Position numbers and translations under genes: made by a program
From: Candidatus Poseidoniaceae archaeon
Lineage (GTDB): Archaea; Thermoplasmatota; Poseidoniia; Poseidoniales; Poseidoniaceae
NCBI GenBank assembly: GCA_938030705.1
Contig: CALHIR010000005.1
Span: forward strand, 23,231-87,230
Direction of reading: 5' to 3'
DNA: 64,000 nucleotides
Notes under the pieces: generated by a model
Told to the model about the DNA's origin: nothing
The model's input: the letters and a program-made list of their open reading frames with translations, nothing else
The model's database searches: none
Shown: positions 1-64,000 of the stretch, piece after piece
Position numbering within the stretch: the stretch's first letter is position 1
How the letters are laid out: every line of letters begins with the position of its first letter

Positions 1-2
1 GT

Positions 3-1904
3 GTTGATGGAGAGAAATTGGTCAACATTTTCCTCAAGCGACTGGCCGAACGTGGTGTCGAGGTCTCCGCAGAGCAGTTCTCGTCCATTACCGAACCACT
101 GGCAAATATTTACGCCATACCCGACCATTTGCATGCCTTGTGTAACATGCTGGGAGATGGCTTGGTGCCTTCGAACGCCAAGGCCGGATACTTGGCTCGT
201 ATGCTGGCACGCCGTGTGTTGCGAATGCGGGATGAACTGGACATTCAGGTGCCGCTCACGGAATTGGCAACGCACCACCTCGATGTCAATTTGGGCGGCC
301 AACTCAACAAGCAAACACGAGACGGCCTTCTCACGATTCTCGCTCTTGAAGAAGAGCGATATATCGAAATGCTACGGAAGGGCACGAACGTCATCCAAAC
401 ACAACTCAAATCCTTGCCAAAAGAGGCCACTGAAATCCCAGATGGTCATTTGTTCACCATGAATGACTCCCACGGTTTGGCGCCCGACATGGTCATCACC
501 TTGGCGAGGCATGCTGGATGGAACAGCGTCACCCTTCGGACGGGTTTTTCAGCGGAAATGGCCGAACGTCATGCTCGCATGGCGAAAGAAGCAGCAACGG
601 CCAACAGCGGTGGGGGTCATGTCCTTGACGTCGCAGGGTATCCGGCGACCACCCCACTCTACTACGAATCTGTTTACCTGCCCACCTTTGAGGCCAACGT
701 GCTTGGCTGTCAATCGGCAGAAGGCCTCGGGCCAGAGGGGGCCACGCACGCTGTTGTGTTGGATGCGACCTTGTTTTACCCAGAAGGCGGGGGCCAAGAA
801 GGGGACCGTGGTCGTCTCCAACAAAACAACGTCGGTGTCGATGTTCTCGATACTCAGAAGATTGGCGATGTCATCGTCCATTTCACCAACGGTCCCTTGG
901 ACGGTTCTCCTAACATCGAAGGTCATTTGGATTGGAAGCGACGAAAGCAATTGATGGATCACCACACTGCCGTTCACATCGTGGGTGGCGCAGCACGACG
1001 CCTCCTCGGACCGCACATCTTCCAAGCCGGTTCGCATTTGACGGTTGAAAGCGGCCGCTTGGACATCACCCATTACCATCGCTTGAACCGAGCCGACCTT
1101 GATGCCATGGAAGACATGGCCAACGAAGTACTCAGCGACGTACGTGCCACGGAAAAATCTGAATTAAACCGTCGAGATGCCGACATGGTTCACGGTTTTG
1201 ACCTGTATCAAGGCGGTGCACCGAAAGGAGATTCCATCCGGATCTTGAAAATTGCCGAACACGATATCCAAGCATGCGGAGGCACGCATCACGATGAACC
1301 TGGACAAATTGGTTCCATTCGGATTGTTCGCTCGTCTGCCGTTCAGGACGGTGTTGAGCGACTTCACATCGTCGCTGGCGAAGCGGCGTTGGCCTATGCC
1401 CGTTCTCAAGACGAATTGGTTCGGTTGTCAAGTGAGGTATTCGGTGTCCACGGGGACGATCTTCCAAAAGCAGCGGCTCGCTTCTTCAAAGAGTGGAAAG
1501 AACAACGAAAGTTGATTGAACACTTGGAATCAGAAATCGTTCGCTTGCGAACCTCCGGTGGTGGAGATGCTACGACCGACGTTGATGGAGTCCGTGTTGT
1601 CGTGATGGAAATCGATGGTGATCTAAAATCCATGACCACGATGCTCAAAGAACTGACCCTTGATGCTGCCCAACCAACCTTGGCAGTTCTTGGATCAAAA
1701 GATGGCGGTGGAAAACTGATGATCGGCGTGACCGAAAACACCCTCGCCAGTGAGCGGTACAACGCTGTCGACCTTCTTCGAAGCATCTCATCTCACATCC
1801 GTGGTGGGGGTGGCGGTCGTCCGACCTTCGCTCAAGGTGGTGGTTCGTACGCTGAAGGATTGGGCGACGCGCTCGATGCGGCGCGAGAACAGTTAGGTCT
1901 GTGA
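3..1904 (+). CDS. alaS: Alanyl-tRNA synthetase, C-terminal ~630 aa (5' end lies upstream of the window)
   Basis: The frame is open from nt 3, with no stop before the listed M at 18. It has the editing-domain metal motifs HHTAVH and CGGTHH and a Gly-rich DHHA1-like C-terminus (GGGGGRPTFAQGGG). Confidence 0.9.
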   Translation, partial: VDGEKLVNIFLKRLAERGVEVSAEQFSSITEPLANIYAIPDHLHALCNMLGDGLVPSNAKAGYLARMLARRVLRMRDELDIQVPLTELATHHLDVNLGGQLNKQTRDGLLTILALEEERYIEMLRKGTNVIQTQLKSLPKEATEIPDGHLFTMNDSHGLAPDMVITLARHAGWNSVTLRTGFSAEMAERHARMAKEAATANSGGGHVLDVAGYPATTPLYYESVYLPTFEANVLGCQSAEGLGPEGATHAVVLDATLFYPEGGGQEGDRGRLQQNNVGVDVLDTQKIGDVIVHFTNGPLDGSPNIEGHLDWKRRKQLMDHHTAVHIVGGAARRLLGPHIFQAGSHLTVESGRLDITHYHRLNRADLDAMEDMANEVLSDVRATEKSELNRRDADMVHGFDLYQGGAPKGDSIRILKIAEHDIQACGGTHHDEPGQIGSIRIVRSSAVQDGVERLHIVAGEAALAYARSQDELVRLSSEVFGVHGDDLPKAAARFFKEWKEQRKLIEHLESEIVRLRTSGGGDATTDVDGVRVVVMEIDGDLKSMTTMLKELTLDAAQPTLAVLGSKDGGGKLMIGVTENTLASERYNAVDLLRSISSHIRGGGGGRPTFAQGGGSYAEGLGDALDAAREQLGL

Positions 1905-2666
1905 TCAAAGCAAACTCCGAAGGGCTTCTCGGTCAAAATGCGATACAGCTTGTTCAAAGGCTTGCTGCGCGGGGAACCAAGCCGCTTCTGAAATCTCTTC
2001 TGTTTGGAGGGTCAGTTCGTCCACTTCTCCATTCCAAGTTGCTCGGTAGGTGAACGATACAAAGGAGATGCCTTCGTCGTTGAACACTCGCTGAGTAATG
2101 ACGGGCTCAACATCATCGAGCACGATGGTCAGGCCGAGTTCCTCCTGCGTTTCTCGCACACAACCGACCGTCGGGTGTTCGTTGTGGTCCATGTAGCCCC
2201 CGGGGAGGGTCCAAAAACCACGGAAATGACCTCGCTCTACCTTGCCCATCAAGACCTGACCGCCATCGTTGCACACCATCACTTTGGATACCAAGCGGTG
2301 CAGGGAACGGTAAATGGCACCTCGCACCACTGGGTGAACCCCGTTGTCAGATGCACACTGGTCTTTCCAAGCCCAATCCCTCGGCCATTCGACCTTTGGG
2401 TAGGCCTTGACGACGGTGTAGGTGATGCCGGTATAACGGAGGACCAAAGTCTCCTTTTCAATGAAGTCGAGGTCCATCTCTTGGAGTTCTTGTTTCGTCG
2501 GAAAGCGAAAGGTCTCTTCGGAGGTCATGCGCCCCTCGACGGGTTGTTGGGGGCCGTCTCCTTTTTCATTCACCAAGAAGACCTTTCCGTCGTGTTCAAG
2601 ATAAACCACTTCGGAGGGGTGCATGTCCTGTCCAACCTGTTGTGCGTCATGAATACTCGCTTCCAC
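1905..2666 (-). CDS. Nudix hydrolase with an N-terminal extension
   Basis: Canonical Nudix box GX5EX7REUXEEXGU is visible as GGYMDHNEHPTVGCVRETQEELGL. It is convergent with alaS and abuts it. Confidence 0.8.
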   Translation of the reverse strand: MEASIHDAQQVGQDMHPSEVVYLEHDGKVFLVNEKGDGPQQPVEGRMTSEETFRFPTKQELQEMDLDFIEKETLVLRYTGITYTVVKAYPKVEWPRDWAWKDQCASDNGVHPVVRGAIYRSLHRLVSKVMVCNDGGQVLMGKVERGHFRGFWTLPGGYMDHNEHPTVGCVRETQEELGLTIVLDDVEPVITQRVFNDEGISFVSFTYRATWNGEVDELTLQTEEISEAAWFPAQQAFEQAVSHFDREALRSLL

Positions 2667-2718
2667 TCATCGTCACCGTTCGTCAACCTTCAAAGCGGTC
2701 CGCTGTTTCGGCTCAACC

Positions 2719-3429
2719 ATGCGCTTTGAACAATTGAACGAAGGTGTTTGGGCCATGACGTACCTCATCGTGGATGAAGACACAAAGGAAGCCGCCCTTG
2801 TGGATCCAGTATTTGATTTCATGGAGAACTACACTTCGCTGCTCCAAGAGCAAGAATTGACCCTCGTCTATGCCATTGCCACCCACACACATGCCGACCA
2901 CATCACGGCATGCTTCAGTTTGCGCGAACAACTGGGCTGCGAATACGTGATGTCAAACGAAACGGCAAGTCTCGGTGTCTCCATGCACGTTGACGATGAA
3001 GAGAAGATCATGCTGGGATCGATTCCTATCCAATTCCATGCCGCCCCCGGCCACACCAACGATTCAATGATCGTTCATGTGCCCGGCTACATGATGACCG
3101 GAGATTTCCTCTTCAACGGCGAGGGTGGCGTGGGCCGAGATGACCTGCCAAGCGGGCGTGTTCATGTTCACTGGGACGCCCTATCTGTTCTGGATCGTTT
3201 CCAGGGGCACACCGTGGTGTGTTCCGGACATGACCCACCCGGCACGACCATGATGTCGTTGGATTGGAATCGAGAAAACAATCCCATCCTCTCAATGACG
3301 TCTTTCGAGGCTTTCCGCTCTTGGCAAGAAGCCACGGCGGCTAAGTTGGGCGGTGTTTCAAAAATTAAGACCGCCATACCTGCCAATCTTTTTGGCGAAC
3401 TCCCCGAATCGATACCCTGGCTTGAGTGA
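2719..3429 (+). CDS. Metallo-beta-lactamase fold hydrolase (glyoxalase II-like)
   Basis: HxHxDH motif (ATHTHADH), with downstream His/Asp ligands (HAAPGHT, SGHD). Confidence 0.8.
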   Translation: MRFEQLNEGVWAMTYLIVDEDTKEAALVDPVFDFMENYTSLLQEQELTLVYAIATHTHADHITACFSLREQLGCEYVMSNETASLGVSMHVDDEEKIMLGSIPIQFHAAPGHTNDSMIVHVPGYMMTGDFLFNGEGGVGRDDLPSGRVHVHWDALSVLDRFQGHTVVCSGHDPPGTTMMSLDWNRENNPILSMTSFEAFRSWQEATAAKLGGVSKIKTAIPANLFGELPESIPWLE

Positions 3430-3431
3430 AT

Positions 3432-4586
3432 TCATTTCTTGAGTGGGTTTTTGGGAGCCTTGGTGTCTTTTGGGACGGTGGGTAGGTTTTGCAATTCGTC
3501 AAACGTCATCTGCTGATGATTGGCTGAATCAAAGGCCGATAAACGTTCGTCCATGCCCATTCTGACGGTGAAGTCAATGCGTCCCTTGGAACGCGTCAGG
3601 TCGTAAGAGAGGGGTTTGAGATATTCGATGACTTGTGCCTCAAAGTCATGGCGAACCCGTTCTCCTCGCCAGGATGAATACCCCCACCGGTAGGAAATTC
3701 CAACGATGGCTGCGCCGTAAAGAAGCGTCAAAACAACCGTGGCGAAAAGAACAGGGTTGCCCCCGACATCTCTTGACTCCTCGAGGAGATTTCGGCCAAG
3801 CAGGAAGAGCAGACCGATACCAACCACTGGATTGAGCACGCCTTCAAGCCATTGGTTGACCGGAACAAGTCGCCCTTTGGCAGGGTCAACGAAGACCAAG
3901 TCTGCTTCGAAAGCCGTGTTCAACACGGACAGGACCGAAAGAAGTACCATGTAGAGGAAGGAGGAAACAATGAGTTCAACGACCAACGAATCAAGGTTCA
4001 ACACCCAGTGAACGATAAGCCACGCAAAGAGGCCCAAAAAGGCGGCCTGTGGTACATAATTGAAGTGTTCAATGTGTTGAGAAAATTCCGTGAGCGACTT
4101 GCGTTGTTCACGGGTTCCCCGATGTGGTTTTGGAATGTGAATCACCTGCCAGTGCATCAGCCGTTCAATCGTTTTGAGGCTCCAAATCAGAAGTCTTTGA
4201 CGAATGAGGAGGTACTCCATGAAGAGCATGAATGGAAAGCCAATCAACACCAACGGCAGGGCCATGATGGCTGAAAGGGGCAAGATGAGCAAGGCGGGCA
4301 GCAGGAGAAAATGAGAGAGCGTCAGTGGATGAAGCATTTCGGCTTCGATGAGACGTTGTTTCGTTGGTGGAATGCGCAGGTTTCGGGCAATGTCATCCAG
4401 TGTTTGTGAAAACGAGGCCACTTGATGGCCGGAGTCCAGAATTTGCCTGACGACGGTCCGGTATTCTGAGACCTCGTGTCCAACCCCCACCCAAAACTGC
4501 CACGCAAGCCTCATTGGAAGGGCCAGAAGGAGCGGGAGGGCTAAGATTCCCGCACCCCAGAGAAGCTCTTGAATTTCCGACTCCAC
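3432..4586 (-). CDS. Polytopic membrane protein, function unknown
   Basis: Long uninterrupted ORF with several hydrophobic spans (LLWGAGILALPLLLALP, LLLPALLILPLSAIMALPLVLIGFPFMLF, LGLFAWLIVHWVL and others). I recognise no family motif. Confidence 0.5.
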   Translation of the reverse strand: MESEIQELLWGAGILALPLLLALPMRLAWQFWVGVGHEVSEYRTVVRQILDSGHQVASFSQTLDDIARNLRIPPTKQRLIEAEMLHPLTLSHFLLLPALLILPLSAIMALPLVLIGFPFMLFMEYLLIRQRLLIWSLKTIERLMHWQVIHIPKPHRGTREQRKSLTEFSQHIEHFNYVPQAAFLGLFAWLIVHWVLNLDSLVVELIVSSFLYMVLLSVLSVLNTAFEADLVFVDPAKGRLVPVNQWLEGVLNPVVGIGLLFLLGRNLLEESRDVGGNPVLFATVVLTLLYGAAIVGISYRWGYSSWRGERVRHDFEAQVIEYLKPLSYDLTRSKGRIDFTVRMGMDERLSAFDSANHQQMTFDELQNLPTVPKDTKAPKNPLKK

Positions 4587-4687
4587 GGTGCTTCCTCATC
4601 ACCCCCCACTTGCTTGGGGTTGTTGAAAACAACGGTCTCTGACAGGTCAATCCGAATGTTCTAACGCCGTCGTGTCCTCAACCGTCC

Positions 4688-5671
4688 ATGGCCAGAATTG
4701 CCGTCACCGACGGAATGGACAAAAAGGCGGTTTCACGCCTTCAAAAAGCAGGCCATGAGGTGGTCGTAGCCTCCATTGAAAAAGCCGAGCTTGCCGGTGG
4801 TGCGCTCCAATCGTTTGACGCCATCATCGTCAGAAGTGCCACGAAACTGACCAAAGAGGTGTTGAACGCCTCGGGAGAACGACTGAAAGTGATTGGACGG
4901 GCTGGCGTTGGTGTTGACAACATCGATCTCGAGACGGCCGGCTCCCTCGGCATCAAAGTGGTGAATGCGCCTCGGGCCAGCACCCAGTCAGTGGTGGAAC
5001 TGACCCTTGCTCACTTGTTGGCCTCCATCCGTCATTTGCCACGAGCAGACCGTAGCCTTCGGAATGGCCAATGGGAGAAGAAAGCCATGAAAGGATCAGA
5101 ACTTTCTGGAAAAGCCCTCGGCCTCATTGGTTTTGGGCGCATTGCTCAATCGGTCGGACGCGTCGCCCAAGCCTTGGGTATGGAAATTCACGCCTATGAC
5201 CCTTATCTCCCGCCCAAAGTGGCCAAATCTCAGGGGACGCGCCTCCACAAAACCCTCGAGTCATTGTTCTCCAATTGCACCCATATTTCCATTCACTGCA
5301 ATTTGACCGAGGAGACCTATCACCTCGTCAACGCCCAACGGCTTGCCTCCATGCCTCACATCGGAAAAGACGGTTCTCGGTGCGGCAGCCATATCGTCAA
5401 TTGTGCACGGGGGGGCATCGTGGATGAAGACGCTGTTCTTCAAGCTCTGGAATCCGGCACCCTCACTTCTGCAGCGCTCGATGTTTTTGAAAACGAACCG
5501 GTCGACCCGAATCACCCGCTTCTTCAGATGGAATTTTTCCACGGTACGCCTCACATCGGGGCTTCGACGGTTGAAGCTCAAGGGCGTGTCGGCATGGACA
5601 TTGCCACCAACGTGATGGATGCGCTTGACGGTCGTCCTTGTGATTTTGTTGTCAACAAAGCCTTCCTCTAG
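4688..5671 (+). CDS. serA: D-isomer-specific 2-hydroxyacid dehydrogenase, D-3-phosphoglycerate dehydrogenase-like (no ACT domain)
   Basis: IGRAGVGVDNIDLETAGSLGIKVVNAP, the NAD-binding GLIGFGRIAQSVG, and the catalytic-region pattern ARGGIVDE...HIGAST. The symbol is tentative. Confidence 0.75.
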   Translation: MARIAVTDGMDKKAVSRLQKAGHEVVVASIEKAELAGGALQSFDAIIVRSATKLTKEVLNASGERLKVIGRAGVGVDNIDLETAGSLGIKVVNAPRASTQSVVELTLAHLLASIRHLPRADRSLRNGQWEKKAMKGSELSGKALGLIGFGRIAQSVGRVAQALGMEIHAYDPYLPPKVAKSQGTRLHKTLESLFSNCTHISIHCNLTEETYHLVNAQRLASMPHIGKDGSRCGSHIVNCARGGIVDEDAVLQALESGTLTSAALDVFENEPVDPNHPLLQMEFFHGTPHIGASTVEAQGRVGMDIATNVMDALDGRPCDFVVNKAFL

Positions 5672-5735
5672 CACTTTCACTTTCAATAAATGGGTCTGCA
5701 ATAAGCATCTCTTTCTTCTTCGGGCTCGTAGAGGT

Positions 5736-6005
5736 ATGGGTCGGAGTGTGCCACCATGGCGAACACGAGTGGAGAATGAATTACAACATTTGACGCCTTA
5801 TCGTCGTGCTCTTTCGTCCGTTGATCAGGCGGCTTTCGATGCGCTTTTGGATGCGGTACGTGAGCGCCGTGCAGCGGGGGGGATGCTTCCCGCAGTGAAC
5901 ACTTGGCAACCCACCGTACTCAGCATGATGGTCGGGCTGATGGGGCAACTCCAACAACTCTCGGACCGAATCCAGACGCTTGAGGAACGGCATCGTCATG
6001 ATTGA
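5736..6005 (+). CDS. Small hypothetical protein (89 aa) translationally coupled to polB
   Basis: The first ATG after the serA stop is at 5736. The TGA at 6003-6005 overlaps the polB ATG at 5998 (ATGATTGA). The predicted product is helical (…LQQLSDRIQTLEERHRHD). No family recognised. Confidence 0.4.
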   Translation: MGRSVPPWRTRVENELQHLTPYRRALSSVDQAAFDALLDAVRERRAAGGMLPAVNTWQPTVLSMMVGLMGQLQQLSDRIQTLEERHRHD

Positions 6006-8451
6006 GGGGTGGTTGTTGGACGTTCACGAGAACGAGACAAACTCCGGCATGGTGGCGTGGATTGTTGATGACCAAGGAGAAGCACATGGCTGTGTTCTTC
6101 CTTGGCAACCCTTGATTCATGTTCACGCCTCGCACCGCTCGCTTGACCGTTTAGAACACTGGTTGAATCAACCTGAATTACGTCAGCGGTTTAGCATCGG
6201 CACCATCCTCCCCACGAGGGCACGTTTAGATTTGGAGGCCGAAGACCAAGTCGATGTTCTCTCCATCGCTCTACGTTCCTACCGGCATGTACGTGCACTT
6301 GCGGAACACATTGAGGCGAGGGGTGATTTTCATCGGTTCAAACTCTATTCGGTCGATGCCCATCTGGCTCAACGGTTTCTAAATGAACACGGTTGCATGC
6401 CGTTTCAACGGGTCCGATGGTGTGCCTCTGACCCAACTCGTCTTGAAGCGTTGAACGATTCATCGGCGAAGAGCGATGTGTACCCCCCGTTTCATGTGGT
6501 TCGTCTGACCGTAGAATTCACCTCAGGCGAAGGGTTTCCCTCACAAGGCGATACCGTTGAACGTATTTGCTTAAACACGGTTCAGGAACCCGGTCTTTCC
6601 CCTCCGCGAAGGGTTGTTTCGCACGCATTTGAGCGCAGTAAATTTCCATCGCTCTCCGTCATGCTCAATGCCTTTCAAACGATCATTGCCTCCATCGATC
6701 CGGATGTTGTGCTGACCGCAGGAGGCGACCAGCGTTGGTTTCCATGGCTCATTGAACAGGCCGAGGTGCACAACACACCGATTGTCCTTGGGCGAACCGC
6801 TGAGCATCTTCAACAGTCCACCGGTCAACGCACCGTTCATTCCTATGGGCAAACACGGCATCGGCACGGGGCTTTCTTTCTCAAAGGGCGTCTCCATCTT
6901 GACGTGAAGAACAGTTTCATCGTCAACGAAGGTGGTCTTGCCGGTCTGTTTGAACTGGCGCAGCATTCGCGACAATCAGCCCAGATCATCTCTCGTCTTT
7001 CCCCGGGCTCGGTCATCAGTGCAATACAGATGCGGGTGGCTATGGATGATGGGGTCTTGGTGCCCTGGAAGAAAAACCGTCCCGAGGACACCAAATCGGC
7101 GCTGGACCTCCTCCATGCCGACCGGGGAGGGTTGTACCTTGACAGTCGCCCCGGCGTGCATGCATCTGTTCTTGAACTCGATTTTGCGAGTCTCTTTCCA
7201 AGCATCATCGCCACACGCAACATCTCACCTGAGACGCTGAATTGTTCCTGCTGTCAAACGCTTCCTTCGAACATCGCTCGCGGCGTGGTGCCCTTGCATC
7301 CTCGTGAAGCGGCAGAAGAATTTCGCAAGCGTACAGTAGTGTCAAGATTCGGGCACGGGCTTTTCCCACTCGCCAATGAAAAGGCCCTTCCCGTGCCGGG
7401 TCTCAACATGCACACATGCGGACGAACGCACGGGTTTCTCGGGCGAGTGGTGGCGCCGATCATCGAGCGGCGACGGGCATTGAAACGTCTACGTCAGCAC
7501 AAAGGCGATGCCTACGATTTGCGGCAGAATGCACTGAAGTGGCTGCTGGTGACGTGCTTTGGGTACACGGGCTATCGTAATGCCCGCTTTGGTCGCATCG
7601 AAGCCCATGAAGCCATTTGTGCGTGGTCTCGTGATCTGCTGTTGACAACGATTGAAGCGGCTCAAAAGGAGGGCTGGGACGTGCTTCATGCCATCGTTGA
7701 TTGTGTCTGGCTCTCGGACACCAAGGGGCGCTCATCTGAACAGCAGCGTGCAGAGGCCGAAGATTTTGCCCAACGCCTGTCTGAACAGGTTGGTATTCCA
7801 CTTGAGTTCGAAGCGCATTATGACTTCATTGCGTTCCTTCCAAGTCGGATGCACGGTTCGGGTTCGCTCACCAAGTATTGGGCTTACACAGGTGAAGAAT
7901 TCAAGGTTCGAGGCATTGAACTTCGTCAACATTCCACGCCCCGTTGGGTCAGGGATTTACAACAGAGCGGGTTGGAATTACTGGCCGAAGGAGACCGTGT
8001 TCAGGGGCTCCCTTCTCCCGCAACCCAACGGGCGGTACTGATGCACTATCGGCGTGAACTTCAGCGATTGGAGGCTGGTGAGGTTCCACTTTCTTCCCTT
8101 GTGATCACGCGCAGAACCTCCAAAGACGCAGCGAGTTATCGTGTGAAGAACCTGACTTACGGAGCACTCATGCGAGCGCATGAACGTGGTTATGTTGTTC
8201 CACCTGGCGGGAAAGTGCGGTATGTCGTCGTGGACAGTTCGTCCACCGAACCGCTGCAACGGGTTCGCTTGGCGGAGGAAATCGAGGCCTGCGAACCTTT
8301 GTTTTCCGGATGTCCGATTCACTATGCTGAACTCGCTGAACGGGCGATTTGGGCTCTTCTCGCGCCGTTTGGGTGGACCACTGAACAGATTCGCCTCGAC
8401 GGCCGACAACCGAGCCTTCTGGAGTTTACTCGTCTTGATGCTGCAGGGTGA
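5998..8451 (+). CDS. polB: Family B DNA polymerase with unrecognisable 3'-5' exonuclease motifs (PolB2-like)
   Basis: Pol motif A is LDFASLFPSII. Motif B is KWLLVTCFGYTGY. Motif C reads VLHAIVDCVWL at the position of YxDTDS. KxY region is LTKYWAY. The expected Exo I/II/III positions read RLTVEF, GGDQRWFPWL and AQHSRQS. The track ORF starts at a TTG at 5980; the ATG at 5998 is preferred. Confidence 0.85.
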   Translation: MIEGWLLDVHENETNSGMVAWIVDDQGEAHGCVLPWQPLIHVHASHRSLDRLEHWLNQPELRQRFSIGTILPTRARLDLEAEDQVDVLSIALRSYRHVRALAEHIEARGDFHRFKLYSVDAHLAQRFLNEHGCMPFQRVRWCASDPTRLEALNDSSAKSDVYPPFHVVRLTVEFTSGEGFPSQGDTVERICLNTVQEPGLSPPRRVVSHAFERSKFPSLSVMLNAFQTIIASIDPDVVLTAGGDQRWFPWLIEQAEVHNTPIVLGRTAEHLQQSTGQRTVHSYGQTRHRHGAFFLKGRLHLDVKNSFIVNEGGLAGLFELAQHSRQSAQIISRLSPGSVISAIQMRVAMDDGVLVPWKKNRPEDTKSALDLLHADRGGLYLDSRPGVHASVLELDFASLFPSIIATRNISPETLNCSCCQTLPSNIARGVVPLHPREAAEEFRKRTVVSRFGHGLFPLANEKALPVPGLNMHTCGRTHGFLGRVVAPIIERRRALKRLRQHKGDAYDLRQNALKWLLVTCFGYTGYRNARFGRIEAHEAICAWSRDLLLTTIEAAQKEGWDVLHAIVDCVWLSDTKGRSSEQQRAEAEDFAQRLSEQVGIPLEFEAHYDFIAFLPSRMHGSGSLTKYWAYTGEEFKVRGIELRQHSTPRWVRDLQQSGLELLAEGDRVQGLPSPATQRAVLMHYRRELQRLEAGEVPLSSLVITRRTSKDAASYRVKNLTYGALMRAHERGYVVPPGGKVRYVVVDSSSTEPLQRVRLAEEIEACEPLFSGCPIHYAELAERAIWALLAPFGWTTEQIRLDGRQPSLLEFTRLDAAG

Positions 8452-9211
8452 GGATACCCAATGATGGATTTCCTCCCCTCCGATTGAATGTCCGCTCTGT
8501 GAGGCGGAAACGAGTTTGTGATATGTTCTCAAAAGGACGCCAATGCCCATGAAGACCTGACCGACGATGGAGAAGATGCAGCCTCCTCCTTTGCCGCCTT
8601 CCAGTCCACCTTCCCTCCAGATGGTTTTGAGCGTGGCGATGCAGGTGTTGAAGCAATCGGGCGTCGGTGTGCTGTGAACGGAAGGTGCCCGTGATGGCGA
8701 TGACAGCAACGTGTTGCTGCTCAGCCAGCTGACGCAAAATACGAACATGTCTTCGCAACAAGGTTCTCGATTCAATCGTTGAAACAGCATCATCACCGTG
8801 CATGGCAAGCAGACCGTCAACCACGATCATGGGTGCGCGTGTGATGGCGAGTTCGTGCGGTAATCGTTCGATTTGCCGATCCAATTGATGAAGCGTGAAG
8901 CCCCTGCTCAAGTACAATCGTGAGAGGCAGTGTTCCACATCCGCGCCCAGCGCTTCCAAACCGGGAATAAAACGTGAAGGGTCAATCCGACAAGCCCCAT
9001 CCACCCAGTGGACCACTTCGCCTTGTGCCAACGCATGAACAACCCAATGTTCGGCAACGCACCGCATGCTTTTACCCGCACGCCCTGGTCCACTCAGGTG
9101 GTAGAGTTGACCTCGTACGGGCTGAAGAGCGCTCGGGTCAATGCCCTGACGTCGTTGAATCACACCCGTGTCGGGCTGCGTGGTTGTTCCTTGGTGCTGC
9201 ATGCGAATCAT
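8426..9211 (-). CDS. RecA-superfamily ATPase (RadB/ImuA-like) with an Arg/His-rich C-terminal tail
   Basis: Walker A GPGRAGKS and Walker B-like MIVVDGL. A Rad51/RadB-like segment LYLSRGFTLHQL follows the Walker A region. Start chosen at the ATG at 9211 (MIRMQHQG); the longer track ORF (to 9364) would run into dinB. The 3' end overlaps polB by 26 nt. Confidence 0.65.
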   Translation of the reverse strand: MIRMQHQGTTTQPDTGVIQRRQGIDPSALQPVRGQLYHLSGPGRAGKSMRCVAEHWVVHALAQGEVVHWVDGACRIDPSRFIPGLEALGADVEHCLSRLYLSRGFTLHQLDRQIERLPHELAITRAPMIVVDGLLAMHGDDAVSTIESRTLLRRHVRILRQLAEQQHVAVIAITGTFRSQHTDARLLQHLHRHAQNHLEGRWTGRRQRRRLHLLHRRSGLHGHWRPFENISQTRFRLTERTFNRRGGNPSLGILTLQHQDE

Positions 9212-9214
9212 TGA

Positions 9215-10441
9215 ATGTCGTCGGATGAGGTCATCTATCCTTGCGAAGACCCCTTGGTTGAACTGAATCATCACATCAAGTTCAAACACCGCTGGCACCG
9301 TTGGAAGTCTGTGGTGGAGAAACCCGTTGGTCAGGTTGATGATGGTCCACGGATTATCATTCATTGCGATTTAGATGCCTTTTATGCAGCGGTTGAAACC
9401 CTTCACCACGGATTTGATGAGGCCGTCCCCCTCATCATCGGTTCAGACCCAAAACAAGGACGAGGTCGGGGTATTGTCTCCACCTGTAACTATGCGGCGA
9501 GAGCCTACGGCATTCGTTCTGCGATGCCGGTATCGGAAGCCTGGCGCCGGTGCCCTGCGACACCGTTCGGACCGGCGATTTACATTCGTGGCACACGCGG
9601 TCTCTACAGCAGAGCGAGCCGAAAGGTGATGGCGGTCCTGCATGAAGTAGCCGACTTGTTTGAAAAGGCCAGTATCGATGAAGCCTACCTCGATGTCACC
9701 GACCATGTGAGTGGTGATTGGGATGCAGCCCTTGCTTTGGCGACCAACTTGCAGCAGAAGATCAAGGAAGTTGTCAGTTTAACAGCGTCTTTTGGCATCG
9801 CTCCAACTCGGCTTGTGGCCAAGATGGCCAGTGAGGTGAACAAACCCAACGGCATCTTTCGGGTAATGCCCGATGAAGTGCAATCGTTTTTCGAAGGACG
9901 TTCTCTTCGTGAGCTTCCTGGCATCGGGCCAAAACGAGCGACTCAACTGGCAGAGTGGGGCTACACCACGGCGGACGAACTCTACGATTTGGGCGAACTC
10001 TCCCTCGCACGGCTTGCTGGGGAACGCTTTGCCGCCTGGTTCATGCGAGTGGTGGACGGCGAGAGCAGCGCTGTCGTGAGCCCCTTACGAAGCCGAAAAT
10101 CAATTGGGAAGGAACACACGTTTGAGCGCGACCAAGCCGACCACGAAGAGGTGATGGAGCGGCTTGAGCAGTTGGTGTCGTTGGTCATGGAACGAGCGGT
10201 AAGTCTGGGGGTCTCGGGACGACTTGCTGAAGTAAAGATTCGATACACGGGGTTTGAAACGCACACGTCCGGACGAAGTATTCCCGTGGCCATGGACGAA
10301 GAAACGGTGTTCAAACGTCTTGCAAATGGATTGTTTGCGACCAATATTCGTCCCGGCTCGTCCGTCCGGCTCATCGGTTTCCGGCTGGGCCAATTGGAAA
10401 TTCCTGAATCCCGCCAGGCCACGCTGTTTGAAGAGGAATAA
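9215..10441 (+). CDS. dinB: Y-family DNA polymerase IV (DinB/Dpo4)
   Basis: IIHCDLDAFYAAVE and SIDEAYLDVT catalytic motifs, FGIAPTRLVAKMAS, and the HhH-like LRELPGIGPK. In-frame GTGs at 9311/9314 are alternative starts and would leave a ~100 nt divergent spacer. Confidence 0.9.
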   Translation: MSSDEVIYPCEDPLVELNHHIKFKHRWHRWKSVVEKPVGQVDDGPRIIIHCDLDAFYAAVETLHHGFDEAVPLIIGSDPKQGRGRGIVSTCNYAARAYGIRSAMPVSEAWRRCPATPFGPAIYIRGTRGLYSRASRKVMAVLHEVADLFEKASIDEAYLDVTDHVSGDWDAALALATNLQQKIKEVVSLTASFGIAPTRLVAKMASEVNKPNGIFRVMPDEVQSFFEGRSLRELPGIGPKRATQLAEWGYTTADELYDLGELSLARLAGERFAAWFMRVVDGESSAVVSPLRSRKSIGKEHTFERDQADHEEVMERLEQLVSLVMERAVSLGVSGRLAEVKIRYTGFETHTSGRSIPVAMDEETVFKRLANGLFATNIRPGSSVRLIGFRLGQLEIPESRQATLFEEE

Positions 10442-10443
10442 CT

Positions 10444-12945
10444 TCACTCCAACTGGTGCATTCGGGTTAGCGTGGCTGCGAAGTCCGTCAACTCTTCTGG
10501 AATGGACACACCAGCAATGGGCTGATTGAGTGAGATGCCAGCTTCTTTCTTCTTGGCCCAGGTCTGACCGTTGAATTCTTGCAGCGAATGCGAGAGGGCA
10601 CAGAGGCGGGTCCCTTCATCGGTTCCGTAGGCGACATCCTCAAGGGGCGCAGCCGGGAAAACATCAACATCGACAGAAGATGTCCCATAGACCGTGCTGG
10701 AAATGTGGTGGGTAAAGAACGGACAGACTGGGCTAAAGGCCGCCATGAAATCTCGGACCATGCGATGAAGGGTCCAGGCAGCTGCTTGGTCATCATCGTA
10801 CAGTCTCGACTTGACCATTTCCAAATAGTGACTTGGTAGCAGGCCAGTCCCGAAGGTCTTCAGCGCTTGAGTCGCCGTGTAGATGTCCAAATTCCTCCAC
10901 GAGGTTTCAACGGTGTGCATCGTGTTTTGGAATTCTGCAAGAATCCACCGGTCTTCGGAAGCCAACGAACTTGGGGGGGCATCAAGGTTCTCCGGAACCT
11001 CGAATTGAGATGCAAATCGTGCGACATTGAACAATTTGGTCAAGATACCAAAATACTTCTTTTCGATCTCTTCGGGATTGATGTGGAAATCGTCACCGAC
11101 TTGAGCATCGCATGCCTTCCACAGTCGGAAACATTCGCTACCGATTTTATTGGCTCGCAATTTGACAGAGCCGTCAGGGCCCTTGACTTGCCAAGAACCT
11201 GTTCGGCCACCTGCACCACATTCGAGGACAGAGTCAGCGTCAATTCCATTGCCGAGGGATTTGCTCATTTTCCGGCCCCACGGGTCCATGCCGAGCCCGT
11301 CAATCCAGACATGTTGGAACCCCGGTTGGTCCAAAACCAGCGTTGACTTCAACAGCGTATAGTACAACCACGTGCGGACAATTTCCTTTCCTTGAGGGCG
11401 AAGCGCCGTTGGGAATGCTTTGGCAAACACTTCGGGATGGTTGAGGTAACCGCTGACAAAGAGGTTGGAGTTTGAAGAGTCCATCCACGTGTCGAACACC
11501 TTCTCTTCTCCTTTCAATCGCCCAAGGGCATCTGCAATGTCTTCGTAGGCACCGAGGTCTTCCCGGGAGATTCGGTCCAAGACTCGACTCCCCTCGGGAG
11601 GTTCATCCTTCCATGGTTGCACATACATTCCAGCGGGTGGCACGACCACTTGCGTTTCGTCTTCGCTGTACCAAATTGGAATTTCAGTGTGGTACCACCG
11701 GCGACGACTGATGGGCCAATCAATGCTGATGTTGTCCATCCAGTCAAGCAAGAATTGACGATTGCGCACAGGGTGGAACTGGATGGATTCAATGTGCTCC
11801 CGCATTCGGTCCTGAATGTGAGTTTGGCGGACATACCACTCTTTGAGCAGGATGATTTCAACCGGATTCTTTCCTCGCTCGGAGACCGGAATGTCTTGGT
11901 CCCGTTCCACGGCTTGAACCAAACGACCGGATTGTTCGAGCAGGTCAATGGCTTGGGTTCTTGCTTCCAATACGGAGAGCCCTTGCAAGGGGCCGGAGAT
12001 TTCCGTCATTTTTCCGTCAAGGTCAATGGCTTGGAACGGCGTAAGTCCCAATTCTCTGAAGACGGCCACGTCGTTTTGGTCGCCAAAGGAACAGACCATC
12101 AAAACGCCCGTCCCGAAATCGGATTTGACCGAGGGGTGTTCCTGGACGGTCACCGTGGTCGAGCGGCCACTGGTATCCACCGGGAGTGAGATTTCTTTGC
12201 CAACCAAGTGTTGGTATCGTTCGTCATCGGGGTGAACCACAACCACGCCGCAAGCACAGATGAGTTCAGGGCGTGTGGTTGAGATGACGAGTTCTGTACC
12301 GTCTTCGCAGGTCCAACGCACATCAACGAGTTTGGTTTTCCGAGGAAGGCGTTCAACTTCGGCGTCTGCGATGGTGGTTCCCTCAACGGGGTCGTAGATA
12401 TTTGGGCGCAGGTCTTCGATGATGTCGCCTTTCTTGAACAACTCAACGAAGATGGATTGCGTCACGCTCCGGTAATCTGGGGCATCCGTCAAGTATTCAC
12501 GAGAAAAGTCGCATGAGAGTCCGACACGTTTCGCGGTGTTTCTCATGGCTTGGGTAAAGGATTCAATGGTGGTTTCACAAAGCTTGAGGAATTCGTCCCG
12601 GTCGTAGGTCTTCATCTTTCGTTTGGTGTTTTTCTCAACGGTAAACTCGATGTTGATGCCGTTTCGGTCAACCCCCCAGGGGAAGTAGACTTCTTTCCCA
12701 AGGAGGCGTTGACTTCGTGCAAGTACATCGATCATCGAGTACTGGGCAACAGCCCCTATGTGCCAGGTGCCAGAGGGGTAGGGGGGAGGCGTGTCGATGA
12801 CGAAAGGCTCTTTGCCGCTCTCTGGATTAAATGCATAACGGCCACTGTAGGCTTCTTCGTCAGCGTAGTGAGCTTCTTGGATGGTCTTTTCGAGGTCGAT
12901 CGACCATCGTTTTTCTGGTATTTTTGGGGCTGGCATGTGCCTCAC
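10444..12945 (-). CDS. valS: Valyl-tRNA synthetase (archaeal type)
   Basis: FVIDTPPPYPSG N-terminal signature, CP1/editing segments TTRPELI...VVVHPDDERY and GTGVLMVCSFGDQNDV, and KMSKSLGN. The HIGH position reads WHIGA (see findings). Confidence 0.8.
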   Translation of the reverse strand: MRHMPAPKIPEKRWSIDLEKTIQEAHYADEEAYSGRYAFNPESGKEPFVIDTPPPYPSGTWHIGAVAQYSMIDVLARSQRLLGKEVYFPWGVDRNGINIEFTVEKNTKRKMKTYDRDEFLKLCETTIESFTQAMRNTAKRVGLSCDFSREYLTDAPDYRSVTQSIFVELFKKGDIIEDLRPNIYDPVEGTTIADAEVERLPRKTKLVDVRWTCEDGTELVISTTRPELICACGVVVVHPDDERYQHLVGKEISLPVDTSGRSTTVTVQEHPSVKSDFGTGVLMVCSFGDQNDVAVFRELGLTPFQAIDLDGKMTEISGPLQGLSVLEARTQAIDLLEQSGRLVQAVERDQDIPVSERGKNPVEIILLKEWYVRQTHIQDRMREHIESIQFHPVRNRQFLLDWMDNISIDWPISRRRWYHTEIPIWYSEDETQVVVPPAGMYVQPWKDEPPEGSRVLDRISREDLGAYEDIADALGRLKGEEKVFDTWMDSSNSNLFVSGYLNHPEVFAKAFPTALRPQGKEIVRTWLYYTLLKSTLVLDQPGFQHVWIDGLGMDPWGRKMSKSLGNGIDADSVLECGAGGRTGSWQVKGPDGSVKLRANKIGSECFRLWKACDAQVGDDFHINPEEIEKKYFGILTKLFNVARFASQFEVPENLDAPPSSLASEDRWILAEFQNTMHTVETSWRNLDIYTATQALKTFGTGLLPSHYLEMVKSRLYDDDQAAAWTLHRMVRDFMAAFSPVCPFFTHHISSTVYGTSSVDVDVFPAAPLEDVAYGTDEGTRLCALSHSLQEFNGQTWAKKKEAGISLNQPIAGVSIPEELTDFAATLTRMHQLE

Positions 12946-13099
12946 CTGGCCCCGTCTCGGTCAATGAGGTGGGTCCAATCCGTCGGATGAGGGGCATCAT
13001 TTCAACCCGTCGGCCGAACGATGAAAGACAAAGCATCAACGCCCGCGGGGAAGGTAAGCCTTTGAAGGTCAATGGTTTGGCCAAGGTTGAGGTGGTGAT

Positions 13100-16000
13100 G
13101 TGGTTTCAGGCGATGACGCATCAAAAAACACCTCGGCACAAGATTCCGTGCCAATTTCCGAAGGAAACCGCCGTCTCGAATCCATCACGGGAGCAAGTCG
13201 GGCGGTCAGAGATCAACTTGTTGGGCAAATGAAAACGATCGATTCCAAACGCACCCTTGATGCCGTGTTGGACGCTCCAAAGCGGTTTAAGCGAGAATGG
13301 CAAAAAACGGGGGCGACGGGAGCCATCACCAAGTTTCCCATACCGACCATCTTGATTTTTCTCTTACTCACCGTTTACTTCGTAACTCAATCTGGTTTCC
13401 TTGACAACACGCAGTTTGACGACGACCCCAACAACCCGGCATTAAACGTGAACGGTGATTTGGAGGTTTACCTCCCCGATGGAAGTCGGGTTGCGGAACT
13501 GATCGGTAAAGTTGAGGAAGATTGGTCGACCAACGTCATGGTTGTTTACATTGAATCCGACAAAAACAACATCACGGATCAACGCATATTGCAAGAGATC
13601 AGTTATGTGGAAAACATCCTCAATCCTTATCTCTCTGATGATTCGGACGACGTGATTTACATCCTTTCTCTTTCCACCGTTCTAAAGGAAGTGAATTCCA
13701 GTGCGCCACGAATCCGGGAAGCCATCATCACAGAACTTGGAGAACTCGGTTGTTCAAACGATCCTACGGATGAATGTCCATCTCGGGATTTCGCTGAAAA
13801 TATAAACGATGGATTGGCGACAACAGATGACACCTTTGGTGGCTCCTATGAAATTCCGAGCCAGACAACCATTGACCTCGTCGTGAGTGAGATGTACACC
13901 GACGAAGGTGAACCTACCGCCGGTATGAATAAACTGGCTCGGGACATTGAGGGCGGTGAAGACGGTGGGCCAGATGGCTTGCTCGACCGCGCTATCATGG
14001 CCATCGCCGTCACGGAAGAGCGACCCGCAAAGGAAATTATTGCAGACACTCAAGAAGTCCTTGACACCATCGCTTCCATGGAACGTGCCTGCTTGTACGA
14101 TGCAAACGGCAATCCCGTTGAATCAGAGGGCGTTTGCACTTGGGAAGACCTTGGTCTCACCATGGTCCTCACCGGACCGGTTCCCATCACAAACGCTGTG
14201 ACTGAATTTTCCTTCAAGTTGTTTTGGGACATCTTCCCGAAGGCGGTTGTCCTCGTGGCCATCGGTCTGTTTGTGTTCCACTCCGACCTACTTCAAGCAG
14301 GGCTGACCGGCATTCGTCCACTTCAAGGGTTCAAGGTCATCGTGATTGCCGGCCTTCCAACGCTTTGTGCCGTCTTTTGGACCTTGGGTCTGATCGGGGC
14401 GACGAATTATGAGGTTACGATGACGGTGATTATCGTCGGTCCAATATTACTCGCGTTGGGGGTGTCGTACGGGTTACACATCACGAATAGGTACGCTGAA
14501 GAAGAGGGATCGAAAAGCGAAAAGATGCGTGCTTCATTGAGTTCCACTGGACGCGCCGTTTTTCTATCCGCCGTCACCACGGTGATTGGTTTCATTTCCT
14601 TGGTCTTCACACCCATGGCCCCCATTCAAACGGTGGGTATTGCGCTTTCGGGGGGCATCGTCATCGTCTATCTCCTCACGATGTTTATGGTGCCCAATTT
14701 GACCCTTATTTTGGATTTGAAGAAGCCAAAGCATCCGCCACTCAAGGCTTTTGATGTCCTTGTTGACATTCCTGTGAAACGAAACAAAGGTGTCATTGGC
14801 GTCTTTATCCTGATGGTTCTGCTCTCGGCCACCATTGGGCAAGCCAACGTTGAGGAGAACATCGATCTGCTCGGCATGGCTCCAGAAGGCGAATCGCCGG
14901 TTGTCAAAATGAAGCAATACAGCCAAGAATTTGAGGCCGGACAGGTCGGAATGATTCTCGTCAACGCCAACGTGAGCGGTGATTTTAACGACGAGGACGT
15001 TTCAAACGATGACCCGGTCGCCATTTTACAGAAAATAGACAATTTGGAGGCATCCCTCAACACCGTTGAAAACACCACCGCAGTTTCGGTTGTTTTCTTG
15101 ATGAAATCCTCCGGTGTTCAGGTGACCATTTCAGGGGAACAGGTCAATGAACTGCTCCAACTCATTCCATGCGGTGGGAACGAACAATGCGAAGACGTCA
15201 AGACCACGGCTGACGTATTACTCAGCCAAAGTCAATCCTTGGATGGCTCCTTTTGGGACCTGCTTAACGACCCCGACGCCTTCGGTTTGCCAGGCTCACA
15301 ACAAAGCCAAATCTTCCTTCTGGACGTTTTTTATGCGTCTCTGACCAAGGAAACCCGTGAAATTTTCGTCAGCGAGGACTTTAGCCGCTCTCTCATCTAT
15401 GTCGATATGCCGTTTATCCCCGTAGCCGATACAGCCAAGAGCGTGGATTCGGTGAACGAAAAAGCTGCCACCTTCCAAGGCCGGTACGGGGAAACGGCAG
15501 AGGAACTGACGGGTGTCGCAGCGACTGCAATCGAGGTCAACGAACTCATCGTTGGTTCTCAATGGACCTCCCTTGGTTTTGCCATCATCTTGACCCTCAT
15601 CACGCTCGCCATTGTCTTCCGGGACATCCGGTACTCAATATGGACCACCTCGCCGGTCATTGCCACGGTGGCTCTTCAATGGCTGGTCATGTGGCAAATG
15701 GACGTTCCATTATCCCTCGTTACGGTCATGATCGGGTCAATTCTCGTTGGCGTTGGCGTAGACTTTTCAATTCACATTTCGAACAGAATACGCGAACTGG
15801 GTGGCGGGATTCAAGCGATACGAAGCGCTGCCGTAGGTACCGGAATGTCGCTCTTTGAGGCCGCCGTGGTCACCTCACTTGGTATGTTCACTGCCTACGA
15901 TATTCCTATTCCAGAGATTAAACCGTTCATCACCGTTATTCTGATTTTGCTGTGGGTTGCCGCCGCTAGTGCCCTGATTCTTCTTCCGGCCATTTTCGTC

Positions 16001-16138
16001 ACGTTGGAAAAGATGGGCATAGGGGCGGTCAGCGGAAGCAACAACATGGCAAAGAAACTCGGCTTAATTCGCAACGTTTCTGCCACCGATGACGTGATGG
16101 AGGCCGCCTTGGTAGACGATGTGGTCGATGCTTGGTGA
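13100..16138 (+). CDS. RND-superfamily/MMPL-type exporter (HAE3-like) with large extracytoplasmic loops
   Basis: Two blocks of ~5-6 hydrophobic helices (around VVLVAIGLFVF...GIVIVYLLTMFMVPNL and LGFAIILTLITLAIVF...LILLPAIFVTL), each preceded by a large soluble domain. This is the typical 12-TM MMPL/RND layout. The track start is a GTG; the first ATG is at 13229. Confidence 0.75.
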   Translation: MVSGDDASKNTSAQDSVPISEGNRRLESITGASRAVRDQLVGQMKTIDSKRTLDAVLDAPKRFKREWQKTGATGAITKFPIPTILIFLLLTVYFVTQSGFLDNTQFDDDPNNPALNVNGDLEVYLPDGSRVAELIGKVEEDWSTNVMVVYIESDKNNITDQRILQEISYVENILNPYLSDDSDDVIYILSLSTVLKEVNSSAPRIREAIITELGELGCSNDPTDECPSRDFAENINDGLATTDDTFGGSYEIPSQTTIDLVVSEMYTDEGEPTAGMNKLARDIEGGEDGGPDGLLDRAIMAIAVTEERPAKEIIADTQEVLDTIASMERACLYDANGNPVESEGVCTWEDLGLTMVLTGPVPITNAVTEFSFKLFWDIFPKAVVLVAIGLFVFHSDLLQAGLTGIRPLQGFKVIVIAGLPTLCAVFWTLGLIGATNYEVTMTVIIVGPILLALGVSYGLHITNRYAEEEGSKSEKMRASLSSTGRAVFLSAVTTVIGFISLVFTPMAPIQTVGIALSGGIVIVYLLTMFMVPNLTLILDLKKPKHPPLKAFDVLVDIPVKRNKGVIGVFILMVLLSATIGQANVEENIDLLGMAPEGESPVVKMKQYSQEFEAGQVGMILVNANVSGDFNDEDVSNDDPVAILQKIDNLEASLNTVENTTAVSVVFLMKSSGVQVTISGEQVNELLQLIPCGGNEQCEDVKTTADVLLSQSQSLDGSFWDLLNDPDAFGLPGSQQSQIFLLDVFYASLTKETREIFVSEDFSRSLIYVDMPFIPVADTAKSVDSVNEKAATFQGRYGETAEELTGVAATAIEVNELIVGSQWTSLGFAIILTLITLAIVFRDIRYSIWTTSPVIATVALQWLVMWQMDVPLSLVTVMIGSILVGVGVDFSIHISNRIRELGGGIQAIRSAAVGTGMSLFEAAVVTSLGMFTAYDIPIPEIKPFITVILILLWVAAASALILLPAIFVTLEKMGIGAVSGSNNMAKKLGLIRNVSATDDVMEAALVDDVVDAW

Positions 16139-16176
16139 GCGTTGAGTCCATAGACCCCTTTGGTCTCCGAAGGACC

Positions 16177-16647
16177 ATGAACCACTGGTTAATGAAATCC
16201 GAATTGGATGTCTACCCGTACAGTCAACTTGTCGCCGACGGTTGGACCCATTGGGATGGGGTGCGGAATTACCAGGCTCGAAACATGATGAGGGACGCCA
16301 TGAAGGAAGGGGATTTGGTGCTTTTTTACCATTCCAACACCAAACCTCCACATGTGGCTGGTGTGGCTCGTGTCATCAAAGAGGGTTACGGAGATTTCAC
16401 TTCGTGGGATGCCTCAAGCAAGTACTTTGATGAAAAGTCCACGGCCGAGAACCCGCGCTGGTTCATGGTGGATATTGAGCCCGTTTGTTCGTTGAACATG
16501 GTGCCTCTTCAAGACATGAAAGACAATCCGAATTTAGAGGGTATGCCGCTGATTCAACGTGGTCAGCGGCTTTCCGTTCAACCCGTCGCAGAGGAACACT
16601 TTGCTGAAGTTCTTCGAATGTCGGGTGTTGATGCTGCCGATTTGTAA
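16177..16647 (+). CDS. EVE (PUA-like) domain protein
   Basis: NHWLMKSE...WDGVRNYQARNMMRDAMKEGDLVLFYHSN...VAGVARVIKEGY matches the EVE/thymocyte-nuclear-protein-like pattern. Start taken at the ATG at 16177, after the MMPL stop. Confidence 0.7.
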   Translation: MNHWLMKSELDVYPYSQLVADGWTHWDGVRNYQARNMMRDAMKEGDLVLFYHSNTKPPHVAGVARVIKEGYGDFTSWDASSKYFDEKSTAENPRWFMVDIEPVCSLNMVPLQDMKDNPNLEGMPLIQRGQRLSVQPVAEEHFAEVLRMSGVDAADL

Positions 16648-16656
16648 ACAGGTGAG

Positions 16657-17886
16657 ATGATGACAAAACCGGTGCCAGTCTCCTCACGAGCAGCCAACAT
16701 AGAATACGCCATTCGAGATGTTGTCGTTCCCGCCGTCCAATTGGAGGCGGAAGGGCATGAAATCATCAAATTAAACATCGGCGATCCCATTGCTTACCCC
16801 GGTTTGCCAACGCCTCCCCATATGGTTGATGCCTACGTGGACGCCTTAAAGAGCGGTAAAAACGGGTATTCTCCATCCTACGGTCTGCCGCAACTCCGCC
16901 AAGCCATCGCTGACGACGAACGTCGAAAAGGGTGGGAGGCCAAAGCCGAGGACGTCTACGTGTGCCACGGTGTCACTGAGGCCCTGCAACTGATTTTTGC
17001 TGCCGTCCTTGAGGAGGGTTCCAAGGTTCTCGCCCCTGGTCCCCATTACCCTCCGTACATGGCTTATCCCCAAATGTTTGGAGCTGAAACGATTGAGTAC
17101 CAACTGCATCAAAACGACGGCTGGAAACCAGATTTCGACGATATCGCATCAAAAATGGACAACGATGTTCGCTTGTTGGTCTTGATCAACCCCAACAACC
17201 CTTGTGGGACGGTCTGTGGTGCAGAGGACGTGGATAAGCTGTTGGCCATTGCCCGTGAATATCCAAATTGCATCGTTGTCGCCGATGAGATTTACGATGG
17301 GTTGGACTTTACTGGACGACATGTCTCCGTTGCAAGCCGAAGTTCGGATGTTCCCGTTATTGCCCTCAATGGTGTTTCCAAGGTCTACTATGCACCGGGT
17401 TGGCGCATCGGATACATGGCTCTTCATGATCCTTCAAGTCGCCTTGAACTTGTTCGCGATGGAATTGAGCGTTTGCTTCGCTCAAGGCTTTGCGCTTCAA
17501 CACCAGCGCAAATGGGGTATCTTGCTGGACTGACTGGGGATCGGGCGTGGATGAGTGCGTATGCCAACCGCGTTATGAAGCAACGAGATCATTGTCTGAA
17601 GCGAATTGCCGCCATTGACGGTTTGGAAGTCGAGCAGCCAGGTGGGGCCTTCTACATGTTCATTCGACTTGCAGATGAGCATTGGGCAGCCGACGACAAA
17701 GCCTTCGTGTTGCGCCTCCTTCATGAAGAGCATGTCCTCCTGGTTCACGGAAGCGGATTTTCTCCCGAACTCGGTAAAGGTCACATTCGTCTGGTTTATC
17801 TAGCGGACATTGAGGTCCTTGATGAGGCCTTTGACCGAATAGAACGTTTCCTGCAAAAGTATCGCCGTACACCGGTCATTTCGTAG
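16657..17886 (+). CDS. Class I/II pyridoxal-phosphate aminotransferase (alanine/aspartate aminotransferase-like)
   Basis: LNIGDP, GYSPSYGLPQLRQAI, INPNNPCG, ADEIYD and SKVYYAPGWRIGY (PLP-Lys region). Confidence 0.85.
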   Translation: MMTKPVPVSSRAANIEYAIRDVVVPAVQLEAEGHEIIKLNIGDPIAYPGLPTPPHMVDAYVDALKSGKNGYSPSYGLPQLRQAIADDERRKGWEAKAEDVYVCHGVTEALQLIFAAVLEEGSKVLAPGPHYPPYMAYPQMFGAETIEYQLHQNDGWKPDFDDIASKMDNDVRLLVLINPNNPCGTVCGAEDVDKLLAIAREYPNCIVVADEIYDGLDFTGRHVSVASRSSDVPVIALNGVSKVYYAPGWRIGYMALHDPSSRLELVRDGIERLLRSRLCASTPAQMGYLAGLTGDRAWMSAYANRVMKQRDHCLKRIAAIDGLEVEQPGGAFYMFIRLADEHWAADDKAFVLRLLHEEHVLLVHGSGFSPELGKGHIRLVYLADIEVLDEAFDRIERFLQKYRRTPVIS

Positions 17887-17921
17887 GAGAATTCATCAAT
17901 CCAAACCTTGGCGATGAACTC

Positions 17922-20918
17922 ATGCGCCGTGCCAAAATGCTCTGCATCGTCATGGCTCTTTCCTTATTTGCTGTTTCAAACGCATCGGCCTCGTCGGTCT
18001 CCACCGATTCCGAAGTCTCCCTTACAACGCTCACGCCACTTCTCTGCGCCCTCGTCATCGCCTTTTTCGTGCGTCGCTGGTTCATCCCTTCCCAATTAAA
18101 GAATTTGCAGGTGGCGTTTGAAATTGAAGATGACCTCTACGAAGTTCACAGAATCACTCGGACGTTGAGAGATTCACGTCGTCTTCTCAACTTTGGACGA
18201 GTAAGTTATGGCGTTTTACTGTACATGATGGGTTTGACGGGTGTCTTGATTCTTATCGCCGAACTCTTGTTCAACCCTGCTGTTTTTGCTAAATTCAATC
18301 TCTACATCATTGCAACGCTCATTTTGATTCCTGTGCTGATCTCTCCGTGGGAAACCCTCAACAGCCAACTTTCAGGAAAGAAACGGGAGGTGCGGTCATC
18401 GATCAGCGCTGACGTTATTCGACGTGTATTCACGCTTGCCCTTCTTCTGATCATCACCCTCTTGGTCCTGGCCTACGGCATCCAATTGAACGGTACGCTC
18501 ACGCCAACATGGATCGCCTTTGCCATGTTGACGTTCATGGCTCCAACGATTTTCGCGTACGGTCGAATCATGGGCGCCTCCTGGAACATGCTCCTCATTA
18601 ACAAATGGCGAACCACTCGAGGCCGGAAAAACCCAATTGATCCGGATAAAAATGGATTTATTGGGCGACTGTTTTCCTTCTTGTTGGTTCTGTTCCTTCT
18701 CACCATGCCCGTCACGGCTCTCAACGGGATCCTCACGGTGTTGTACGTGATGCTGAATACTCCACCCAATGCGGAAGAAGTGCTGAATTATGGTGGCATC
18801 ATTGGCTATTCCATCTTCGTACGCATTGACTTGATTTCTGAATTCCTCTTCCATTGGGAATTCATCAAGTCCTTGCCTCAATTTCTTTCGCTCTATCTGA
18901 CGCTCAACATCGCCATCGTTGGTTTGGCCTTCATTTTTGAATTGACTCGGAACTTGATTCTTGGAGGGCAATCCTTCGGTGGAATGTTCGGTGTTATTTT
19001 GGACACGCCTCGGGAAATACGCGCAGAAAAAGCGGCTCAGGCTCGTCAACTGACGTTTGCTTTCGCTGGTTTTTCGGGATACACCGTCCTCTTGCTAATC
19101 TTGGTTTGCTACAAAGAATTTGGCGGGCTCATGCCGTTCACATCCACCCTCGAAGCGAATGACTTTGATGAAGAGATGCGATTGCTGACGGTTTGGCTGT
19201 TTATCGCCGTGGGCCAACTTATCTTTTTGATGACCTGGCTTCTATCCATCAGCCGATTTGGACAACTGCGAAGTCTTCGGTTTGATTTGAATCCAGACGA
19301 ACGCCGAGAGGGTGCGGTTCGCCTTGAGGGTGGCGATAAACTCCAAACCTTGGTGGAAAACGCCGCCTATAACGAAGATTTGGACTTGCTCATCCGAATT
19401 CAAACACACGATTTCCCTGGCGATCAAGCGTTGATCCGGCAGGAGCAATCTCGCGCCGCGATGTGGGAAAAAGCCCTACGAGGATTGTGGCCTGAAGCGA
19501 TTGAAGCGAGTCGCAAACTCTTGGCACAAACGGGCGGCGATAACGATGAGGCACGAATGATCATCGCCACGGGCTTCATGGCGCTCCGCCGTCTTGATGC
19601 CGCACGTGAAGCGCTGCACGGACTCCAGCAACCGGAGGGATATGACGAGCCTGAAATTTTGTCATTCGTATGCGAATGGCTGGACCCTTGGAGAGGTTCG
19701 GTAACCGAAGACGACTTGTGGGACTGGGAAAATAACTCAACCATCGACTACCTGCAACTTTTGCTGAACATGATGCGGACATGGAAACCACAACCAACCG
19801 ACATGATGGTTCATAACGACAAAATTTCCCAAACCGGGCAACTCTCCATGGTCGCTTTGCTCCGAGCTCAACGTCAGTACGACGAAGCGCTGGAATTGTC
19901 CCTCTCTTTGGTCCGGAGCGATCCTACTGGTGTCCGACCACGACTTGCTGTGGCCTTGTGCCTTCTCGACACCGGCCAGTGGCACGATGCCAAAACCATC
20001 GTCGACGAACTCATCAAAAGCGACAGCAAGGATCCCAGAGTTTTGGCACTGGCCGTCATCTTCGGCTATGGAACCAAAGGTCGGGAAAATATGGAAGTTT
20101 CACTGATTCTTGACGACAGAAAGGAAACCAAAAAATGGATGGATGCTGCACCGGTGAACGCTTACGCTGCGCTCCTGCAAAAGGGCGGGCTGGATGAAGC
20201 GGTCAATGCCAACGTCATGATCGCCGCTCACGAAGCGACACGACGGGCGATGCCACCCCGGTTTTCTGCTGGTGTCTTCTCAAACATCATCCAATACCTT
20301 GTCCTGATACCTATGTGGTTCGTGCTGGGCATTCTCACCTTCCAAGAAGTCGGTCAAACCGAAGGTCTTTCCGTCATTGGAGGTCTGTTTTTCTTGCATT
20401 TCTCCTATCGCCGATTTATCCGCCAACAAGAGCACCAAATCAAACATCGGGACCAGCGTGGAATGATCAAATACGCACGAAGACTTCGCCGTTTTAAGGC
20501 CACTCCAGATTCTACCAATATCCCGATTGGGAACCATTTGCTCATGGGTGGAATACTGGTCACGGTCAACGGTGTTGTTCTCGACATTGGATTCCCTGCT
20601 TGGCTGTTTGAGCGGCTGCCGAAAGAGCCTGAAAAGAAAATTCGCCAACGACTTCGCCGACGTGCTGTGGCCGTTGAGAAGGGGCGTACGCCGAGAGTGA
20701 CGCCCTTGGGTAAGGCTTGGTGGTTGAAGCGACCGAAAGAGCACACAGAATCGGGTCCAATGTTGGAACGGAACATGGGTCCCGTCGCCTATCGTGGCCG
20801 GACCAATTACATCCAGAAGAAAGAGCCGCAATCGCTCAACGCCATCGCCCAAGGAAAGGATGTGAACGCTCAAAACCGTTTCATTCCAAGAAACACCATT
20901 CGTAGCGAACGCTCGTGA
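17922..20918 (+). CDS. Large polytopic membrane protein with a central TPR-like helical-repeat region
   Basis: N-terminal signal-like MLCIVMALSLFAVSNASA, then many hydrophobic spans in the first ~450 aa. A soluble helical-repeat region follows (…ALELSLSLVRSDPTGVRPRLAVALCLLDTGQWHDAKTIVDELIKSD…). Further TM spans and a basic tail come after it. Confidence 0.6.
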   Translation: MRRAKMLCIVMALSLFAVSNASASSVSTDSEVSLTTLTPLLCALVIAFFVRRWFIPSQLKNLQVAFEIEDDLYEVHRITRTLRDSRRLLNFGRVSYGVLLYMMGLTGVLILIAELLFNPAVFAKFNLYIIATLILIPVLISPWETLNSQLSGKKREVRSSISADVIRRVFTLALLLIITLLVLAYGIQLNGTLTPTWIAFAMLTFMAPTIFAYGRIMGASWNMLLINKWRTTRGRKNPIDPDKNGFIGRLFSFLLVLFLLTMPVTALNGILTVLYVMLNTPPNAEEVLNYGGIIGYSIFVRIDLISEFLFHWEFIKSLPQFLSLYLTLNIAIVGLAFIFELTRNLILGGQSFGGMFGVILDTPREIRAEKAAQARQLTFAFAGFSGYTVLLLILVCYKEFGGLMPFTSTLEANDFDEEMRLLTVWLFIAVGQLIFLMTWLLSISRFGQLRSLRFDLNPDERREGAVRLEGGDKLQTLVENAAYNEDLDLLIRIQTHDFPGDQALIRQEQSRAAMWEKALRGLWPEAIEASRKLLAQTGGDNDEARMIIATGFMALRRLDAAREALHGLQQPEGYDEPEILSFVCEWLDPWRGSVTEDDLWDWENNSTIDYLQLLLNMMRTWKPQPTDMMVHNDKISQTGQLSMVALLRAQRQYDEALELSLSLVRSDPTGVRPRLAVALCLLDTGQWHDAKTIVDELIKSDSKDPRVLALAVIFGYGTKGRENMEVSLILDDRKETKKWMDAAPVNAYAALLQKGGLDEAVNANVMIAAHEATRRAMPPRFSAGVFSNIIQYLVLIPMWFVLGILTFQEVGQTEGLSVIGGLFFLHFSYRRFIRQQEHQIKHRDQRGMIKYARRLRRFKATPDSTNIPIGNHLLMGGILVTVNGVVLDIGFPAWLFERLPKEPEKKIRQRLRRRAVAVEKGRTPRVTPLGKAWWLKRPKEHTESGPMLERNMGPVAYRGRTNYIQKKEPQSLNAIAQGKDVNAQNRFIPRNTIRSERS

Positions 20919-20976
20919 AGTTGGTGTCTAAATCCTCCGGACGAGGGTTCAAGGACTGTCCACGCAACGTACCTTC

Positions 20977-22290
20977 ATGACTCAGGTCTCAGGTGGCTGG
21001 GGTGCTTCAGAGGAAAATCTGCAACTCGCAGAAGACATTCTTGCTGCTGTCCGTTCAAGTGGTGCTTTGTATCGAAACGGCTTGGGCATGATCGCATCCG
21101 AAAACATCATTTCGCCTGCCGTCCGGGACATTGTAGGGAGCGATCTTCACGGTCGGTATGCGGAAGGCCTTCCCGGAAAACGTTACTACCAAGGGTGTGA
21201 GGACTTCGACACCATTGAAGCACTGGGAATTGAACTTGCGCAGGAGGTTTTCCAAGCACCATTTGCCAATATCCAATCAACCTCTGGAACGGTCTCCAAT
21301 ATTGGTGCACTCAAAGCCTTGGCTCAACCCGGGGACGCCATAACGGCCGTCTCGACTGCTGATGGAGGGCACATTTCCCACGCCAGAATGGGCGCTGTCG
21401 GCTTGCGAGATCTCAACCTGACCACGTACCCATGGGACGAAGAACGGATGGAACCGGACATTGATGCTGCTTGCAAAACCATTCGTGAAGTCCAACCCAA
21501 AGTGGCGCTATTTGGCCAATCCGTGTTTCTCTTTCCCACGCCCTTGCGAGAAATGGCCGATGCAGCGAAGGAAGTTGGGGCCGCTGTTATGTACGACGGG
21601 GCGCACGTTTTGGGTTTGATTGCTGGTGGCCAATTTCAAGACCCACTCCGAGAAGGAGCCGACTTGATGACGGGCTCAAGCCACAAAACATTCCCGGGGC
21701 CTCAAGGTGGTTTTTTGTTGTCCTCTTCAGAGGATACCTCCTTTCAACGTCGTCTCAACACGGCGATGTTCCCTGGTGTTTGTTCTTCCTATCACCTGCA
21801 CCACGTCGCAGGAAAGGTCATGGCTTTAGCGGAATTCAAAGAATACGGCGAGGCCTATGCACGGGATACAGTGGCCAATGCTCAAGCCTTCGCTGCCGCT
21901 TTGGCCAGCGAGGGCTTTGATGTGTTAGCGGAAAGCCGAGGCTATACAGCATCTCATCAGGTCTTGACACGTCATGGGGCCCTCGATTCAGGTGCCGGGG
22001 CAAAAGCGGCCCAACTTCTCGAGGACGCCGGCATCATCACCAACATGAACATGCTTCCCGGCGATACCAAAGCCCTCGCTCCGTCGGGGCTACGGCTGGG
22101 TGTTCAGGAATTGACTCGCGTTGGATTTTCACCCCAAGATATGGAAGAGGTAGCACGCATGTATGCTCGCGTGTTGTTGCACCACGAGGACCCCGCCGTC
22201 GTCCGTAAAGATGTTCAATCCCTCAAGGCGAACCACCAAACCATTCGTTACTGCTTTAACGAGGATGAACGGTCTGGTTATCCTGAATAG
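20977..22290 (+). CDS. glyA: Serine hydroxymethyltransferase
   Basis: LGMIASENIISPAV, RYYQGCE, and TGSSHKTFPGPQGG (PLP-binding Lys). Confidence 0.9.
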   Translation: MTQVSGGWGASEENLQLAEDILAAVRSSGALYRNGLGMIASENIISPAVRDIVGSDLHGRYAEGLPGKRYYQGCEDFDTIEALGIELAQEVFQAPFANIQSTSGTVSNIGALKALAQPGDAITAVSTADGGHISHARMGAVGLRDLNLTTYPWDEERMEPDIDAACKTIREVQPKVALFGQSVFLFPTPLREMADAAKEVGAAVMYDGAHVLGLIAGGQFQDPLREGADLMTGSSHKTFPGPQGGFLLSSSEDTSFQRRLNTAMFPGVCSSYHLHHVAGKVMALAEFKEYGEAYARDTVANAQAFAAALASEGFDVLAESRGYTASHQVLTRHGALDSGAGAKAAQLLEDAGIITNMNMLPGDTKALAPSGLRLGVQELTRVGFSPQDMEEVARMYARVLLHHEDPAVVRKDVQSLKANHQTIRYCFNEDERSGYPE

Positions 22291-22302
22291 GTTGGGACAG
22301 CG

Positions 22303-23334
22303 ATGGATGAGTCCTCACCCTCGGGCGTTTCGTTCTTTACCTTCGGTGATGACGGTTTTTTCCACGATCCCTTCGGTGAACCATGTGTGTTGATCGGTAC
22401 GGTTGAGTTTTCCACCTTTTGTCATCAACTGGACGCTTCGTTTGAGTCGCCTTTGGGCCGGAAATTGATTTACGCAGCAACGGACGCCGAAGAACGGCTC
22501 CTCTCCGGCCACCCAAGCGTCCAATTCGGACGCTGGTTTGGCAAATCTAAGGCCAAAAACAGGCTCCGCCAACGAGCGATTGAGATGGGGTGGGGTGGAT
22601 TGGAAGATGACCACATCATCTCCCCAGCGCACGACGCAATGACCGTTGGTTTCTCTTTGGCTCATCACGAACATCTGGACGGCCAACGTGCCCATGTGGA
22701 ATGGAATCAATCCAGTGCAGACTTCATTCGGCTCCGATTTTCCTCCAAGGGCGAAACGATAACACCGGCCCCTGCCCCTCACCGTCTTCCTTGGTTTGGT
22801 GCCGACCATGACGGAGGCGCATCCGGCCATCTTGATGTAGACCTTGACAGCCGAGCCATGGGTTTTTTCAAAGGAGAAGAGCGTTCATTTTTCCTCTCAA
22901 CCCAGGTTTTTTGGCACCTTTTTGGCTCGCTGCTGGGCCGGCCGCTCTCGAATGACTTTACCTCCCAATTTCATCTCAAGATCGATGAAAATTTCGAACA
23001 TCCCAACGCCTTTCACGCCGTGGTTCACAGTGCGTGTTTGGCATTTGAAGCGAATCAACGGCCGGTTTATGTTCAATCACCCACCGATTGGGATGGCCAT
23101 TTTCATGAACGAATTACGGAACGAGGCTTTGGCATCGTACGGGTTGAGCAAAGTATCCTCGCTGGTGAAGAGGCCTCCATTTTTTCTATCAAATCGCCGG
23201 TTGCACCGGTGGCCGTTGGTCTGCTTGTTGGCATGTGGCAGCGAGCTCATGGCGCGGTCGCCGATGTCAGGGTAGAGGGTGCCGTCAATACCGTTCGTGT
23301 TTATCTCTCGTTTCGTCGTGTAGATTACGTCTAA
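22303..23334 (+). CDS. Hypothetical soluble protein (343 aa)
   Basis: Uninterrupted ORF starting 12 nt after the glyA stop on the same strand. No hydrophobic spans and no recognisable motif. Confidence 0.45.
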   Translation: MDESSPSGVSFFTFGDDGFFHDPFGEPCVLIGTVEFSTFCHQLDASFESPLGRKLIYAATDAEERLLSGHPSVQFGRWFGKSKAKNRLRQRAIEMGWGGLEDDHIISPAHDAMTVGFSLAHHEHLDGQRAHVEWNQSSADFIRLRFSSKGETITPAPAPHRLPWFGADHDGGASGHLDVDLDSRAMGFFKGEERSFFLSTQVFWHLFGSLLGRPLSNDFTSQFHLKIDENFEHPNAFHAVVHSACLAFEANQRPVYVQSPTDWDGHFHERITERGFGIVRVEQSILAGEEASIFSIKSPVAPVAVGLLVGMWQRAHGAVADVRVEGAVNTVRVYLSFRRVDYV

Positions 23335-23448
23335 ATTTCGTATCAAAATAGAGGTTCATGCCTCGGTTTATCGCTGCTCAATTGTGGTCAAGGTTCATAA
23401 CCGAATCAACGCCTCGGTTGGGTTGCACAGCCGTGCCGGGTGTAACAT

Positions 23449-26400
23449 ATGAGTCTAAACCACAACCAAATGGCGTACGTTGCCATCGTTTCGACATTGA
23501 TTTTCGGCTCCCTTTTTGTGGGTGTTTCTGGTTTCTTCCAAACCAGTGAAGACATCGGTGGTTTCGAAAGCGCCGTGGAAGAAGACATCCGTGGTGAATC
23601 CGAATTGATGGCAGCGGCCCTCGATTCTGACGGGGACGGCCTCTCGGACAAACTCGAAGAAACCCAATACGGTACGGACATCAATGACCCGGATACCGAT
23701 AATGATGGTATGAGCGATGGTTGGGAAGTTCAACACGGGCTGAACCCACTGGACAACGGTGAATCCGAAGACTTGGAAATAGATCCAACGCAGAATCAGG
23801 ATTCCAGTGATGCTCAAGTTGAGAACGAAACTGATTCCTGGCCAGACCCCAGCCAAGGGCCAACAGGCGACCCTGACCGAGACGGCCTGACAAATCAAGC
23901 CGAACAGGAACTCGGAACAGACCCTCAACGGGCAGACACCGATAACGACGGCCTCAATGACCGCTGGGAGTCTCAATACACAACGAGTGTTCAAACGCCC
24001 GGTGGTGAAGTGATTTTGTTCAATCCGCTTGACGGGAATTGGGATTGTCTCCTCCTCGACCAAGCGATGGTCGACGCGCTTGAAACTCGTTTCAACGGAG
24101 AAAACGGCATGGCTGAATGGGACGATCTCGCCTCAAACGGTCGTCATTCATGCGACATGGTGCTTGACACCGATGATGACGGTCTGGCGAACTTCGAAGA
24201 GGAAGCCTTCGGCACCAACCCCACCGCACGGGACTCCGACATGGATCTCATCGACGACATCGTAGAGGTAGCCAACGAAACAATCGCCCTTTACACCGGC
24301 CTTGGCGAGACGTGCAATGAACCTCTTCTGAACCCATCACCCCATATCGGTCCATTCTTCGGCGTGGAGCGAAACTGGTTCATGATGGACATGGATGGCG
24401 ACGGTCTCCTGAACGGCCCCTCTGATTGGGACACGGACGGTGATGGTATGCCAGACGGATTCGAGTTCTGTTATTCTGATGCCTCCATGGCACCGAGCGC
24501 AGCCTATGTCCTCAATCCAGCGAATGCTTCCGACGGCTACGGCGACTGGGACGAAGATGGAATGAACAACTTGGAAGAATACCAAGTTGCGCAAATTTTT
24601 GGCGAGGGCAACTTCACCTCTCCATGGCTCGAAGATACCGATGAGGATGAAATGCCAGACCAGTGGGAAGCTGCGAACGGTCTTCACCCTCGCTCGGCCC
24701 TTAACAGAGACCAAGACCCGGACATGGACGGCTACGACCTGGACGCTGACGGCGACGTCATGTACAGTGATTTGGAGAATACGGCCATTGTCCACACGGT
24801 CGATGTGGTCTTGGGGCAGCAGGTGTCTGCCAACCAGCAGGTCGCCTCTGCCCGTATCACGCTGGCGGGTGGCAATCAACAAGTGATCCCCATGCGAGCA
24901 CCTGTTGATGGGTATGTCTACCAACTCAACGTGGCCCTTGGCCAAAGCGTTGAATCCCGTTTGTTCAGTTGGATGAACATTGTTGAGGAAGAGGAACGCT
25001 TTACCAACGTGATGGAATACAAAGCCAACGATCGTGACCAAGATGGTATTTTGGACGGTCGAAGCACCAACCCACTCAACGCTGACACAGACTCAGACGG
25101 CCTTATCGACGGTATCGAAGTCATGGGTTGGGAAATTTTGGTTGTCAACCGCGGTGTCCAGCCTACTTGGGTCACCTCTGACCCCGGTCTGTACGATACC
25201 GATGCAGACGGCCTGTCGGACTACGATGAATTCTCTTCAACCTGCAACCTTGGGGGCTCAAACGCCTCCAACCCCGACACCGACTCGGACGGTCTGACCG
25301 ACCTCGAGGAAGCCGGTGACAACTTCATGTGGGAAGGAGAGTCCTACTCCACCAGCCCGTGCATGTTCGATACCGATAACGACGGCCTGGAAGATGGTGA
25401 AGAAGTCGTTGCAGGTGCGGACAACTTCCTCACCCACGCCAACAACTCCGACACCGATGGCGATGGTCTTATCGATGGCCAAGAAGTTCTCTTCGTTCCA
25501 CGACCGTTCCAGAATCCCACCAATCCACTTCTCAACGACACGGATGCCGATGGCATGTTGGACGGTTGGGAAATGCAAGTGAAATCAGCTGAAGATAACA
25601 CCAATTCTCACAGTCTGTGGGTGGCGACCTCAAACTGGGAACGCCCCGGATGTGAGTCAACCCAAACGAGTTCTTGTACCATGGAGCCCGGTGGTTATGT
25701 TTGGCAGAATTGGCTCGGTGGATTCGCCTTGGAACCAAAATTCCAAGTCAGTGAAATGAATCTGACCGGTTTCCAAATGCCCTCAAACAGTCTGTGTGAT
25801 GGCTGTAATGGACGCTGGGCTTTGGACCCGTCATTGAGTTCCCTCAAGGACGATACGTTTGACATTGACAACGACACGCTCGCTAACGGAATGGAAGCCC
25901 CGGATCGCTGGAACACGAACCCGGTGGACGATGACACCGATGGCGACCTTCTCCCGGATGGTTGGGAAGTCTACTATTCCCAACTTGCCTTTGAAAATGG
26001 CCTGGCAGATAACGAAACGGTTGGCGTGTATGGTGCCCGTGGTGTGATGGACCCGTCAATGCCTGACAGTGATTTGGACGGCATTGAAGACGGTTACGAA
26101 GACCCCGATAAGGACGGCCTTAACCGGAGTGGCCTCATCAAGCGATATTGCCCCGGCTACAACGATTCCACCAACTCGGAGTGTAACATTGACCCCGATA
26201 CGCCCGATGGACAGCGTTTCTACGACAACCTTGAGAATTACACCAATTACGAGGAAATGATTAACGGAACCAATCCCATTACCAACGATACCGATGGTGA
26301 TGACTGGAACGACGGTCCTGAAGTGTACTATCAAGACCATGACGACGACGGCATGGCGACAGGATGGGAATACCACTTCCAATTTGATCCGTTTGATGGT

Positions 26401-26529
26401 GCCGATCGTATGGTCGACACCGATGGAGATGGATTCGTGAATTTCTGCGAGTATAAATGGGACACCAACCCAAGAAACCCCCTCTCTTACCCTGGTCAAG
26501 GTGAATTGTGCGACCCGTTCAGTGATTGA
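23449..26529 (+). CDS. Giant secreted/anchored protein of thrombospondin type-3-like calcium-binding repeats
   Basis: N-terminal hydrophobic anchor (YVAIVSTLIFGSLFVGVSGFF). Dozens of DxDxDGxxDxxE units follow (DSDGDGLSDKLE, DTDNDGMSDGWE, DPDRDGLTNQAE, DTDADGLSDYDE, DTDSDGLTDLEE and more). Confidence 0.75.
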   Translation: MSLNHNQMAYVAIVSTLIFGSLFVGVSGFFQTSEDIGGFESAVEEDIRGESELMAAALDSDGDGLSDKLEETQYGTDINDPDTDNDGMSDGWEVQHGLNPLDNGESEDLEIDPTQNQDSSDAQVENETDSWPDPSQGPTGDPDRDGLTNQAEQELGTDPQRADTDNDGLNDRWESQYTTSVQTPGGEVILFNPLDGNWDCLLLDQAMVDALETRFNGENGMAEWDDLASNGRHSCDMVLDTDDDGLANFEEEAFGTNPTARDSDMDLIDDIVEVANETIALYTGLGETCNEPLLNPSPHIGPFFGVERNWFMMDMDGDGLLNGPSDWDTDGDGMPDGFEFCYSDASMAPSAAYVLNPANASDGYGDWDEDGMNNLEEYQVAQIFGEGNFTSPWLEDTDEDEMPDQWEAANGLHPRSALNRDQDPDMDGYDLDADGDVMYSDLENTAIVHTVDVVLGQQVSANQQVASARITLAGGNQQVIPMRAPVDGYVYQLNVALGQSVESRLFSWMNIVEEEERFTNVMEYKANDRDQDGILDGRSTNPLNADTDSDGLIDGIEVMGWEILVVNRGVQPTWVTSDPGLYDTDADGLSDYDEFSSTCNLGGSNASNPDTDSDGLTDLEEAGDNFMWEGESYSTSPCMFDTDNDGLEDGEEVVAGADNFLTHANNSDTDGDGLIDGQEVLFVPRPFQNPTNPLLNDTDADGMLDGWEMQVKSAEDNTNSHSLWVATSNWERPGCESTQTSSCTMEPGGYVWQNWLGGFALEPKFQVSEMNLTGFQMPSNSLCDGCNGRWALDPSLSSLKDDTFDIDNDTLANGMEAPDRWNTNPVDDDTDGDLLPDGWEVYYSQLAFENGLADNETVGVYGARGVMDPSMPDSDLDGIEDGYEDPDKDGLNRSGLIKRYCPGYNDSTNSECNIDPDTPDGQRFYDNLENYTNYEEMINGTNPITNDTDGDDWNDGPEVYYQDHDDDGMATGWEYHFQFDPFDGADRMVDTDGDGFVNFCEYKWDTNPRNPLSYPGQGELCDPFSD

Positions 26530-28106
26530 TGACAATGGCGACCATAGAACTCAACAAAAAAGGGGTCACCTACCTCATGGTAGGTCTCGTCTTGTTGAGT
26601 CTTGCAACGGTCAGTGTTCAGGCTGCTCATCCGCCAAAAGCCAACAGTAAGGACCCCATTGTCTTTGATTTGACAGATGGTCAATTGTTTTTGGACACCG
26701 TTAACCTGAGCGGTACATCGACCTCACCGCTAAGAAACGCGAGTTGGTCCATCGTCAACATTTCAGGAAGAACACCAACGACGCTTTTGAGTGGACCATT
26801 TCTTACTTCTGTCCAACCGGTTTCAGACGATTTATTTTCGTGGAATTTGATTGTTGATGTCCCTGATATTGACTGCACTTGTTTTGTAGAAATCAGCGTT
26901 GACGACGCTTCTATCCGGCCTGCAACTTCCCGCCTCATCGTCTTCCTCGGAGAACACCACCACCGTCCGGTCTTTCCCCATGAAGTGGATTCCATGACAG
27001 CACAAATGGCTTCAGGTCAACCTGAAGGTTCAAGCCACGCGATGCTCCTTTCATCGGACCTGAATCTGACCTATCCGGTTGTTGCTGCACCCGTCAGTGG
27101 TGCTATCGTGAGTGTCTCTGCGCTTGTCTGCCCTGCACCGAACGGCGTGTGTACCTCCACGCCGGTGAACGTTGATGTCCCGTTTACCATTGAAAATAAT
27201 CTTCTAACATTGGCCATCGATGCTGGGGCCCTTGAGTTAGACCAAGGCCTCTGGCAGTTTGACTTCACTGCAAAAGATGCTCTCCTTCGCACGACGGGAA
27301 TCACACGGGCCGTCCTTCTCCACGACACGCAACCACCGGTCATCGAACTCGATCTCGAAACGACGGTCAATGAAAGCGAACCGCTTCACATCTATGCGAC
27401 CCTTCACGATGGTTATCTCGGCGCCATGTACACCATGAACTGGTATATCGAACACGAAAATGGGGACCGCCGTGCACCCTCCGTCGATGAGTTGGTCAGC
27501 GAAGACCATCTCTTGATAAATTTGACAGACCAAGGCGTATACACCCTGCAACTTTCCGTCCGGGATCGTGCAGGATACACGGCACAGGCTTCCGAAACCA
27601 TCACGGTGTTGAACCTCCGCCCGACAGCTCGCATCAGTCTCGACGGGTTGGTCACCAATGAGATGGGTCGTTTGTCGGTTGATGCAGAATCTGGGTGGGA
27701 ATTGAACGCCAGTCAGAGCTATGATAACGAAGTGGTGGACTATCTCTGGGTCATCGACGATGACCGTTCTGTGCGGGGCACGCCTACGCTGGCCTCGGAC
27801 CAGCTCTCACAACCGGGTGTTTATCGCATCGAATTGATTGTTTTCGATGATGATGGTGCAACCCACTCGACCGTTGTGGAACTCGAAATTCTCGGAATGG
27901 AAAACATGGATGAACAAACAGTGCCCCTTTTCACGGTACTTTTCCTCCTGGGTGTCGTTGCCTTCGTTTTGGTCATTCGATTCAAGTCTCCCCCTCCCAT
28001 CGACCTGCCGAAATGGAGTCGTTCCGATGTCCCAAATGAAGGAGAAACTACGACCTCAACTCGCCGCTTGGATGCAACGGTTGAAGAAGACGAACCCCGA
28101 GGATGA
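26529..28106 (+). CDS. Membrane-anchored extracellular protein with PKD-like Ig domains
   Basis: The start overlaps the upstream stop (TGATG). N-terminal signal/anchor present. PKD-like strands YTLQLSVRDRAGYTAQASETITVLN and YRIELIVFDDDGATHSTVVELEI. C-terminal TM VPLFTVLFLLGVVAFVLVI. Confidence 0.65.
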   Translation: MTMATIELNKKGVTYLMVGLVLLSLATVSVQAAHPPKANSKDPIVFDLTDGQLFLDTVNLSGTSTSPLRNASWSIVNISGRTPTTLLSGPFLTSVQPVSDDLFSWNLIVDVPDIDCTCFVEISVDDASIRPATSRLIVFLGEHHHRPVFPHEVDSMTAQMASGQPEGSSHAMLLSSDLNLTYPVVAAPVSGAIVSVSALVCPAPNGVCTSTPVNVDVPFTIENNLLTLAIDAGALELDQGLWQFDFTAKDALLRTTGITRAVLLHDTQPPVIELDLETTVNESEPLHIYATLHDGYLGAMYTMNWYIEHENGDRRAPSVDELVSEDHLLINLTDQGVYTLQLSVRDRAGYTAQASETITVLNLRPTARISLDGLVTNEMGRLSVDAESGWELNASQSYDNEVVDYLWVIDDDRSVRGTPTLASDQLSQPGVYRIELIVFDDDGATHSTVVELEILGMENMDEQTVPLFTVLFLLGVVAFVLVIRFKSPPPIDLPKWSRSDVPNEGETTTSTRRLDATVEEDEPRG

Positions 28107-28109
28107 ATC

Positions 28110-29483
28110 ATGTTCGCAGAAGCCATGGCGAGGTTGCCAACCCGCCCCGCACAAACGACCATCGATGAATTCCGTGAACGGCAAAGTCGTCTGATTTCGC
28201 AGTTTCGCAAAGACGATGTTTTGATTCTGGCTTCACCGCCTTTTGCTGTCCATTCCAACGATGTTGAATATCGCTACCGAACATCAAGCGACTTGTTGTA
28301 CATGACTGGATGGACCGAGCCTGAGACTGTTTTCGTCATTCGACACGACGGAAAGAATTGGATTTCTTCGCTCTTCGTCCAGCCTCAAGATACCTTGAAG
28401 GAAATTTGGGAGGGTCGTCGACCTGGTGTGAAGGGCGCCGTTTCCGGTTATGCTGTTGACAAGGCCTACAATAACGACCAACTTGAAGAAAAATTGGAAG
28501 CGTGGTTGACCGATGCTCGCCGCGTCTTTCACAGAGGAGGAGTCCACTCAGGTATTGACCGTCTCGTTGAAACAGCCGTTCAACGTCGTGATCGCGCTCG
28601 TCAACACTTTGGCTCTGGCCCAGTGGCTGTCGAAGACCCCTCCGGTATGTTGGCGGAATTACGCTTGCGAAAGTCTTCTTCGGAAATAGACCAGATGGTA
28701 TACGCCAGTAAAGTCGCCGCCATTGCTCATGAACTCGCCATGCGCCACAGCCGCGAAGGAGTAACTGAATACCAATTGCAATCCATTATTGAGGGCTTCT
28801 TTTCCTATGCAGGTGCGTCTGGGTGGTCGTACCCTTCCATCGTTGGATGTGGAGAGAACGCCACGATTCTTCATTACACCACCAACCAAGATGTATGCGG
28901 TTCAGATGAAGTGATTCTCATAGATGCTGGAGCCGAATTTCGAGGTTATGCGAGCGATATCACAAGATCATGGCCCATTTCTGGCGTTTTCTCTGAGGCT
29001 CAACGTGAAATCTACCAACTCGTTCTTGACGCTCAATTGGCTGCTATTGATGCCTGCCAAGTAGGTATGCCCTACACTGCCCCCCACGAGGCTGCTCGCA
29101 AAGTCCTCGCAGAAGGACTGATCGCACTTGGTGTTATTTCTCAACCGTTGGAGGAAGCACTCGACGTGACCACGGGCCAGTTGAAACATTGGTACATGCA
29201 CAACACAAGCCATTGGATCGGTCTTGATGTCCACGATGCTGGCGTCTACAAGCCAGGTGGAGAACCACGTCAGCTCGAACCAGGTATGTGCCTTACTGTT
29301 GAGCCTGGTTTGTATTTTGGTGCATGGCGACCTGATGTGGATTGTCCTGAGCGCTACGCCAATATTGGCATTCGAATTGAAGATGACGTGCTCATCACTG
29401 CCGATGGTCCGGTTGTGTTGACCGAAGACTGTCCAAAGACGGTTGAAGACATTGAACGCATTGTCGGCCAAGCCCTCAACTGA
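28110..29483 (+). CDS. pepP: Xaa-Pro aminopeptidase (M24B)
   Basis: AMP_N-type N-terminal domain (YRYRTSSDLLYMTGW) and pita-bread metal ligands (LIDAGAEFRGYASDITR, HWIGLDVHD, EPG...RIED). Confidence 0.85.
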   Translation: MFAEAMARLPTRPAQTTIDEFRERQSRLISQFRKDDVLILASPPFAVHSNDVEYRYRTSSDLLYMTGWTEPETVFVIRHDGKNWISSLFVQPQDTLKEIWEGRRPGVKGAVSGYAVDKAYNNDQLEEKLEAWLTDARRVFHRGGVHSGIDRLVETAVQRRDRARQHFGSGPVAVEDPSGMLAELRLRKSSSEIDQMVYASKVAAIAHELAMRHSREGVTEYQLQSIIEGFFSYAGASGWSYPSIVGCGENATILHYTTNQDVCGSDEVILIDAGAEFRGYASDITRSWPISGVFSEAQREIYQLVLDAQLAAIDACQVGMPYTAPHEAARKVLAEGLIALGVISQPLEEALDVTTGQLKHWYMHNTSHWIGLDVHDAGVYKPGGEPRQLEPGMCLTVEPGLYFGAWRPDVDCPERYANIGIRIEDDVLITADGPVVLTEDCPKTVEDIERIVGQALN

Positions 29484-29492
29484 GGTGAAGAC

Positions 29493-30680
29493 GTGGATTG
29501 GAAGAACATTCTTGAGCGTCAGTCGTCGTGGACGAGGGAACTATCTGAATCTCTTCGTTTGCGACCTGAAGAAGCCGTGATTCTCTATGATGATGCCCCT
29601 CTTCATGCTTTGATGCGTGCGGCACACCAACGCCGGATGTCCATGCACCCCAATGGAAAAGTGACCTATCTTGTTGACCGGAACATCAACTACACCAACG
29701 TGTGCACCATCAACTGCCAATTTTGCTCCTTTTATCGGCCCCCTGGCCACGAAGAGACGTATACGCAAACATACGAAGAAATCTCAACACGTGTTCGGGA
29801 ACTTGAAGCCATTGGAGGGTCGAGAATACTCATGCAAGGGGGTGTAAATCCTGCACTGCCGTTTGAATGGTACACCGATTTGATCAAACACCTTCGAAGA
29901 GAACATCCAACCATTGACCTTGATTGCTTTAGCCCCATTGAAATTGAAGGTCTTGCCGAAGTCTGTGGTATGTCTACCAAAGACGTACTGGTTCACCTCA
30001 AAGAGGCCGGTATGCACGGTCTCCCAGGTGGTGGTGCTGAAATGTTGGTTGAAGAAGTTCGCAAGGATGTTTCCCCCAAGAAAGGTGCACCCGCCAATTG
30101 GCTACGCGTCATGCGTGAGGCCCAATCACTGGGTCTAACGACCAGCGCGACCAATGTCATTGGTTTTGGTGAGGGTTCAAGTGAACGTGTGGAACATATG
30201 CTCCGGATTCGGGAACTGCAAGACCGTTCAATGAACGAACACGGTCATGGGTTCACCTCCTTCATCGCTTGGCCTGTTCAACTTGAAGTGAATTCGTTCG
30301 GCCGACGCAACCGTGGTCAAAACAAGCACGTGTTGGGTGCGGGTTCTTCGGAATACCTCCGGCATGTCGCTCTTTCTCGGCTCTTCCTTGATAATGTTGA
30401 ACACATTCAGGCCTCTTGGCCTACAATGGGCATCCACGTCGCACAAATGGCCTTGCTGGCAGGGGCTGACGATGCAGGTTCAACGATGATGGAAGAAAAT
30501 GTCGTCTCCGCTTCAGGGACGAGTAAACTCGACGCGACAGAACACGAACTCCAATCCTCCATCCTAAGGTCTGGTTTCACCCCACAACGGCGAGACAGCG
30601 ACTATATTCATTTGGAAACGCAAATCATAGCCAAAGCGAGTTCAGAACTGGCCTCTCCGCCTCCATCGCTCATGTTGTAG
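29493..30680 (+). CDS. Radical SAM enzyme of the MqnE/MqnC/CofH family
   Basis: INYTNVCTINCQFCSFYR (CxxxCxxC cluster motif in the family-typical context) and GGSRILMQGG. The GTG start is 10 nt after pepP. MqnC, MqnE and CofH cannot be told apart by eye. Confidence 0.75.
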   Translation: MDWKNILERQSSWTRELSESLRLRPEEAVILYDDAPLHALMRAAHQRRMSMHPNGKVTYLVDRNINYTNVCTINCQFCSFYRPPGHEETYTQTYEEISTRVRELEAIGGSRILMQGGVNPALPFEWYTDLIKHLRREHPTIDLDCFSPIEIEGLAEVCGMSTKDVLVHLKEAGMHGLPGGGAEMLVEEVRKDVSPKKGAPANWLRVMREAQSLGLTTSATNVIGFGEGSSERVEHMLRIRELQDRSMNEHGHGFTSFIAWPVQLEVNSFGRRNRGQNKHVLGAGSSEYLRHVALSRLFLDNVEHIQASWPTMGIHVAQMALLAGADDAGSTMMEENVVSASGTSKLDATEHELQSSILRSGFTPQRRDSDYIHLETQIIAKASSELASPPPSLML

Positions 30681-33600
30681 GTCCGTAGAACACGACCCAT
30701 ACGACGGCCCGAATGTTTCGTCCTCCATTCCCAATACCGTCGGAGGGGACGTAGTCAGCACCGTTGTAATAACCCCGATAAACCAGATGATTGGTGTTGT
30801 TGGTTCCGTTGTCAACCCAGTCCGTGATGTCATAGGTCCATTGCTTGACGTCTTGGCCTGCACACCAACCTGCTCTGCCGAACGGCCAAGAGCCAAATTG
30901 GTTTGCAACAACGCCGTTGTTGACCTCATTTTCACATCCTTCGCTGCTGTAAACGATAGGGTGCCATTCGTAGGTCTGGTGTTGGCCCATGGTGTAGTGG
31001 TGCTGATGGTCGCAGAATTCAGCGCAATTGGCCGTATCTTTGTTGAAACCATGTCCGGTGATCGTTGCGACAATTTCGACGCTTGTGGCGTAGGAAGGGA
31101 CGGTGAAGTTCATTTGGCGCACATACCGTGATTCGTTGTTGTACGTGCCATCAAACTGACCGCCGCTGAAGGCATAGGTTGCGTTTACCGCCCGTGAACC
31201 GCTCCCCCAATTGCTGAAGAGGAAAGTGACCGTCAAATCGCCTTTATTGGCTCCTGCGTACTTGAATCGTCGGTCTTCACCATCGTCCAACATGAACAGA
31301 TAGGGGGAAATGTCCGTGAGCCACATGCCTTCTCGACCGTAGGTCGTGATCCATCGTACAGATTCTGTATTGCAAACGGTATCGTTGTCACGGTCGCAAA
31401 TGAACATGTAGGCGAGGTAGTCCCACTCGTGGCAACCGCCGTAACTTCCGTCGGATTTTTGATAGCGGTTCGTACGTTCAAAGCATGCATGTTCGTGATA
31501 GACTTCCAAGGTGTCGTATGTTGACAGGTCGTTGGGTAAGTCAAACGTCGAATTGGCGAAAGAGGAATACCCCGAACCCCAACCACCTGCGTGGCGTTGG
31601 AAATCCATGATTTGAACAGCGTGGACGGCAGGGTCTTGTTCCCGAACCTTGGTGGGGAATTCAGCGACCCATTGATTCGGCTCGAAGGAAAGATGGTATG
31701 GATCATTGGATTGGCTTGTCCAGGCATAGAGCGAACCGGTTTCACGTGAGAGTTGGAACCGGTCGATGCCCATGAAAAAGGGATTGTTGAAGGAACCGAT
31801 CATCGAACCCAATCCACCGCCGAGGTTGCTTGCATCAACATCGATGTAGTGAATGCGGTCATCCCAATAGGCCTCTTCGCTCGTCGTTAATCCTGCTAAC
31901 ACGGCATTGCGCTGTTGAATGACATCGTTGTGGTAACTGTTGTCGAATGAACCGTAAAACAGATGGGTATTTTCAGGTAGATTTCGAATGAATTTTCCAG
32001 GATTTTGTCCCCATGTTGCGCCGTTGTTATTTCCGTTGGAATCGGTGTATTTGAACATGAAAAAGTAGACATCGTCGCCGGTCCACCGGTCTTTGAAATT
32101 AAACGTCCCGTTCAATGTGGGGAATGAAAATTGTGGCACCACTTGCATTGGACCGTTCAGGCTGGAGGCATCCGTCCAGTCAACTGGCAACTGCACCACC
32201 GCACAACCGTTTACGTCTACGCTCCACCGATCGGGTGAATTTTCACATGAATCAACGTTAGCAAAGACGCCATCACCGTCAATGTCTGCACAACCCGCTG
32301 CATTCACGATCAAGCCCGTAGGTGTTCCTTCACACTGGTCAAGGAGGTCATTCACCCCATCGCCATCGGTGTCCCGTTCTACAGCGGCACAACCAAATTC
32401 GTTCACGCCGGTCGCATTCATTGGCGTCTTTGGGCAACGGTCGAGTTGGTCGCCGGTGGCGTTGACATCGTTGACACCGTCGTTATCATCATCATCATCT
32501 TCTGTTGCATCCTGACAACCATCGTTGTCCCAGTCCGTGGTGTTGTCTGATACCCAGTTCGCCACCCCTTTTGCACACCCATCATCAGCGTCAACATGGT
32601 CATCGTTGTCATCGTTGTCATCCTCATCAAGGTCAGAGCATCCATCGTTGTCCCAATCACTGTATCGGTTTGAATACCATCCTTTGCGACCAACCGGGCA
32701 GAGGTCGTCAACGTCGTTCACGCCGTCGTTGTCGTCATCCTCATCTTCATCCGCATCATGGCATCCATCGTAATCGTAATCAGCCGAAGGCGTGCTTACC
32801 CATCCATAGGATTGGGCACAGAGGTCATAGGTGTCGGGAATCCCATCGTTATCGTCATCATCGTCTTCATCGTTGTCTCTGCATCCATCCTGGTCGCCGT
32901 CCGTAGCTTTGGTTGATTGCCAACCCTCGTCGGCGCCGATGCCCGATGGACAGCGATCGTACAGGTCTTGAACGCCATCACCGTCTTCATCATCACCAGC
33001 ACCCTCGATGATCACTTCGGTCGTTGCGGTGTCGCTGGAAACGCTGTAGCGGCCACAATTGGCTATGGTTGTTATGGTATGGGAGCTTGTGGCTTCGGTG
33101 AAATCCATCAGGAGTTTCCAGGCGCCCATGTCGTTGAGCGCCACGTTTCCGTCATTTCCGTCCGTGGTACTGTAGGATATTGAGCACGAATCCACATATG
33201 CGTGGCTGACGCTTCCTTCAAACCATATGACATTGGGTTGCTCAAGTACAAGCCGACTTGGCACGCTGAGAATGGGGGCGGGTTCATCCGGTGCAGCGAT
33301 GTTCAGGACGAGTACCACAGGTTGCACGCTTGGGACCAGTTCGGTCTCGCCAACATTTTCCACGGCGATAGAAACGATATGTTCTCCCGTTTCAAGCGGC
33401 GTAAACTTGAGTTGGTATCCGTTGTCAAGCTCCGTCCATCCAATGGAGGTCAACGGGGAGAAATTAGGTTGAAGTACCGAGGCCTCGATGGTCCAATCTC
33501 CTTCGCCTTCCTGCTGGATGCCGAGAACATAGGTCAGTTCCTCACCGAGTTGGGCATTGGTTGGAGCGAGGATCCATGAAGGTTCAAGGCTGTAGGTTTT

Positions 33601-33705
33601 GGCCGTAGGTTCTTCGGTTTCCGGAGCAGGTTCGGTCGCTCCAAGGCATCCTGCAAGGGCCATTATGGCGACCAAGAGGAAAGCAGACCATCGGCGAGTA
33701 TCCAT
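30670..33705 (-). CDS. Secreted multidomain protein: Ig-like N-terminus, Cys-bracketed acidic TSP3-like repeats, C-terminal PNGase F-like domain
   Basis: Signal peptide with lipobox-like LAGC. Four DxDGCxDxxEDDDDDNDG units, then OmpA-type D.DGDGV.D..D.C...P.G..V...GC units. The last ~290 aa match remembered PNGase F motifs (CHEWDYLAYMFI, ITGHGFNKDTANCAEFC, GRAGWCAGQ). Confidence 0.75.
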   Translation of the reverse strand: MDTRRWSAFLLVAIMALAGCLGATEPAPETEEPTAKTYSLEPSWILAPTNAQLGEELTYVLGIQQEGEGDWTIEASVLQPNFSPLTSIGWTELDNGYQLKFTPLETGEHIVSIAVENVGETELVPSVQPVVLVLNIAAPDEPAPILSVPSRLVLEQPNVIWFEGSVSHAYVDSCSISYSTTDGNDGNVALNDMGAWKLLMDFTEATSSHTITTIANCGRYSVSSDTATTEVIIEGAGDDEDGDGVQDLYDRCPSGIGADEGWQSTKATDGDQDGCRDNDEDDDDDNDGIPDTYDLCAQSYGWVSTPSADYDYDGCHDADEDEDDDNDGVNDVDDLCPVGRKGWYSNRYSDWDNDGCSDLDEDDNDDNDDHVDADDGCAKGVANWVSDNTTDWDNDGCQDATEDDDDDNDGVNDVNATGDQLDRCPKTPMNATGVNEFGCAAVERDTDGDGVNDLLDQCEGTPTGLIVNAAGCADIDGDGVFANVDSCENSPDRWSVDVNGCAVVQLPVDWTDASSLNGPMQVVPQFSFPTLNGTFNFKDRWTGDDVYFFMFKYTDSNGNNNGATWGQNPGKFIRNLPENTHLFYGSFDNSYHNDVIQQRNAVLAGLTTSEEAYWDDRIHYIDVDASNLGGGLGSMIGSFNNPFFMGIDRFQLSRETGSLYAWTSQSNDPYHLSFEPNQWVAEFPTKVREQDPAVHAVQIMDFQRHAGGWGSGYSSFANSTFDLPNDLSTYDTLEVYHEHACFERTNRYQKSDGSYGGCHEWDYLAYMFICDRDNDTVCNTESVRWITTYGREGMWLTDISPYLFMLDDGEDRRFKYAGANKGDLTVTFLFSNWGSGSRAVNATYAFSGGQFDGTYNNESRYVRQMNFTVPSYATSVEIVATITGHGFNKDTANCAEFCDHQHHYTMGQHQTYEWHPIVYSSEGCENEVNNGVVANQFGSWPFGRAGWCAGQDVKQWTYDITDWVDNGTNNTNHLVYRGYYNGADYVPSDGIGNGGRNIRAVVWVVFYGPTT

Positions 33706-33742
33706 GCATCACCCTTGGCGGGACTGTCTTTGAATGTGTTGT

Positions 33743-34885
33743 TTAACTCATGTCCAGTTCCGAACGTCCATCGTGAAGGGGGAGCATCGTAAGGGCCACA
33801 TCTTGAGTTGAATGCGCCACCTTGAGCGGTTGGACCCAAAGCAGGGCACCACCCTGTTTTCTGTCGATCCTCAAAATGCATTCCCAGTGAATGCGGAGAA
33901 GGTCCGTATTGACCGAACCTGGCCAAACGGGAGTAGGGGGTTGAAGTCGGAGCGGCTGCCCCTCTTCCCATCGCTGGGGTTCACCTTGAACCATGATTCG
34001 CATCGGTCGAAGGTAGAGGCCACCCTTCACTTCCTTGAGTTCCATGGGGGCATCTTCACCCCCGGCTGTACCGTCATCTAACCCCACTTCCCAGTGATGT
34101 GGGAGTTCGGTGGAAAGTCCGGGGGGCGGTTGGCGGTTTGGTACACGATCAAGGGTTTCAAGCAATACCTCCCTTGAAGGAGGCAGGACACCAACACGTA
34201 AAATGGCGTCCACATGGTTCCATGATTCATCCCATTCAGGGAAGGAGACCATGAATTCAAGCGTTTCAGCGGCAACGCTTGCTTTTCCAAATTGTATACG
34301 TGGCGGGGTCAAGTTTCGTTTCAAAAAGAGATTTTGCCGCCGCAGTTCAACCAAATTCGCGCCCACCCTCAACAGGAGAGGTGCGAAGATGAGTGGCACG
34401 ACAAAGACAGCCAAGGCGGGGTAATCAAGCAACCCCCAGCGAACGGTTTCCAATCCATAAACGGGGAGATTGAGGAACAGCAATACGGGGGAAATGAACA
34501 AGTAAAACAAGCAAATGAGGAGAACGATGACAACCCCGTTGATGAAGGAGCGAAGGATGTTGTGAATCGGATTTGGTATCAGGTACCAGCCTTGCCGTTG
34601 CCGCTTAATGAGGCGAACGTATGGCTTGTCTTCCAGCGTAGCTTCTGTGATTTTTTTGGTGATGGGTTCCTCTCCATAAATGTAGGAGCGTTCCATTATC
34701 CAATGGTCTTCGCTGCCCAAACTGAATTCAGGGCCCTCGGTTTCGAGAGCATGTTTGGCCGCTTCTGCGGTAGCGTACGCTCCAAGTGGAAGACGGTGCG
34801 TTGCGATGGGGAGGGCTTCCGCCTCCCAACGTGCGGCTTCAAACGGTGGATATCGCACACGATGTTGTTCATAGAGTGGTTTCAC
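33743..34885 (-). CDS. Hypothetical membrane protein (two central TM helices, soluble N- and C-terminal domains)
   Basis: Long ORF with hydrophobic spans INGVVIVLLICLFYLFISPVLLFL and ALAVFVVPLIFAPLLL. No recognisable motif. Confidence 0.5.
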   Translation of the reverse strand: MKPLYEQHRVRYPPFEAARWEAEALPIATHRLPLGAYATAEAAKHALETEGPEFSLGSEDHWIMERSYIYGEEPITKKITEATLEDKPYVRLIKRQRQGWYLIPNPIHNILRSFINGVVIVLLICLFYLFISPVLLFLNLPVYGLETVRWGLLDYPALAVFVVPLIFAPLLLRVGANLVELRRQNLFLKRNLTPPRIQFGKASVAAETLEFMVSFPEWDESWNHVDAILRVGVLPPSREVLLETLDRVPNRQPPPGLSTELPHHWEVGLDDGTAGGEDAPMELKEVKGGLYLRPMRIMVQGEPQRWEEGQPLRLQPPTPVWPGSVNTDLLRIHWECILRIDRKQGGALLWVQPLKVAHSTQDVALTMLPLHDGRSELDMS

Positions 34886-34894
34886 ACTACCACC

Positions 34895-36109
34895 TCAAGA
34901 GAGCAACAACCGCACCCCTGCTTTGAGTGCAAGCGGTCGAAAGGCGGGGACTTGTTTCAACAACGCCATGCCGAGAGGAACGGGTTTTTCGATGTCTCCG
35001 ACGGCGTTGATGAGATGAAGCGTATCGGGATGTGCGAAGTTGGTGAAATGTTTGTCGAGGACGTCGTCTGAGCAATCACTGACCAATAAGTTCCGCAGGG
35101 TCCGGGCTCTGTCCTGTTCCTTTTTCATCGCATTCCAAGGTTGCTTCGTGATGGCTTTGAGGTTGGCTTCATTCAGTTGATTGACTCGGATGGCTTGCAC
35201 CAAGGGCGAGAGAATGCATTGGATTTGGTGAAAGCCCGGGCCAAGTCCTCCTCCTGTTGTGGGCTTGGCCATTCCGGCTGCATCGCCCAATAACATCACT
35301 CGGTTCTTCACCGGTTTTTTGACCATACCAGATGGAACAGGCCCGCAATATCTGGCGATTTCTGAGGTTGCAGCGAACCGTTCTTTCCACAAGGGATGGT
35401 CCATCAAATCTTGATAACACGATTCAATGCTCCGTCCGTTTAAACGATCGGCTGTGGACCACAAACCAATACGATGTGTTCCAAAGCCTGAGGGGATCAC
35501 CCAAGCAAAGAAGCCGGGGGCGATACTTGAGCCACTGTACATTTCCAGCCAGCGCTCTCTGCCTTCATACCCAACAACTTCTGTCTGGAAACCAATCATC
35601 AATTCTTTTGGGCGGCCCATTTTGAAGGTGCGACGCGTCCAACTATGAGCGCCGTCGGCCCCAATGAGCAATTTGCACCGGAGGGTTCGCTCTTCGCCGC
35701 CTTTTCTGACATGGAGCATAACACCCTCTTCGTCGGTCGCTGCATCGAGCGGTACACTGTCCAACCAAAGGGAAGCTCCTGCTTCCATGCCTTGTTGAAC
35801 CACGAATTGGTCAAACCGTTTTCTGCAGACAACATACGTCCGCAGTTTGCCCTCGGTTCCGACAGGAACCAGCGTCCCACTCGGGCCGTGGATGAGAGCG
35901 CCGTCCACTTCTTGCAACACGGTTTCGTGGGCACCCACGGCGTCCATAGCAGAGGGCGTGACCAAACCCGCGCACTGGAACGGGCGACCGATTTCTTTGT
36001 GCTCTTCAAGCATCAAGACACGAAGACCTTCTCGGCTGAGGAGCGTGGCTGCACGGCCGCCTACTGGACCAGCGCCAACGATGATGACATCGTAGTCATG
36101 CTTCTCCAT
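34895..36109 (-). CDS. Geranylgeranyl reductase family flavoprotein (digeranylgeranylglycerophospholipid reductase-like)
   Basis: FAD fingerprint YDVIIVGAGPVGG, CAGLV, LIGADGAHS and LLGDAAG. Confidence 0.8.
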   Translation of the reverse strand: MEKHDYDVIIVGAGPVGGRAATLLSREGLRVLMLEEHKEIGRPFQCAGLVTPSAMDAVGAHETVLQEVDGALIHGPSGTLVPVGTEGKLRTYVVCRKRFDQFVVQQGMEAGASLWLDSVPLDAATDEEGVMLHVRKGGEERTLRCKLLIGADGAHSWTRRTFKMGRPKELMIGFQTEVVGYEGRERWLEMYSGSSIAPGFFAWVIPSGFGTHRIGLWSTADRLNGRSIESCYQDLMDHPLWKERFAATSEIARYCGPVPSGMVKKPVKNRVMLLGDAAGMAKPTTGGGLGPGFHQIQCILSPLVQAIRVNQLNEANLKAITKQPWNAMKKEQDRARTLRNLLVSDCSDDVLDKHFTNFAHPDTLHLINAVGDIEKPVPLGMALLKQVPAFRPLALKAGVRLLLS

Positions 36110-36163
36110 GCTTTTGCCTGTGAAAGGTATTGTTTCAACCTTCCTTTGACAAAGAGCACGCTA

Positions 36164-38905
36164 TCATCGTTTGGCGAATTTATATCCAATGGATTGATTC
36201 TTTTTCAGATAGAGGGTAGCGGCGAACGGGTTGTTTGTTTTCTTTGATACGAAATCATCAAACGGGCCAACAGAACCAGTTTCGATGAGGGTTTTGGCTT
36301 CTTCTCGCGTGATGTCTCGCTTTGAGATGCAACGTTCAATGTGAATTTTGCAATTCGCTGATGAATCTTCGGCCGTGTAGTGGGTTTCCGTTTCAATGAT
36401 GTTGGCCTTTGTTTTGGGACAGACGGCGACGACACCGGGTACGACCGGGAATTTCTTGGCATCAGCGGCGGCGGCTCTTGGAGGGAAGTCAAAGGATACC
36501 CGATTCTTATCGAGCATCAAAAAGGCGTTGAACGGACGATTTTTCCGGGACGTGAAATCCTCCAGGAGGATGGATTTTCCTTCCGTGAAGATGGGTTTGG
36601 CCTCTTCGGGTGTGATGGGCCGTTTACACATCACGTTCTGCATGCCCCGGAATTTGCAGTCGGGGTTGTCACAATTGTAAGCCGCAGTCGTGATTCGGAT
36701 AGAGCCGTGTTCGCAAACGGGACAAGCGCAGAGAATTTCGTCGTCTTCGTTCACTCCACCGCCAGCGGCCCCTTTGCTTGCGACCTTTCCATCCTTGGCC
36801 AGAACAACCGATGTCTCGTAGCCTTCACCTGCTTGGGAAAAGAAGCCATGAAGATCTTCAAGTTCACCATGCGTCAGCAGCCGAGAGGCTGTTATGCGAT
36901 CAAACCATCGACCAGAGGTATCTTTCCAGAAAACGAAAGCACATCCTTTGTCCCGCCCTTCGTTGTGTTCACATTGGTAAGCCAGGGTGTTCTCCTTCAC
37001 TCCACCACCACATGCTGGACATGGGCCGATGCTCTCTTCCTCCAAATACAACGTGTTTCTGTCGTGGTCTCGGATTCGTTCAACCATGGACTGCGTCTGT
37101 TGGATGATTTTACTCATGTACGTCTCCATTGGTTCATCGCCACGCTGAACAGCGAGAAGGGATGATTCCATGTCCCCGGTCAACTCGGGTGATGTGATCC
37201 ATTCGACGGGGATTCTTCGGAGGACATCGATCATGCGAATGCCGTGGGCCGACGCACTGATGGTGCCGTTTCTCGAGCGACGAATATAATTCCGCCCGAG
37301 CAGTTTTTCGATGGTATCTGCCCGTGTCGCAGGTGTTCCAAGACCTTTTTCCTTCATGGCTTCGGCCAGTTCTTCATCATCGATGTTCTTCCCTGCGTGT
37401 TCCATCAATTGCAATAGACTCGCTTCCTTGAGCCGGTTTTTCGGTTTGCTTTTTTCCTCGGAAAACTCGTGTTCGGTAAGGGTGGAATCACATGGGTTGG
37501 ACGGTAGTTTCCCCCATCCATCTGGGACCTTGTCCTTCTTGGGCATAACTGCTCGCCAACCAGGGGTGGCGAGTTGCTCAACTTCCTTGAGGAACTGATG
37601 GCCACTTTTTGTGGCGATTCGCTTGGTGACGGTCCATTCAGCTATGGGGTGCCACGAGGCAAGGAAATTCCGAACGATAAGGTCGTAGAGTTTCGCATGG
37701 TCGCCTCCAAAGTTTCCTGGAGGCGTTTGCCCGGTTGGCACGATGGCGTAGTGGTCAGAAACTTTGGAACTGTTGAAATTCCGCTTCGCATTGGCCAATC
37801 CATCCTTTTGCAAACGCTTGACATGCTCGTCGTAATCGGATTGATGACCGAGATTGTCGAGGGTTTTCGCCACGGTTTCATGCATGTCCTCTGGTAGGTA
37901 CTTTGAGTCGGTTCGTGGGTAGGTGGTGAGTTTGAATTTATCATAGAGGTCCTGTGCAACTCCCAACGTTCGCTTTGCAGACCATGACCACAAACTGTTG
38001 GCTCGCTTTTGGAGGGTTGTCAGGTCAAAGTTGAGCGGAGGTTGTTCTTTTTTGGTTCGCACCTTTTCCTCTGTTGAGAATCCACCTTTGGCGGCCAAAA
38101 CCGCCTCAATGGCTTCTTTTTCGACCGATTCGATGATGCGATGGGCTTTGTATTCCGGTCGGTCGGGGTCATCCTTGTGATTGGCCCGTTCCCAACGAGC
38201 GGTCCAGGTCGCGTCCCCTGCCGAAAAGGTGGCGTTGAGCTGCCAGTAAGGGACCGGAACGTGAGACAACACCTCGAGTTCATGGTCAACGACCAAAGCA
38301 AGTGTGGCGGTTTGAACCCTTCCAAGGGAATTTGCTGAGCGGTCCCTGTTTTGTGGTAGGCGTGTAGCCACCCTTGAGCCGTTCATTCCGATGATCCAAT
38401 CAGCTTGGGAGCGCGAGTAAGCCGCATCACTAAGCGCTTGATAGGTATCACCTGATTGGCGTTGTTCGAAGGCCTGGAGCATGGCATCATATGTCATGGA
38501 CTGCATCCACATACGGGATGTTGGCGTTTTCACTTTGGAGTATTGAAGGATGGTACGGAAAATAAGCTCACCTTCACGTGCAGCGTCGCAAGCGTTGACA
38601 ATTTCGGTGACGGATTTGTCCTTGACGAGTTTCATAATGGCTGAAAGTTGCTTCTTTGCACGACCGCCTTTGGGCTTGTATTGAAATGATTCAGGGATGA
38701 ATGGGAGGCGGTCAATGGTTTTCCTCCAATTTTTGAATTCCTCGTCATAGTCGTCCATGTACTTCAATTCAAGGAGATGGCCAATGGCCCAAGTGATGAT
38801 GATGTCATCACTGTGCCAGTGTGTTTCGTTTTTTTTCCCGACACCAAGGACGTTCGCAAGATCCTCGGCAACACTGGGTTTCTCAGCAATGATGACGATG
38901 GACAT
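36164..38905 (-). CDS. Type IA DNA topoisomerase (topoisomerase III-like) with Zn-ribbons and topoisomerase C-terminal repeats
   Basis: Toprim start MSIVIIAEKPSVAEDLA and WAIGHLLEL. Active-site region TYPRTDSKYLP. Cys4 ribbons (CPACGG...C...C, CPVCEHG...CDNPDC). Two repeats of the type G..(L/P)..DF.S(R/K)K...F.A.L.L.KN. Start at the ATG at 38905; the track ORF extends to 38974. Confidence 0.85.
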   Translation of the reverse strand: MSIVIIAEKPSVAEDLANVLGVGKKNETHWHSDDIIITWAIGHLLELKYMDDYDEEFKNWRKTIDRLPFIPESFQYKPKGGRAKKQLSAIMKLVKDKSVTEIVNACDAAREGELIFRTILQYSKVKTPTSRMWMQSMTYDAMLQAFEQRQSGDTYQALSDAAYSRSQADWIIGMNGSRVATRLPQNRDRSANSLGRVQTATLALVVDHELEVLSHVPVPYWQLNATFSAGDATWTARWERANHKDDPDRPEYKAHRIIESVEKEAIEAVLAAKGGFSTEEKVRTKKEQPPLNFDLTTLQKRANSLWSWSAKRTLGVAQDLYDKFKLTTYPRTDSKYLPEDMHETVAKTLDNLGHQSDYDEHVKRLQKDGLANAKRNFNSSKVSDHYAIVPTGQTPPGNFGGDHAKLYDLIVRNFLASWHPIAEWTVTKRIATKSGHQFLKEVEQLATPGWRAVMPKKDKVPDGWGKLPSNPCDSTLTEHEFSEEKSKPKNRLKEASLLQLMEHAGKNIDDEELAEAMKEKGLGTPATRADTIEKLLGRNYIRRSRNGTISASAHGIRMIDVLRRIPVEWITSPELTGDMESSLLAVQRGDEPMETYMSKIIQQTQSMVERIRDHDRNTLYLEEESIGPCPACGGGVKENTLAYQCEHNEGRDKGCAFVFWKDTSGRWFDRITASRLLTHGELEDLHGFFSQAGEGYETSVVLAKDGKVASKGAAGGGVNEDDEILCACPVCEHGSIRITTAAYNCDNPDCKFRGMQNVMCKRPITPEEAKPIFTEGKSILLEDFTSRKNRPFNAFLMLDKNRVSFDFPPRAAAADAKKFPVVPGVVAVCPKTKANIIETETHYTAEDSSANCKIHIERCISKRDITREEAKTLIETGSVGPFDDFVSKKTNNPFAATLYLKKNQSIGYKFAKR

Positions 38906-38987
38906 ATGATGAAAGCGCAACGACGACGCTACTTGAACCCTCCTTTGTTCCTTGGATGTCTCATACACATGCATGAAATGTCACATT

Positions 38988-39425
38988 TCATGGCGTAAAT
39001 TTTTGCTCTTCATCCATGTTTTTCCGACTGGATGGTTCATCCCATTCGCCTTCTGTATGAGGGCCGCCACAACCCAAACAACCAGGATAACCAGCATTGA
39101 GCAGATCGTTTGTGACGGTTGAGATGGCAGCCCAACCGCTTTCAGCATCCATGGGGAGCCACACGACCTCCAGGGGGGGTTCTTCTTCTGAACACTGAGC
39201 CAGTGTCTGCTTCTTTTCTTGCAAGCAAAGAAAAATCTTGTTTCCCTCACCAGGGTCAAATTTGGAAAAACGGGTTCTGGATGGTTGAACATCCCCAAGG
39301 CGCACGTTCAGTTGATGAATCAGCGGTTCTAACCAAGAGGGACCTTGAATCATCAGGCCTTCGGTTCGCAATAAGGTCCGTGCAAGTTCTCGAACCGCAG
39401 GCCAGCGAGGGTCCGTGATTCGCAT
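38988..39425 (-). CDS. Hypothetical protein
   Basis: ORF upstream of the topoisomerase on the same strand. It contains GYPGCLGCGGPH. Start chosen at the ATG at 39425, because the longest ORF would overlap the pyrD start codon. No family recognised. Confidence 0.35.
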   Translation of the reverse strand: MRITDPRWPAVRELARTLLRTEGLMIQGPSWLEPLIHQLNVRLGDVQPSRTRFSKFDPGEGNKIFLCLQEKKQTLAQCSEEEPPLEVVWLPMDAESGWAAISTVTNDLLNAGYPGCLGCGGPHTEGEWDEPSSRKNMDEEQKFTP

Positions 39426-39480
39426 GATTTCTTCCAGACGGGGGCAAGTCTTGAAGGATGGCTTGTGAAACCATGCCACC

Positions 39481-40602
39481 ATGGGCGCAGGTTATCGGTG
39501 GTTTGGGCGCCCACTCCTCCGGTTTCAAGATTCTGAGAAAGCCCACGGGCGCTCGCTTTCACTGCTTCGTTTTTTTTCATCAAACCCGTTATCTCGTGGA
39601 ATGTTAAAACTCCTCTACAAACCAAGGCAGACCCTTCCAGTCAGTCTTTTTGGCCATACCTATGCGCATCCTTTTGGTTTGGCAGCAGGAATGGACAAGA
39701 ATGCCAAAGCTCTTCTCGGATGGGAAGCAACAGGATTGGCCTTCATCGAGATTGGCGGCGTGACCATGCTGGAACAATCCGGAAACCCAAAACCTCGGAT
39801 GTTTCGGGCTCCGAAAGCGCAAGCCCTCGTCAATCGGATGGGGTTTAACAACAACGGCAGCGAAAAAATTCGTCAGGCATTGGAACACCACTTTGAACGC
39901 CACGGTCGACCCAAGGTCCCGCTTTGGGTAAACCTCGGTAAATCAAAAACCACGCCTCTAGAGGAGGCCCCTTTGGATTACGCCACCACCATGGAACGAT
40001 TGTGGTTTTACGGTGATGTGTTTGTCATCAACGTTTCATCGCCCAATACCCCTAACCTGCGTGAACTTCAGGGCGATGAGGGTCTGAAAAGCATCCTCAG
40101 TGCCTGCCATGCGGTCAACGAACGCTGTTCTGATCAGTTCAACTCGGAGAAAAAACCCGTTTTGGTGAAGGTCGCTCCCGACATGACGCCTGAACAGTTG
40201 ATCCATATTGCAACGACGGCCAAATCCAACGGTGCTGATGGCATCGTTGTCTCAAACACGACGGTTGAGCGTCCAGATCACGCACATGCTCGGGACAAGG
40301 CGGTCTTTTCCCAACAGGGCGGCATGAGTGGACAACCACTGAAGGAACGCTCAACGATGATGATTCGGACGGTCCGCCAAGCGACCGGTGATGATTGGCC
40401 TATCATCGGCGTTGGCGGGATTGCTTCCTCAGATGATGCATGGGAGAAAATCGCTGCAGGCGCAACCCTTGTTCAGGCTTACAGCGGTTTTGTCTTTGAA
40501 GGACCTGCGTTGACCAAAACCATCGTGAACGGTCTTTCCAAGCGCCTGAAATCCTCTCAACACACCACCATAACGGATGTCATCGGTACCTCAACAGACT
40601 GA
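39481..40602 (+). CDS. pyrD: Dihydroorotate dehydrogenase (quinone), class 2
   Basis: N-terminal quinone-site helices (LLRFQDSEKAHGRSL), GLAAGMDKN, IEIGGVT, NRMGFNNNG, NVSSPNTPNLR and GVGGI. Confidence 0.9.
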   Translation: MGAGYRWFGRPLLRFQDSEKAHGRSLSLLRFFSSNPLSRGMLKLLYKPRQTLPVSLFGHTYAHPFGLAAGMDKNAKALLGWEATGLAFIEIGGVTMLEQSGNPKPRMFRAPKAQALVNRMGFNNNGSEKIRQALEHHFERHGRPKVPLWVNLGKSKTTPLEEAPLDYATTMERLWFYGDVFVINVSSPNTPNLRELQGDEGLKSILSACHAVNERCSDQFNSEKKPVLVKVAPDMTPEQLIHIATTAKSNGADGIVVSNTTVERPDHAHARDKAVFSQQGGMSGQPLKERSTMMIRTVRQATGDDWPIIGVGGIASSDDAWEKIAAGATLVQAYSGFVFEGPALTKTIVNGLSKRLKSSQHTTITDVIGTSTD

Positions 40603-40632
40603 AAGAGGATTGTTAAGGGTGCGAAGGTTGGA

Positions 40633-41034
40633 ATGAGCATGTGGGCAAGACGGACGAGGGTTCTCGTCATCGGGGCTGTCTTGACCATCGGTCTTTTGGC
40701 CACGGTTTTACTTCAATCCCCTGCGCCAACGCAAACGGTGGATGAATTGATGAGTTCACCTTCGGAGCATATCAATCAGGATGTTGCGGTTCGTGGGGAG
40801 GTCAAGGATGGAACCATCGACAATAGCACCATGACGTTTGTCTTGGAAGGGGCGTCCTCTACGTTGACGGTTCGATTCACAGATGCCATGGTTTCAAACG
40901 GTTTGGACGATAACAGAACGGTCTATGCAGAAGGCATCCTGCTTTACGAAGACGGGGCCTATGTCTTCGAAGCCAATGTCATCAAGACTTCGTGCCCATC
41001 CAAGTACGAGGAAGCCGCAGAAGATGGGGATTGA
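40633..41034 (+). CDS. ccmE: CcmE-like heme chaperone, variant CxxxY type
   Basis: N-terminal TM anchor and an OB-fold-like body (DVAVRGEVKDGTI...TMTFVLEG...VRFTD...VYAEGILL...VFEANVIKTSCPSKYEE). This is collinear with E. coli CcmE, and C-P-S-K-Y sits where HxxxY lies. Confidence 0.65.
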   Translation: MSMWARRTRVLVIGAVLTIGLLATVLLQSPAPTQTVDELMSSPSEHINQDVAVRGEVKDGTIDNSTMTFVLEGASSTLTVRFTDAMVSNGLDDNRTVYAEGILLYEDGAYVFEANVIKTSCPSKYEEAAEDGD

Positions 41035-41048
41035 CTCACTGCGTTGGC

Positions 41049-41058
41049 TTCATATAGG
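41049..41058 (+). promoter_or_regulatory. Putative TATA box for the SRP RNA gene
   Basis: TTCATATAGG lies ~25-30 nt upstream of the first nucleotides of the predicted closing helix of the SRP RNA. A similar GATATAGG lies upstream of rps19e. Confidence 0.35.
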
Positions 41059-41080
41059 CTAAGCGTCGGCCATCTGCTGG

Positions 41081-41383
41081 GATAGGTGGGGAGCTCGGCG
41101 TACCCTGTATCACAAATCGTCGTTATGGTGGACCGAACGCCTTGGGGCGGCGAAAGCGGTCACATGGTTCCCGTAGGCGGACGTTGATGTCTCGCCCCCA
41201 CATGACTCGGGTGTCATGAACTGTCTCCGGAAGGAAACGGGAATTGGATAACCGGGGGACTAGGTCAGGCCGGGAACGGAGCAGCCCTACCTGGGGCCAT
41301 GGGTGCTGTGGGGATCCGGGATGGAGGAAGCCTGCGGACTTGGCTGTGCGAAGCGCACGTCCACCCTTGGCTCTCCCACCTCA
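41081..41383 (+). ncRNA. Signal recognition particle RNA (archaeal 7S RNA, ~300 nt; ends +/-10 nt)
   Basis: Helix-8 signature AGGTCAGGCCGGGAACGGAGCAGCC (compare bacterial GGUCAGGUCCGGAAGGAAGCAGCC). 5' GGTGGGGAGC (41085-41094) pairs with 3' GCTCTCCCACC (41370-41380). The region is GC-rich with no credible ORF, and its length fits an archaeal SRP RNA. Confidence 0.85.
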
Positions 41384-41875
41384 AATATCAAAAACGACGT
41401 CTGCGTACCAGCCAGGACCTTCAAACGTCGGGACATCCTCCCACTTACTGGGTACATTTTCTCCCGGGGCTACCTCGGAAACCACCAATTGATGCGTCGT
41501 GACGGCTTTGATTTCGATTTCACGCTCAATGTCCTCGGCCTCTACCCATGTTACATGCGCAACGGCGACCATCCCTTCCTTATCGGATTCGATTCTCACC
41601 ATGGCCTCAACATACCATTGGTTTTTGACCTCTGCTCGGTAAAGGATTTCATCCAACCAAGCGAGGTAAAGGAAGAGTTCGTCGTTTGGGTCATGTTCTG
41701 AACGAACGCGCCATTCACCGGTTCGTCGTACATGGCTGTTGATGTTGCGAGCGCTTTCCTCACTCATCAGGTACATCTGTACCCCGTGGGCTGCTTCCGT
41801 TAGCAACGAGGGGAAATCCTTGGCAAATACACGCATGCCGATATCGGCTGTCGTGGGCCATAACCAAGCACTCAT
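41381..41875 (-). CDS. Archease
   Basis: TTADIGMRVFA (the HTADIG motif position), IKAVTTHQL (KAVTYH motif) and the C-terminal WYADVVFDI. Confidence 0.8.
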   Translation of the reverse strand: MSAWLWPTTADIGMRVFAKDFPSLLTEAAHGVQMYLMSEESARNINSHVRRTGEWRVRSEHDPNDELFLYLAWLDEILYRAEVKNQWYVEAMVRIESDKEGMVAVAHVTWVEAEDIEREIEIKAVTTHQLVVSEVAPGENVPSKWEDVPTFEGPGWYADVVFDI

Positions 41876-41884
41876 GGGTTCACC

Positions 41885-42946
41885 TTAGCGCTTTGAAACT
41901 TGCAGGTTCCAAACATGTTCGCCAACACGATGAATCAAATCATCTCGGCTCAACACAAAGGAATCGGTGCGTTCTGCTGCGAGGATGCATTCGCATGCGG
42001 CGTTGGCCAGGAGGGCAGTGGCGTGCACGTCAAGGTTTCTTGAAAGAGAGAACGCAATGGCGACGGCCGCTGCATCGATGAGCCCGATCATTTGCCTCAA
42101 ATCAACCAAGCCGCAAGGTGCATGTACTGTTTCCTCATCGGCTGAATAGATGGTGACGCCGGCTTCTCCACAAAGAACAACCAGATGATTCCAGTTGTAC
42201 TGGACGAGGAGTTTCTCGGCCGCCTCTGCTCCGGTGGTGGCTCCCAATCGCCGCCGCATCAGTTCAAGGCCTTGGGATTGGAAAAGAATCCAATCCACGC
42301 CTTCGGTTCGGTGCAATCCGGTTAATTTTGGGTCAGCGATAACAGGGATGCCTTGCTTCTTTGCCGCAGTAAATAGGCGCTCAGAACCCTTGTCGGTAAT
42401 GACCCCTTGACCGTAGTCAGATGCGATAAGAGCTGATGCGCCAGTCAAATCAGCGATTGCCTGTTCATACAAACCCTCCGATGCGTCCGAGGGGACCGGG
42501 TCATCTTCCTCGATATCCCAACGAAGCAAAAGTTGTTCATCCCTGATGAGGCTTTCACGAGAGGCGAGCATTCGTGTTTTCACCGTGGTGGTACGGTCCT
42601 CAACAATGGCAATGCCGTGGGTGGTGACGCCTTCTGCTTCCAGTGATTCAATGATGCTCAAACCGGCGACATCATCGCCCACCACGCCAAAGAGATGGCT
42701 GTCGAGTCCCATTGACCGAAGGCCTCTCGCAACGTGGGCTGCTGCGCCCACATCTTCTTCCCTCGAGGTTTCTCTTAGAACAGGAACAGGTGCTCTTGAA
42801 TTTAGGTTATTAGCGTAGCCGTGGATGTAGCAATCCATCATAACGTCGCCAATCAATACAATCTTCGACGATTCGTTGGAACGCAAATGTCGCTTCAGTT
42901 CAGACAATGTATCATGCAACGTCGCTTCTTCATCGGTCATTCCCAT
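41885..42946 (-). CDS. PfkB/ribokinase-family sugar kinase (RfaE/HldE domain I-like)
   Basis: GDVMMDCYIHG...RAPVPV...GAAAHVARGL..LG resembles the HldE kinase N-terminus. The C-terminal DLIGLIDAA segment is in the position of the anion-hole/catalytic Asp motif. Confidence 0.7.
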   Translation of the reverse strand: MGMTDEEATLHDTLSELKRHLRSNESSKIVLIGDVMMDCYIHGYANNLNSRAPVPVLRETSREEDVGAAAHVARGLRSMGLDSHLFGVVGDDVAGLSIIESLEAEGVTTHGIAIVEDRTTTVKTRMLASRESLIRDEQLLLRWDIEEDDPVPSDASEGLYEQAIADLTGASALIASDYGQGVITDKGSERLFTAAKKQGIPVIADPKLTGLHRTEGVDWILFQSQGLELMRRRLGATTGAEAAEKLLVQYNWNHLVVLCGEAGVTIYSADEETVHAPCGLVDLRQMIGLIDAAAVAIAFSLSRNLDVHATALLANAACECILAAERTDSFVLSRDDLIHRVGEHVWNLQVSKR

Positions 42947-42950
42947 GCGT

Positions 42951-43970
42951 TCACCTCGATTCTGTATTCTTCAAATCGTTCATGATTTGTTCGTGCTCGG
43001 CTTCTGAAATACCTAAGGTTCCTCGGAGTGTTCGTAGAATTGCATGCTCGTCAGCCGTAATGACTCGGTCCTGCATGGCCGTACGGACGGCTGCTGCATA
43101 GGTGTGGTATTGTTCGGAAAGAACAGGGCTGTTTCTGGCTTTTTCCAGCAATTTATTGTGCGTGAATTGGTCGATGCCAAAATGAACACGGAACGTTTCC
43201 AGCAGGTCGATTTCCTCCTGTACGATTTCCCCGTCGTCCAAAGCTTGGAGGATCATCTCATAATAGACCTCTTCGGGAGGTGGAATTTTAAGCGATTTTC
43301 TCGCTTCAGTTGATAGTCGACGAACACGCTCAGGGTGCATGCCAAGAAATTCAACCACCTCGCTGAGGAGGGATTGTTCGTCCTTTGTGATTTTTCCATC
43401 TTCCCATGCGCGTGCGAACATTCGCCTGACCAATTCTTCGCCGTATTGAGCGTCAATTGACGCCATTCCCTCTGGATTGGATACGGGTGAGACCAGTGCC
43501 ACGGCGTGATAGGTCATGCCCTCGTCGAGGTGGGAGAGAAGTTCCAGCATCGGATGGGGCGAGGTCCACAGGCTTCGGAGCGTCACGGTTTTTTCGTCAT
43601 GCTGAACTTGTTGGTTAAGGATGCGGTCTCGCAAGGCTTCGGCACGCTCATGTCCTGCTTCGGTGAGGGTGTACACGCGTTTTCGTTGTTTCCCCCCCGG
43701 GATGTGCCGTTGCGCCACTGCAAGCAAACCGTTGCCTTCCATTCGTTTGAGCGTCCGAGGAATGTGCTTGCGTTGAATGTGAACGGCAGCAGAGATGCCG
43801 GCTTGGGTCAGTGTGGCCGGTGCTTCCCATCCACCGCTTGGCAGTTGCTGATGGAGAAGATGGAGAAGTGTCCGCTCTTCGGTGGTGAGCGTACCCAAAT
43901 AGCCATCCACCATGGTGCAACCCTTGGGGAGGTAGCACATAGGACAATCGGTTTCAAGCGACGGAATCAA
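42951..43970 (-). CDS. Winged-helix DNA-binding protein with three C-terminal TerB/DjlA-N-like repeats
   Basis: The N-terminal half has wHTH features (…LTQAGISAAVHIQRKHIPRTLKRMEGNGLLAV...KRVYTLTEAG). The C-terminal half has three ~45-aa repeats of D(G)xIxxxExxLL...LGI. The ATG at 43913 is an alternative start. Confidence 0.55.
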   Translation of the reverse strand: MIPSLETDCPMCYLPKGCTMVDGYLGTLTTEERTLLHLLHQQLPSGGWEAPATLTQAGISAAVHIQRKHIPRTLKRMEGNGLLAVAQRHIPGGKQRKRVYTLTEAGHERAEALRDRILNQQVQHDEKTVTLRSLWTSPHPMLELLSHLDEGMTYHAVALVSPVSNPEGMASIDAQYGEELVRRMFARAWEDGKITKDEQSLLSEVVEFLGMHPERVRRLSTEARKSLKIPPPEEVYYEMILQALDDGEIVQEEIDLLETFRVHFGIDQFTHNKLLEKARNSPVLSEQYHTYAAAVRTAMQDRVITADEHAILRTLRGTLGISEAEHEQIMNDLKNTESR

Positions 43971-43979
43971 AAGCGTGGG

Positions 43980-45077
43980 ATGGGTGGGGAAATCATGGCA
44001 GGTCGGGAGCGAAAATACACGCCTCGGGCTCGTACCACTCGCCCCATCGGTGAGGCACGTACCTCAAACGTACCGCCAGGTCAACCTCTGGACCCGCCGA
44101 GGTTCATGGATGGTTTGTGGTTGATTGAGGAACCACTCGCACACCGGCTGCATGAAAAAAGTGCACTGGGTCAACGGACGAAGGGCGGTATATTGCTCAG
44201 CCCCGAAGAGGTCATGTTTTGCCATTGGTATCGCCATGTCCCACTTCCGGGAGGGTCATCATGGTTTGAGGACCAATTATTGCAGAGCGAAGACCTAGCA
44301 AAACGCACCATTGCGCTAGATGTATTACGGAATGGGGGTGAGCGAGTTGTACCTGTTGTTCATTTGCGCGAGCGTTTTCCAGCCCTTCCTGCCAACACAT
44401 GGGCCATTCGTTGGGAGCGTCATGAACCATGGGCGTCTCATCGAGGCTTCAGTCAGGTTCGATTGCAACGAACTCACGACCCCCTTGACTGGCATGAACT
44501 TCACCGTTGGGTGGACGATGTGAGGGCAAGTGGGCATGTTGCAGAACTGTGCGTTATCGATGAAGAATTTGACACTACGATTTACCATCTGTCCACTGCT
44601 CAACCCAAAGGATCGCATGATTTGAAGGACAATCTCAGCAAAGCGTTGCTGGATGCGTTGGTGGCGTCATGTCGTCAAGCCACGCCGGTTGAGGGCGGAT
44701 TTTTCGTCAATCACGATGGGCCATGGCCCCTTTCATCCATTGGTTTGCCACACTTTTCCGGTCGTTACCTTCGGGGAGAAGAATACAGAGCCCTCATCGG
44801 AGAAGAACATTCAGATGACGCGCTGTACACTGAACTCCTCTCATCAGGTCTGCTTCTCCGACCGGGATTCAAGTACGGCTGTCGCTGGAGGGCCTACGAA
44901 GAGGGCATTGAGGTCGCGCATGCTCCGTGGTTGGTTCAACCCCAACATGATGCACCTCAAAATTGGGAAGAAGTTTGTTTGGCTGTCCGTTTGGCTGAAG
45001 GCGTGAACAAACGATGGATTTGTGCTCTACAAACTGGTAAATCACACTCGTTTCTCAACATCCAACGGTTCGGTTGA
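43980..45077 (+). CDS. endA: tRNA-splicing endonuclease, two-domain (homodimer-type) form
   Basis: The C-terminal unit is GFKYGCRWRAYEEGIEVAHAPWLV...GVNKRW, with Tyr/His/Lys spaced like the catalytic triad. The N-terminal unit is a degenerate repeat. The track ORF (from 43506) overlaps the opposite-strand regulator, so the ATG at 43980 (or 43995) is preferred. Confidence 0.75.
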   Translation: MGGEIMAGRERKYTPRARTTRPIGEARTSNVPPGQPLDPPRFMDGLWLIEEPLAHRLHEKSALGQRTKGGILLSPEEVMFCHWYRHVPLPGGSSWFEDQLLQSEDLAKRTIALDVLRNGGERVVPVVHLRERFPALPANTWAIRWERHEPWASHRGFSQVRLQRTHDPLDWHELHRWVDDVRASGHVAELCVIDEEFDTTIYHLSTAQPKGSHDLKDNLSKALLDALVASCRQATPVEGGFFVNHDGPWPLSSIGLPHFSGRYLRGEEYRALIGEEHSDDALYTELLSSGLLLRPGFKYGCRWRAYEEGIEVAHAPWLVQPQHDAPQNWEEVCLAVRLAEGVNKRWICALQTGKSHSFLNIQRFG

Positions 45078-47162
45078 ACTGAACTCATCAATGGGACGGC
45101 CCCATGCATCAGTTTCGACCTTTTCCCTCTTTGCGACGTCATCGGTTTGTGGGTCACTTTGTTTGGGTGCTTGTTGTGGTTTCGTGCCACGTGGGAAGGC
45201 AGATGTCAGGGCTGAAAGCCCCACGATTAACAGCATCAAACCAATAATTCGTCCGGGTTCTGTCCAAGGACTCCACCATTGGTCTTGTTCACTGGTCGCT
45301 TCAAGGACCACATCAACCGTCCAGACCATACCGTCTTCGGTCATCAAATTCAGTGAGCCATACACCAACATGTTTTCACTGAGCAGCCCGTTTGGTTGAA
45401 TGGTCAATTGATACGTTGTATCGTCACTCAAAATGACGTCACTCGGACCATTGGCGACTCGAGAAATGGGGCCATCAAAGGCAAGAGAAAGACGCTGTTC
45501 CCCACTTCCAAGGGAGGAAAGAGGAATGTTCAGAACAGTGGATTCGGTAGGATGAATGACGGCTTCAAAGGTAGATTCCAGTGGGATTCTGTTCATGATG
45601 TACGCAGGATAGATCAAATTCACCGTGTCAGTTGAACAGGTGATGGTGCCTTCGATTGAGACCATTGAATTTGGCGTTCCTTCTTGGGAGAACTTCAAAT
45701 TGGCTGTCCCTTCCTCTTGTACGATGGCAATGCCTCGCCCGTCAGAGGATGTTAGAGAACTCGAGCAATCCGTGATGTTGCCTGACAAGTTGAGCTCAAT
45801 GTGTTGGTCTAGCAACAGGGTCGCCCCGTGGTCGGGCAGGTCAAGTTCAAACGCAGGCGTGCAATCTTGAGCGGAAAAGGAAACACTCAAATTTTCTTCT
45901 CCAAGAACCGTTGCCGTCCATGGAACAAGCAGGCCATCATGTGAGCGAATTTCAACGCCCTGTCCGCCGAAGGTCGTGCCGTTGCGAAAGAGGTCGCTTT
46001 GCTCTCCTTGGTTTGATCCCCGCACCAAATCATCTCCAATATCGGCCTCAATCACTTTCAACCATGGTTGGTTGGGGTTGGTGTTTACTTCATTTCGGTC
46101 AAAATCTCCCACGCTCAAATCTTGGTAGGTCACAAGAATCCCATGTCCTGGTAACCGGCTGTCATAGCCTGAATCGCTACGGTGTTCTATGAAAACAGAC
46201 TCCTGCTCATTGATTGGGATTTTCAAGATTTGACCGCTTTCAGTAACACCTTTCAAGACAACACTGGGGCCAATACACGGACTGGTTGCGGTGCTTGGCC
46301 ACGACAAATCAAGCGTCTCAATTCGCTGGGGGCGAAGCAGTTCGATGTTGGCTCCAGTCGGCATTGCTGGCCATCTTCCGCCACCATTCCAATTCCCAGA
46401 GGCCATGATGTCCCAATCTCCGGGGCCTTTCCATGATTGGAAACCAACATCATCGTGGACAGGGTAGAGGTCGACGGCCCCCATTTGGTGGAGCATTTCG
46501 TGAATCATGGTTCCGACCCCGCTCGAACCGGTTTGCAAACTGGCCATCGTATAGTGCTCAATTGACATTTTCTCAGGCAACGATATGGTTGATTCAAACT
46601 GTGTGAAATGACTCCATATTCGATTTTGAATGGCCGGGTTTTCTTCTTGTCCCTTTGTTGTATGGAGAATAAGAAATCGGTCCACTTGTTGGTCGTCGTT
46701 TAAATCAAAGAGTGACCAATTCACGTCCTCACGCACAGCTGAGACCGCTTCTTCAGCAAGTTGAGCGGGGAGAAATGTTCCGTCAGAGTCTGTGTCTTTC
46801 CCGTTCCCATCTCTGCCGTAATCTTCCATGGCTTTAGAGGCACGAATGACTTCTGGATGCAGGGTTATGTCAAGGGTTGAAAGATTTCCTGACAACTGTT
46901 CGACATAGGGAATCACTGCTTGCTCCATCAGCGTCTCAGCCTCTGTTATTCCCCATCCATTGCTTGCCGGTGATGCATCAAAATCAACCACGACAACAAA
47001 CCAGTGTTCCTGATTTTGAAGTTGAACGAGTTCTATCGTATCTTCGCCCTCAACCGTCAACTGTCCTACCAGCCATTCCTCAACAACCGACTCATTGAGA
47101 AATGCCCAACCAGCGGACATCAAGAAGACAAAGGCGATGAGACCCGCCAATGTGCGCTTCAT
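45042..47162 (-). CDS. Secreted, C-terminally anchored zinc metalloprotease (M6/InhA-like)
   Basis: Signal peptide MKRTLAGLIAFVFLMSAGWA. HExxH site is TMIHEMLHQMGAVDLYP. C-terminal TM is IIGLMLLIVGLSAL. Start at the ATG at 47162; the upstream part of the track ORF overlaps tatC. Confidence 0.65.
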   Translation of the reverse strand: MKRTLAGLIAFVFLMSAGWAFLNESVVEEWLVGQLTVEGEDTIELVQLQNQEHWFVVVVDFDASPASNGWGITEAETLMEQAVIPYVEQLSGNLSTLDITLHPEVIRASKAMEDYGRDGNGKDTDSDGTFLPAQLAEEAVSAVREDVNWSLFDLNDDQQVDRFLILHTTKGQEENPAIQNRIWSHFTQFESTISLPEKMSIEHYTMASLQTGSSGVGTMIHEMLHQMGAVDLYPVHDDVGFQSWKGPGDWDIMASGNWNGGGRWPAMPTGANIELLRPQRIETLDLSWPSTATSPCIGPSVVLKGVTESGQILKIPINEQESVFIEHRSDSGYDSRLPGHGILVTYQDLSVGDFDRNEVNTNPNQPWLKVIEADIGDDLVRGSNQGEQSDLFRNGTTFGGQGVEIRSHDGLLVPWTATVLGEENLSVSFSAQDCTPAFELDLPDHGATLLLDQHIELNLSGNITDCSSSLTSSDGRGIAIVQEEGTANLKFSQEGTPNSMVSIEGTITCSTDTVNLIYPAYIMNRIPLESTFEAVIHPTESTVLNIPLSSLGSGEQRLSLAFDGPISRVANGPSDVILSDDTTYQLTIQPNGLLSENMLVYGSLNLMTEDGMVWTVDVVLEATSEQDQWWSPWTEPGRIIGLMLLIVGLSALTSAFPRGTKPQQAPKQSDPQTDDVAKREKVETDAWGRPIDEFSSTEPLDVEKRV

Positions 47163-47226
47163 GGCGTTGTCTCCCCGCATCTCCGTTTGAACCTTGGCCG
47201 TCCTTGTTAGTGTTTCAAGGCATTGT

Positions 47227-48501
47227 TCAATTCTTTGTGGTTCGACAACGAGGAACGACGAGTTGGTCTGGAGAATGGTATGTACCCCAAGTTCGCGATT
47301 CTTCCTCAGAGAGAATGTGAATTCTATTTCGCAACCAGTTCTTCTGTTCAACCAGCTTCAACAGCATCTGCTCACTCACTGCGGGGGTGAACAACGAGGG
47401 TATGGTGAAGAAAGCAGATTGGACATCGAGCTCTGGTGAGTGTAAGTGTACGCGTTTATTTTGAAGACTCATTAAATCCAAACCATGGACAGCAACCTCC
47501 AGTTCGGACATATTTGTATGGAACGTCGATGGGCACGCCCCACCATCGCATCCTGTGATCACCACATCGGTGATGCCTGATTGAAGGACGTGTTCGAGAA
47601 GAACGGTCCGATTGTCTGCATTTGTACAAAGACTTTCCACGTCAACAGTTGAACATCCCGGTAAGCTTGCATGGCCGTAATGTGGGTTCGCGCCCTCGCA
47701 GGAGCAGTCCACCATGGCGACCCTTCGCCTTCGACCCTCTGCATCCAATCTGACGGCGGCTACACCGTGAACGGCGAGGGTTTTCGAGAACCACTTCTGT
47801 CCAATGAGTTCGCTGGTTGTCCAATAGGTGGCCAATAAGGGCAACAGCATGGATGTTGCATGCTCTGGAATGCTTAACATCAAGAGAAGACTCCCCACGC
47901 CATAAAGTCGTATTCGCCAGAAATCCGCGGTTTGTACATTCAACACACCGAAGATCCCCATCATGGCGATCGCATTCCATGTCGCCACGACGACCAAAAA
48001 TGCCCAAATGCAGTAGCCCGCCACAAGCAGCATGTCAACAGCGCTGTATTGTGCTGCCAACCCTGCTCTTCGGTGTTGTTCAAAACCCATCTCGTAAAGA
48101 TGTGGTAAACCCTCCTGAATCAACAAAAATGTGCCCCCAAGCAACAGGAGGTTGGTCACCGTGAGCCAGCGGCGAAACGCTCGGTATTCGGACGGCAACA
48201 AGCCTGGTTTGGAAAACTGAAGAAGGTGGAAAAAGATGAGGGGTATGGTGGAAAAAATGCCCAGAATCAAACATGTGAGCCAGCGCACAGCACTCCATTG
48301 AGCTGGGTCGTAAACGTTCAAGCAATCTCCTGAACAGGGTTGGAGCGTAGCAAGGAGGCCTCCGAGGAGGGAGTCGACGTAAAAGGACCACGCGACCGTG
48401 AAGAAGGCGACGGCTGCGAAAATGAGCGTTGTACGCCACGTCAGTTCATCCAGATGAGATTGGACGGGACGTAGGTTGTCATGTTCAAGCAGAACGGACA
48501 T
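47227..48501 (-). CDS. tatC: TatC translocase subunit fused to a C-terminal Cys-rich MvhD/FlpD-like domain
   Basis: TatC features: HLDELTWR, six hydrophobic spans, and FSKPGLLPSEYRAF. The ~180-aa soluble extension has the Cys pattern DCSC...PGC...SLC...ITGCDGGAC. Confidence 0.75.
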   Translation of the reverse strand: MSVLLEHDNLRPVQSHLDELTWRTTLIFAAVAFFTVAWSFYVDSLLGGLLATLQPCSGDCLNVYDPAQWSAVRWLTCLILGIFSTIPLIFFHLLQFSKPGLLPSEYRAFRRWLTVTNLLLLGGTFLLIQEGLPHLYEMGFEQHRRAGLAAQYSAVDMLLVAGYCIWAFLVVVATWNAIAMMGIFGVLNVQTADFWRIRLYGVGSLLLMLSIPEHATSMLLPLLATYWTTSELIGQKWFSKTLAVHGVAAVRLDAEGRRRRVAMVDCSCEGANPHYGHASLPGCSTVDVESLCTNADNRTVLLEHVLQSGITDVVITGCDGGACPSTFHTNMSELEVAVHGLDLMSLQNKRVHLHSPELDVQSAFFTIPSLFTPAVSEQMLLKLVEQKNWLRNRIHILSEEESRTWGTYHSPDQLVVPRCRTTKN

Positions 48502-48511
48502 GCGTTTTCAC

Positions 48512-49468
48512 TCATACAAGGTCGGTGTACTGCTTTGGAGCGCGGGCTTGAACAATGGTTCGGTACACGCCATAAATGGCCCAAAGCGTGAGCATACCGG
48601 CGACAAGACCGTAGCCCCACGGTTGCCCACTGTCCACAAGGTAGGCGAACAAAATCGCAAGTCCAGCAGCGAGGACGCCACGTCGCAAACCTTGGGGGAC
48701 GGCGAGACTTTTGTCAAGGTGCGTTGGGCCGCCTCCAAAGCGGCGTTCGTAAAATTCCCCTTGAATGACGGCTGCCACGATGATGAGGGAAAGTGTTGAC
48801 CAATAGTAGAGGTTTCCGTTGGTGAAGAAATCATGAGCGATTCCCTCTTGGCGCTCGGCCTCGATGGCTTCTGGATCTTCTTCTGCAACGAACAAGGCAT
48901 CGTAGTCGCCTACGCTGATGGTTCGCAGCGAGACGTCTTCGTTGGTGGCGATTTCGGTTGCGCCTGGTGCGCTGACGGTGAAGGTCAGAATGTTCCACTT
49001 ATCGCCCTCGTCAAAATTACCGTTGCCATTCACGGCGTTGCCCACGAGTTGAAAGTTCGCAGGTCCGGCGTCTTCAGCAGGGGCCGTCCATTGAACCACC
49101 CAATCATTGCCTGGCTCGGATTGAGATAATGCCCCTGGCTTGTCGGCAACGGTTTGACTGCCATCGCCGGCGATCAATGTTCCAATGTCGCCATCCCAAA
49201 ACAGGAAGCCACCGCCTTCGTTTGAGGCGTGCTGAAGGCTGATGACGAATTCATAGGTCTCACTCACGTTGTACGCTCGGGGGACGCCCGATACGGAGAC
49301 CACCACTTCGGTAGAAGGCGCACCGCCGCCGTGGCAGGTACAACCCGTTTCAATGACCAAGTTTCCGCCGTTATCCCACGGCGGTCCGTTGGGGTTTCCG
49401 AGGACGGGAGCAACGAGCATGAGCGCAAGGATGCTCATGAGGGTGATGTTTCTGAAGTTGCGTCGCAT
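48512..49468 (-). CDS. Twin-arginine-signal protein with a beta-rich extracellular domain and C-terminal TM helices
   Basis: MRRNFRNITLMSILALMLVAPVLG has an RR-x-F Tat motif followed by a hydrophobic region. The extracellular domain begins GCTCHGG. There are three C-terminal hydrophobic spans. The ATG at 49468 leaves a 71-nt spacer to pntB. Confidence 0.55.
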   Translation of the reverse strand: MRRNFRNITLMSILALMLVAPVLGNPNGPPWDNGGNLVIETGCTCHGGGAPSTEVVVSVSGVPRAYNVSETYEFVISLQHASNEGGGFLFWDGDIGTLIAGDGSQTVADKPGALSQSEPGNDWVVQWTAPAEDAGPANFQLVGNAVNGNGNFDEGDKWNILTFTVSAPGATEIATNEDVSLRTISVGDYDALFVAEEDPEAIEAERQEGIAHDFFTNGNLYYWSTLSLIIVAAVIQGEFYERRFGGGPTHLDKSLAVPQGLRRGVLAAGLAILFAYLVDSGQPWGYGLVAGMLTLWAIYGVYRTIVQARAPKQYTDLV

Positions 49469-49539
49469 GAACTCACCTGTTTTTTCCACTTGGCCCCGCT
49501 CTTTGAATGTTGCTTCACAAGCAGAGGGCTTTAGCCCCT

Positions 49540-50961
49540 TCAAATCTCCTTCATGGCGTTGTTCAATCCGGTCATCATGGCCTTTCCGTCTCCGAAGAGC
49601 ATCATGGTCTTGTCCATGTAGAACAGATCGTTGTCAACACCTGCATACCCCACCGAAAGGGAACGCTTGATGATCACAACCGTGCGTGCCTGGTCCGCAT
49701 CGATGATAGGCATGCCTGCCAGCGGGCCTTCTCCAGTGCGTGCTGCTGGATTGCATGTGTCGTTTGCCCCGATGATAACGGCGACATCACACTCTGGGAA
49801 TTCAGGGTTGATTTCATCCATCTCAATGAGTTGCTCGTACGGTACATTGGCTTCAGCAAGCAGGACATTCATGTGGCCCGGCATTCTTCCTGCGACCGGG
49901 TGAATGGCGTATTTGACTTCAGTGTCGAACTTTTCTTCGAGCAAATCGCCGAATTCCTTGACTTGGTGCTGACACTGCGAAACGGCCATGCCGTAGCCGG
50001 GGACGATGATGACTTTTTGTGCGCCATCAATCATCATGGCGACCTCGTCAGGGTCAGAACCGACCTTTGTTCTGGTGACTGTTTCTTTGGTGCTGCCACC
50101 AAAGGACTTGAACAACACATCGGGTAATGTTCGATTCATGGCCTTGCACATGATGAAGGTCAAGATCAAACCAGAGGCCCCAACGAGGGAACCTGCGACG
50201 ATCAAGACAGGGTTGCTGATGATGAAGCCCGTAAAGGCTGCAGCAATTCCAGAGAGGGAGTTGAGCAAAGAGACAACAACCGGCATGTCAGCACCTCCAA
50301 TAGGAAGAACGAGAACAATGCCAAGCAGGCAGGATATGCCAATGATGGCCCAAAGGTAATCCGTGTTCGTGGGGTCATTAATCGAGAGGACAATCAGGAC
50401 CAGGACGCTGATGGTTAGGAGTATTTTCACTGGGTTGAGCCAAGCCGGTCCCCAGGTGGGGGTGCTGAACCACTTCCCAAAGATTTCAATGCCGCCCTTC
50501 AACTTGAACATGGCAAGGAGCGAACCGGTCAGGGTCATCCATCCGACAAGGGCGGACAAACCTGCGGCGACCACGACGACCTGGAGGGTCAAACCGGTTG
50601 GGAGTGTCAGCGTTGGGTCTTCGATATACTTCCATGTTTCAGAAAGCGCGACCAAGGCGGAGGCTGCGCCGCCAAAGCCGTTGAAGAGAGCAACGAGTTC
50701 AGGCATACCGGTCATTTCAACCTTCACGGCCATGATGATCCCGATGATGGAACCGACGACCAAGCCGGCCACAATAAGTTCCCAGTTCATGCCGTCTGAG
50801 GACAACTGCATGTCAATGACCGTGGTGATCACGGCGACCAACATTCCCATGGCACCGTATTGGTTGCCGAGAGGGGCTGTTCTGGGATGGCCGAGTTTCT
50901 TCAAACCGAAAATAAACAGGCCTGCCGAGATCAAGTAGCCAAGGGGAATCCATGCCTCCAT
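49540..50961 (-). CDS. pntB: NAD(P) transhydrogenase subunit beta
   Basis: Polytopic N-terminal half plus the dIII domain (VIIVPGYGMAV...HPVAGRMPGHMNVLLAEA...VIGANDTCNP). Confidence 0.9.
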   Translation of the reverse strand: MEAWIPLGYLISAGLFIFGLKKLGHPRTAPLGNQYGAMGMLVAVITTVIDMQLSSDGMNWELIVAGLVVGSIIGIIMAVKVEMTGMPELVALFNGFGGAASALVALSETWKYIEDPTLTLPTGLTLQVVVVAAGLSALVGWMTLTGSLLAMFKLKGGIEIFGKWFSTPTWGPAWLNPVKILLTISVLVLIVLSINDPTNTDYLWAIIGISCLLGIVLVLPIGGADMPVVVSLLNSLSGIAAAFTGFIISNPVLIVAGSLVGASGLILTFIMCKAMNRTLPDVLFKSFGGSTKETVTRTKVGSDPDEVAMMIDGAQKVIIVPGYGMAVSQCQHQVKEFGDLLEEKFDTEVKYAIHPVAGRMPGHMNVLLAEANVPYEQLIEMDEINPEFPECDVAVIIGANDTCNPAARTGEGPLAGMPIIDADQARTVVIIKRSLSVGYAGVDNDLFYMDKTMMLFGDGKAMMTGLNNAMKEI

Positions 50962-50962
50962 C

Positions 50963-51274
50963 TCAAGCCCTCCTCTTCTTGCCGGCAATCATGTTCAACA
51001 TCCGGTTGGTAACGGCAAAACCGCCAACGACGTTGATCATGGCGAGCACAAGCGCAACGAACGCCAACAATCCCGATACAGCGGTGTCGCCGGCTTCGTA
51101 AGCAACATTCGCACCGAGCAGAGCACCAACGACGCTGATGCCAGAAATCGCGTTAGCGCCGCTCATAAGCGGGGTGTGAAGGGTCGCAGGGACCTTGGTG
51201 ATGAGCTCAAATCCTAGGAAAATAGCGAGCATAAACAATGTAAGATTGGCAATCAGTGAAGTTTCTGTAATCAT
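50963..51274 (-). CDS. pntA: NAD(P) transhydrogenase subunit alpha part 2 (membrane part)
   Basis: ~100-aa three-TM protein (TPLMSGANAISGISVVGAL). Its ATG overlaps the pntAA stop (ATGA at 51271-51274). Confidence 0.85.
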   Translation of the reverse strand: MITETSLIANLTLFMLAIFLGFELITKVPATLHTPLMSGANAISGISVVGALLGANVAYEAGDTAVSGLLAFVALVLAMINVVGGFAVTNRMLNMIAGKKRRA

Positions 51275-52440
51275 TCGACCACCCCTGCGAGGCGAGTTTG
51301 CTTTGGATGGATAACACCGTCTTTGCAAATGAGCACACCGCCCATTCCGTTCACGTAAAAGTCAGAACCTTCTGGTGCCCCAACCAAAATGTCATCTTCA
51401 TCGGAAATAACAACGGCTCCGGATTCTTTGTCAACGAGCGATATGAAGAAGGTGGTCAAGTTGTTCGAGTACAACATCGAGGCCGTGTTGGCAAGGGTCC
51501 CGGGCAAGTTGGAGGTTCCGACAATAATCACGCCGTTCTCGGTAGTGATGATCTCTCCTTGAACAGTGTCTTCGCAATTTCCACCAACATCAGCGTTCAT
51601 GTCAACCACAACGGCACCGGATTTGAAATTCGCAACAGCGCTTGAGGGAACGGTGATGGGTGCAGGTCGCCCAAAGATTCGAGCGGTGGTGACGATAATG
51701 TCGGCATCGGCTGCTACGCCGCATACGGTGTCGTTGACCTTTTGGATGAACTCGGGCGTGAGTGGTTTGGCATAACCTGACTCGTCCTCAAAGTCGTCCA
51801 TTCCATCGACCTCGATGAAACGACCGCCAACGGATTCTATTTGTTCAGCCGCTGACTTTCTCACGTCCGATGCAAACACGATGGCTCCAAGGCGCTTGGC
51901 CGTGGCAATGGCTTGCAATCCGGCTACGCCGCTCCCCATGATGACAACCTTGGCTGGACGAATGGTTCCAGCGGACGTGGTCATCATTGGAATGCCCTTT
52001 GGCACTTGGGCGGCTCCCAACAGTACGGCTTTGTATCCTGCGAGGTTGTCTTGGCTTGAATTTACGTCCATTGACTGAGCTCGAGAAAGTCGGCGTGGAA
52101 TCATGTCCATGGAGAGCAAGGTAATGTTCGCATCCATGCAGGCTTTCACGTCTTCAGGATGCCGGAACGGGTCGGACACACATGCGAGGTTCGTACCTGC
52201 TGCAATGCCTTCCACTCCGGGGAACCGAATGCAGACGATGTTTTCACAGGCCAAGGCTTCGTCTCTCGAGACAATGGTGGCGCCTGCGGCCTCATAATCA
52301 GCGTCATGATAATTCGCAGCACGGCCTGCTCCTGCTTCAATGAGCACTTCAAAACCTGCTTTGGCAAGTTTCTTCATGCTCGAGGGAACAATGCCAACTC
52401 GAGTTTCGCCTTCGGGCTCTTTTGGGACACCAAGTTTCAT
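51271..52440 (-). CDS. pntA: NAD(P) transhydrogenase subunit alpha part 1 (alanine dehydrogenase-like dI)
   Basis: LGVPKE..GETRV, NAD fingerprint VVIMGSGVAGLQA and SMDMIPR. Start taken at MKLGVPKE (52440). Confidence 0.9.
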   Translation of the reverse strand: MKLGVPKEPEGETRVGIVPSSMKKLAKAGFEVLIEAGAGRAANYHDADYEAAGATIVSRDEALACENIVCIRFPGVEGIAAGTNLACVSDPFRHPEDVKACMDANITLLSMDMIPRRLSRAQSMDVNSSQDNLAGYKAVLLGAAQVPKGIPMMTTSAGTIRPAKVVIMGSGVAGLQAIATAKRLGAIVFASDVRKSAAEQIESVGGRFIEVDGMDDFEDESGYAKPLTPEFIQKVNDTVCGVAADADIIVTTARIFGRPAPITVPSSAVANFKSGAVVVDMNADVGGNCEDTVQGEIITTENGVIIVGTSNLPGTLANTASMLYSNNLTTFFISLVDKESGAVVISDEDDILVGAPEGSDFYVNGMGGVLICKDGVIHPKQTRLAGVVE

Positions 52441-52626
52441 CCATTCACCTGCCGATGGCACCACCGAAAGGGTAGGTGCAATTCGTCCACATGAAGGAGG
52501 TTTTTAGATGCCACGCTTTGATTCACTGTCGTGCTTTGTGCCGTTGCTGCGGTGATGTTGCTGAAAATACCTCACCATCGGACTTATGGACTGACCGGAG
52601 CAGGTTGACCTTGTAAGGTGAAACCC

Positions 52627-53565
52627 ATGGCAAGCGGTCGACGGAAAATAGCGGTAATTGGAGCAGGAAACGTAGGTGCAACATGTGCATTCGTACTCGC
52701 CCAAATGAAAATTGCGGACATTGTTTTGCTCGATATCTACGAAGGGTTTGCCAAGGGAAAAGCCCTCGACATGTCCCAAAATGCCAACGTACTCAACTAC
52801 AACGGCACCATTACCGGGACCTCAACTTATGAAGACATTGCAGGTGCCGAGGTGGTCGTGGTCACATCGGGTTTCCCACGTCAGCCCGGCATGACGAGGG
52901 AGGACCTCATCGGAAAGAACGCAGACATCGTCTCCCAAGTAGGAGCGGGGATCAAAGTTCACGCACCTGACGCCGTTGTCATTGTCGTCACCAATCCTCT
53001 CGATTTAATGACCTACCACATGCAACAAGTCACGGGCTTCCCTCCGGAACGGGTCATCGGTCAGGCTGGTGTCCTCGACAGTGCACGAATGGCCCACTTC
53101 ATTGCGCTTGAACTCAATTGTGCTGAAGAAGACGTTTCGCCAATGGTCCTTGGAGGACACGGCGACACGATGGTGCCGCTCCCCCGATACACCACGGTTG
53201 GTGGCATACCGATTACACAGTTGATGAGTCAAGAGCGCATTGATGCCATCAGCGCACGAACCGCCAGCGGTGGGGGAGAAATCGTGAAGCTCCTTGAACG
53301 CGGTTCTGCCTTTTACGCCCCAGGTTCTGCGGCTGCCGTGATGGCGGAATCGGTGTTGAACGACCGTCGACGTCTGCTTCCCGCCTCCTGCCTCCTGACC
53401 GGCCAGTACGGATTGGACGCAGTTTACATCGGCGTCCCTTGTATTCTTGGAGCAAACGGCGTTGAGCAAATATTTGAATTGGACTTGACCGATGAGGAAC
53501 TTCAATCGCTTCAGGGGTCTGGCGAGTTTTACAAAGGTCAACTCAAGGATGTTCTTGGCTACTGA
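52627..53565 (+). CDS. mdh: Malate dehydrogenase (LDH-like family)
   Basis: KIAVIGAGNVGATCAF, TSGFPRQPGMTREDL, and LGGHGDTMVP (catalytic His). Confidence 0.9.
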   Translation: MASGRRKIAVIGAGNVGATCAFVLAQMKIADIVLLDIYEGFAKGKALDMSQNANVLNYNGTITGTSTYEDIAGAEVVVVTSGFPRQPGMTREDLIGKNADIVSQVGAGIKVHAPDAVVIVVTNPLDLMTYHMQQVTGFPPERVIGQAGVLDSARMAHFIALELNCAEEDVSPMVLGGHGDTMVPLPRYTTVGGIPITQLMSQERIDAISARTASGGGEIVKLLERGSAFYAPGSAAAVMAESVLNDRRRLLPASCLLTGQYGLDAVYIGVPCILGANGVEQIFELDLTDEELQSLQGSGEFYKGQLKDVLGY

Positions 53566-54212
53566 ACTCGAACGATTGAGAGGCTGTGTTCCTTTCCGGG
53601 AGTGGTTGGCTTCTCCACCGGATTGGGGCCGACCACAAGTCGGTGACCTTGTTTTCCTCGGCTTCGCATGCGTGCAAGCACTTCTTGGCCGATGTAACAT
53701 CCCTTCTGTGGGTGGACCAGTTCACCAAGCCCGCATGCAAGCGGGTGGTGAACGCCAGTGATTTCGTACCCATGGTACGGTATCAGTTTCGCAATCCGAT
53801 GTTCATTCCATTGGTCAATGGTCCACGTGGGTTGCCAATTATGTTTGACGGGGACAACGAACACCCTCCCAAAGAATGAAACATGAACCGTAGCGTCAGG
53901 AGGGATTTGTGAATCTCCAGTGTCAATGAACACATCATTGAGGTCGCTGATGTCCGTGATGGTGATTGGTTGGCCAAGAATGCGTTGGGAAAGGTGGGCT
54001 TTGAGTGCTTCTTTGTTGGCCTCATGGCCGACAACAGCGACATGTTCTCCCACAGGGATGACCTCGCAAACGTCAATGATTTTAGCCGCACGGTTCGTGA
54101 AGACCGTCGTGCATGGCCCGGCGACATGGTTGGTGGAAAGACCGTCCAAAAAAGGAAGCAGGCCTTGGCCTTGGAGAAGGAGAATCGATGCCGCGTGGCG
54201 CACAAGTCCCAT
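53559..54212 (-). CDS. YgfZ/Iba57-like folate-binding protein (GcvT fold)
   Basis: LLLQGQGLLPFLDGLSTNHV and the family signature KGCYIGQEVLARMRSRGK. Confidence 0.7.
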   Translation of the reverse strand: MGLVRHAASILLLQGQGLLPFLDGLSTNHVAGPCTTVFTNRAAKIIDVCEVIPVGEHVAVVGHEANKEALKAHLSQRILGQPITITDISDLNDVFIDTGDSQIPPDATVHVSFFGRVFVVPVKHNWQPTWTIDQWNEHRIAKLIPYHGYEITGVHHPLACGLGELVHPQKGCYIGQEVLARMRSRGKQGHRLVVGPNPVEKPTTPGKEHSLSIVRVQ

Positions 54213-54221
54213 GGGTGTCCC

Positions 54222-54608
54222 TCAAGAGAAGGACTCGCCACAGCCACAAGCTGTGCTCGCATTGGGGTTGTTGATCTTGAATCCACCACCCATCAACCGG
54301 TCGACGTAATCAATTTCAATGCCATTCAGAAGATGACTTGATGCAGAAGGGACCAAGACACGAAAACCATTGATGTTCAGTTCTTGGCAGGGCGTTTCGG
54401 TTGATTCAACGATTTGGAGATCGTACATGTAGCCAGAACATCCACCGCTGAGCACGCCGACCAGCAGCGCATGACTGCGGTCGTCTCCAAAGGCATCTTC
54501 AAGCATCGTGGTCGCTTTTTCCGTCAAGGTAAGTTCCACGTTAACCTCGTCAGGTCGGTGCACTTCAAGGGGTGTTGCTGAATCGCAGGTGCCACAGTCC
54601 ATGACCAA
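54222..54608 (-). CDS. A-type iron-sulfur cluster carrier (IscA/ErpA/HesB family)
   Basis: GGCSGYMYDL and the C-terminal CGCGESF. Confidence 0.85.
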   Translation of the reverse strand: MVMDCGTCDSATPLEVHRPDEVNVELTLTEKATTMLEDAFGDDRSHALLVGVLSGGCSGYMYDLQIVESTETPCQELNINGFRVLVPSASSHLLNGIEIDYVDRLMGGGFKINNPNASTACGCGESFS

Positions 54609-54653
54609 CCCAAGGCTCCACCGTTTTTGAAGGTGACCACTATGGGTCGGCGT

Positions 54654-57029
54654 TCATCGCTTCTTCCGCTTTTTATCCACGGCTTTTTGAAGAATGTTGC
54701 ACCGTCGTATCTGGTCCTTAGCGCGTCGCTTGGCCTCATCGCTAAGGCCCCTCGGAATGGCCTGCTCAAAGCATTTGATGGCATCGTTGTAGCGTTCCAT
54801 TTCGGCATAGGCCGTCCCCATGTTGTACAAGGTTTCCCCACGCACTTCTGTCGGCCGAATTAGCATCGCTTGGTGATAAGATTCAACACATTTCGGATAT
54901 TCTTCGAGGAAGTAATAGGCGTTGCCTCGGTTGTTGAGAATACGAATAATCATCGCATCGTCGCCAGCGAAGGCAGGAAGGGCCCGGTCAAAACAAGAGA
55001 GTGCTTCCTTGTATTTCTTGTCATCAATCAATTGCACGCCTTGATTGAACCAGGCGACATCTTGGTTTGAGATGGCGTTGCTGGAGGTTGATTGTGGTGT
55101 GTTCATGGCCACGGTCTGCGCAGCGTCCAAAGCCGCCTTTGCCAAATCGACTTCTGGTTGTGGTGTTACTTCGGGGGCTTTGGCTTGAGGCTCAACCGGT
55201 GCCAAAAGCGCCGCTGCATCAAGTGTCGCGACAGGAGATTCAACAACGGCAGGCGCGTGAACTGGCTCAGGGGCCGGTGATAACTCGGGTGCGACCTGAA
55301 CTGGCTCAGGGGCTGGTGACAACTCGGGTGTAGTCTGAACTGGCTCAGGGGCCGGCGCCAACTGTGGTGTGGCTTGGACTGTTCCGGAGAGGAGCGGGTC
55401 TGCTTGCCCAGCCGTTGGTGCAGAGGTGGATGCTTCGGAAGATGCTGAGGCGGAGGGCGCTCCCATGCTGCTGGCTTTTGCATGGCATTTCTGTGCGGTT
55501 TCATAATCACCGGCCTGTTCAAGAGAACGGCCGAGACCTGTCCAGTGGGACGCTACGTTTTGTTCCTCTTGAATCAACGCTTTCCACATCAAAACGGCAT
55601 CGCTGTGTTGTTGACTTAACGAGAGAGCTGTCGCTCGTTCAGGCGTGGCGTCATCGTCCATTAACGCCAAGGCCTCACGTGCCATTTCTGGTCCGGCAGG
55701 TAGCGTAGGAGGGAGGCCAGCAACTTGGTCAAGAATGTCGCTTTCACCCTTTGCCAGGTCCAAAAGCATCGAGATGAAATCCGCTTTGATTGGATGCGAC
55801 TGATCCATCTGAACGAGGGCTCTCGCTGCTTCCATGTAGGATTCGATCAAGCCTCGCTCCTTGGCGAGTGCCGCCCACTTTTCAGCGGCTTTGGGATAGT
55901 TTCCCTCCGCTTCCACGGCACGCTTGTAACTGTTGATGGCTTCTTGAATCAGGTCCGAACGCTGTTGAACGGATCCCAAATTGAACCAGCCTGGGGCGTG
56001 GGATGATTCGAGGTTCTGGGCATGGGTCATGGCCGCAATGGCATGGTTGTCCAAATCCAATCTTGCCATGGCGCCGCCTGCTATTCGCCACGCACCGGCG
56101 TGTTGGGCGCCTATCGTTTTGAGATGGGGTTTCAACAAGGCCAAGGCGTCCTTTGCATGGCCTTGCTTGATGAGTGATGTTGCTTCTTCAACCAGGCTGT
56201 CCATGTCAATGGTAGGCTCAGGTTCAGGTTCTGGCTCGGGTTGCGGGTCTGGCTCCTGCATCACTTCTTGCTGGGCTACAACAACCTCAGCAGCGCTCTG
56301 CAATTCCTCGACGGTTAGCGTTGCATCTTCGTCGTGGTCGTGGTGGACTGCCTCTTGCAAGAGCAACTCTGGGTCTTCAATGCCTGCTTCTTCAGCGACC
56401 TCTTCGACCACTTTCATGTCAACCTCTTGGGTGACTTCAATCGAGGGTTGCATGGCTTCCATTGTCACCGAGATGCCACTGTCCTTGCATCGTTCTTTGA
56501 GTTGGACCAAAGCAGGGTGCCCTGGGAAGAAAGTGAGGGCTTTTTCTGCCGTTTCGTAGGCACCCTCAAGATCTCCGATTCGTTCGAGCAAAATGGCGAG
56601 GTTGGCCGTGGCAGGAGCATGCTCTTCGTTGAGGTCAAGGCAAATTTGGAAGGATTGTCGTGCACCCCTTGCATCCTGTTGTGCCTCAAGAAGGACTCCC
56701 CGGTTGAACCAAGCCATGTCGCACGATGGGTCGAGCGCGATGGCTTTGTTGAACGCTGTCAGCGCGCCTTTGACATCGTTTCTCCGACTTCGCTCTTCCC
56801 CGACCGTGAGGAGGACTTCAACCATCTCTTGCGGGTCTTCGACGTCCTCCAGTTCTGGAATCACGTTTCGAGGGGTGTCAGACGTCTGTTGTTCGCTGGT
56901 TTCTACGGAACCAGACGCTTGATTTTCCACGGCATCAAGGGCATCATTTACTGACGCCAAGGCGACATCATCGTGCCCCTCGAGTTCGTCCTCCGAAGAG
57001 TCATTGATTTCGTCTTCGGCGTTCGACAT
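54654..57029 (-). CDS. TPR-repeat protein with acidic N-terminus and a Pro/Glu-rich tandem-repeat linker
   Basis: Multiple TPR units (AWFNRGVLLEAQQDARGARQSFQICLDLN, YNMGTAYAEMERYNDAIKCFEQAI and others). No signal peptide. Confidence 0.65.
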   Translation of the reverse strand: MSNAEDEINDSSEDELEGHDDVALASVNDALDAVENQASGSVETSEQQTSDTPRNVIPELEDVEDPQEMVEVLLTVGEERSRRNDVKGALTAFNKAIALDPSCDMAWFNRGVLLEAQQDARGARQSFQICLDLNEEHAPATANLAILLERIGDLEGAYETAEKALTFFPGHPALVQLKERCKDSGISVTMEAMQPSIEVTQEVDMKVVEEVAEEAGIEDPELLLQEAVHHDHDEDATLTVEELQSAAEVVVAQQEVMQEPDPQPEPEPEPEPTIDMDSLVEEATSLIKQGHAKDALALLKPHLKTIGAQHAGAWRIAGGAMARLDLDNHAIAAMTHAQNLESSHAPGWFNLGSVQQRSDLIQEAINSYKRAVEAEGNYPKAAEKWAALAKERGLIESYMEAARALVQMDQSHPIKADFISMLLDLAKGESDILDQVAGLPPTLPAGPEMAREALALMDDDATPERATALSLSQQHSDAVLMWKALIQEEQNVASHWTGLGRSLEQAGDYETAQKCHAKASSMGAPSASASSEASTSAPTAGQADPLLSGTVQATPQLAPAPEPVQTTPELSPAPEPVQVAPELSPAPEPVHAPAVVESPVATLDAAALLAPVEPQAKAPEVTPQPEVDLAKAALDAAQTVAMNTPQSTSSNAISNQDVAWFNQGVQLIDDKKYKEALSCFDRALPAFAGDDAMIIRILNNRGNAYYFLEEYPKCVESYHQAMLIRPTEVRGETLYNMGTAYAEMERYNDAIKCFEQAIPRGLSDEAKRRAKDQIRRCNILQKAVDKKRKKR
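55257..55373. repeat. 3 x 39-nt in-frame tandem repeat inside the TPR gene
   Basis: The units at 55257-55295, 55296-55334 and 55335-55373 are near-identical (CTGAACTGGCTCAGGGGC(C/T)GGTGA(T/C)AACTCGGGTG...). They encode (T/V)PELSPAPEPVQ-type 13-aa units. Confidence 0.85.
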
Positions 57030-57134
57030 GCCATCACCGGTTTACGACCAAACACGAAGCATGCATAAGCATTCCTTCTTATTGGACACGGGTTGAATCC
57101 TTACATTCAAGGGCTGGTGGAGACTGGAAACATC

Positions 57135-57683
57135 ATGGGCGAACATGCAATCAAAGTTTTGGGCCTCGCTGGAGAATATCGCTCGACATCAAAATCAGGT
57201 ATGTTGGTGAATGCAGCCTTGAGGATAGCCCAAGCCAACGGGGCTGATGTCGTGTTCTGGGACCTTGCTGAAAAACCACTCCCCCTGGTTGGTGAAGAGG
57301 GATGTTGGGCCCACCCCAACGTGAAGGAATTCCAAACGCTTTTGGTGGAGTGTGATGCTTTTTTCCTCTCATCACCGGAATACCACGGGACGATGTCGGG
57401 CGTCATGAAAAACACACTGGATTGGATGTACGACAAGCATGTTGGCGGGAAAGTGTTCGGCTTGATGTCCACGCTTGGTGGCGTCACAAATGCTAACACG
57501 CTTAATCACATGCGGATTACATTGCGTTGGCTTCACGGTTGGCCCGTACCTGAACAACTCGCCGTTGGGCACGTCAAAGAAGCCTTTGACGAAGAGGGCA
57601 ACCTCGTGGATGAATCTCTTCAAGTACGGCTCGGGAACTTGGTTGAGTCTGTCTTGTCAGCAACGACGAAATTGAGTGCATAA
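57135..57683 (+). CDS. NADPH-dependent FMN reductase family flavoprotein
   Basis: IKVLGLAGEYRSTSKSG (flavodoxin-like P-loop region) and SSPEYHGTMSGVMKNTLDW. The track start is a TTG at 57093; the ATG at 57135 is preferred. Confidence 0.75.
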   Translation: MGEHAIKVLGLAGEYRSTSKSGMLVNAALRIAQANGADVVFWDLAEKPLPLVGEEGCWAHPNVKEFQTLLVECDAFFLSSPEYHGTMSGVMKNTLDWMYDKHVGGKVFGLMSTLGGVTNANTLNHMRITLRWLHGWPVPEQLAVGHVKEAFDEEGNLVDESLQVRLGNLVESVLSATTKLSA

Positions 57684-57685
57684 CC

Positions 57686-58483
57686 ATGGCGTCATCTCCG
57701 GCATCTCCATTCTTTACCGACGTTCATGGCTCAACCTATCGATTGGTGGAACCTGGCCGTTTTCTCATGGGAGATGTCAATGGAAACCCAACCGAACAAC
57801 CGACGTGCACGGTGGAAATCAATCAGCCTTTTTTCCTCGGGGAGCGAAACGTCACTCAGGCATTTTGGCTCGATATCATGGGAGAAAATCCATCCAAATT
57901 TCAAGAAGGTTGGAGTGCGGGCCTTCGACCGGTCGAAAACATCAACATGAATGATGTGCAGCTGTTTATTGAACGTTTGAATCAACGAGATGCGGAGGTC
58001 ATGTACTTGGGGCTTCTTGGGCATTGGCGTTTACCCTCAGAATCGGAGTGGGAGTATGCTTCTCGTGCTGATACGCAAGGGCGATGGTCGTTTGGCGACA
58101 AGGACATTGAACTTGATGAGTACGGCTGGCACGCGGGTAATTCAGGAGGCACCACTCGGGAAGTTGGGTTGAAAAAAGCAAATCCATGGGGATTTTTCGA
58201 CATGAATGGACTTGTCCAAGAGTGGTGTGCCGACCACTGGGTAAAAAATTATGATGGCGGTCGTCAGCAAAGACCACTTTTGAATGACCTTGCGCGCAAG
58301 CATGTCGTACGGGGTGGAGCATGGTTTACAGAAAGCGATTCTACCCGTTGCGGCGCCCGATCGTTCGCTGACCGGGAAAAAAGGAGCGATGGTCTCGGTT
58401 TACGTTTGGTTTGGGCTCCACTTGACAGCCAACCCGTCATTCAAATTCAGGGTGCTTCACCTTCCAGCAAGGAACAGTCATAG
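57686..58483 (+). CDS. SUMF1/EgtB/PvdO-family (FGE-sulfatase fold) protein lacking the FGE catalytic Cys pair
   Basis: WRLPSESEWEYA, NPWGFFDMNGLVQEW, VVRGGAW and GLGLRLVW. Only one Cys (STRCGAR) lies where bona fide FGEs have CxxxxC plus RC. Confidence 0.75.
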   Translation: MASSPASPFFTDVHGSTYRLVEPGRFLMGDVNGNPTEQPTCTVEINQPFFLGERNVTQAFWLDIMGENPSKFQEGWSAGLRPVENINMNDVQLFIERLNQRDAEVMYLGLLGHWRLPSESEWEYASRADTQGRWSFGDKDIELDEYGWHAGNSGGTTREVGLKKANPWGFFDMNGLVQEWCADHWVKNYDGGRQQRPLLNDLARKHVVRGGAWFTESDSTRCGARSFADREKRSDGLGLRLVWAPLDSQPVIQIQGASPSSKEQS

Positions 58484-58953
58484 GCGTGATCTTCTGGAAG
58501 ATCATCGAGTGATTGGTGCTCTGGCACCCTCCCCGGCCCGATGTACCAACGAGCGTCAAGGGGTGCCTCCAAGACCAACATGAGGTTATTGTTCATCATC
58601 TGTTGAACAGCGGCGGCTGTGCGTTGCATGACAGGAGCTATTTCTTCGCGAAACACCTCGTTCATGCATTGACAAAGTTCACCGAACGTTCGACTTCCAT
58701 CGGCCAATTCCCATAACATGCTATTCATGTCGTCCAAGGGTCGGCGAATTTCAGTTGGTGCACGAAAAAGGGCAGCTATTTTCCCTTCAAACCGACCAAA
58801 TTGTTTTGGAATCCTCAAAACGATTCGACGCCCGCTGACGCCACGCCAACCCGGATCCTTTCGGACATCACCCGTTCGAGCCCACCAGACAGGTGTCCTG
58901 CAGGGATACTGGTTCACCAACGGGTGGTCTTCAATTCCTGCGATATCTTCCAT
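58447..58953 (-). CDS. PqqD/RRE-like domain protein
   Basis: LDDMNSMLWELADGSRTFGELCQCMNEVF...AAAVQQMMNNNLMLV fits the PqqD pattern (Ln..g..iW.L.DG..t..ei...l...y......v..fl..L....l). The 3' end overlaps the convergent SUMF1-like gene by 37 nt. Confidence 0.5.
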   Translation of the reverse strand: MEDIAGIEDHPLVNQYPCRTPVWWARTGDVRKDPGWRGVSGRRIVLRIPKQFGRFEGKIAALFRAPTEIRRPLDDMNSMLWELADGSRTFGELCQCMNEVFREEIAPVMQRTAAAVQQMMNNNLMLVLEAPLDARWYIGPGRVPEHQSLDDLPEDHAYDCSLLEGEAP

Positions 58954-58964
58954 GGAATCACACC

Positions 58965-59138
58965 TTAAAAATCAGCCCAAGTCCAAACGAGGAGTGTCAG
59001 CATAGAGGCGGTGCCGAGGAGAGCAACGGTTCGTGTGGTCTGAACCCTTTGGGTGAAATTTCGAAGATACCAAGTGCCTACGCCGCACGCGGCAACCGCG
59101 AACCATAGGGCATACCAAGCCGGGGGATAGGCCTCCAC
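58965..59138 (-). CDS. Possible small two-TM protein (57 aa, GTG start), below the ORF-track length cut-off
   Basis: My translation of the minus strand is VEAYPPAWYALWFAVAACGVGTWYLRNFTQRVQTTRTVALLGTASMLTLLVWTWADF*. It fills the gap between the 1185-aa gene and the PqqD-like gene. It is in frame with the upstream TGA and begins 12 nt after it. Confidence 0.25.
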   Translation of the reverse strand: MEAYPPAWYALWFAVAACGVGTWYLRNFTQRVQTTRTVALLGTASMLTLLVWTWADF

Positions 59139-59150
59139 ATCCGTCGGTTG

Positions 59151-62100
59151 TCAAAGGGTTCCATCAAGGTATTGCTGGCCATAGTAGTCCCATTGGTCTT
59201 GTGTCCATCCGGGAGGAAGACCCTCCGCCGGCAGTGGTGGGCTCGCTGAAGCTTGTGGCACAACGGTAGCAGGTGGCCCGGCCTGTGTGGCGGCCATTGG
59301 TTCAAACTCAGGAATTACCTTGGTTGCATTCCCGTCATCACTGATCGGTGGGCCTGCGGGTGCCATCTCCATGGTCTCTACTTCATCCTCAACCGGAGGT
59401 CGGCGTCTCATCAAGAACACCAAACCGGCAACGAAAACAAGGCCTCCCAGTCCGGCTCCGAGAAGGGTTGACGTCGACATCGAGGAATCGGCGGGTGGGG
59501 CTGCAAACGACACGTTGAGAACATGGCTCGCACGAATAAACCCGTCAATGGACGACGACTCAACGGTCAATTCTCCATCAAGTGGACCCGACATTCGAAG
59601 CACTTCGCAGCGTAATTGATTGGACTGTGGTGTGATGTGTCCAGCCGTCAAGGCCACGGCGACTCCTGATTGATTGACCAAGCGCTTATCGCAGGTGATT
59701 TGCCAACCCTCCTCGCCTCTCAAGTTGACCACCAAGTTTTCATTGATGGTGGAGGTTGATGTCTGGTTGACTTGAACCATGGCCGAGGTGCCGTGAGGAA
59801 TCGGTCCAACCTGCATCATCCCAGCCTCCACACTTACGATTCGTTGCTGATTCAACATGACGAGTGCTTCGACGGTCATCGGGGTTGGGAGGTTGTTCTC
59901 ATCCAAGGCTCCGAGGATGTCAAAGCGAAGGACAAAGCGAGTGTTGAGCGGGGCACCTTCTGGAACCAATACATCCAATCTGAGATCCAAATCCCCACCT
60001 GCGGCCACCATCAAGGGGACTTCACTGGCTACCGCCCTGTCGCCACCATCGACAGTGAAGAACGCCAACAATCCTGGAAGTGGCGGTGATGATGAGACCG
60101 AAGCTTCAACAGAAAGCCTGTTTTCAACGGCGTTGCCCGTGTTGAACAAACGAGCTACGGCAAACATGGTCCCCCCTGCCATGGTAGCACTGGACTGGTT
60201 GGTTAGCACCATGGACGGCATTCGTATAGCGTCGGTAGCCATAACCAATTCAATCGCGTTGTCATCGGGGTATAGATCCTCGCCTTCACCGACATGGTTC
60301 GCAACAATACGAAGAGTGTGCAATTCACCGGCGGCTTCCGTCATAGGAAGGAGAACCCAGATACTGATTTCTTGTTCATGCTCAAGGTCATAGGATACGC
60401 TGAGGGGAATCGGTTGGCTGATGTTCTCGCCCTCGGCGGAGAGCCACCATGTCCATGTGTCTGGCAGATCTTCGGGTATGAGATTGACCTCCGTCGCTCC
60501 ATTTCCGTTGTTGATAATGCTGACGAGGATTTCGTTTGGAATGCCGGGTGTCAGTTTCATGGGCGATGAAACTGGGACCAGTTGTACATCGTGGGTTGTG
60601 GTTACGCGGAGACCGTCATAGGGTTCCCCTTGAATTTCCATCAAACTTCTTTTGGATTCTATAACCGGCGTGATGGTCGGCCCTCTATCGTCTGCTTGAG
60701 CGTTTTCCGGGACATCGACCACCACCTCAAAAGTCGTGGTGGCCCCTGGATTCAAGACGGCATCGGGACGTGTGGGTTGGTGAACCGTCCAGGTTCCACT
60801 GTTGTCCACATCCGCACGCATGGCGAAGATATCTTGTCGGGATGCATTGTTCCAAATGGTGTACTTCAATACAATCTGAGAACCTGCCTCAACGTACTGC
60901 CTCCCCGATGCATCGGCACTGGTTAGGGCTACACTTGCTTCGCTGACCATTGATGCCGAAACGGCAATGGTTTTGACGTCCGTTCTGGAACTGTCGTTTT
61001 GTGCTTCCAAGGTCATGTCAAATTCAACGATGGCATCCGGGGCCTCATCGGCCGGTACGGTCATCGTGAACAAGGCCTGGACCGTTTCGTTCGGCCGGAT
61101 AAGGACTGAGGTGGGTTGGGACCATGCAAGGTCGATGGACCAATCATTGGGCACCGTTGACATGTCCATGGTCAGGTCAAACACGTCGGTAGCCCCCCCT
61201 TCGTTTGATAGGCCAACCTCAAAGGTACACGTGTAGGATGGTGGACAACTTGGTCGAACTGGAGGCGGGACGATGACCGGTATTCTGTCTGCTTGGACCA
61301 AAAATTGAACGGGTAAAACAGTGAAAATACCGGGGTATTGGCTAGATGTTATGTTCACACTCATTTGTTGAAATCCAATCGTTGCGTTCTCATCGGGTTG
61401 AATCATGATGTTGAACCCCGCAGGGCTCCCAGGGGTCGCCATCAAACCGCCGAGTGGGTCAAAACTCGTTCCTGTTGGTCTTGTAAAGTAAGCGTTCCAT
61501 GACGGTGGAAGGCCTTCAAGGGATGGTATGAAGGACTCAGAGATGTTTCCCGTGTTGATGATTTCCAGCGACACACTCCCCCATTCACCCGGTGTGGCTC
61601 CGTTGGTTGAAATCCCTCGGGCTGAAACATTGTATTCGTTTATCCTCACTTTTTGGTCGTAGACGATGACGATATCATCGATGTAGAATCCAATGTCCGT
61701 TCCTGACGCATCTGAGGTGAACTCAAATTTGAATTGAGAACCGGCGTGGAAAAGGTCATCGGCCACGGGAATCAATGGCGAGCTGTGTCCTTTGTTCGAG
61801 ACACTGAAGGTCTGCCAGTTAGCACCGTCGGTAAAGACATTATCAATCGTTCCAGTGATTGAACCAACCTCGCTCCAGGCACCGAAATTATTCTTGCCAT
61901 AGATCGTCAGTTTGTCATTTGCCGCCGTGCTTCCCGTGTAAAAGAAGGACAAGCCACTCGTTCGGCTTGGATTGGTGATGGCATCGGATAAATCCATCAC
62001 CGGTGTTGTTAACACCGCTAAGGCGTTGTTGTTGTAGTTTGAGGATTGTCCGTTTCCGGCATGACAACTTCGGGCTTGAGAAATGGAAGTGTCGGTTGAT

Positions 62101-62690
62101 ACTTGCCATCCGCTACCAAACGTCCAACTCGTTGTCGCATCGCAGTTGAAGTACTCATATCCGACCGTAAATGGCTGATTGCGACGATCGTTTGCAGTAT
62201 TGTCGTCAGCTACTGTGGAGGTCGCGGTTATTCGAAGGGTGTGATTTCCGGCATAACTTGGCACGACATCAACACTGGCCGTGTTGGAGGCCCCACCTGC
62301 AAGGGCGGCCATCTGTACGGTGGTGTTACTGAATTCAAAGTAGGTGTATTCATCGTGCAAGAGCAAGACATTCAGGTCAATGATTCCCGATGCACTGGTG
62401 CCAAGGTTTTGCACATTGATGGTTAAGGTTGCCGATACATTGACCATGGCGTCGATGACAAAGAGTTCGGCGGGACGATTAAAACCGAGAATTGGATGAT
62501 TCGAGGAGAACATTTTGTACTTGCCTTCATCGGCGCTGTTGGTGTATTCCACTGTCGCTCCAGTGACGGTAACGTCAACACCGGTAGGTGGACTCTCCAT
62601 CGAGATGGGTGCATCAAGAACGGTCGGAATTGTGGGTCCAATCGAACCCAACAACAACACGATGATGAGTGCGGATGCGGTGGTTCTCAT
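59151..62690 (-). CDS. Very large cell-surface protein with a MAM-like domain, many Ig/CARDB-like beta modules and a C-terminal TM anchor
   Basis: Signal peptide MRTTASALIIVLLLGSIG. MAM-like segment is FNCDATTSWTFGSGWQVS...LSFFYTG...DIGFYIDDIVIVY. C-terminal TM is LLGAGLGGLVFVAGLVFLMRRR, followed by a Pro-rich cytoplasmic tail. Confidence 0.7.
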   Translation of the reverse strand: MRTTASALIIVLLLGSIGPTIPTVLDAPISMESPPTGVDVTVTGATVEYTNSADEGKYKMFSSNHPILGFNRPAELFVIDAMVNVSATLTINVQNLGTSASGIIDLNVLLLHDEYTYFEFSNTTVQMAALAGGASNTASVDVVPSYAGNHTLRITATSTVADDNTANDRRNQPFTVGYEYFNCDATTSWTFGSGWQVSTDTSISQARSCHAGNGQSSNYNNNALAVLTTPVMDLSDAITNPSRTSGLSFFYTGSTAANDKLTIYGKNNFGAWSEVGSITGTIDNVFTDGANWQTFSVSNKGHSSPLIPVADDLFHAGSQFKFEFTSDASGTDIGFYIDDIVIVYDQKVRINEYNVSARGISTNGATPGEWGSVSLEIINTGNISESFIPSLEGLPPSWNAYFTRPTGTSFDPLGGLMATPGSPAGFNIMIQPDENATIGFQQMSVNITSSQYPGIFTVLPVQFLVQADRIPVIVPPPVRPSCPPSYTCTFEVGLSNEGGATDVFDLTMDMSTVPNDWSIDLAWSQPTSVLIRPNETVQALFTMTVPADEAPDAIVEFDMTLEAQNDSSRTDVKTIAVSASMVSEASVALTSADASGRQYVEAGSQIVLKYTIWNNASRQDIFAMRADVDNSGTWTVHQPTRPDAVLNPGATTTFEVVVDVPENAQADDRGPTITPVIESKRSLMEIQGEPYDGLRVTTTHDVQLVPVSSPMKLTPGIPNEILVSIINNGNGATEVNLIPEDLPDTWTWWLSAEGENISQPIPLSVSYDLEHEQEISIWVLLPMTEAAGELHTLRIVANHVGEGEDLYPDDNAIELVMATDAIRMPSMVLTNQSSATMAGGTMFAVARLFNTGNAVENRLSVEASVSSSPPLPGLLAFFTVDGGDRAVASEVPLMVAAGGDLDLRLDVLVPEGAPLNTRFVLRFDILGALDENNLPTPMTVEALVMLNQQRIVSVEAGMMQVGPIPHGTSAMVQVNQTSTSTINENLVVNLRGEEGWQITCDKRLVNQSGVAVALTAGHITPQSNQLRCEVLRMSGPLDGELTVESSSIDGFIRASHVLNVSFAAPPADSSMSTSTLLGAGLGGLVFVAGLVFLMRRRPPVEDEVETMEMAPAGPPISDDGNATKVIPEFEPMAATQAGPPATVVPQASASPPLPAEGLPPGWTQDQWDYYGQQYLDGTL

Positions 62691-62719
62691 ATCCCTCAAA
62701 CGAGGCAAGGACCGTCTAT

Positions 62720-63601
62720 CTATTTAGGAGCAGTGTCGGTTTCTGATGGGGGTTCGTCGGCACGGAGATACGATTCAACCTCATCCTTGGCAAGTTCTAA
62801 TTTCGCTTCATCCCTCTTTTCTTTCGCTCGAGCTGCAAAGTAGACCGTGAAAGATGGAATGAGGACCATCGAAAAGCAACCGACGACGGCGGCGAGGGCC
62901 CACAAGAATTCAGTTGTGGCGTCCACCGAGAAAACGGCGATGCTGGCGAATTCTTCGTTCACGGTTTCTGCAGAGATGCTTGGCTCAGTGGTTCGGTTTC
63001 CTGTTTCAATGATTTCAATTCGTAGGATAGAGGGTGAATGTCTGTACTCAATGGCTGCCCTGGCCTTGGCTTCCGCCTCCACAATGTCGGCGGCGAAAAC
63101 CGAGCCGTTTGATCGCCGAGCAGGGTCGATGGAGGTAAGAGCATGGAAATCAATGGTCCCTCCTTCCTCGCTCGTTCGTTCGTGAACGGTCGCATGGTCG
63201 CAGAGTTCTGCGCAAGAGAATTCTTCCTCCAGCGGATTTTCGAGCGTGTAGGTCGTGCCGAGCAGTTCATGGCTGTAAAGGCGGGCGACGTTGGTAACTT
63301 TCAATACGGCCCCAGATGAAAGTTCTGTTGCCGTCACGTTGACCCACGTCAGGTTTGCATCATCAGCAATGACTTGCCATGCCCAAGTGGTGGTGTTTTC
63401 TTCTGCGTCGTAAGACCGTTCGACTTCCTCATCGGCGGAAGAGGCCGTGTATTCGTTGACGGTTGCCTCGGTTGTGTAGATGTAAACCGACGGGGAAACC
63501 GTTGCGCCGTACACTGCGTACGAAAGCATGAAAATGAGGGTCAAAGACAACCCGATCAAGGTCCGCAGAAGGTTGGGGTTTTGGGCCAACGCTTTCTTCA
63601 T
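62720..63601 (-). CDS. Bitopic/anchored hypothetical protein (N- and C-terminal TM helices, extracellular middle)
   Basis: Hydrophobic spans LIGLSLTLIFMLSYAVYG and FLWALAAVVGCFSMVLIPSFTVYF, with an acidic/basic tail. It lies directly upstream of the 1185-aa surface protein on the same strand. Confidence 0.5.
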   Translation of the reverse strand: MKKALAQNPNLLRTLIGLSLTLIFMLSYAVYGATVSPSVYIYTTEATVNEYTASSADEEVERSYDAEENTTTWAWQVIADDANLTWVNVTATELSSGAVLKVTNVARLYSHELLGTTYTLENPLEEEFSCAELCDHATVHERTSEEGGTIDFHALTSIDPARRSNGSVFAADIVEAEAKARAAIEYRHSPSILRIEIIETGNRTTEPSISAETVNEEFASIAVFSVDATTEFLWALAAVVGCFSMVLIPSFTVYFAARAKEKRDEAKLELAKDEVESYLRADEPPSETDTAPK

Positions 63602-63696
63602 CGTGCCGACCACCCGTGCGCTGTTCAAGAAGCCTTGTATTGCAGGAGTTGCACAGCGTTTCTGGTCACCGCCTGAACGGGTGCTTGACCCGTTGT

Positions 63697-63708
63697 TTTG
63701 ATATAGGG
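63697..63708 (+). promoter_or_regulatory. Putative TATA box for rps19e
   Basis: TTTTGATATAGG lies ~35-45 nt upstream of the rps19e ATG. It shares an ATATAGG core with the element upstream of the SRP RNA. Confidence 0.3.
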
Positions 63709-63741
63709 GCGGACGGTCGCCATGTTGCTTGGTGCATCGCG

Positions 63742-64000
63742 ATGACGACCGTCTATGATATCCCTGCTGACATTTTCAACCCTGCTCTTGCCGTAGCAAT
63801 GGCTGACCAGAAGGCCATTAGCATGCCTGATTGGGGGCAATATGTGAAGACTGCAGTGGACCGCGAGCGCCCACCTACCCAAGAAAACTGGTGGTTCCTC
63901 CGAACGGCCGCCATTCTTCGGAAGGTCGCACGAAACGGCCCGATTGGCGTCACTCACCTGGCCCAAGCCTACGGCGGAAAGAAGGATAACGGCGCCATGC
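63742..64000 (+). CDS. rps19e: 30S ribosomal protein S19e (3' end beyond the window)
   Basis: Not in the ORF track because no stop falls inside the window. My translation from the ATG at 63742 is MTTVYDIPADIFNPALAVAMADQKAISMPDWGQYVKTAVDRERPPTQENWWFLRTAAILRKVARNGPIGVTHLAQAYGGKKDNGAM. It carries the eS19 hallmarks (VKT...E..P....WW..R.A.ILR.....GP.GV..L...YGG). Confidence 0.85.
   Translation, partial: MTTVYDIPADIFNPALAVAMADQKAISMPDWGQYVKTAVDRERPPTQENWWFLRTAAILRKVARNGPIGVTHLAQAYGGKKDNGAM

Follow-up and report, generated by a model that had tools for sequence, protein, structure and literature searches.

We place the probability at roughly 0.85 that this locus of the 64-kb window (the whole 64,000-nucleotide stretch of DNA analysed here) codes for the archaeal PolB2 complex already known for translesion synthesis, arranged as in group 3b of the 2025 catalogue, and that the DinB gene beside it is a syntenic neighbour. 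The finding is real but already known, the trio being the published PPB2-PolB2-iRadA system. Linkage of the three genes in archaea was reported in 2013-14, and a 2025 model of the complex, PolB2-iRadA-PPB2x3, presents it as a "mutasome" for translesion synthesis (PMC4104785; PMC11791011). Makarova et al. 2014 described an operon of PolB2, arCOG07300 and an inactivated RadA in both Crenarchaeota and Euryarchaeota (PMC4104785), and Timinskas et al. 2025 obtained models of Poseidoniales pentamers whose ranking scores were 0.81-0.87 (PMC11791011). The proteins of the window are 63% (iRadA) and 73% (PolB2) identical to one of these modelled 2025 Poseidoniales sets. An initial annotation of this DNA had suggested that such an arrangement was undescribed in euryarchaea. 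That claim of novelty fails because PPB2-PolB2-iRadA is documented in that group, with Poseidoniales operons explicitly included (PMC4104785; PMC11791011).

Inspection of the sequence confirmed the presence of all four genes that had been described, with two start codons revised. On the plus strand, the small ORF encoding PPB2 (5736-6005; 89 aa; arCOG07300) precedes that of PolB2 (5998-8451; 817 aa), a polymerase of family B whose exonuclease domain has decayed. The reported overlap of the small ORF with the polB start was verified: the PPB2 TGA (6003-6005) and the polB ATG (5998-6000) both sit within ATGATTGA, and the two genes are translationally coupled through this overlap. The gene for iRadA, a RadA/Rad51 ATPase core of 261 aa, stands apart on the minus strand (8426-9211) and runs towards polB; it ends at 8426 and shares with the 3' end of polB the 26 nt originally noted (8426-8451). 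DinB (Pol IV, Y-family; 376 aa) occupies 9311-10441 on the plus strand. The start of the RecA-like gene was moved from 9364 to the ATG at 9211 because most homologues are 261 aa long and open with MI.M. Likewise, the DinB start was moved from the ATG at 9215 to the GTG at 9311 because the spacer length of relatives varies out of frame (96-131 nt) while the 9311 column is conserved as GTG or ATG. The iRadA-DinB pair is therefore divergent, as first proposed, but from different starts that lie 99 nt apart (intergenic 9212-9310); starts 3 nt apart or overlapping genes are ruled out by the revision.

Profile HMM searches (Pfam, NCBIfam) bore out the protein families originally proposed, assigning DNA_pol_B (E 4e-21) to the PolB, Rad51 (E 1e-5) to the RecA-fold protein and IMS (E 2.5e-39, plus IMS_C) to DinB. 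Judged by its sequence signatures, the PolB is an exonuclease-dead PolB2. The exonuclease domain reached only 19.4 bits, under the 23-bit Pfam cut-off, and its motifs are dead, in keeping with the earlier view of a polymerase devoid of exonuclease motifs. Motif A reads LDFASLFPS, motif C is IVD (566-568) and a DR motif lies at 375-376. Compared with Thermococcus PolB, motif C is changed from YSDTD to HAIVD and ExoII from NGDNFD to GGDQRW. Alignment with S. islandicus Dpo2 (28% identity, E 7e-31) places DK253-254 and IID401-403 of that enzyme on DR375-376 and IVD566-568 of PolB2, and identity to the catalogued group-3b PolB2 MBN29951 is 73%. A candidate PCNA-binding (PIP-like) motif, QPSLLEFT, is located at the C-terminus (residues 804-811; 8407-8430, plus strand), in which L807 never varies and F810 hardly does. 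Its counterpart in the alignment with Thermococcus PolB is the C-terminal QVGL stretch, which we take to be the PIP box of that enzyme, and QPSLLEFT would likewise serve as a PCNA-docking motif.

The 89-aa ORF is PPB2, the small three-helix partner of PolB2. Its N-terminal arm, MGRSVPPWR, carries the diagnostic MGRS with Arg3 and Arg9, and M1, G2, R3, S4, V5, P6, W8, R9 and R11 are invariant among 25 homologues. The precomputed Pfam domain PF26485 is present in all homologues. An AF2 model shows helices at residues 7-23, 28-46 and 54-88 with the N-terminal arm free. The arm was aligned by hhalign with that of S. islandicus PPB2, similarity between the two proteins being confined to the N-terminal 23 residues. 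The RecA-fold product has a Rad51/RadA-core fold (probability 1.0) and corresponds to a RadA core with the N-terminal domain absent. Its catalytic Glu is replaced by Ala (VDGA versus vDTE), and DGA is invariant among homologues. The P-loop is unconserved across the iRadA family; the protein of the window keeps both a canonical Walker A (GPGRAGKS) and the Walker B Asp, so that it may still bind nucleotide. It shares 63% identity with MBN29950, an iRadA of the catalogue, shows no detectable sequence similarity to S. islandicus iRadA, and lies on the strand opposite PolB2 at each of the 79 loci whose sequence extends to iRadA.

Upstream of the PPB2-PolB2 unit lies a promoter box (5672-5708, plus strand; CACTTTCACTTTCA-N6-GGGTCT-N5-AAGCAT) in which tandem ACTTTC repeats are followed by a GGGTCT element and then by AAGCAT, which resembles a TATA element and lies about 30 nt from the ATG. 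Within the box, positions 52-63 nt ahead of the ATG are taken up by two ANTTTC hexamers in tandem (ACTTTCACTTTC). The exact box occurs only once in the 64-kb window. It was found upstream of PPB2 in 77 of the 77 loci with enough sequence (0-1 mismatches to TTTCACTTTCA in 57 loci, 2-3 in 20), including loci of unrelated genomic context. The iRadA gene is preceded by a shortened form, ATTCAGTTCAA-N5-GGGGTCT-N4-AAGGATAG (9235-9268, minus strand), whose composite pattern is unique in the window; in a clade without DinB and in the L039-L046 clade, the iRadA-upstream box matches TTTCACTTTCA with 0-2 mismatches. Strict motif matches numbered 95 in 1.47 Mb, 57 of them upstream of PPB2 or iRadA, compared with about 5 in all in a shuffled-sequence control. 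These results describe a lineage-wide box, TTTCAnTTTCA ... GGGTCT ... AAGCAT, that is common to the PPB2-PolB2 unit and iRadA and is possibly new. Sulfolobales experiments have demonstrated damage induction of the trio and an Orc1-2/ANTTTC element. The candidate box fronts the genes whose S. islandicus counterparts are induced by Orc1-2, and its tandem ACTTTC repeats might, by a resemblance resting on a short motif, represent a damage-responsive element akin to the Orc1-2-bound ANTTTC. In contrast to the Sulfolobales element, the motif here occurs in a euryarchaeote, in tandem and followed by GGGTCT, and none of the 95 group-3b operons has an orc1/cdc6 gene nearby (published Table S1). A further box, ATCAAGTTCAAACACC (9275-9290, plus strand), is situated 21-36 nt upstream of the DinB GTG. 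It is kept in all DinB-linked loci regardless of the form of the iRadA box and is probably the core promoter of DinB itself.

The best solved-structure matches, Thermococcales PolB for the polymerase (E 6e-47) and RadB 2cvf for the RecA-fold protein (E 5e-5), are what one would expect if a replicative PolB3 and a normal RadB orthologue had come together by chance. This reading is highly improbable and already contradicted. With its exonuclease motifs dead and with the IVD and DR signatures specific to PolB2, the polymerase stands apart from the replicative PolB3 type, as had been supposed. The RecA-fold protein lacks the catalytic Glu, belongs to a family with an unconserved P-loop and scores 31 bits against the 172-bit cut-off of the RadB equivalog TIGR02237; the RecA fold of the presumed RadB/ImuA-like protein is thus upheld, yet the protein is iRadA rather than an ordinary RadB. 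Moreover, PPB2, PolB2 and iRadA always occur together. Still less probable is a polymerase of a mobile element (casposon, pipolin or integrated virus). Its one indication is that PADLOC matched the PolB with its 'homing endonuclease' model, over the conserved polymerase region only, while the flanking genes are housekeeping (AlaRS, NUDIX, MBL, dehydrogenase, ValRS, MMPL), the locus shows no composition shift and is collinear across 52 species-level genomes, and no integrase, Cas1 or terminal-protein domain occurs among the Pfam-annotated flanking genes (18-5671 and 10444-20918). The original 2014 proposal that the PolB2-iRadA-PPB2 complex is catalytically inert and regulates replication or origin use (Makarova 2014; PMC4104785) accords with the replaced first Asp of motif C and the lost exonuclease site and iRadA catalytic Glu. 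We nevertheless consider it quite unlikely, since Sulfolobus/Saccharolobus genetics and biochemistry found Dpo2 to be active and required for damage-induced mutagenesis, and since Asp395 of motif A, Asp568 of motif C and the KWLLVTCFGYTGYRN region of PolB2 are invariant across Poseidoniales, as expected of a working active site.

The role of DinB required a broader comparison. The initial annotation had envisaged a four-gene damage-tolerance cassette. In such a model DinB would work within the system, sharing with iRadA the regulation exerted by their common divergent control region, and either the RadA-like protein would load or regulate both polymerases or DinB would insert opposite lesions and PolB2 extend; we consider this unlikely. 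The DinB catalytic motifs, DLDAFYA and SIDEAYLD, are intact as first described, and the protein scores 277 bits against the 256-bit cut-off of the NCBIfam Pol IV model NF002677. Among 80 related Poseidoniales loci, the order and strands of PPB2-PolB2-iRadA are identical in all 79 informative ones. DinB adjoins the trio in 52, start to start beside iRadA in every case; these represent 52 species-level genomes with PolB2 identities of 50 to 86%. In the PolB2 tree the loci linked to DinB form a paraphyletic group, so that the linkage is probably ancestral. In one locus (L044), two unrelated genes part PolB2 from iRadA, which still adjoins DinB. The iRadA box is central in the 99-nt spacer, at a distance of 47-56 nt from the start codon (ATG) of iRadA and 44-53 nt from that (GTG) of DinB, and DinB could therefore be co-regulated in this lineage. 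Dpo2 is also reported to be mainly a mismatch extender, which would fit an inserter-extender pairing. Against the cassette, the surrounding housekeeping block keeps its collinearity as far as each contig extends, and the flanking 2-hydroxyacid dehydrogenase, MBL, membrane protein, ValRS and MMPL genes are to that extent equally fixed in the same 52 loci, so DinB adjacency adds nothing beyond background synteny. Furthermore, in about 25 loci that form a nested clade, iRadA has another gene beside it in place of DinB, the trio having remained intact through at least four context changes; the proposed linkage across related genomes consequently holds for the trio and not for dinB. Published Table S1 of the 2025 catalogue places IMS near 46 of 95 group-3b operons and within 5 genes of only 10 of the 1,728 other PolB2 operons; the same 95 operons have 2-Hacid_dh_C near 45, tRNA-synt_1 near 42 and Lactamase_B near 32. 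The DinB-proximal box differs in lacking the GGGTCT ... AAGCAT module, and the Y-family polymerase of S. islandicus, unlike Dpo2, is not damage-induced. PPB2, PolB2 and iRadA are accordingly retained from the proposed cassette, and DinB, adjacent only with the collinear block, absent beside the trio in the clade of about 25 loci and furnished with its own promoter box, is probably not part of it. DinB is an ordinary stand-alone Pol IV that has been a neighbour, in a collinear housekeeping block, since an ancestor of this Poseidoniaceae group. A functional partnership of the two polymerases, for instance with DinB as inserter and PolB2 as extender, neither needs linkage nor follows from it.

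For the PolB2 translesion complex itself, assembly, activity and damage induction in Poseidoniales are extrapolated from Sulfolobales genetics and in silico models. Published work on relatives suggests that a complex would form from single copies of PolB2 and iRadA together with a trimer of PPB2, whose MGRS arm would slot between PolB2 and iRadA close to the DNA. iRadA would be an ATPase-dead structural subunit, held by a RadA-oligomerisation-like loop ahead of the PolB2 DR motif. Devoid of proofreading, such a complex would act after DNA damage by extending primers whose ends are mismatched or opposite a lesion, probably docking on PCNA through the C-terminal QPSLLEF of PolB2. The tandem ACTTTC box might conceivably let both convergent units be induced together.

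The locus shares with the PolB2 (Dpo2) mutasome of Saccharolobus/Sulfolobus islandicus and group 3b the same three proteins in the order PPB2-PolB2-iRadA, the MGR[ST] arm, the DR/DK and IVD/IID motifs, the dead exonuclease and a RadA core without N-domain or catalytic Glu. It differs in that iRadA is convergent with its own promoter rather than part of a single co-directional operon and has kept its canonical Walker A. In addition, PolB2, at about 817 aa, includes an extensive decayed N-terminal/exonuclease region and, rather than iRadA, bears the PIP-like motif, and no orc1/cdc6 gene is nearby. The damage-inducible E. coli Pol V mutasome (UmuD'2C-RecA-ATP) is built along analogous lines, with a single RecA-family protomer and a small oligomeric accessory subunit accompanying an error-prone polymerase. 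However, Pol V is a Y-family enzyme whereas the polymerase here is B-family, PPB2 is unrelated to UmuD, and the RecA-family subunit here is a dedicated inactive paralogue while Pol V takes its protomer from the active recombinase filament. The parallel initially drawn with ImuA-ImuB-DnaE2 survives as an analogy, both systems having a RecA-fold accessory and a second-copy replicative-family polymerase for damage-induced mutagenesis, with parts homologous at superfamily level at most. In the bacterial cassette, the Y-family protein ImuB is a scaffold devoid of catalysis and DnaE2 belongs to family C; the present locus has an intact Pol IV as its Y-family enzyme and a polymerase of family B. Eukaryotic translesion synthesis employs a Y-family inserter and the B-family extender Pol zeta. 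Pol zeta is similarly a proofreading-deficient B-family enzyme that, with accessory subunits, extends lesion-opposed termini in a cell that also has a Y-family enzyme; its accessory subunits are non-homologous to those of PolB2, and in the present locus the Y-family gene is encoded next door.

In the initial annotation of this locus, a small ORF, a B-family polymerase without exonuclease motifs, a RecA-fold ATPase and a Y-family polymerase were proposed to form a single damage-tolerance cassette. The small ORF encodes an 89-aa protein (PPB2; 5736-6005, + strand) whose TGA stop does overlap the polB ATG, within ATGATTGA. The 817-aa polymerase (PolB2; 5998-8451, + strand) contains a clear B-family polymerase domain together with a sub-threshold exonuclease-domain match, and it converges on the RecA-fold gene (iRadA; 261 aa, - strand), which ends at 8426 and confirms the described overlap of 26 nt. 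The start of iRadA was moved to 9211 because its homologues are mostly 261 aa long and begin MI.M. The stretch from the iRadA start to the conserved core of its divergent neighbor, the Y-family polymerase gene (DinB; + strand), measures 96-131 nt in relatives and varies in length out of frame, and a conserved GTG/ATG column in these relatives places the DinB start at 9311. The RecA-fold and Y-family genes are therefore divergent as originally described, but their start positions required correction and now enclose a 99-nt intergenic region.

PolB2 was readily recognized by the Pfam DNA_pol_B model (E 4e-21). Its motif A is kept, with LDFASLFPS aligning to LDFRSLYPS of Thermococcus PolB, and both D395 of motif A and D568, the second Asp of motif C, are invariant across 12 relatives. 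The first Asp of motif C is replaced (HAIVD, IVD566-568, versus YSDTD in Thermococcus PolB) and the resulting motif aligns with HSIID (IID401-403) of S. islandicus Dpo2. The D(K/R) motif located just before the GG preceding motif A is also present as an invariant ADRGG (D375, R376), which aligns with ADKGG (DK253-254) of the same Dpo2. The Pfam exonuclease domain scored 19.4 bits, under its 23-bit cut-off, the ExoII sequence NGDNFD of the Thermococcus enzyme reads GGDQRW in PolB2, and no alignment with that enzyme was obtained for the ExoI and ExoIII regions. These comparisons indicate that the 3'-5' exonuclease active site is lost, as the initial annotation had recognized. PolB2 ends with a QPSLLEF stretch whose L807 and F810 are conserved; its counterpart in the alignment is the C-terminal QVGL of Thermococcus PolB, the PIP box of that enzyme. 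No such motif was found in iRadA, and a candidate clamp motif on PolB2 but not on iRadA agrees with the report that clamp motifs seldom occur in both subunits (Timinskas et al. 2025, PMC11791011). A PDB sequence search with PolB2 and iRadA matched entries for Thermococcales PolB and for RadA/RadB, with no structure of a PolB2 or an iRadA among them.

The AF2 model of PPB2 (pLDDT 71) consists of helices at residues 7-23, 28-46 and 54-88 and a free N-terminal arm. The N-terminus reads MGRSVPPWR: M1, G2, R3, S4, V5, P6, W8, R9 and R11 are invariant among 25 homologues, and in a set of 78 sequences all 78 begin MGRS or MGRT with R3 and R9 invariant. An hhalign comparison against the Sulfolobales PPB2 aligned residues 1-23 alone (probability 50%, E 1.6e-4). 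A Foldseek search of the PDB with the PPB2 monomer gave no significant match, and Pfam and NCBIfam scans of the protein returned nothing useful, just a sub-threshold IS110 match. A precomputed Pfam domain, PF26485.1, is recorded on all PPB2 homologues (P0190-P0244) and is absent from the Pfam-A copy scanned; the family was evidently added to a newer release.

The AF2 model of iRadA has a confident core (residues 25-228) with disordered tails, and its top Foldseek matches are the cores of Dmc1, RAD51 and RadA (probability 1.0, E 1e-10). [quoted passage not shown] When aligned with RadB (2cvf) and RadA (4a6p), iRadA shows an invariant Ala (VDGA) in place of the catalytic Glu of vDTE. The window protein retains a canonical Walker A (GPGRAGKS) and the Walker B Asp, and Walker A is degenerate in more distant relatives (GPGHAGRG, SPYKAGRH, GSTRRCQL). 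The ATPase active site is predicted to be disrupted, though Walker A is intact in this copy, and the P-loop has the look of a relic, or of a site where nucleotide would bind but no longer be hydrolyzed. The initial annotation had named an ordinary RadB as the competing identity for this gene; that identity is rejected by the TIGR02237 equivalog score, 31.3 bits where 172.4 is the cut-off, and by the absent catalytic Glu. Profile comparison with the S. islandicus iRadA detected no similarity, which is consistent with the fast evolution reported for this family (Makarova et al. 2014, PMC4104785).

The arrangement had been put forward as possibly new to euryarchaea. A literature search pairing Poseidoniales with PolB2 found no paper; the trio is already published, the order Poseidoniales included. 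A conserved archaeal neighborhood in which PolB2 is joined by a helical protein some 90 aa long (arCOG07300) and by an inactivated paralogue of RadA was described in both Crenarchaeota and Euryarchaeota (Makarova et al. 2014, PMC4104785). The names PPB2 and iRadA were later introduced for the small protein and the paralogue in a study that catalogued 1,823 PolB2 operons, listed diagnostic features and modelled a PolB2-iRadA-PPB2x3 heteropentamer, in which a PPB2 trimer is predicted to insert its N-arm between PolB2 and iRadA (Timinskas et al. 2025, PMC11791011). The supplement of that study holds Poseidoniales operons of group '3b (PPB2-PolB2-iRadA)', with AF-Multimer pentamer ranking scores of 0.81-0.87. 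One such catalogued set is closely related to the window genes: PolB2 is 73% identical to MBN29951, which was assigned to PolB2 group 3b in the same work, and iRadA is 63% identical to MBN29950 (260 aa, E 9e-118). This identity, together with the diagnostic features, places the trio in a known system that has already been catalogued. We consider it highly probable (about 0.85) that the locus encodes the known translesion complex PolB2-iRadA-PPB2, with Pol IV as a syntenic neighbor. The trio is accordingly a rediscovery that leaves existing knowledge unchanged, and it confirms complete PolB2 mutasome genes in the abundant marine Poseidoniales, which bears on how archaea of the surface ocean tolerate UV and on their mutation supply.

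The idea of a mutasome-like cassette holds for PPB2, PolB2 and iRadA and is not supported for DinB. The enzyme itself is as described, with intact catalytic motifs (DLDAFYA and SIDEAYLD, providing the catalytic Asp/Glu), IMS (E 2.5e-39), IMS_C (5e-19) and HhH domains, and a score of 277.2 bits against the 256 cut-off of the NCBIfam Pol IV model NF002677. The bacterial ImuA-ImuB-DnaE2 cassette, to which the proposed unit was likened, differs in both polymerases: ImuB is a catalytically inactive Y-family protein, whereas the gene here is an intact Pol IV above the equivalog cut-off, and DnaE2 belongs to the C-family, whereas the other polymerase here is B-family. Membership in that cassette was therefore rejected.

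To evaluate linkage, species-representative genomes were scanned with a PolB2 profile, the best 80 of 186 relatives were kept with 10-kb flanks, and nine window proteins were mapped onto these loci, all of which are of the Poseidoniales type. In the window, as in each of the 80 related loci, PolB2 is encoded beside PPB2 and iRadA, one contig ending before iRadA; the order and strands PPB2(+)-PolB2(+)-iRadA(-) are kept in 79 of the 79 loci that reach iRadA. The expected association of the trio with DinB was recovered in part: DinB adjoins iRadA in 52 of these best 80 loci, and in about 25 others a different gene lies beside iRadA with no DinB within 10 kb. The iRadA neighbors in the DinB-less loci include a histidine phosphatase, a YdjM-like protein with haem genes, an M28 peptidase, a glycosyltransferase and an MBL-fold protein. 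The block MBL-membrane protein-dehydrogenase-trio-DinB-ValRS-MMPL is collinear in all 52 DinB-linked loci as far as their contigs extend, so DinB is linked to the trio no more than ValRS is. A published neighborhood table agrees: of the 95 group-3b operons, 46 have an IMS domain no more than five genes away, 45 have 2-Hacid_dh_C nearby, 42 tRNA-synt_1 and 32 Lactamase_B, and among the other 1,728 operons only 10 have IMS nearby (Timinskas et al. 2025, PMC11791011). In a neighbor-joining PolB2 tree, the DinB-less loci form one clade nested among DinB-linked clades, and within this clade at least four more context changes have occurred with the trio intact. The tree, the loci and the published table together indicate that the DinB linkage is lineage-specific synteny; it had been tabulated previously, though without discussion.

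Several observations accompany these comparisons. The highest DinB scores were with bacterial Pol IV models (277 bits for PRK02406), against only 153 bits for NF002292 (PRK01216), which we take to be the archaeal Dpo4-type model. Its C-terminus (...ESRQATLFEEE; window 10411-10438) ends in QATLF, which has the appearance of a beta-clamp motif of bacteria (QL[SD]LF) and not of an archaeal PIP box, and the gene may have been acquired from bacteria. In 12 DinB-less loci (L056, L060-L063, L069-L072, L076, L078 and L080; for example L062:3308-5305, +), a gene of 600-780 aa with an N-terminal DNA-photolyase domain (E 6e-8) lies directly 5' of PPB2 on the same strand, one gene off in L063; the L070 copy is fused to an amine-oxidase/FAD domain. 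This light- or damage-themed neighbor is kept through several downstream contexts. In six loci (L056, L060, L062, L063, L069 and L071), the gene divergent from iRadA encodes a YdjM-like membrane protein (for example L062:8989-9558, +; Pfam 24.5 bits against a cut-off of 29). YdjM is LexA-regulated in E. coli, and the resemblance may be coincidental.

Since iRadA lies on the opposite strand, it is not co-transcribed with PPB2 and PolB2. Aligning the upstream regions of the loci revealed a conserved box before both transcription units. The PPB2 box (5672-5708, 5' of PPB2) reads CACTTTCACTTTCA-N6-GGGTCT-N5-AAGCAT and is present in 77 of the 77 loci with enough sequence, unrelated contexts included. 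The iRadA box of the window's clade (9235-9268, - strand) is a shortened form, ATTCAGTTCAA-N5-GGGGTCT-N4-AAGGATAG; in the DinB-less clade and one DinB-linked clade, iRadA is preceded by the PPB2-type box itself, at 0-2 mismatches. Each form is unique to its own site within the window; a one-mismatch copy at 25574-25584 was dismissed because it falls inside a 1,026-aa ORF. Of the 95 strict motif matches found in 1.47 Mb of loci, 57 lie upstream of PPB2 or iRadA, and shuffles predict about 5 matches in total; as the loci are homologous, it weighs more that the box is conserved where the context has changed. The distance from the AAGCAT/AAGGAT element to each start codon downstream of it is about 24-38 nt, a position that would suit the TATA box of a short-leader or leaderless transcript and would put the repeats upstream of the core promoter. 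In locus L044, two unrelated genes, for a ceramidase-like membrane protein and a CDP-alcohol phosphatidyltransferase, are inserted between PolB2 and iRadA (L044:12412-14664), and iRadA retains its own box and DinB neighbor despite the two-gene insertion, which shows that it is an independent transcription unit. In Poseidoniales, the complex is thus encoded by two convergent transcription units joined by a common promoter box and not by an operon. Only this two-unit organization with its shared box, and the likeness of the box to a crenarchaeal damage-response element, appear to be new here.

That likeness resides in the box repeats, which hold two ANTTTC hexamers. In Sulfolobales this hexamer is bound by Orc1-2, four reporter promoters lost their damage induction when it was mutated, and the induction of Dpo2 depends on Orc1-2. 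The motif is short, no orc1/cdc6 gene occurs near any of the 95 group-3b operons in the published neighborhood table (PMC11791011), and the resemblance is a lead, offering a concrete cis-element with which a euryarchaeal DNA-damage regulon might be sought. DinB has a conserved box of its own (ATCAAGTTCAAACACC; 9275-9290, + strand, -36 to -21) without the GGGTCT/AAGCAT module. The TTGAACT...AGTTCAA sequence of the iRadA-DinB spacer was considered as a single palindromic operator and rejected after cross-clade comparison: it consists of two side-by-side elements, the iRadA box (-) and the DinB box (+), which stand wider apart in other clades. The iRadA box of the window's clade sits very nearly at the middle of the spacer, and on a minority reading a regulator that binds it might act on both divergent promoters. 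A bolder proposal would make the tandem ANTTTC-type box a damage or UV switch of both convergent units in surface-ocean Poseidoniales, a euryarchaeal counterpart of the Sulfolobales Orc1-2 element that, in the Poseidonia lineage, would also drive the divergent dinB and so create an inserter plus extender damage-tolerance island. We regard this proposal as unlikely.

The nearest proteins and loci belong to metagenome-assembled genomes of Candidatus Poseidoniales (Marine Group II), most of which bear the label Poseidonia sp. The locus is flanked by housekeeping genes, with AlaRS, a NUDIX protein, a metallo-beta-lactamase-fold protein, a membrane protein and a 2-hydroxyacid dehydrogenase on the 5' side and ValRS, an MMPL transporter, an EVE-domain protein and an aminotransferase on the 3' side. 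No mobile-element sign was seen among the annotated flanking genes, no further PolB, RadA or PPB2 paralogue was found within the window, and composition is flat across it. The sole PADLOC defense-model match, a 'homing endonuclease' hit to the polymerase domain, was spurious. The EVE-domain gene (E 4e-50; 16132-16647, +) and the NUDIX hydrolase gene (1905-2666, -) lie within 6 kb of the locus and keep their positions throughout the collinear group as members of the housekeeping block, with no evident mutasome link. Two records carry discordant names: contig NZEQ01000045.1 (L017), binned as 'Verrucomicrobiales bacterium', bears the Poseidoniales block at 84-94% protein identity, and a PolB2 (P0074) with 82% identity goes under the name 'Candidatus Woesearchaeota archaeon'. 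Mis-binning or mislabelling is the probable explanation for both records.
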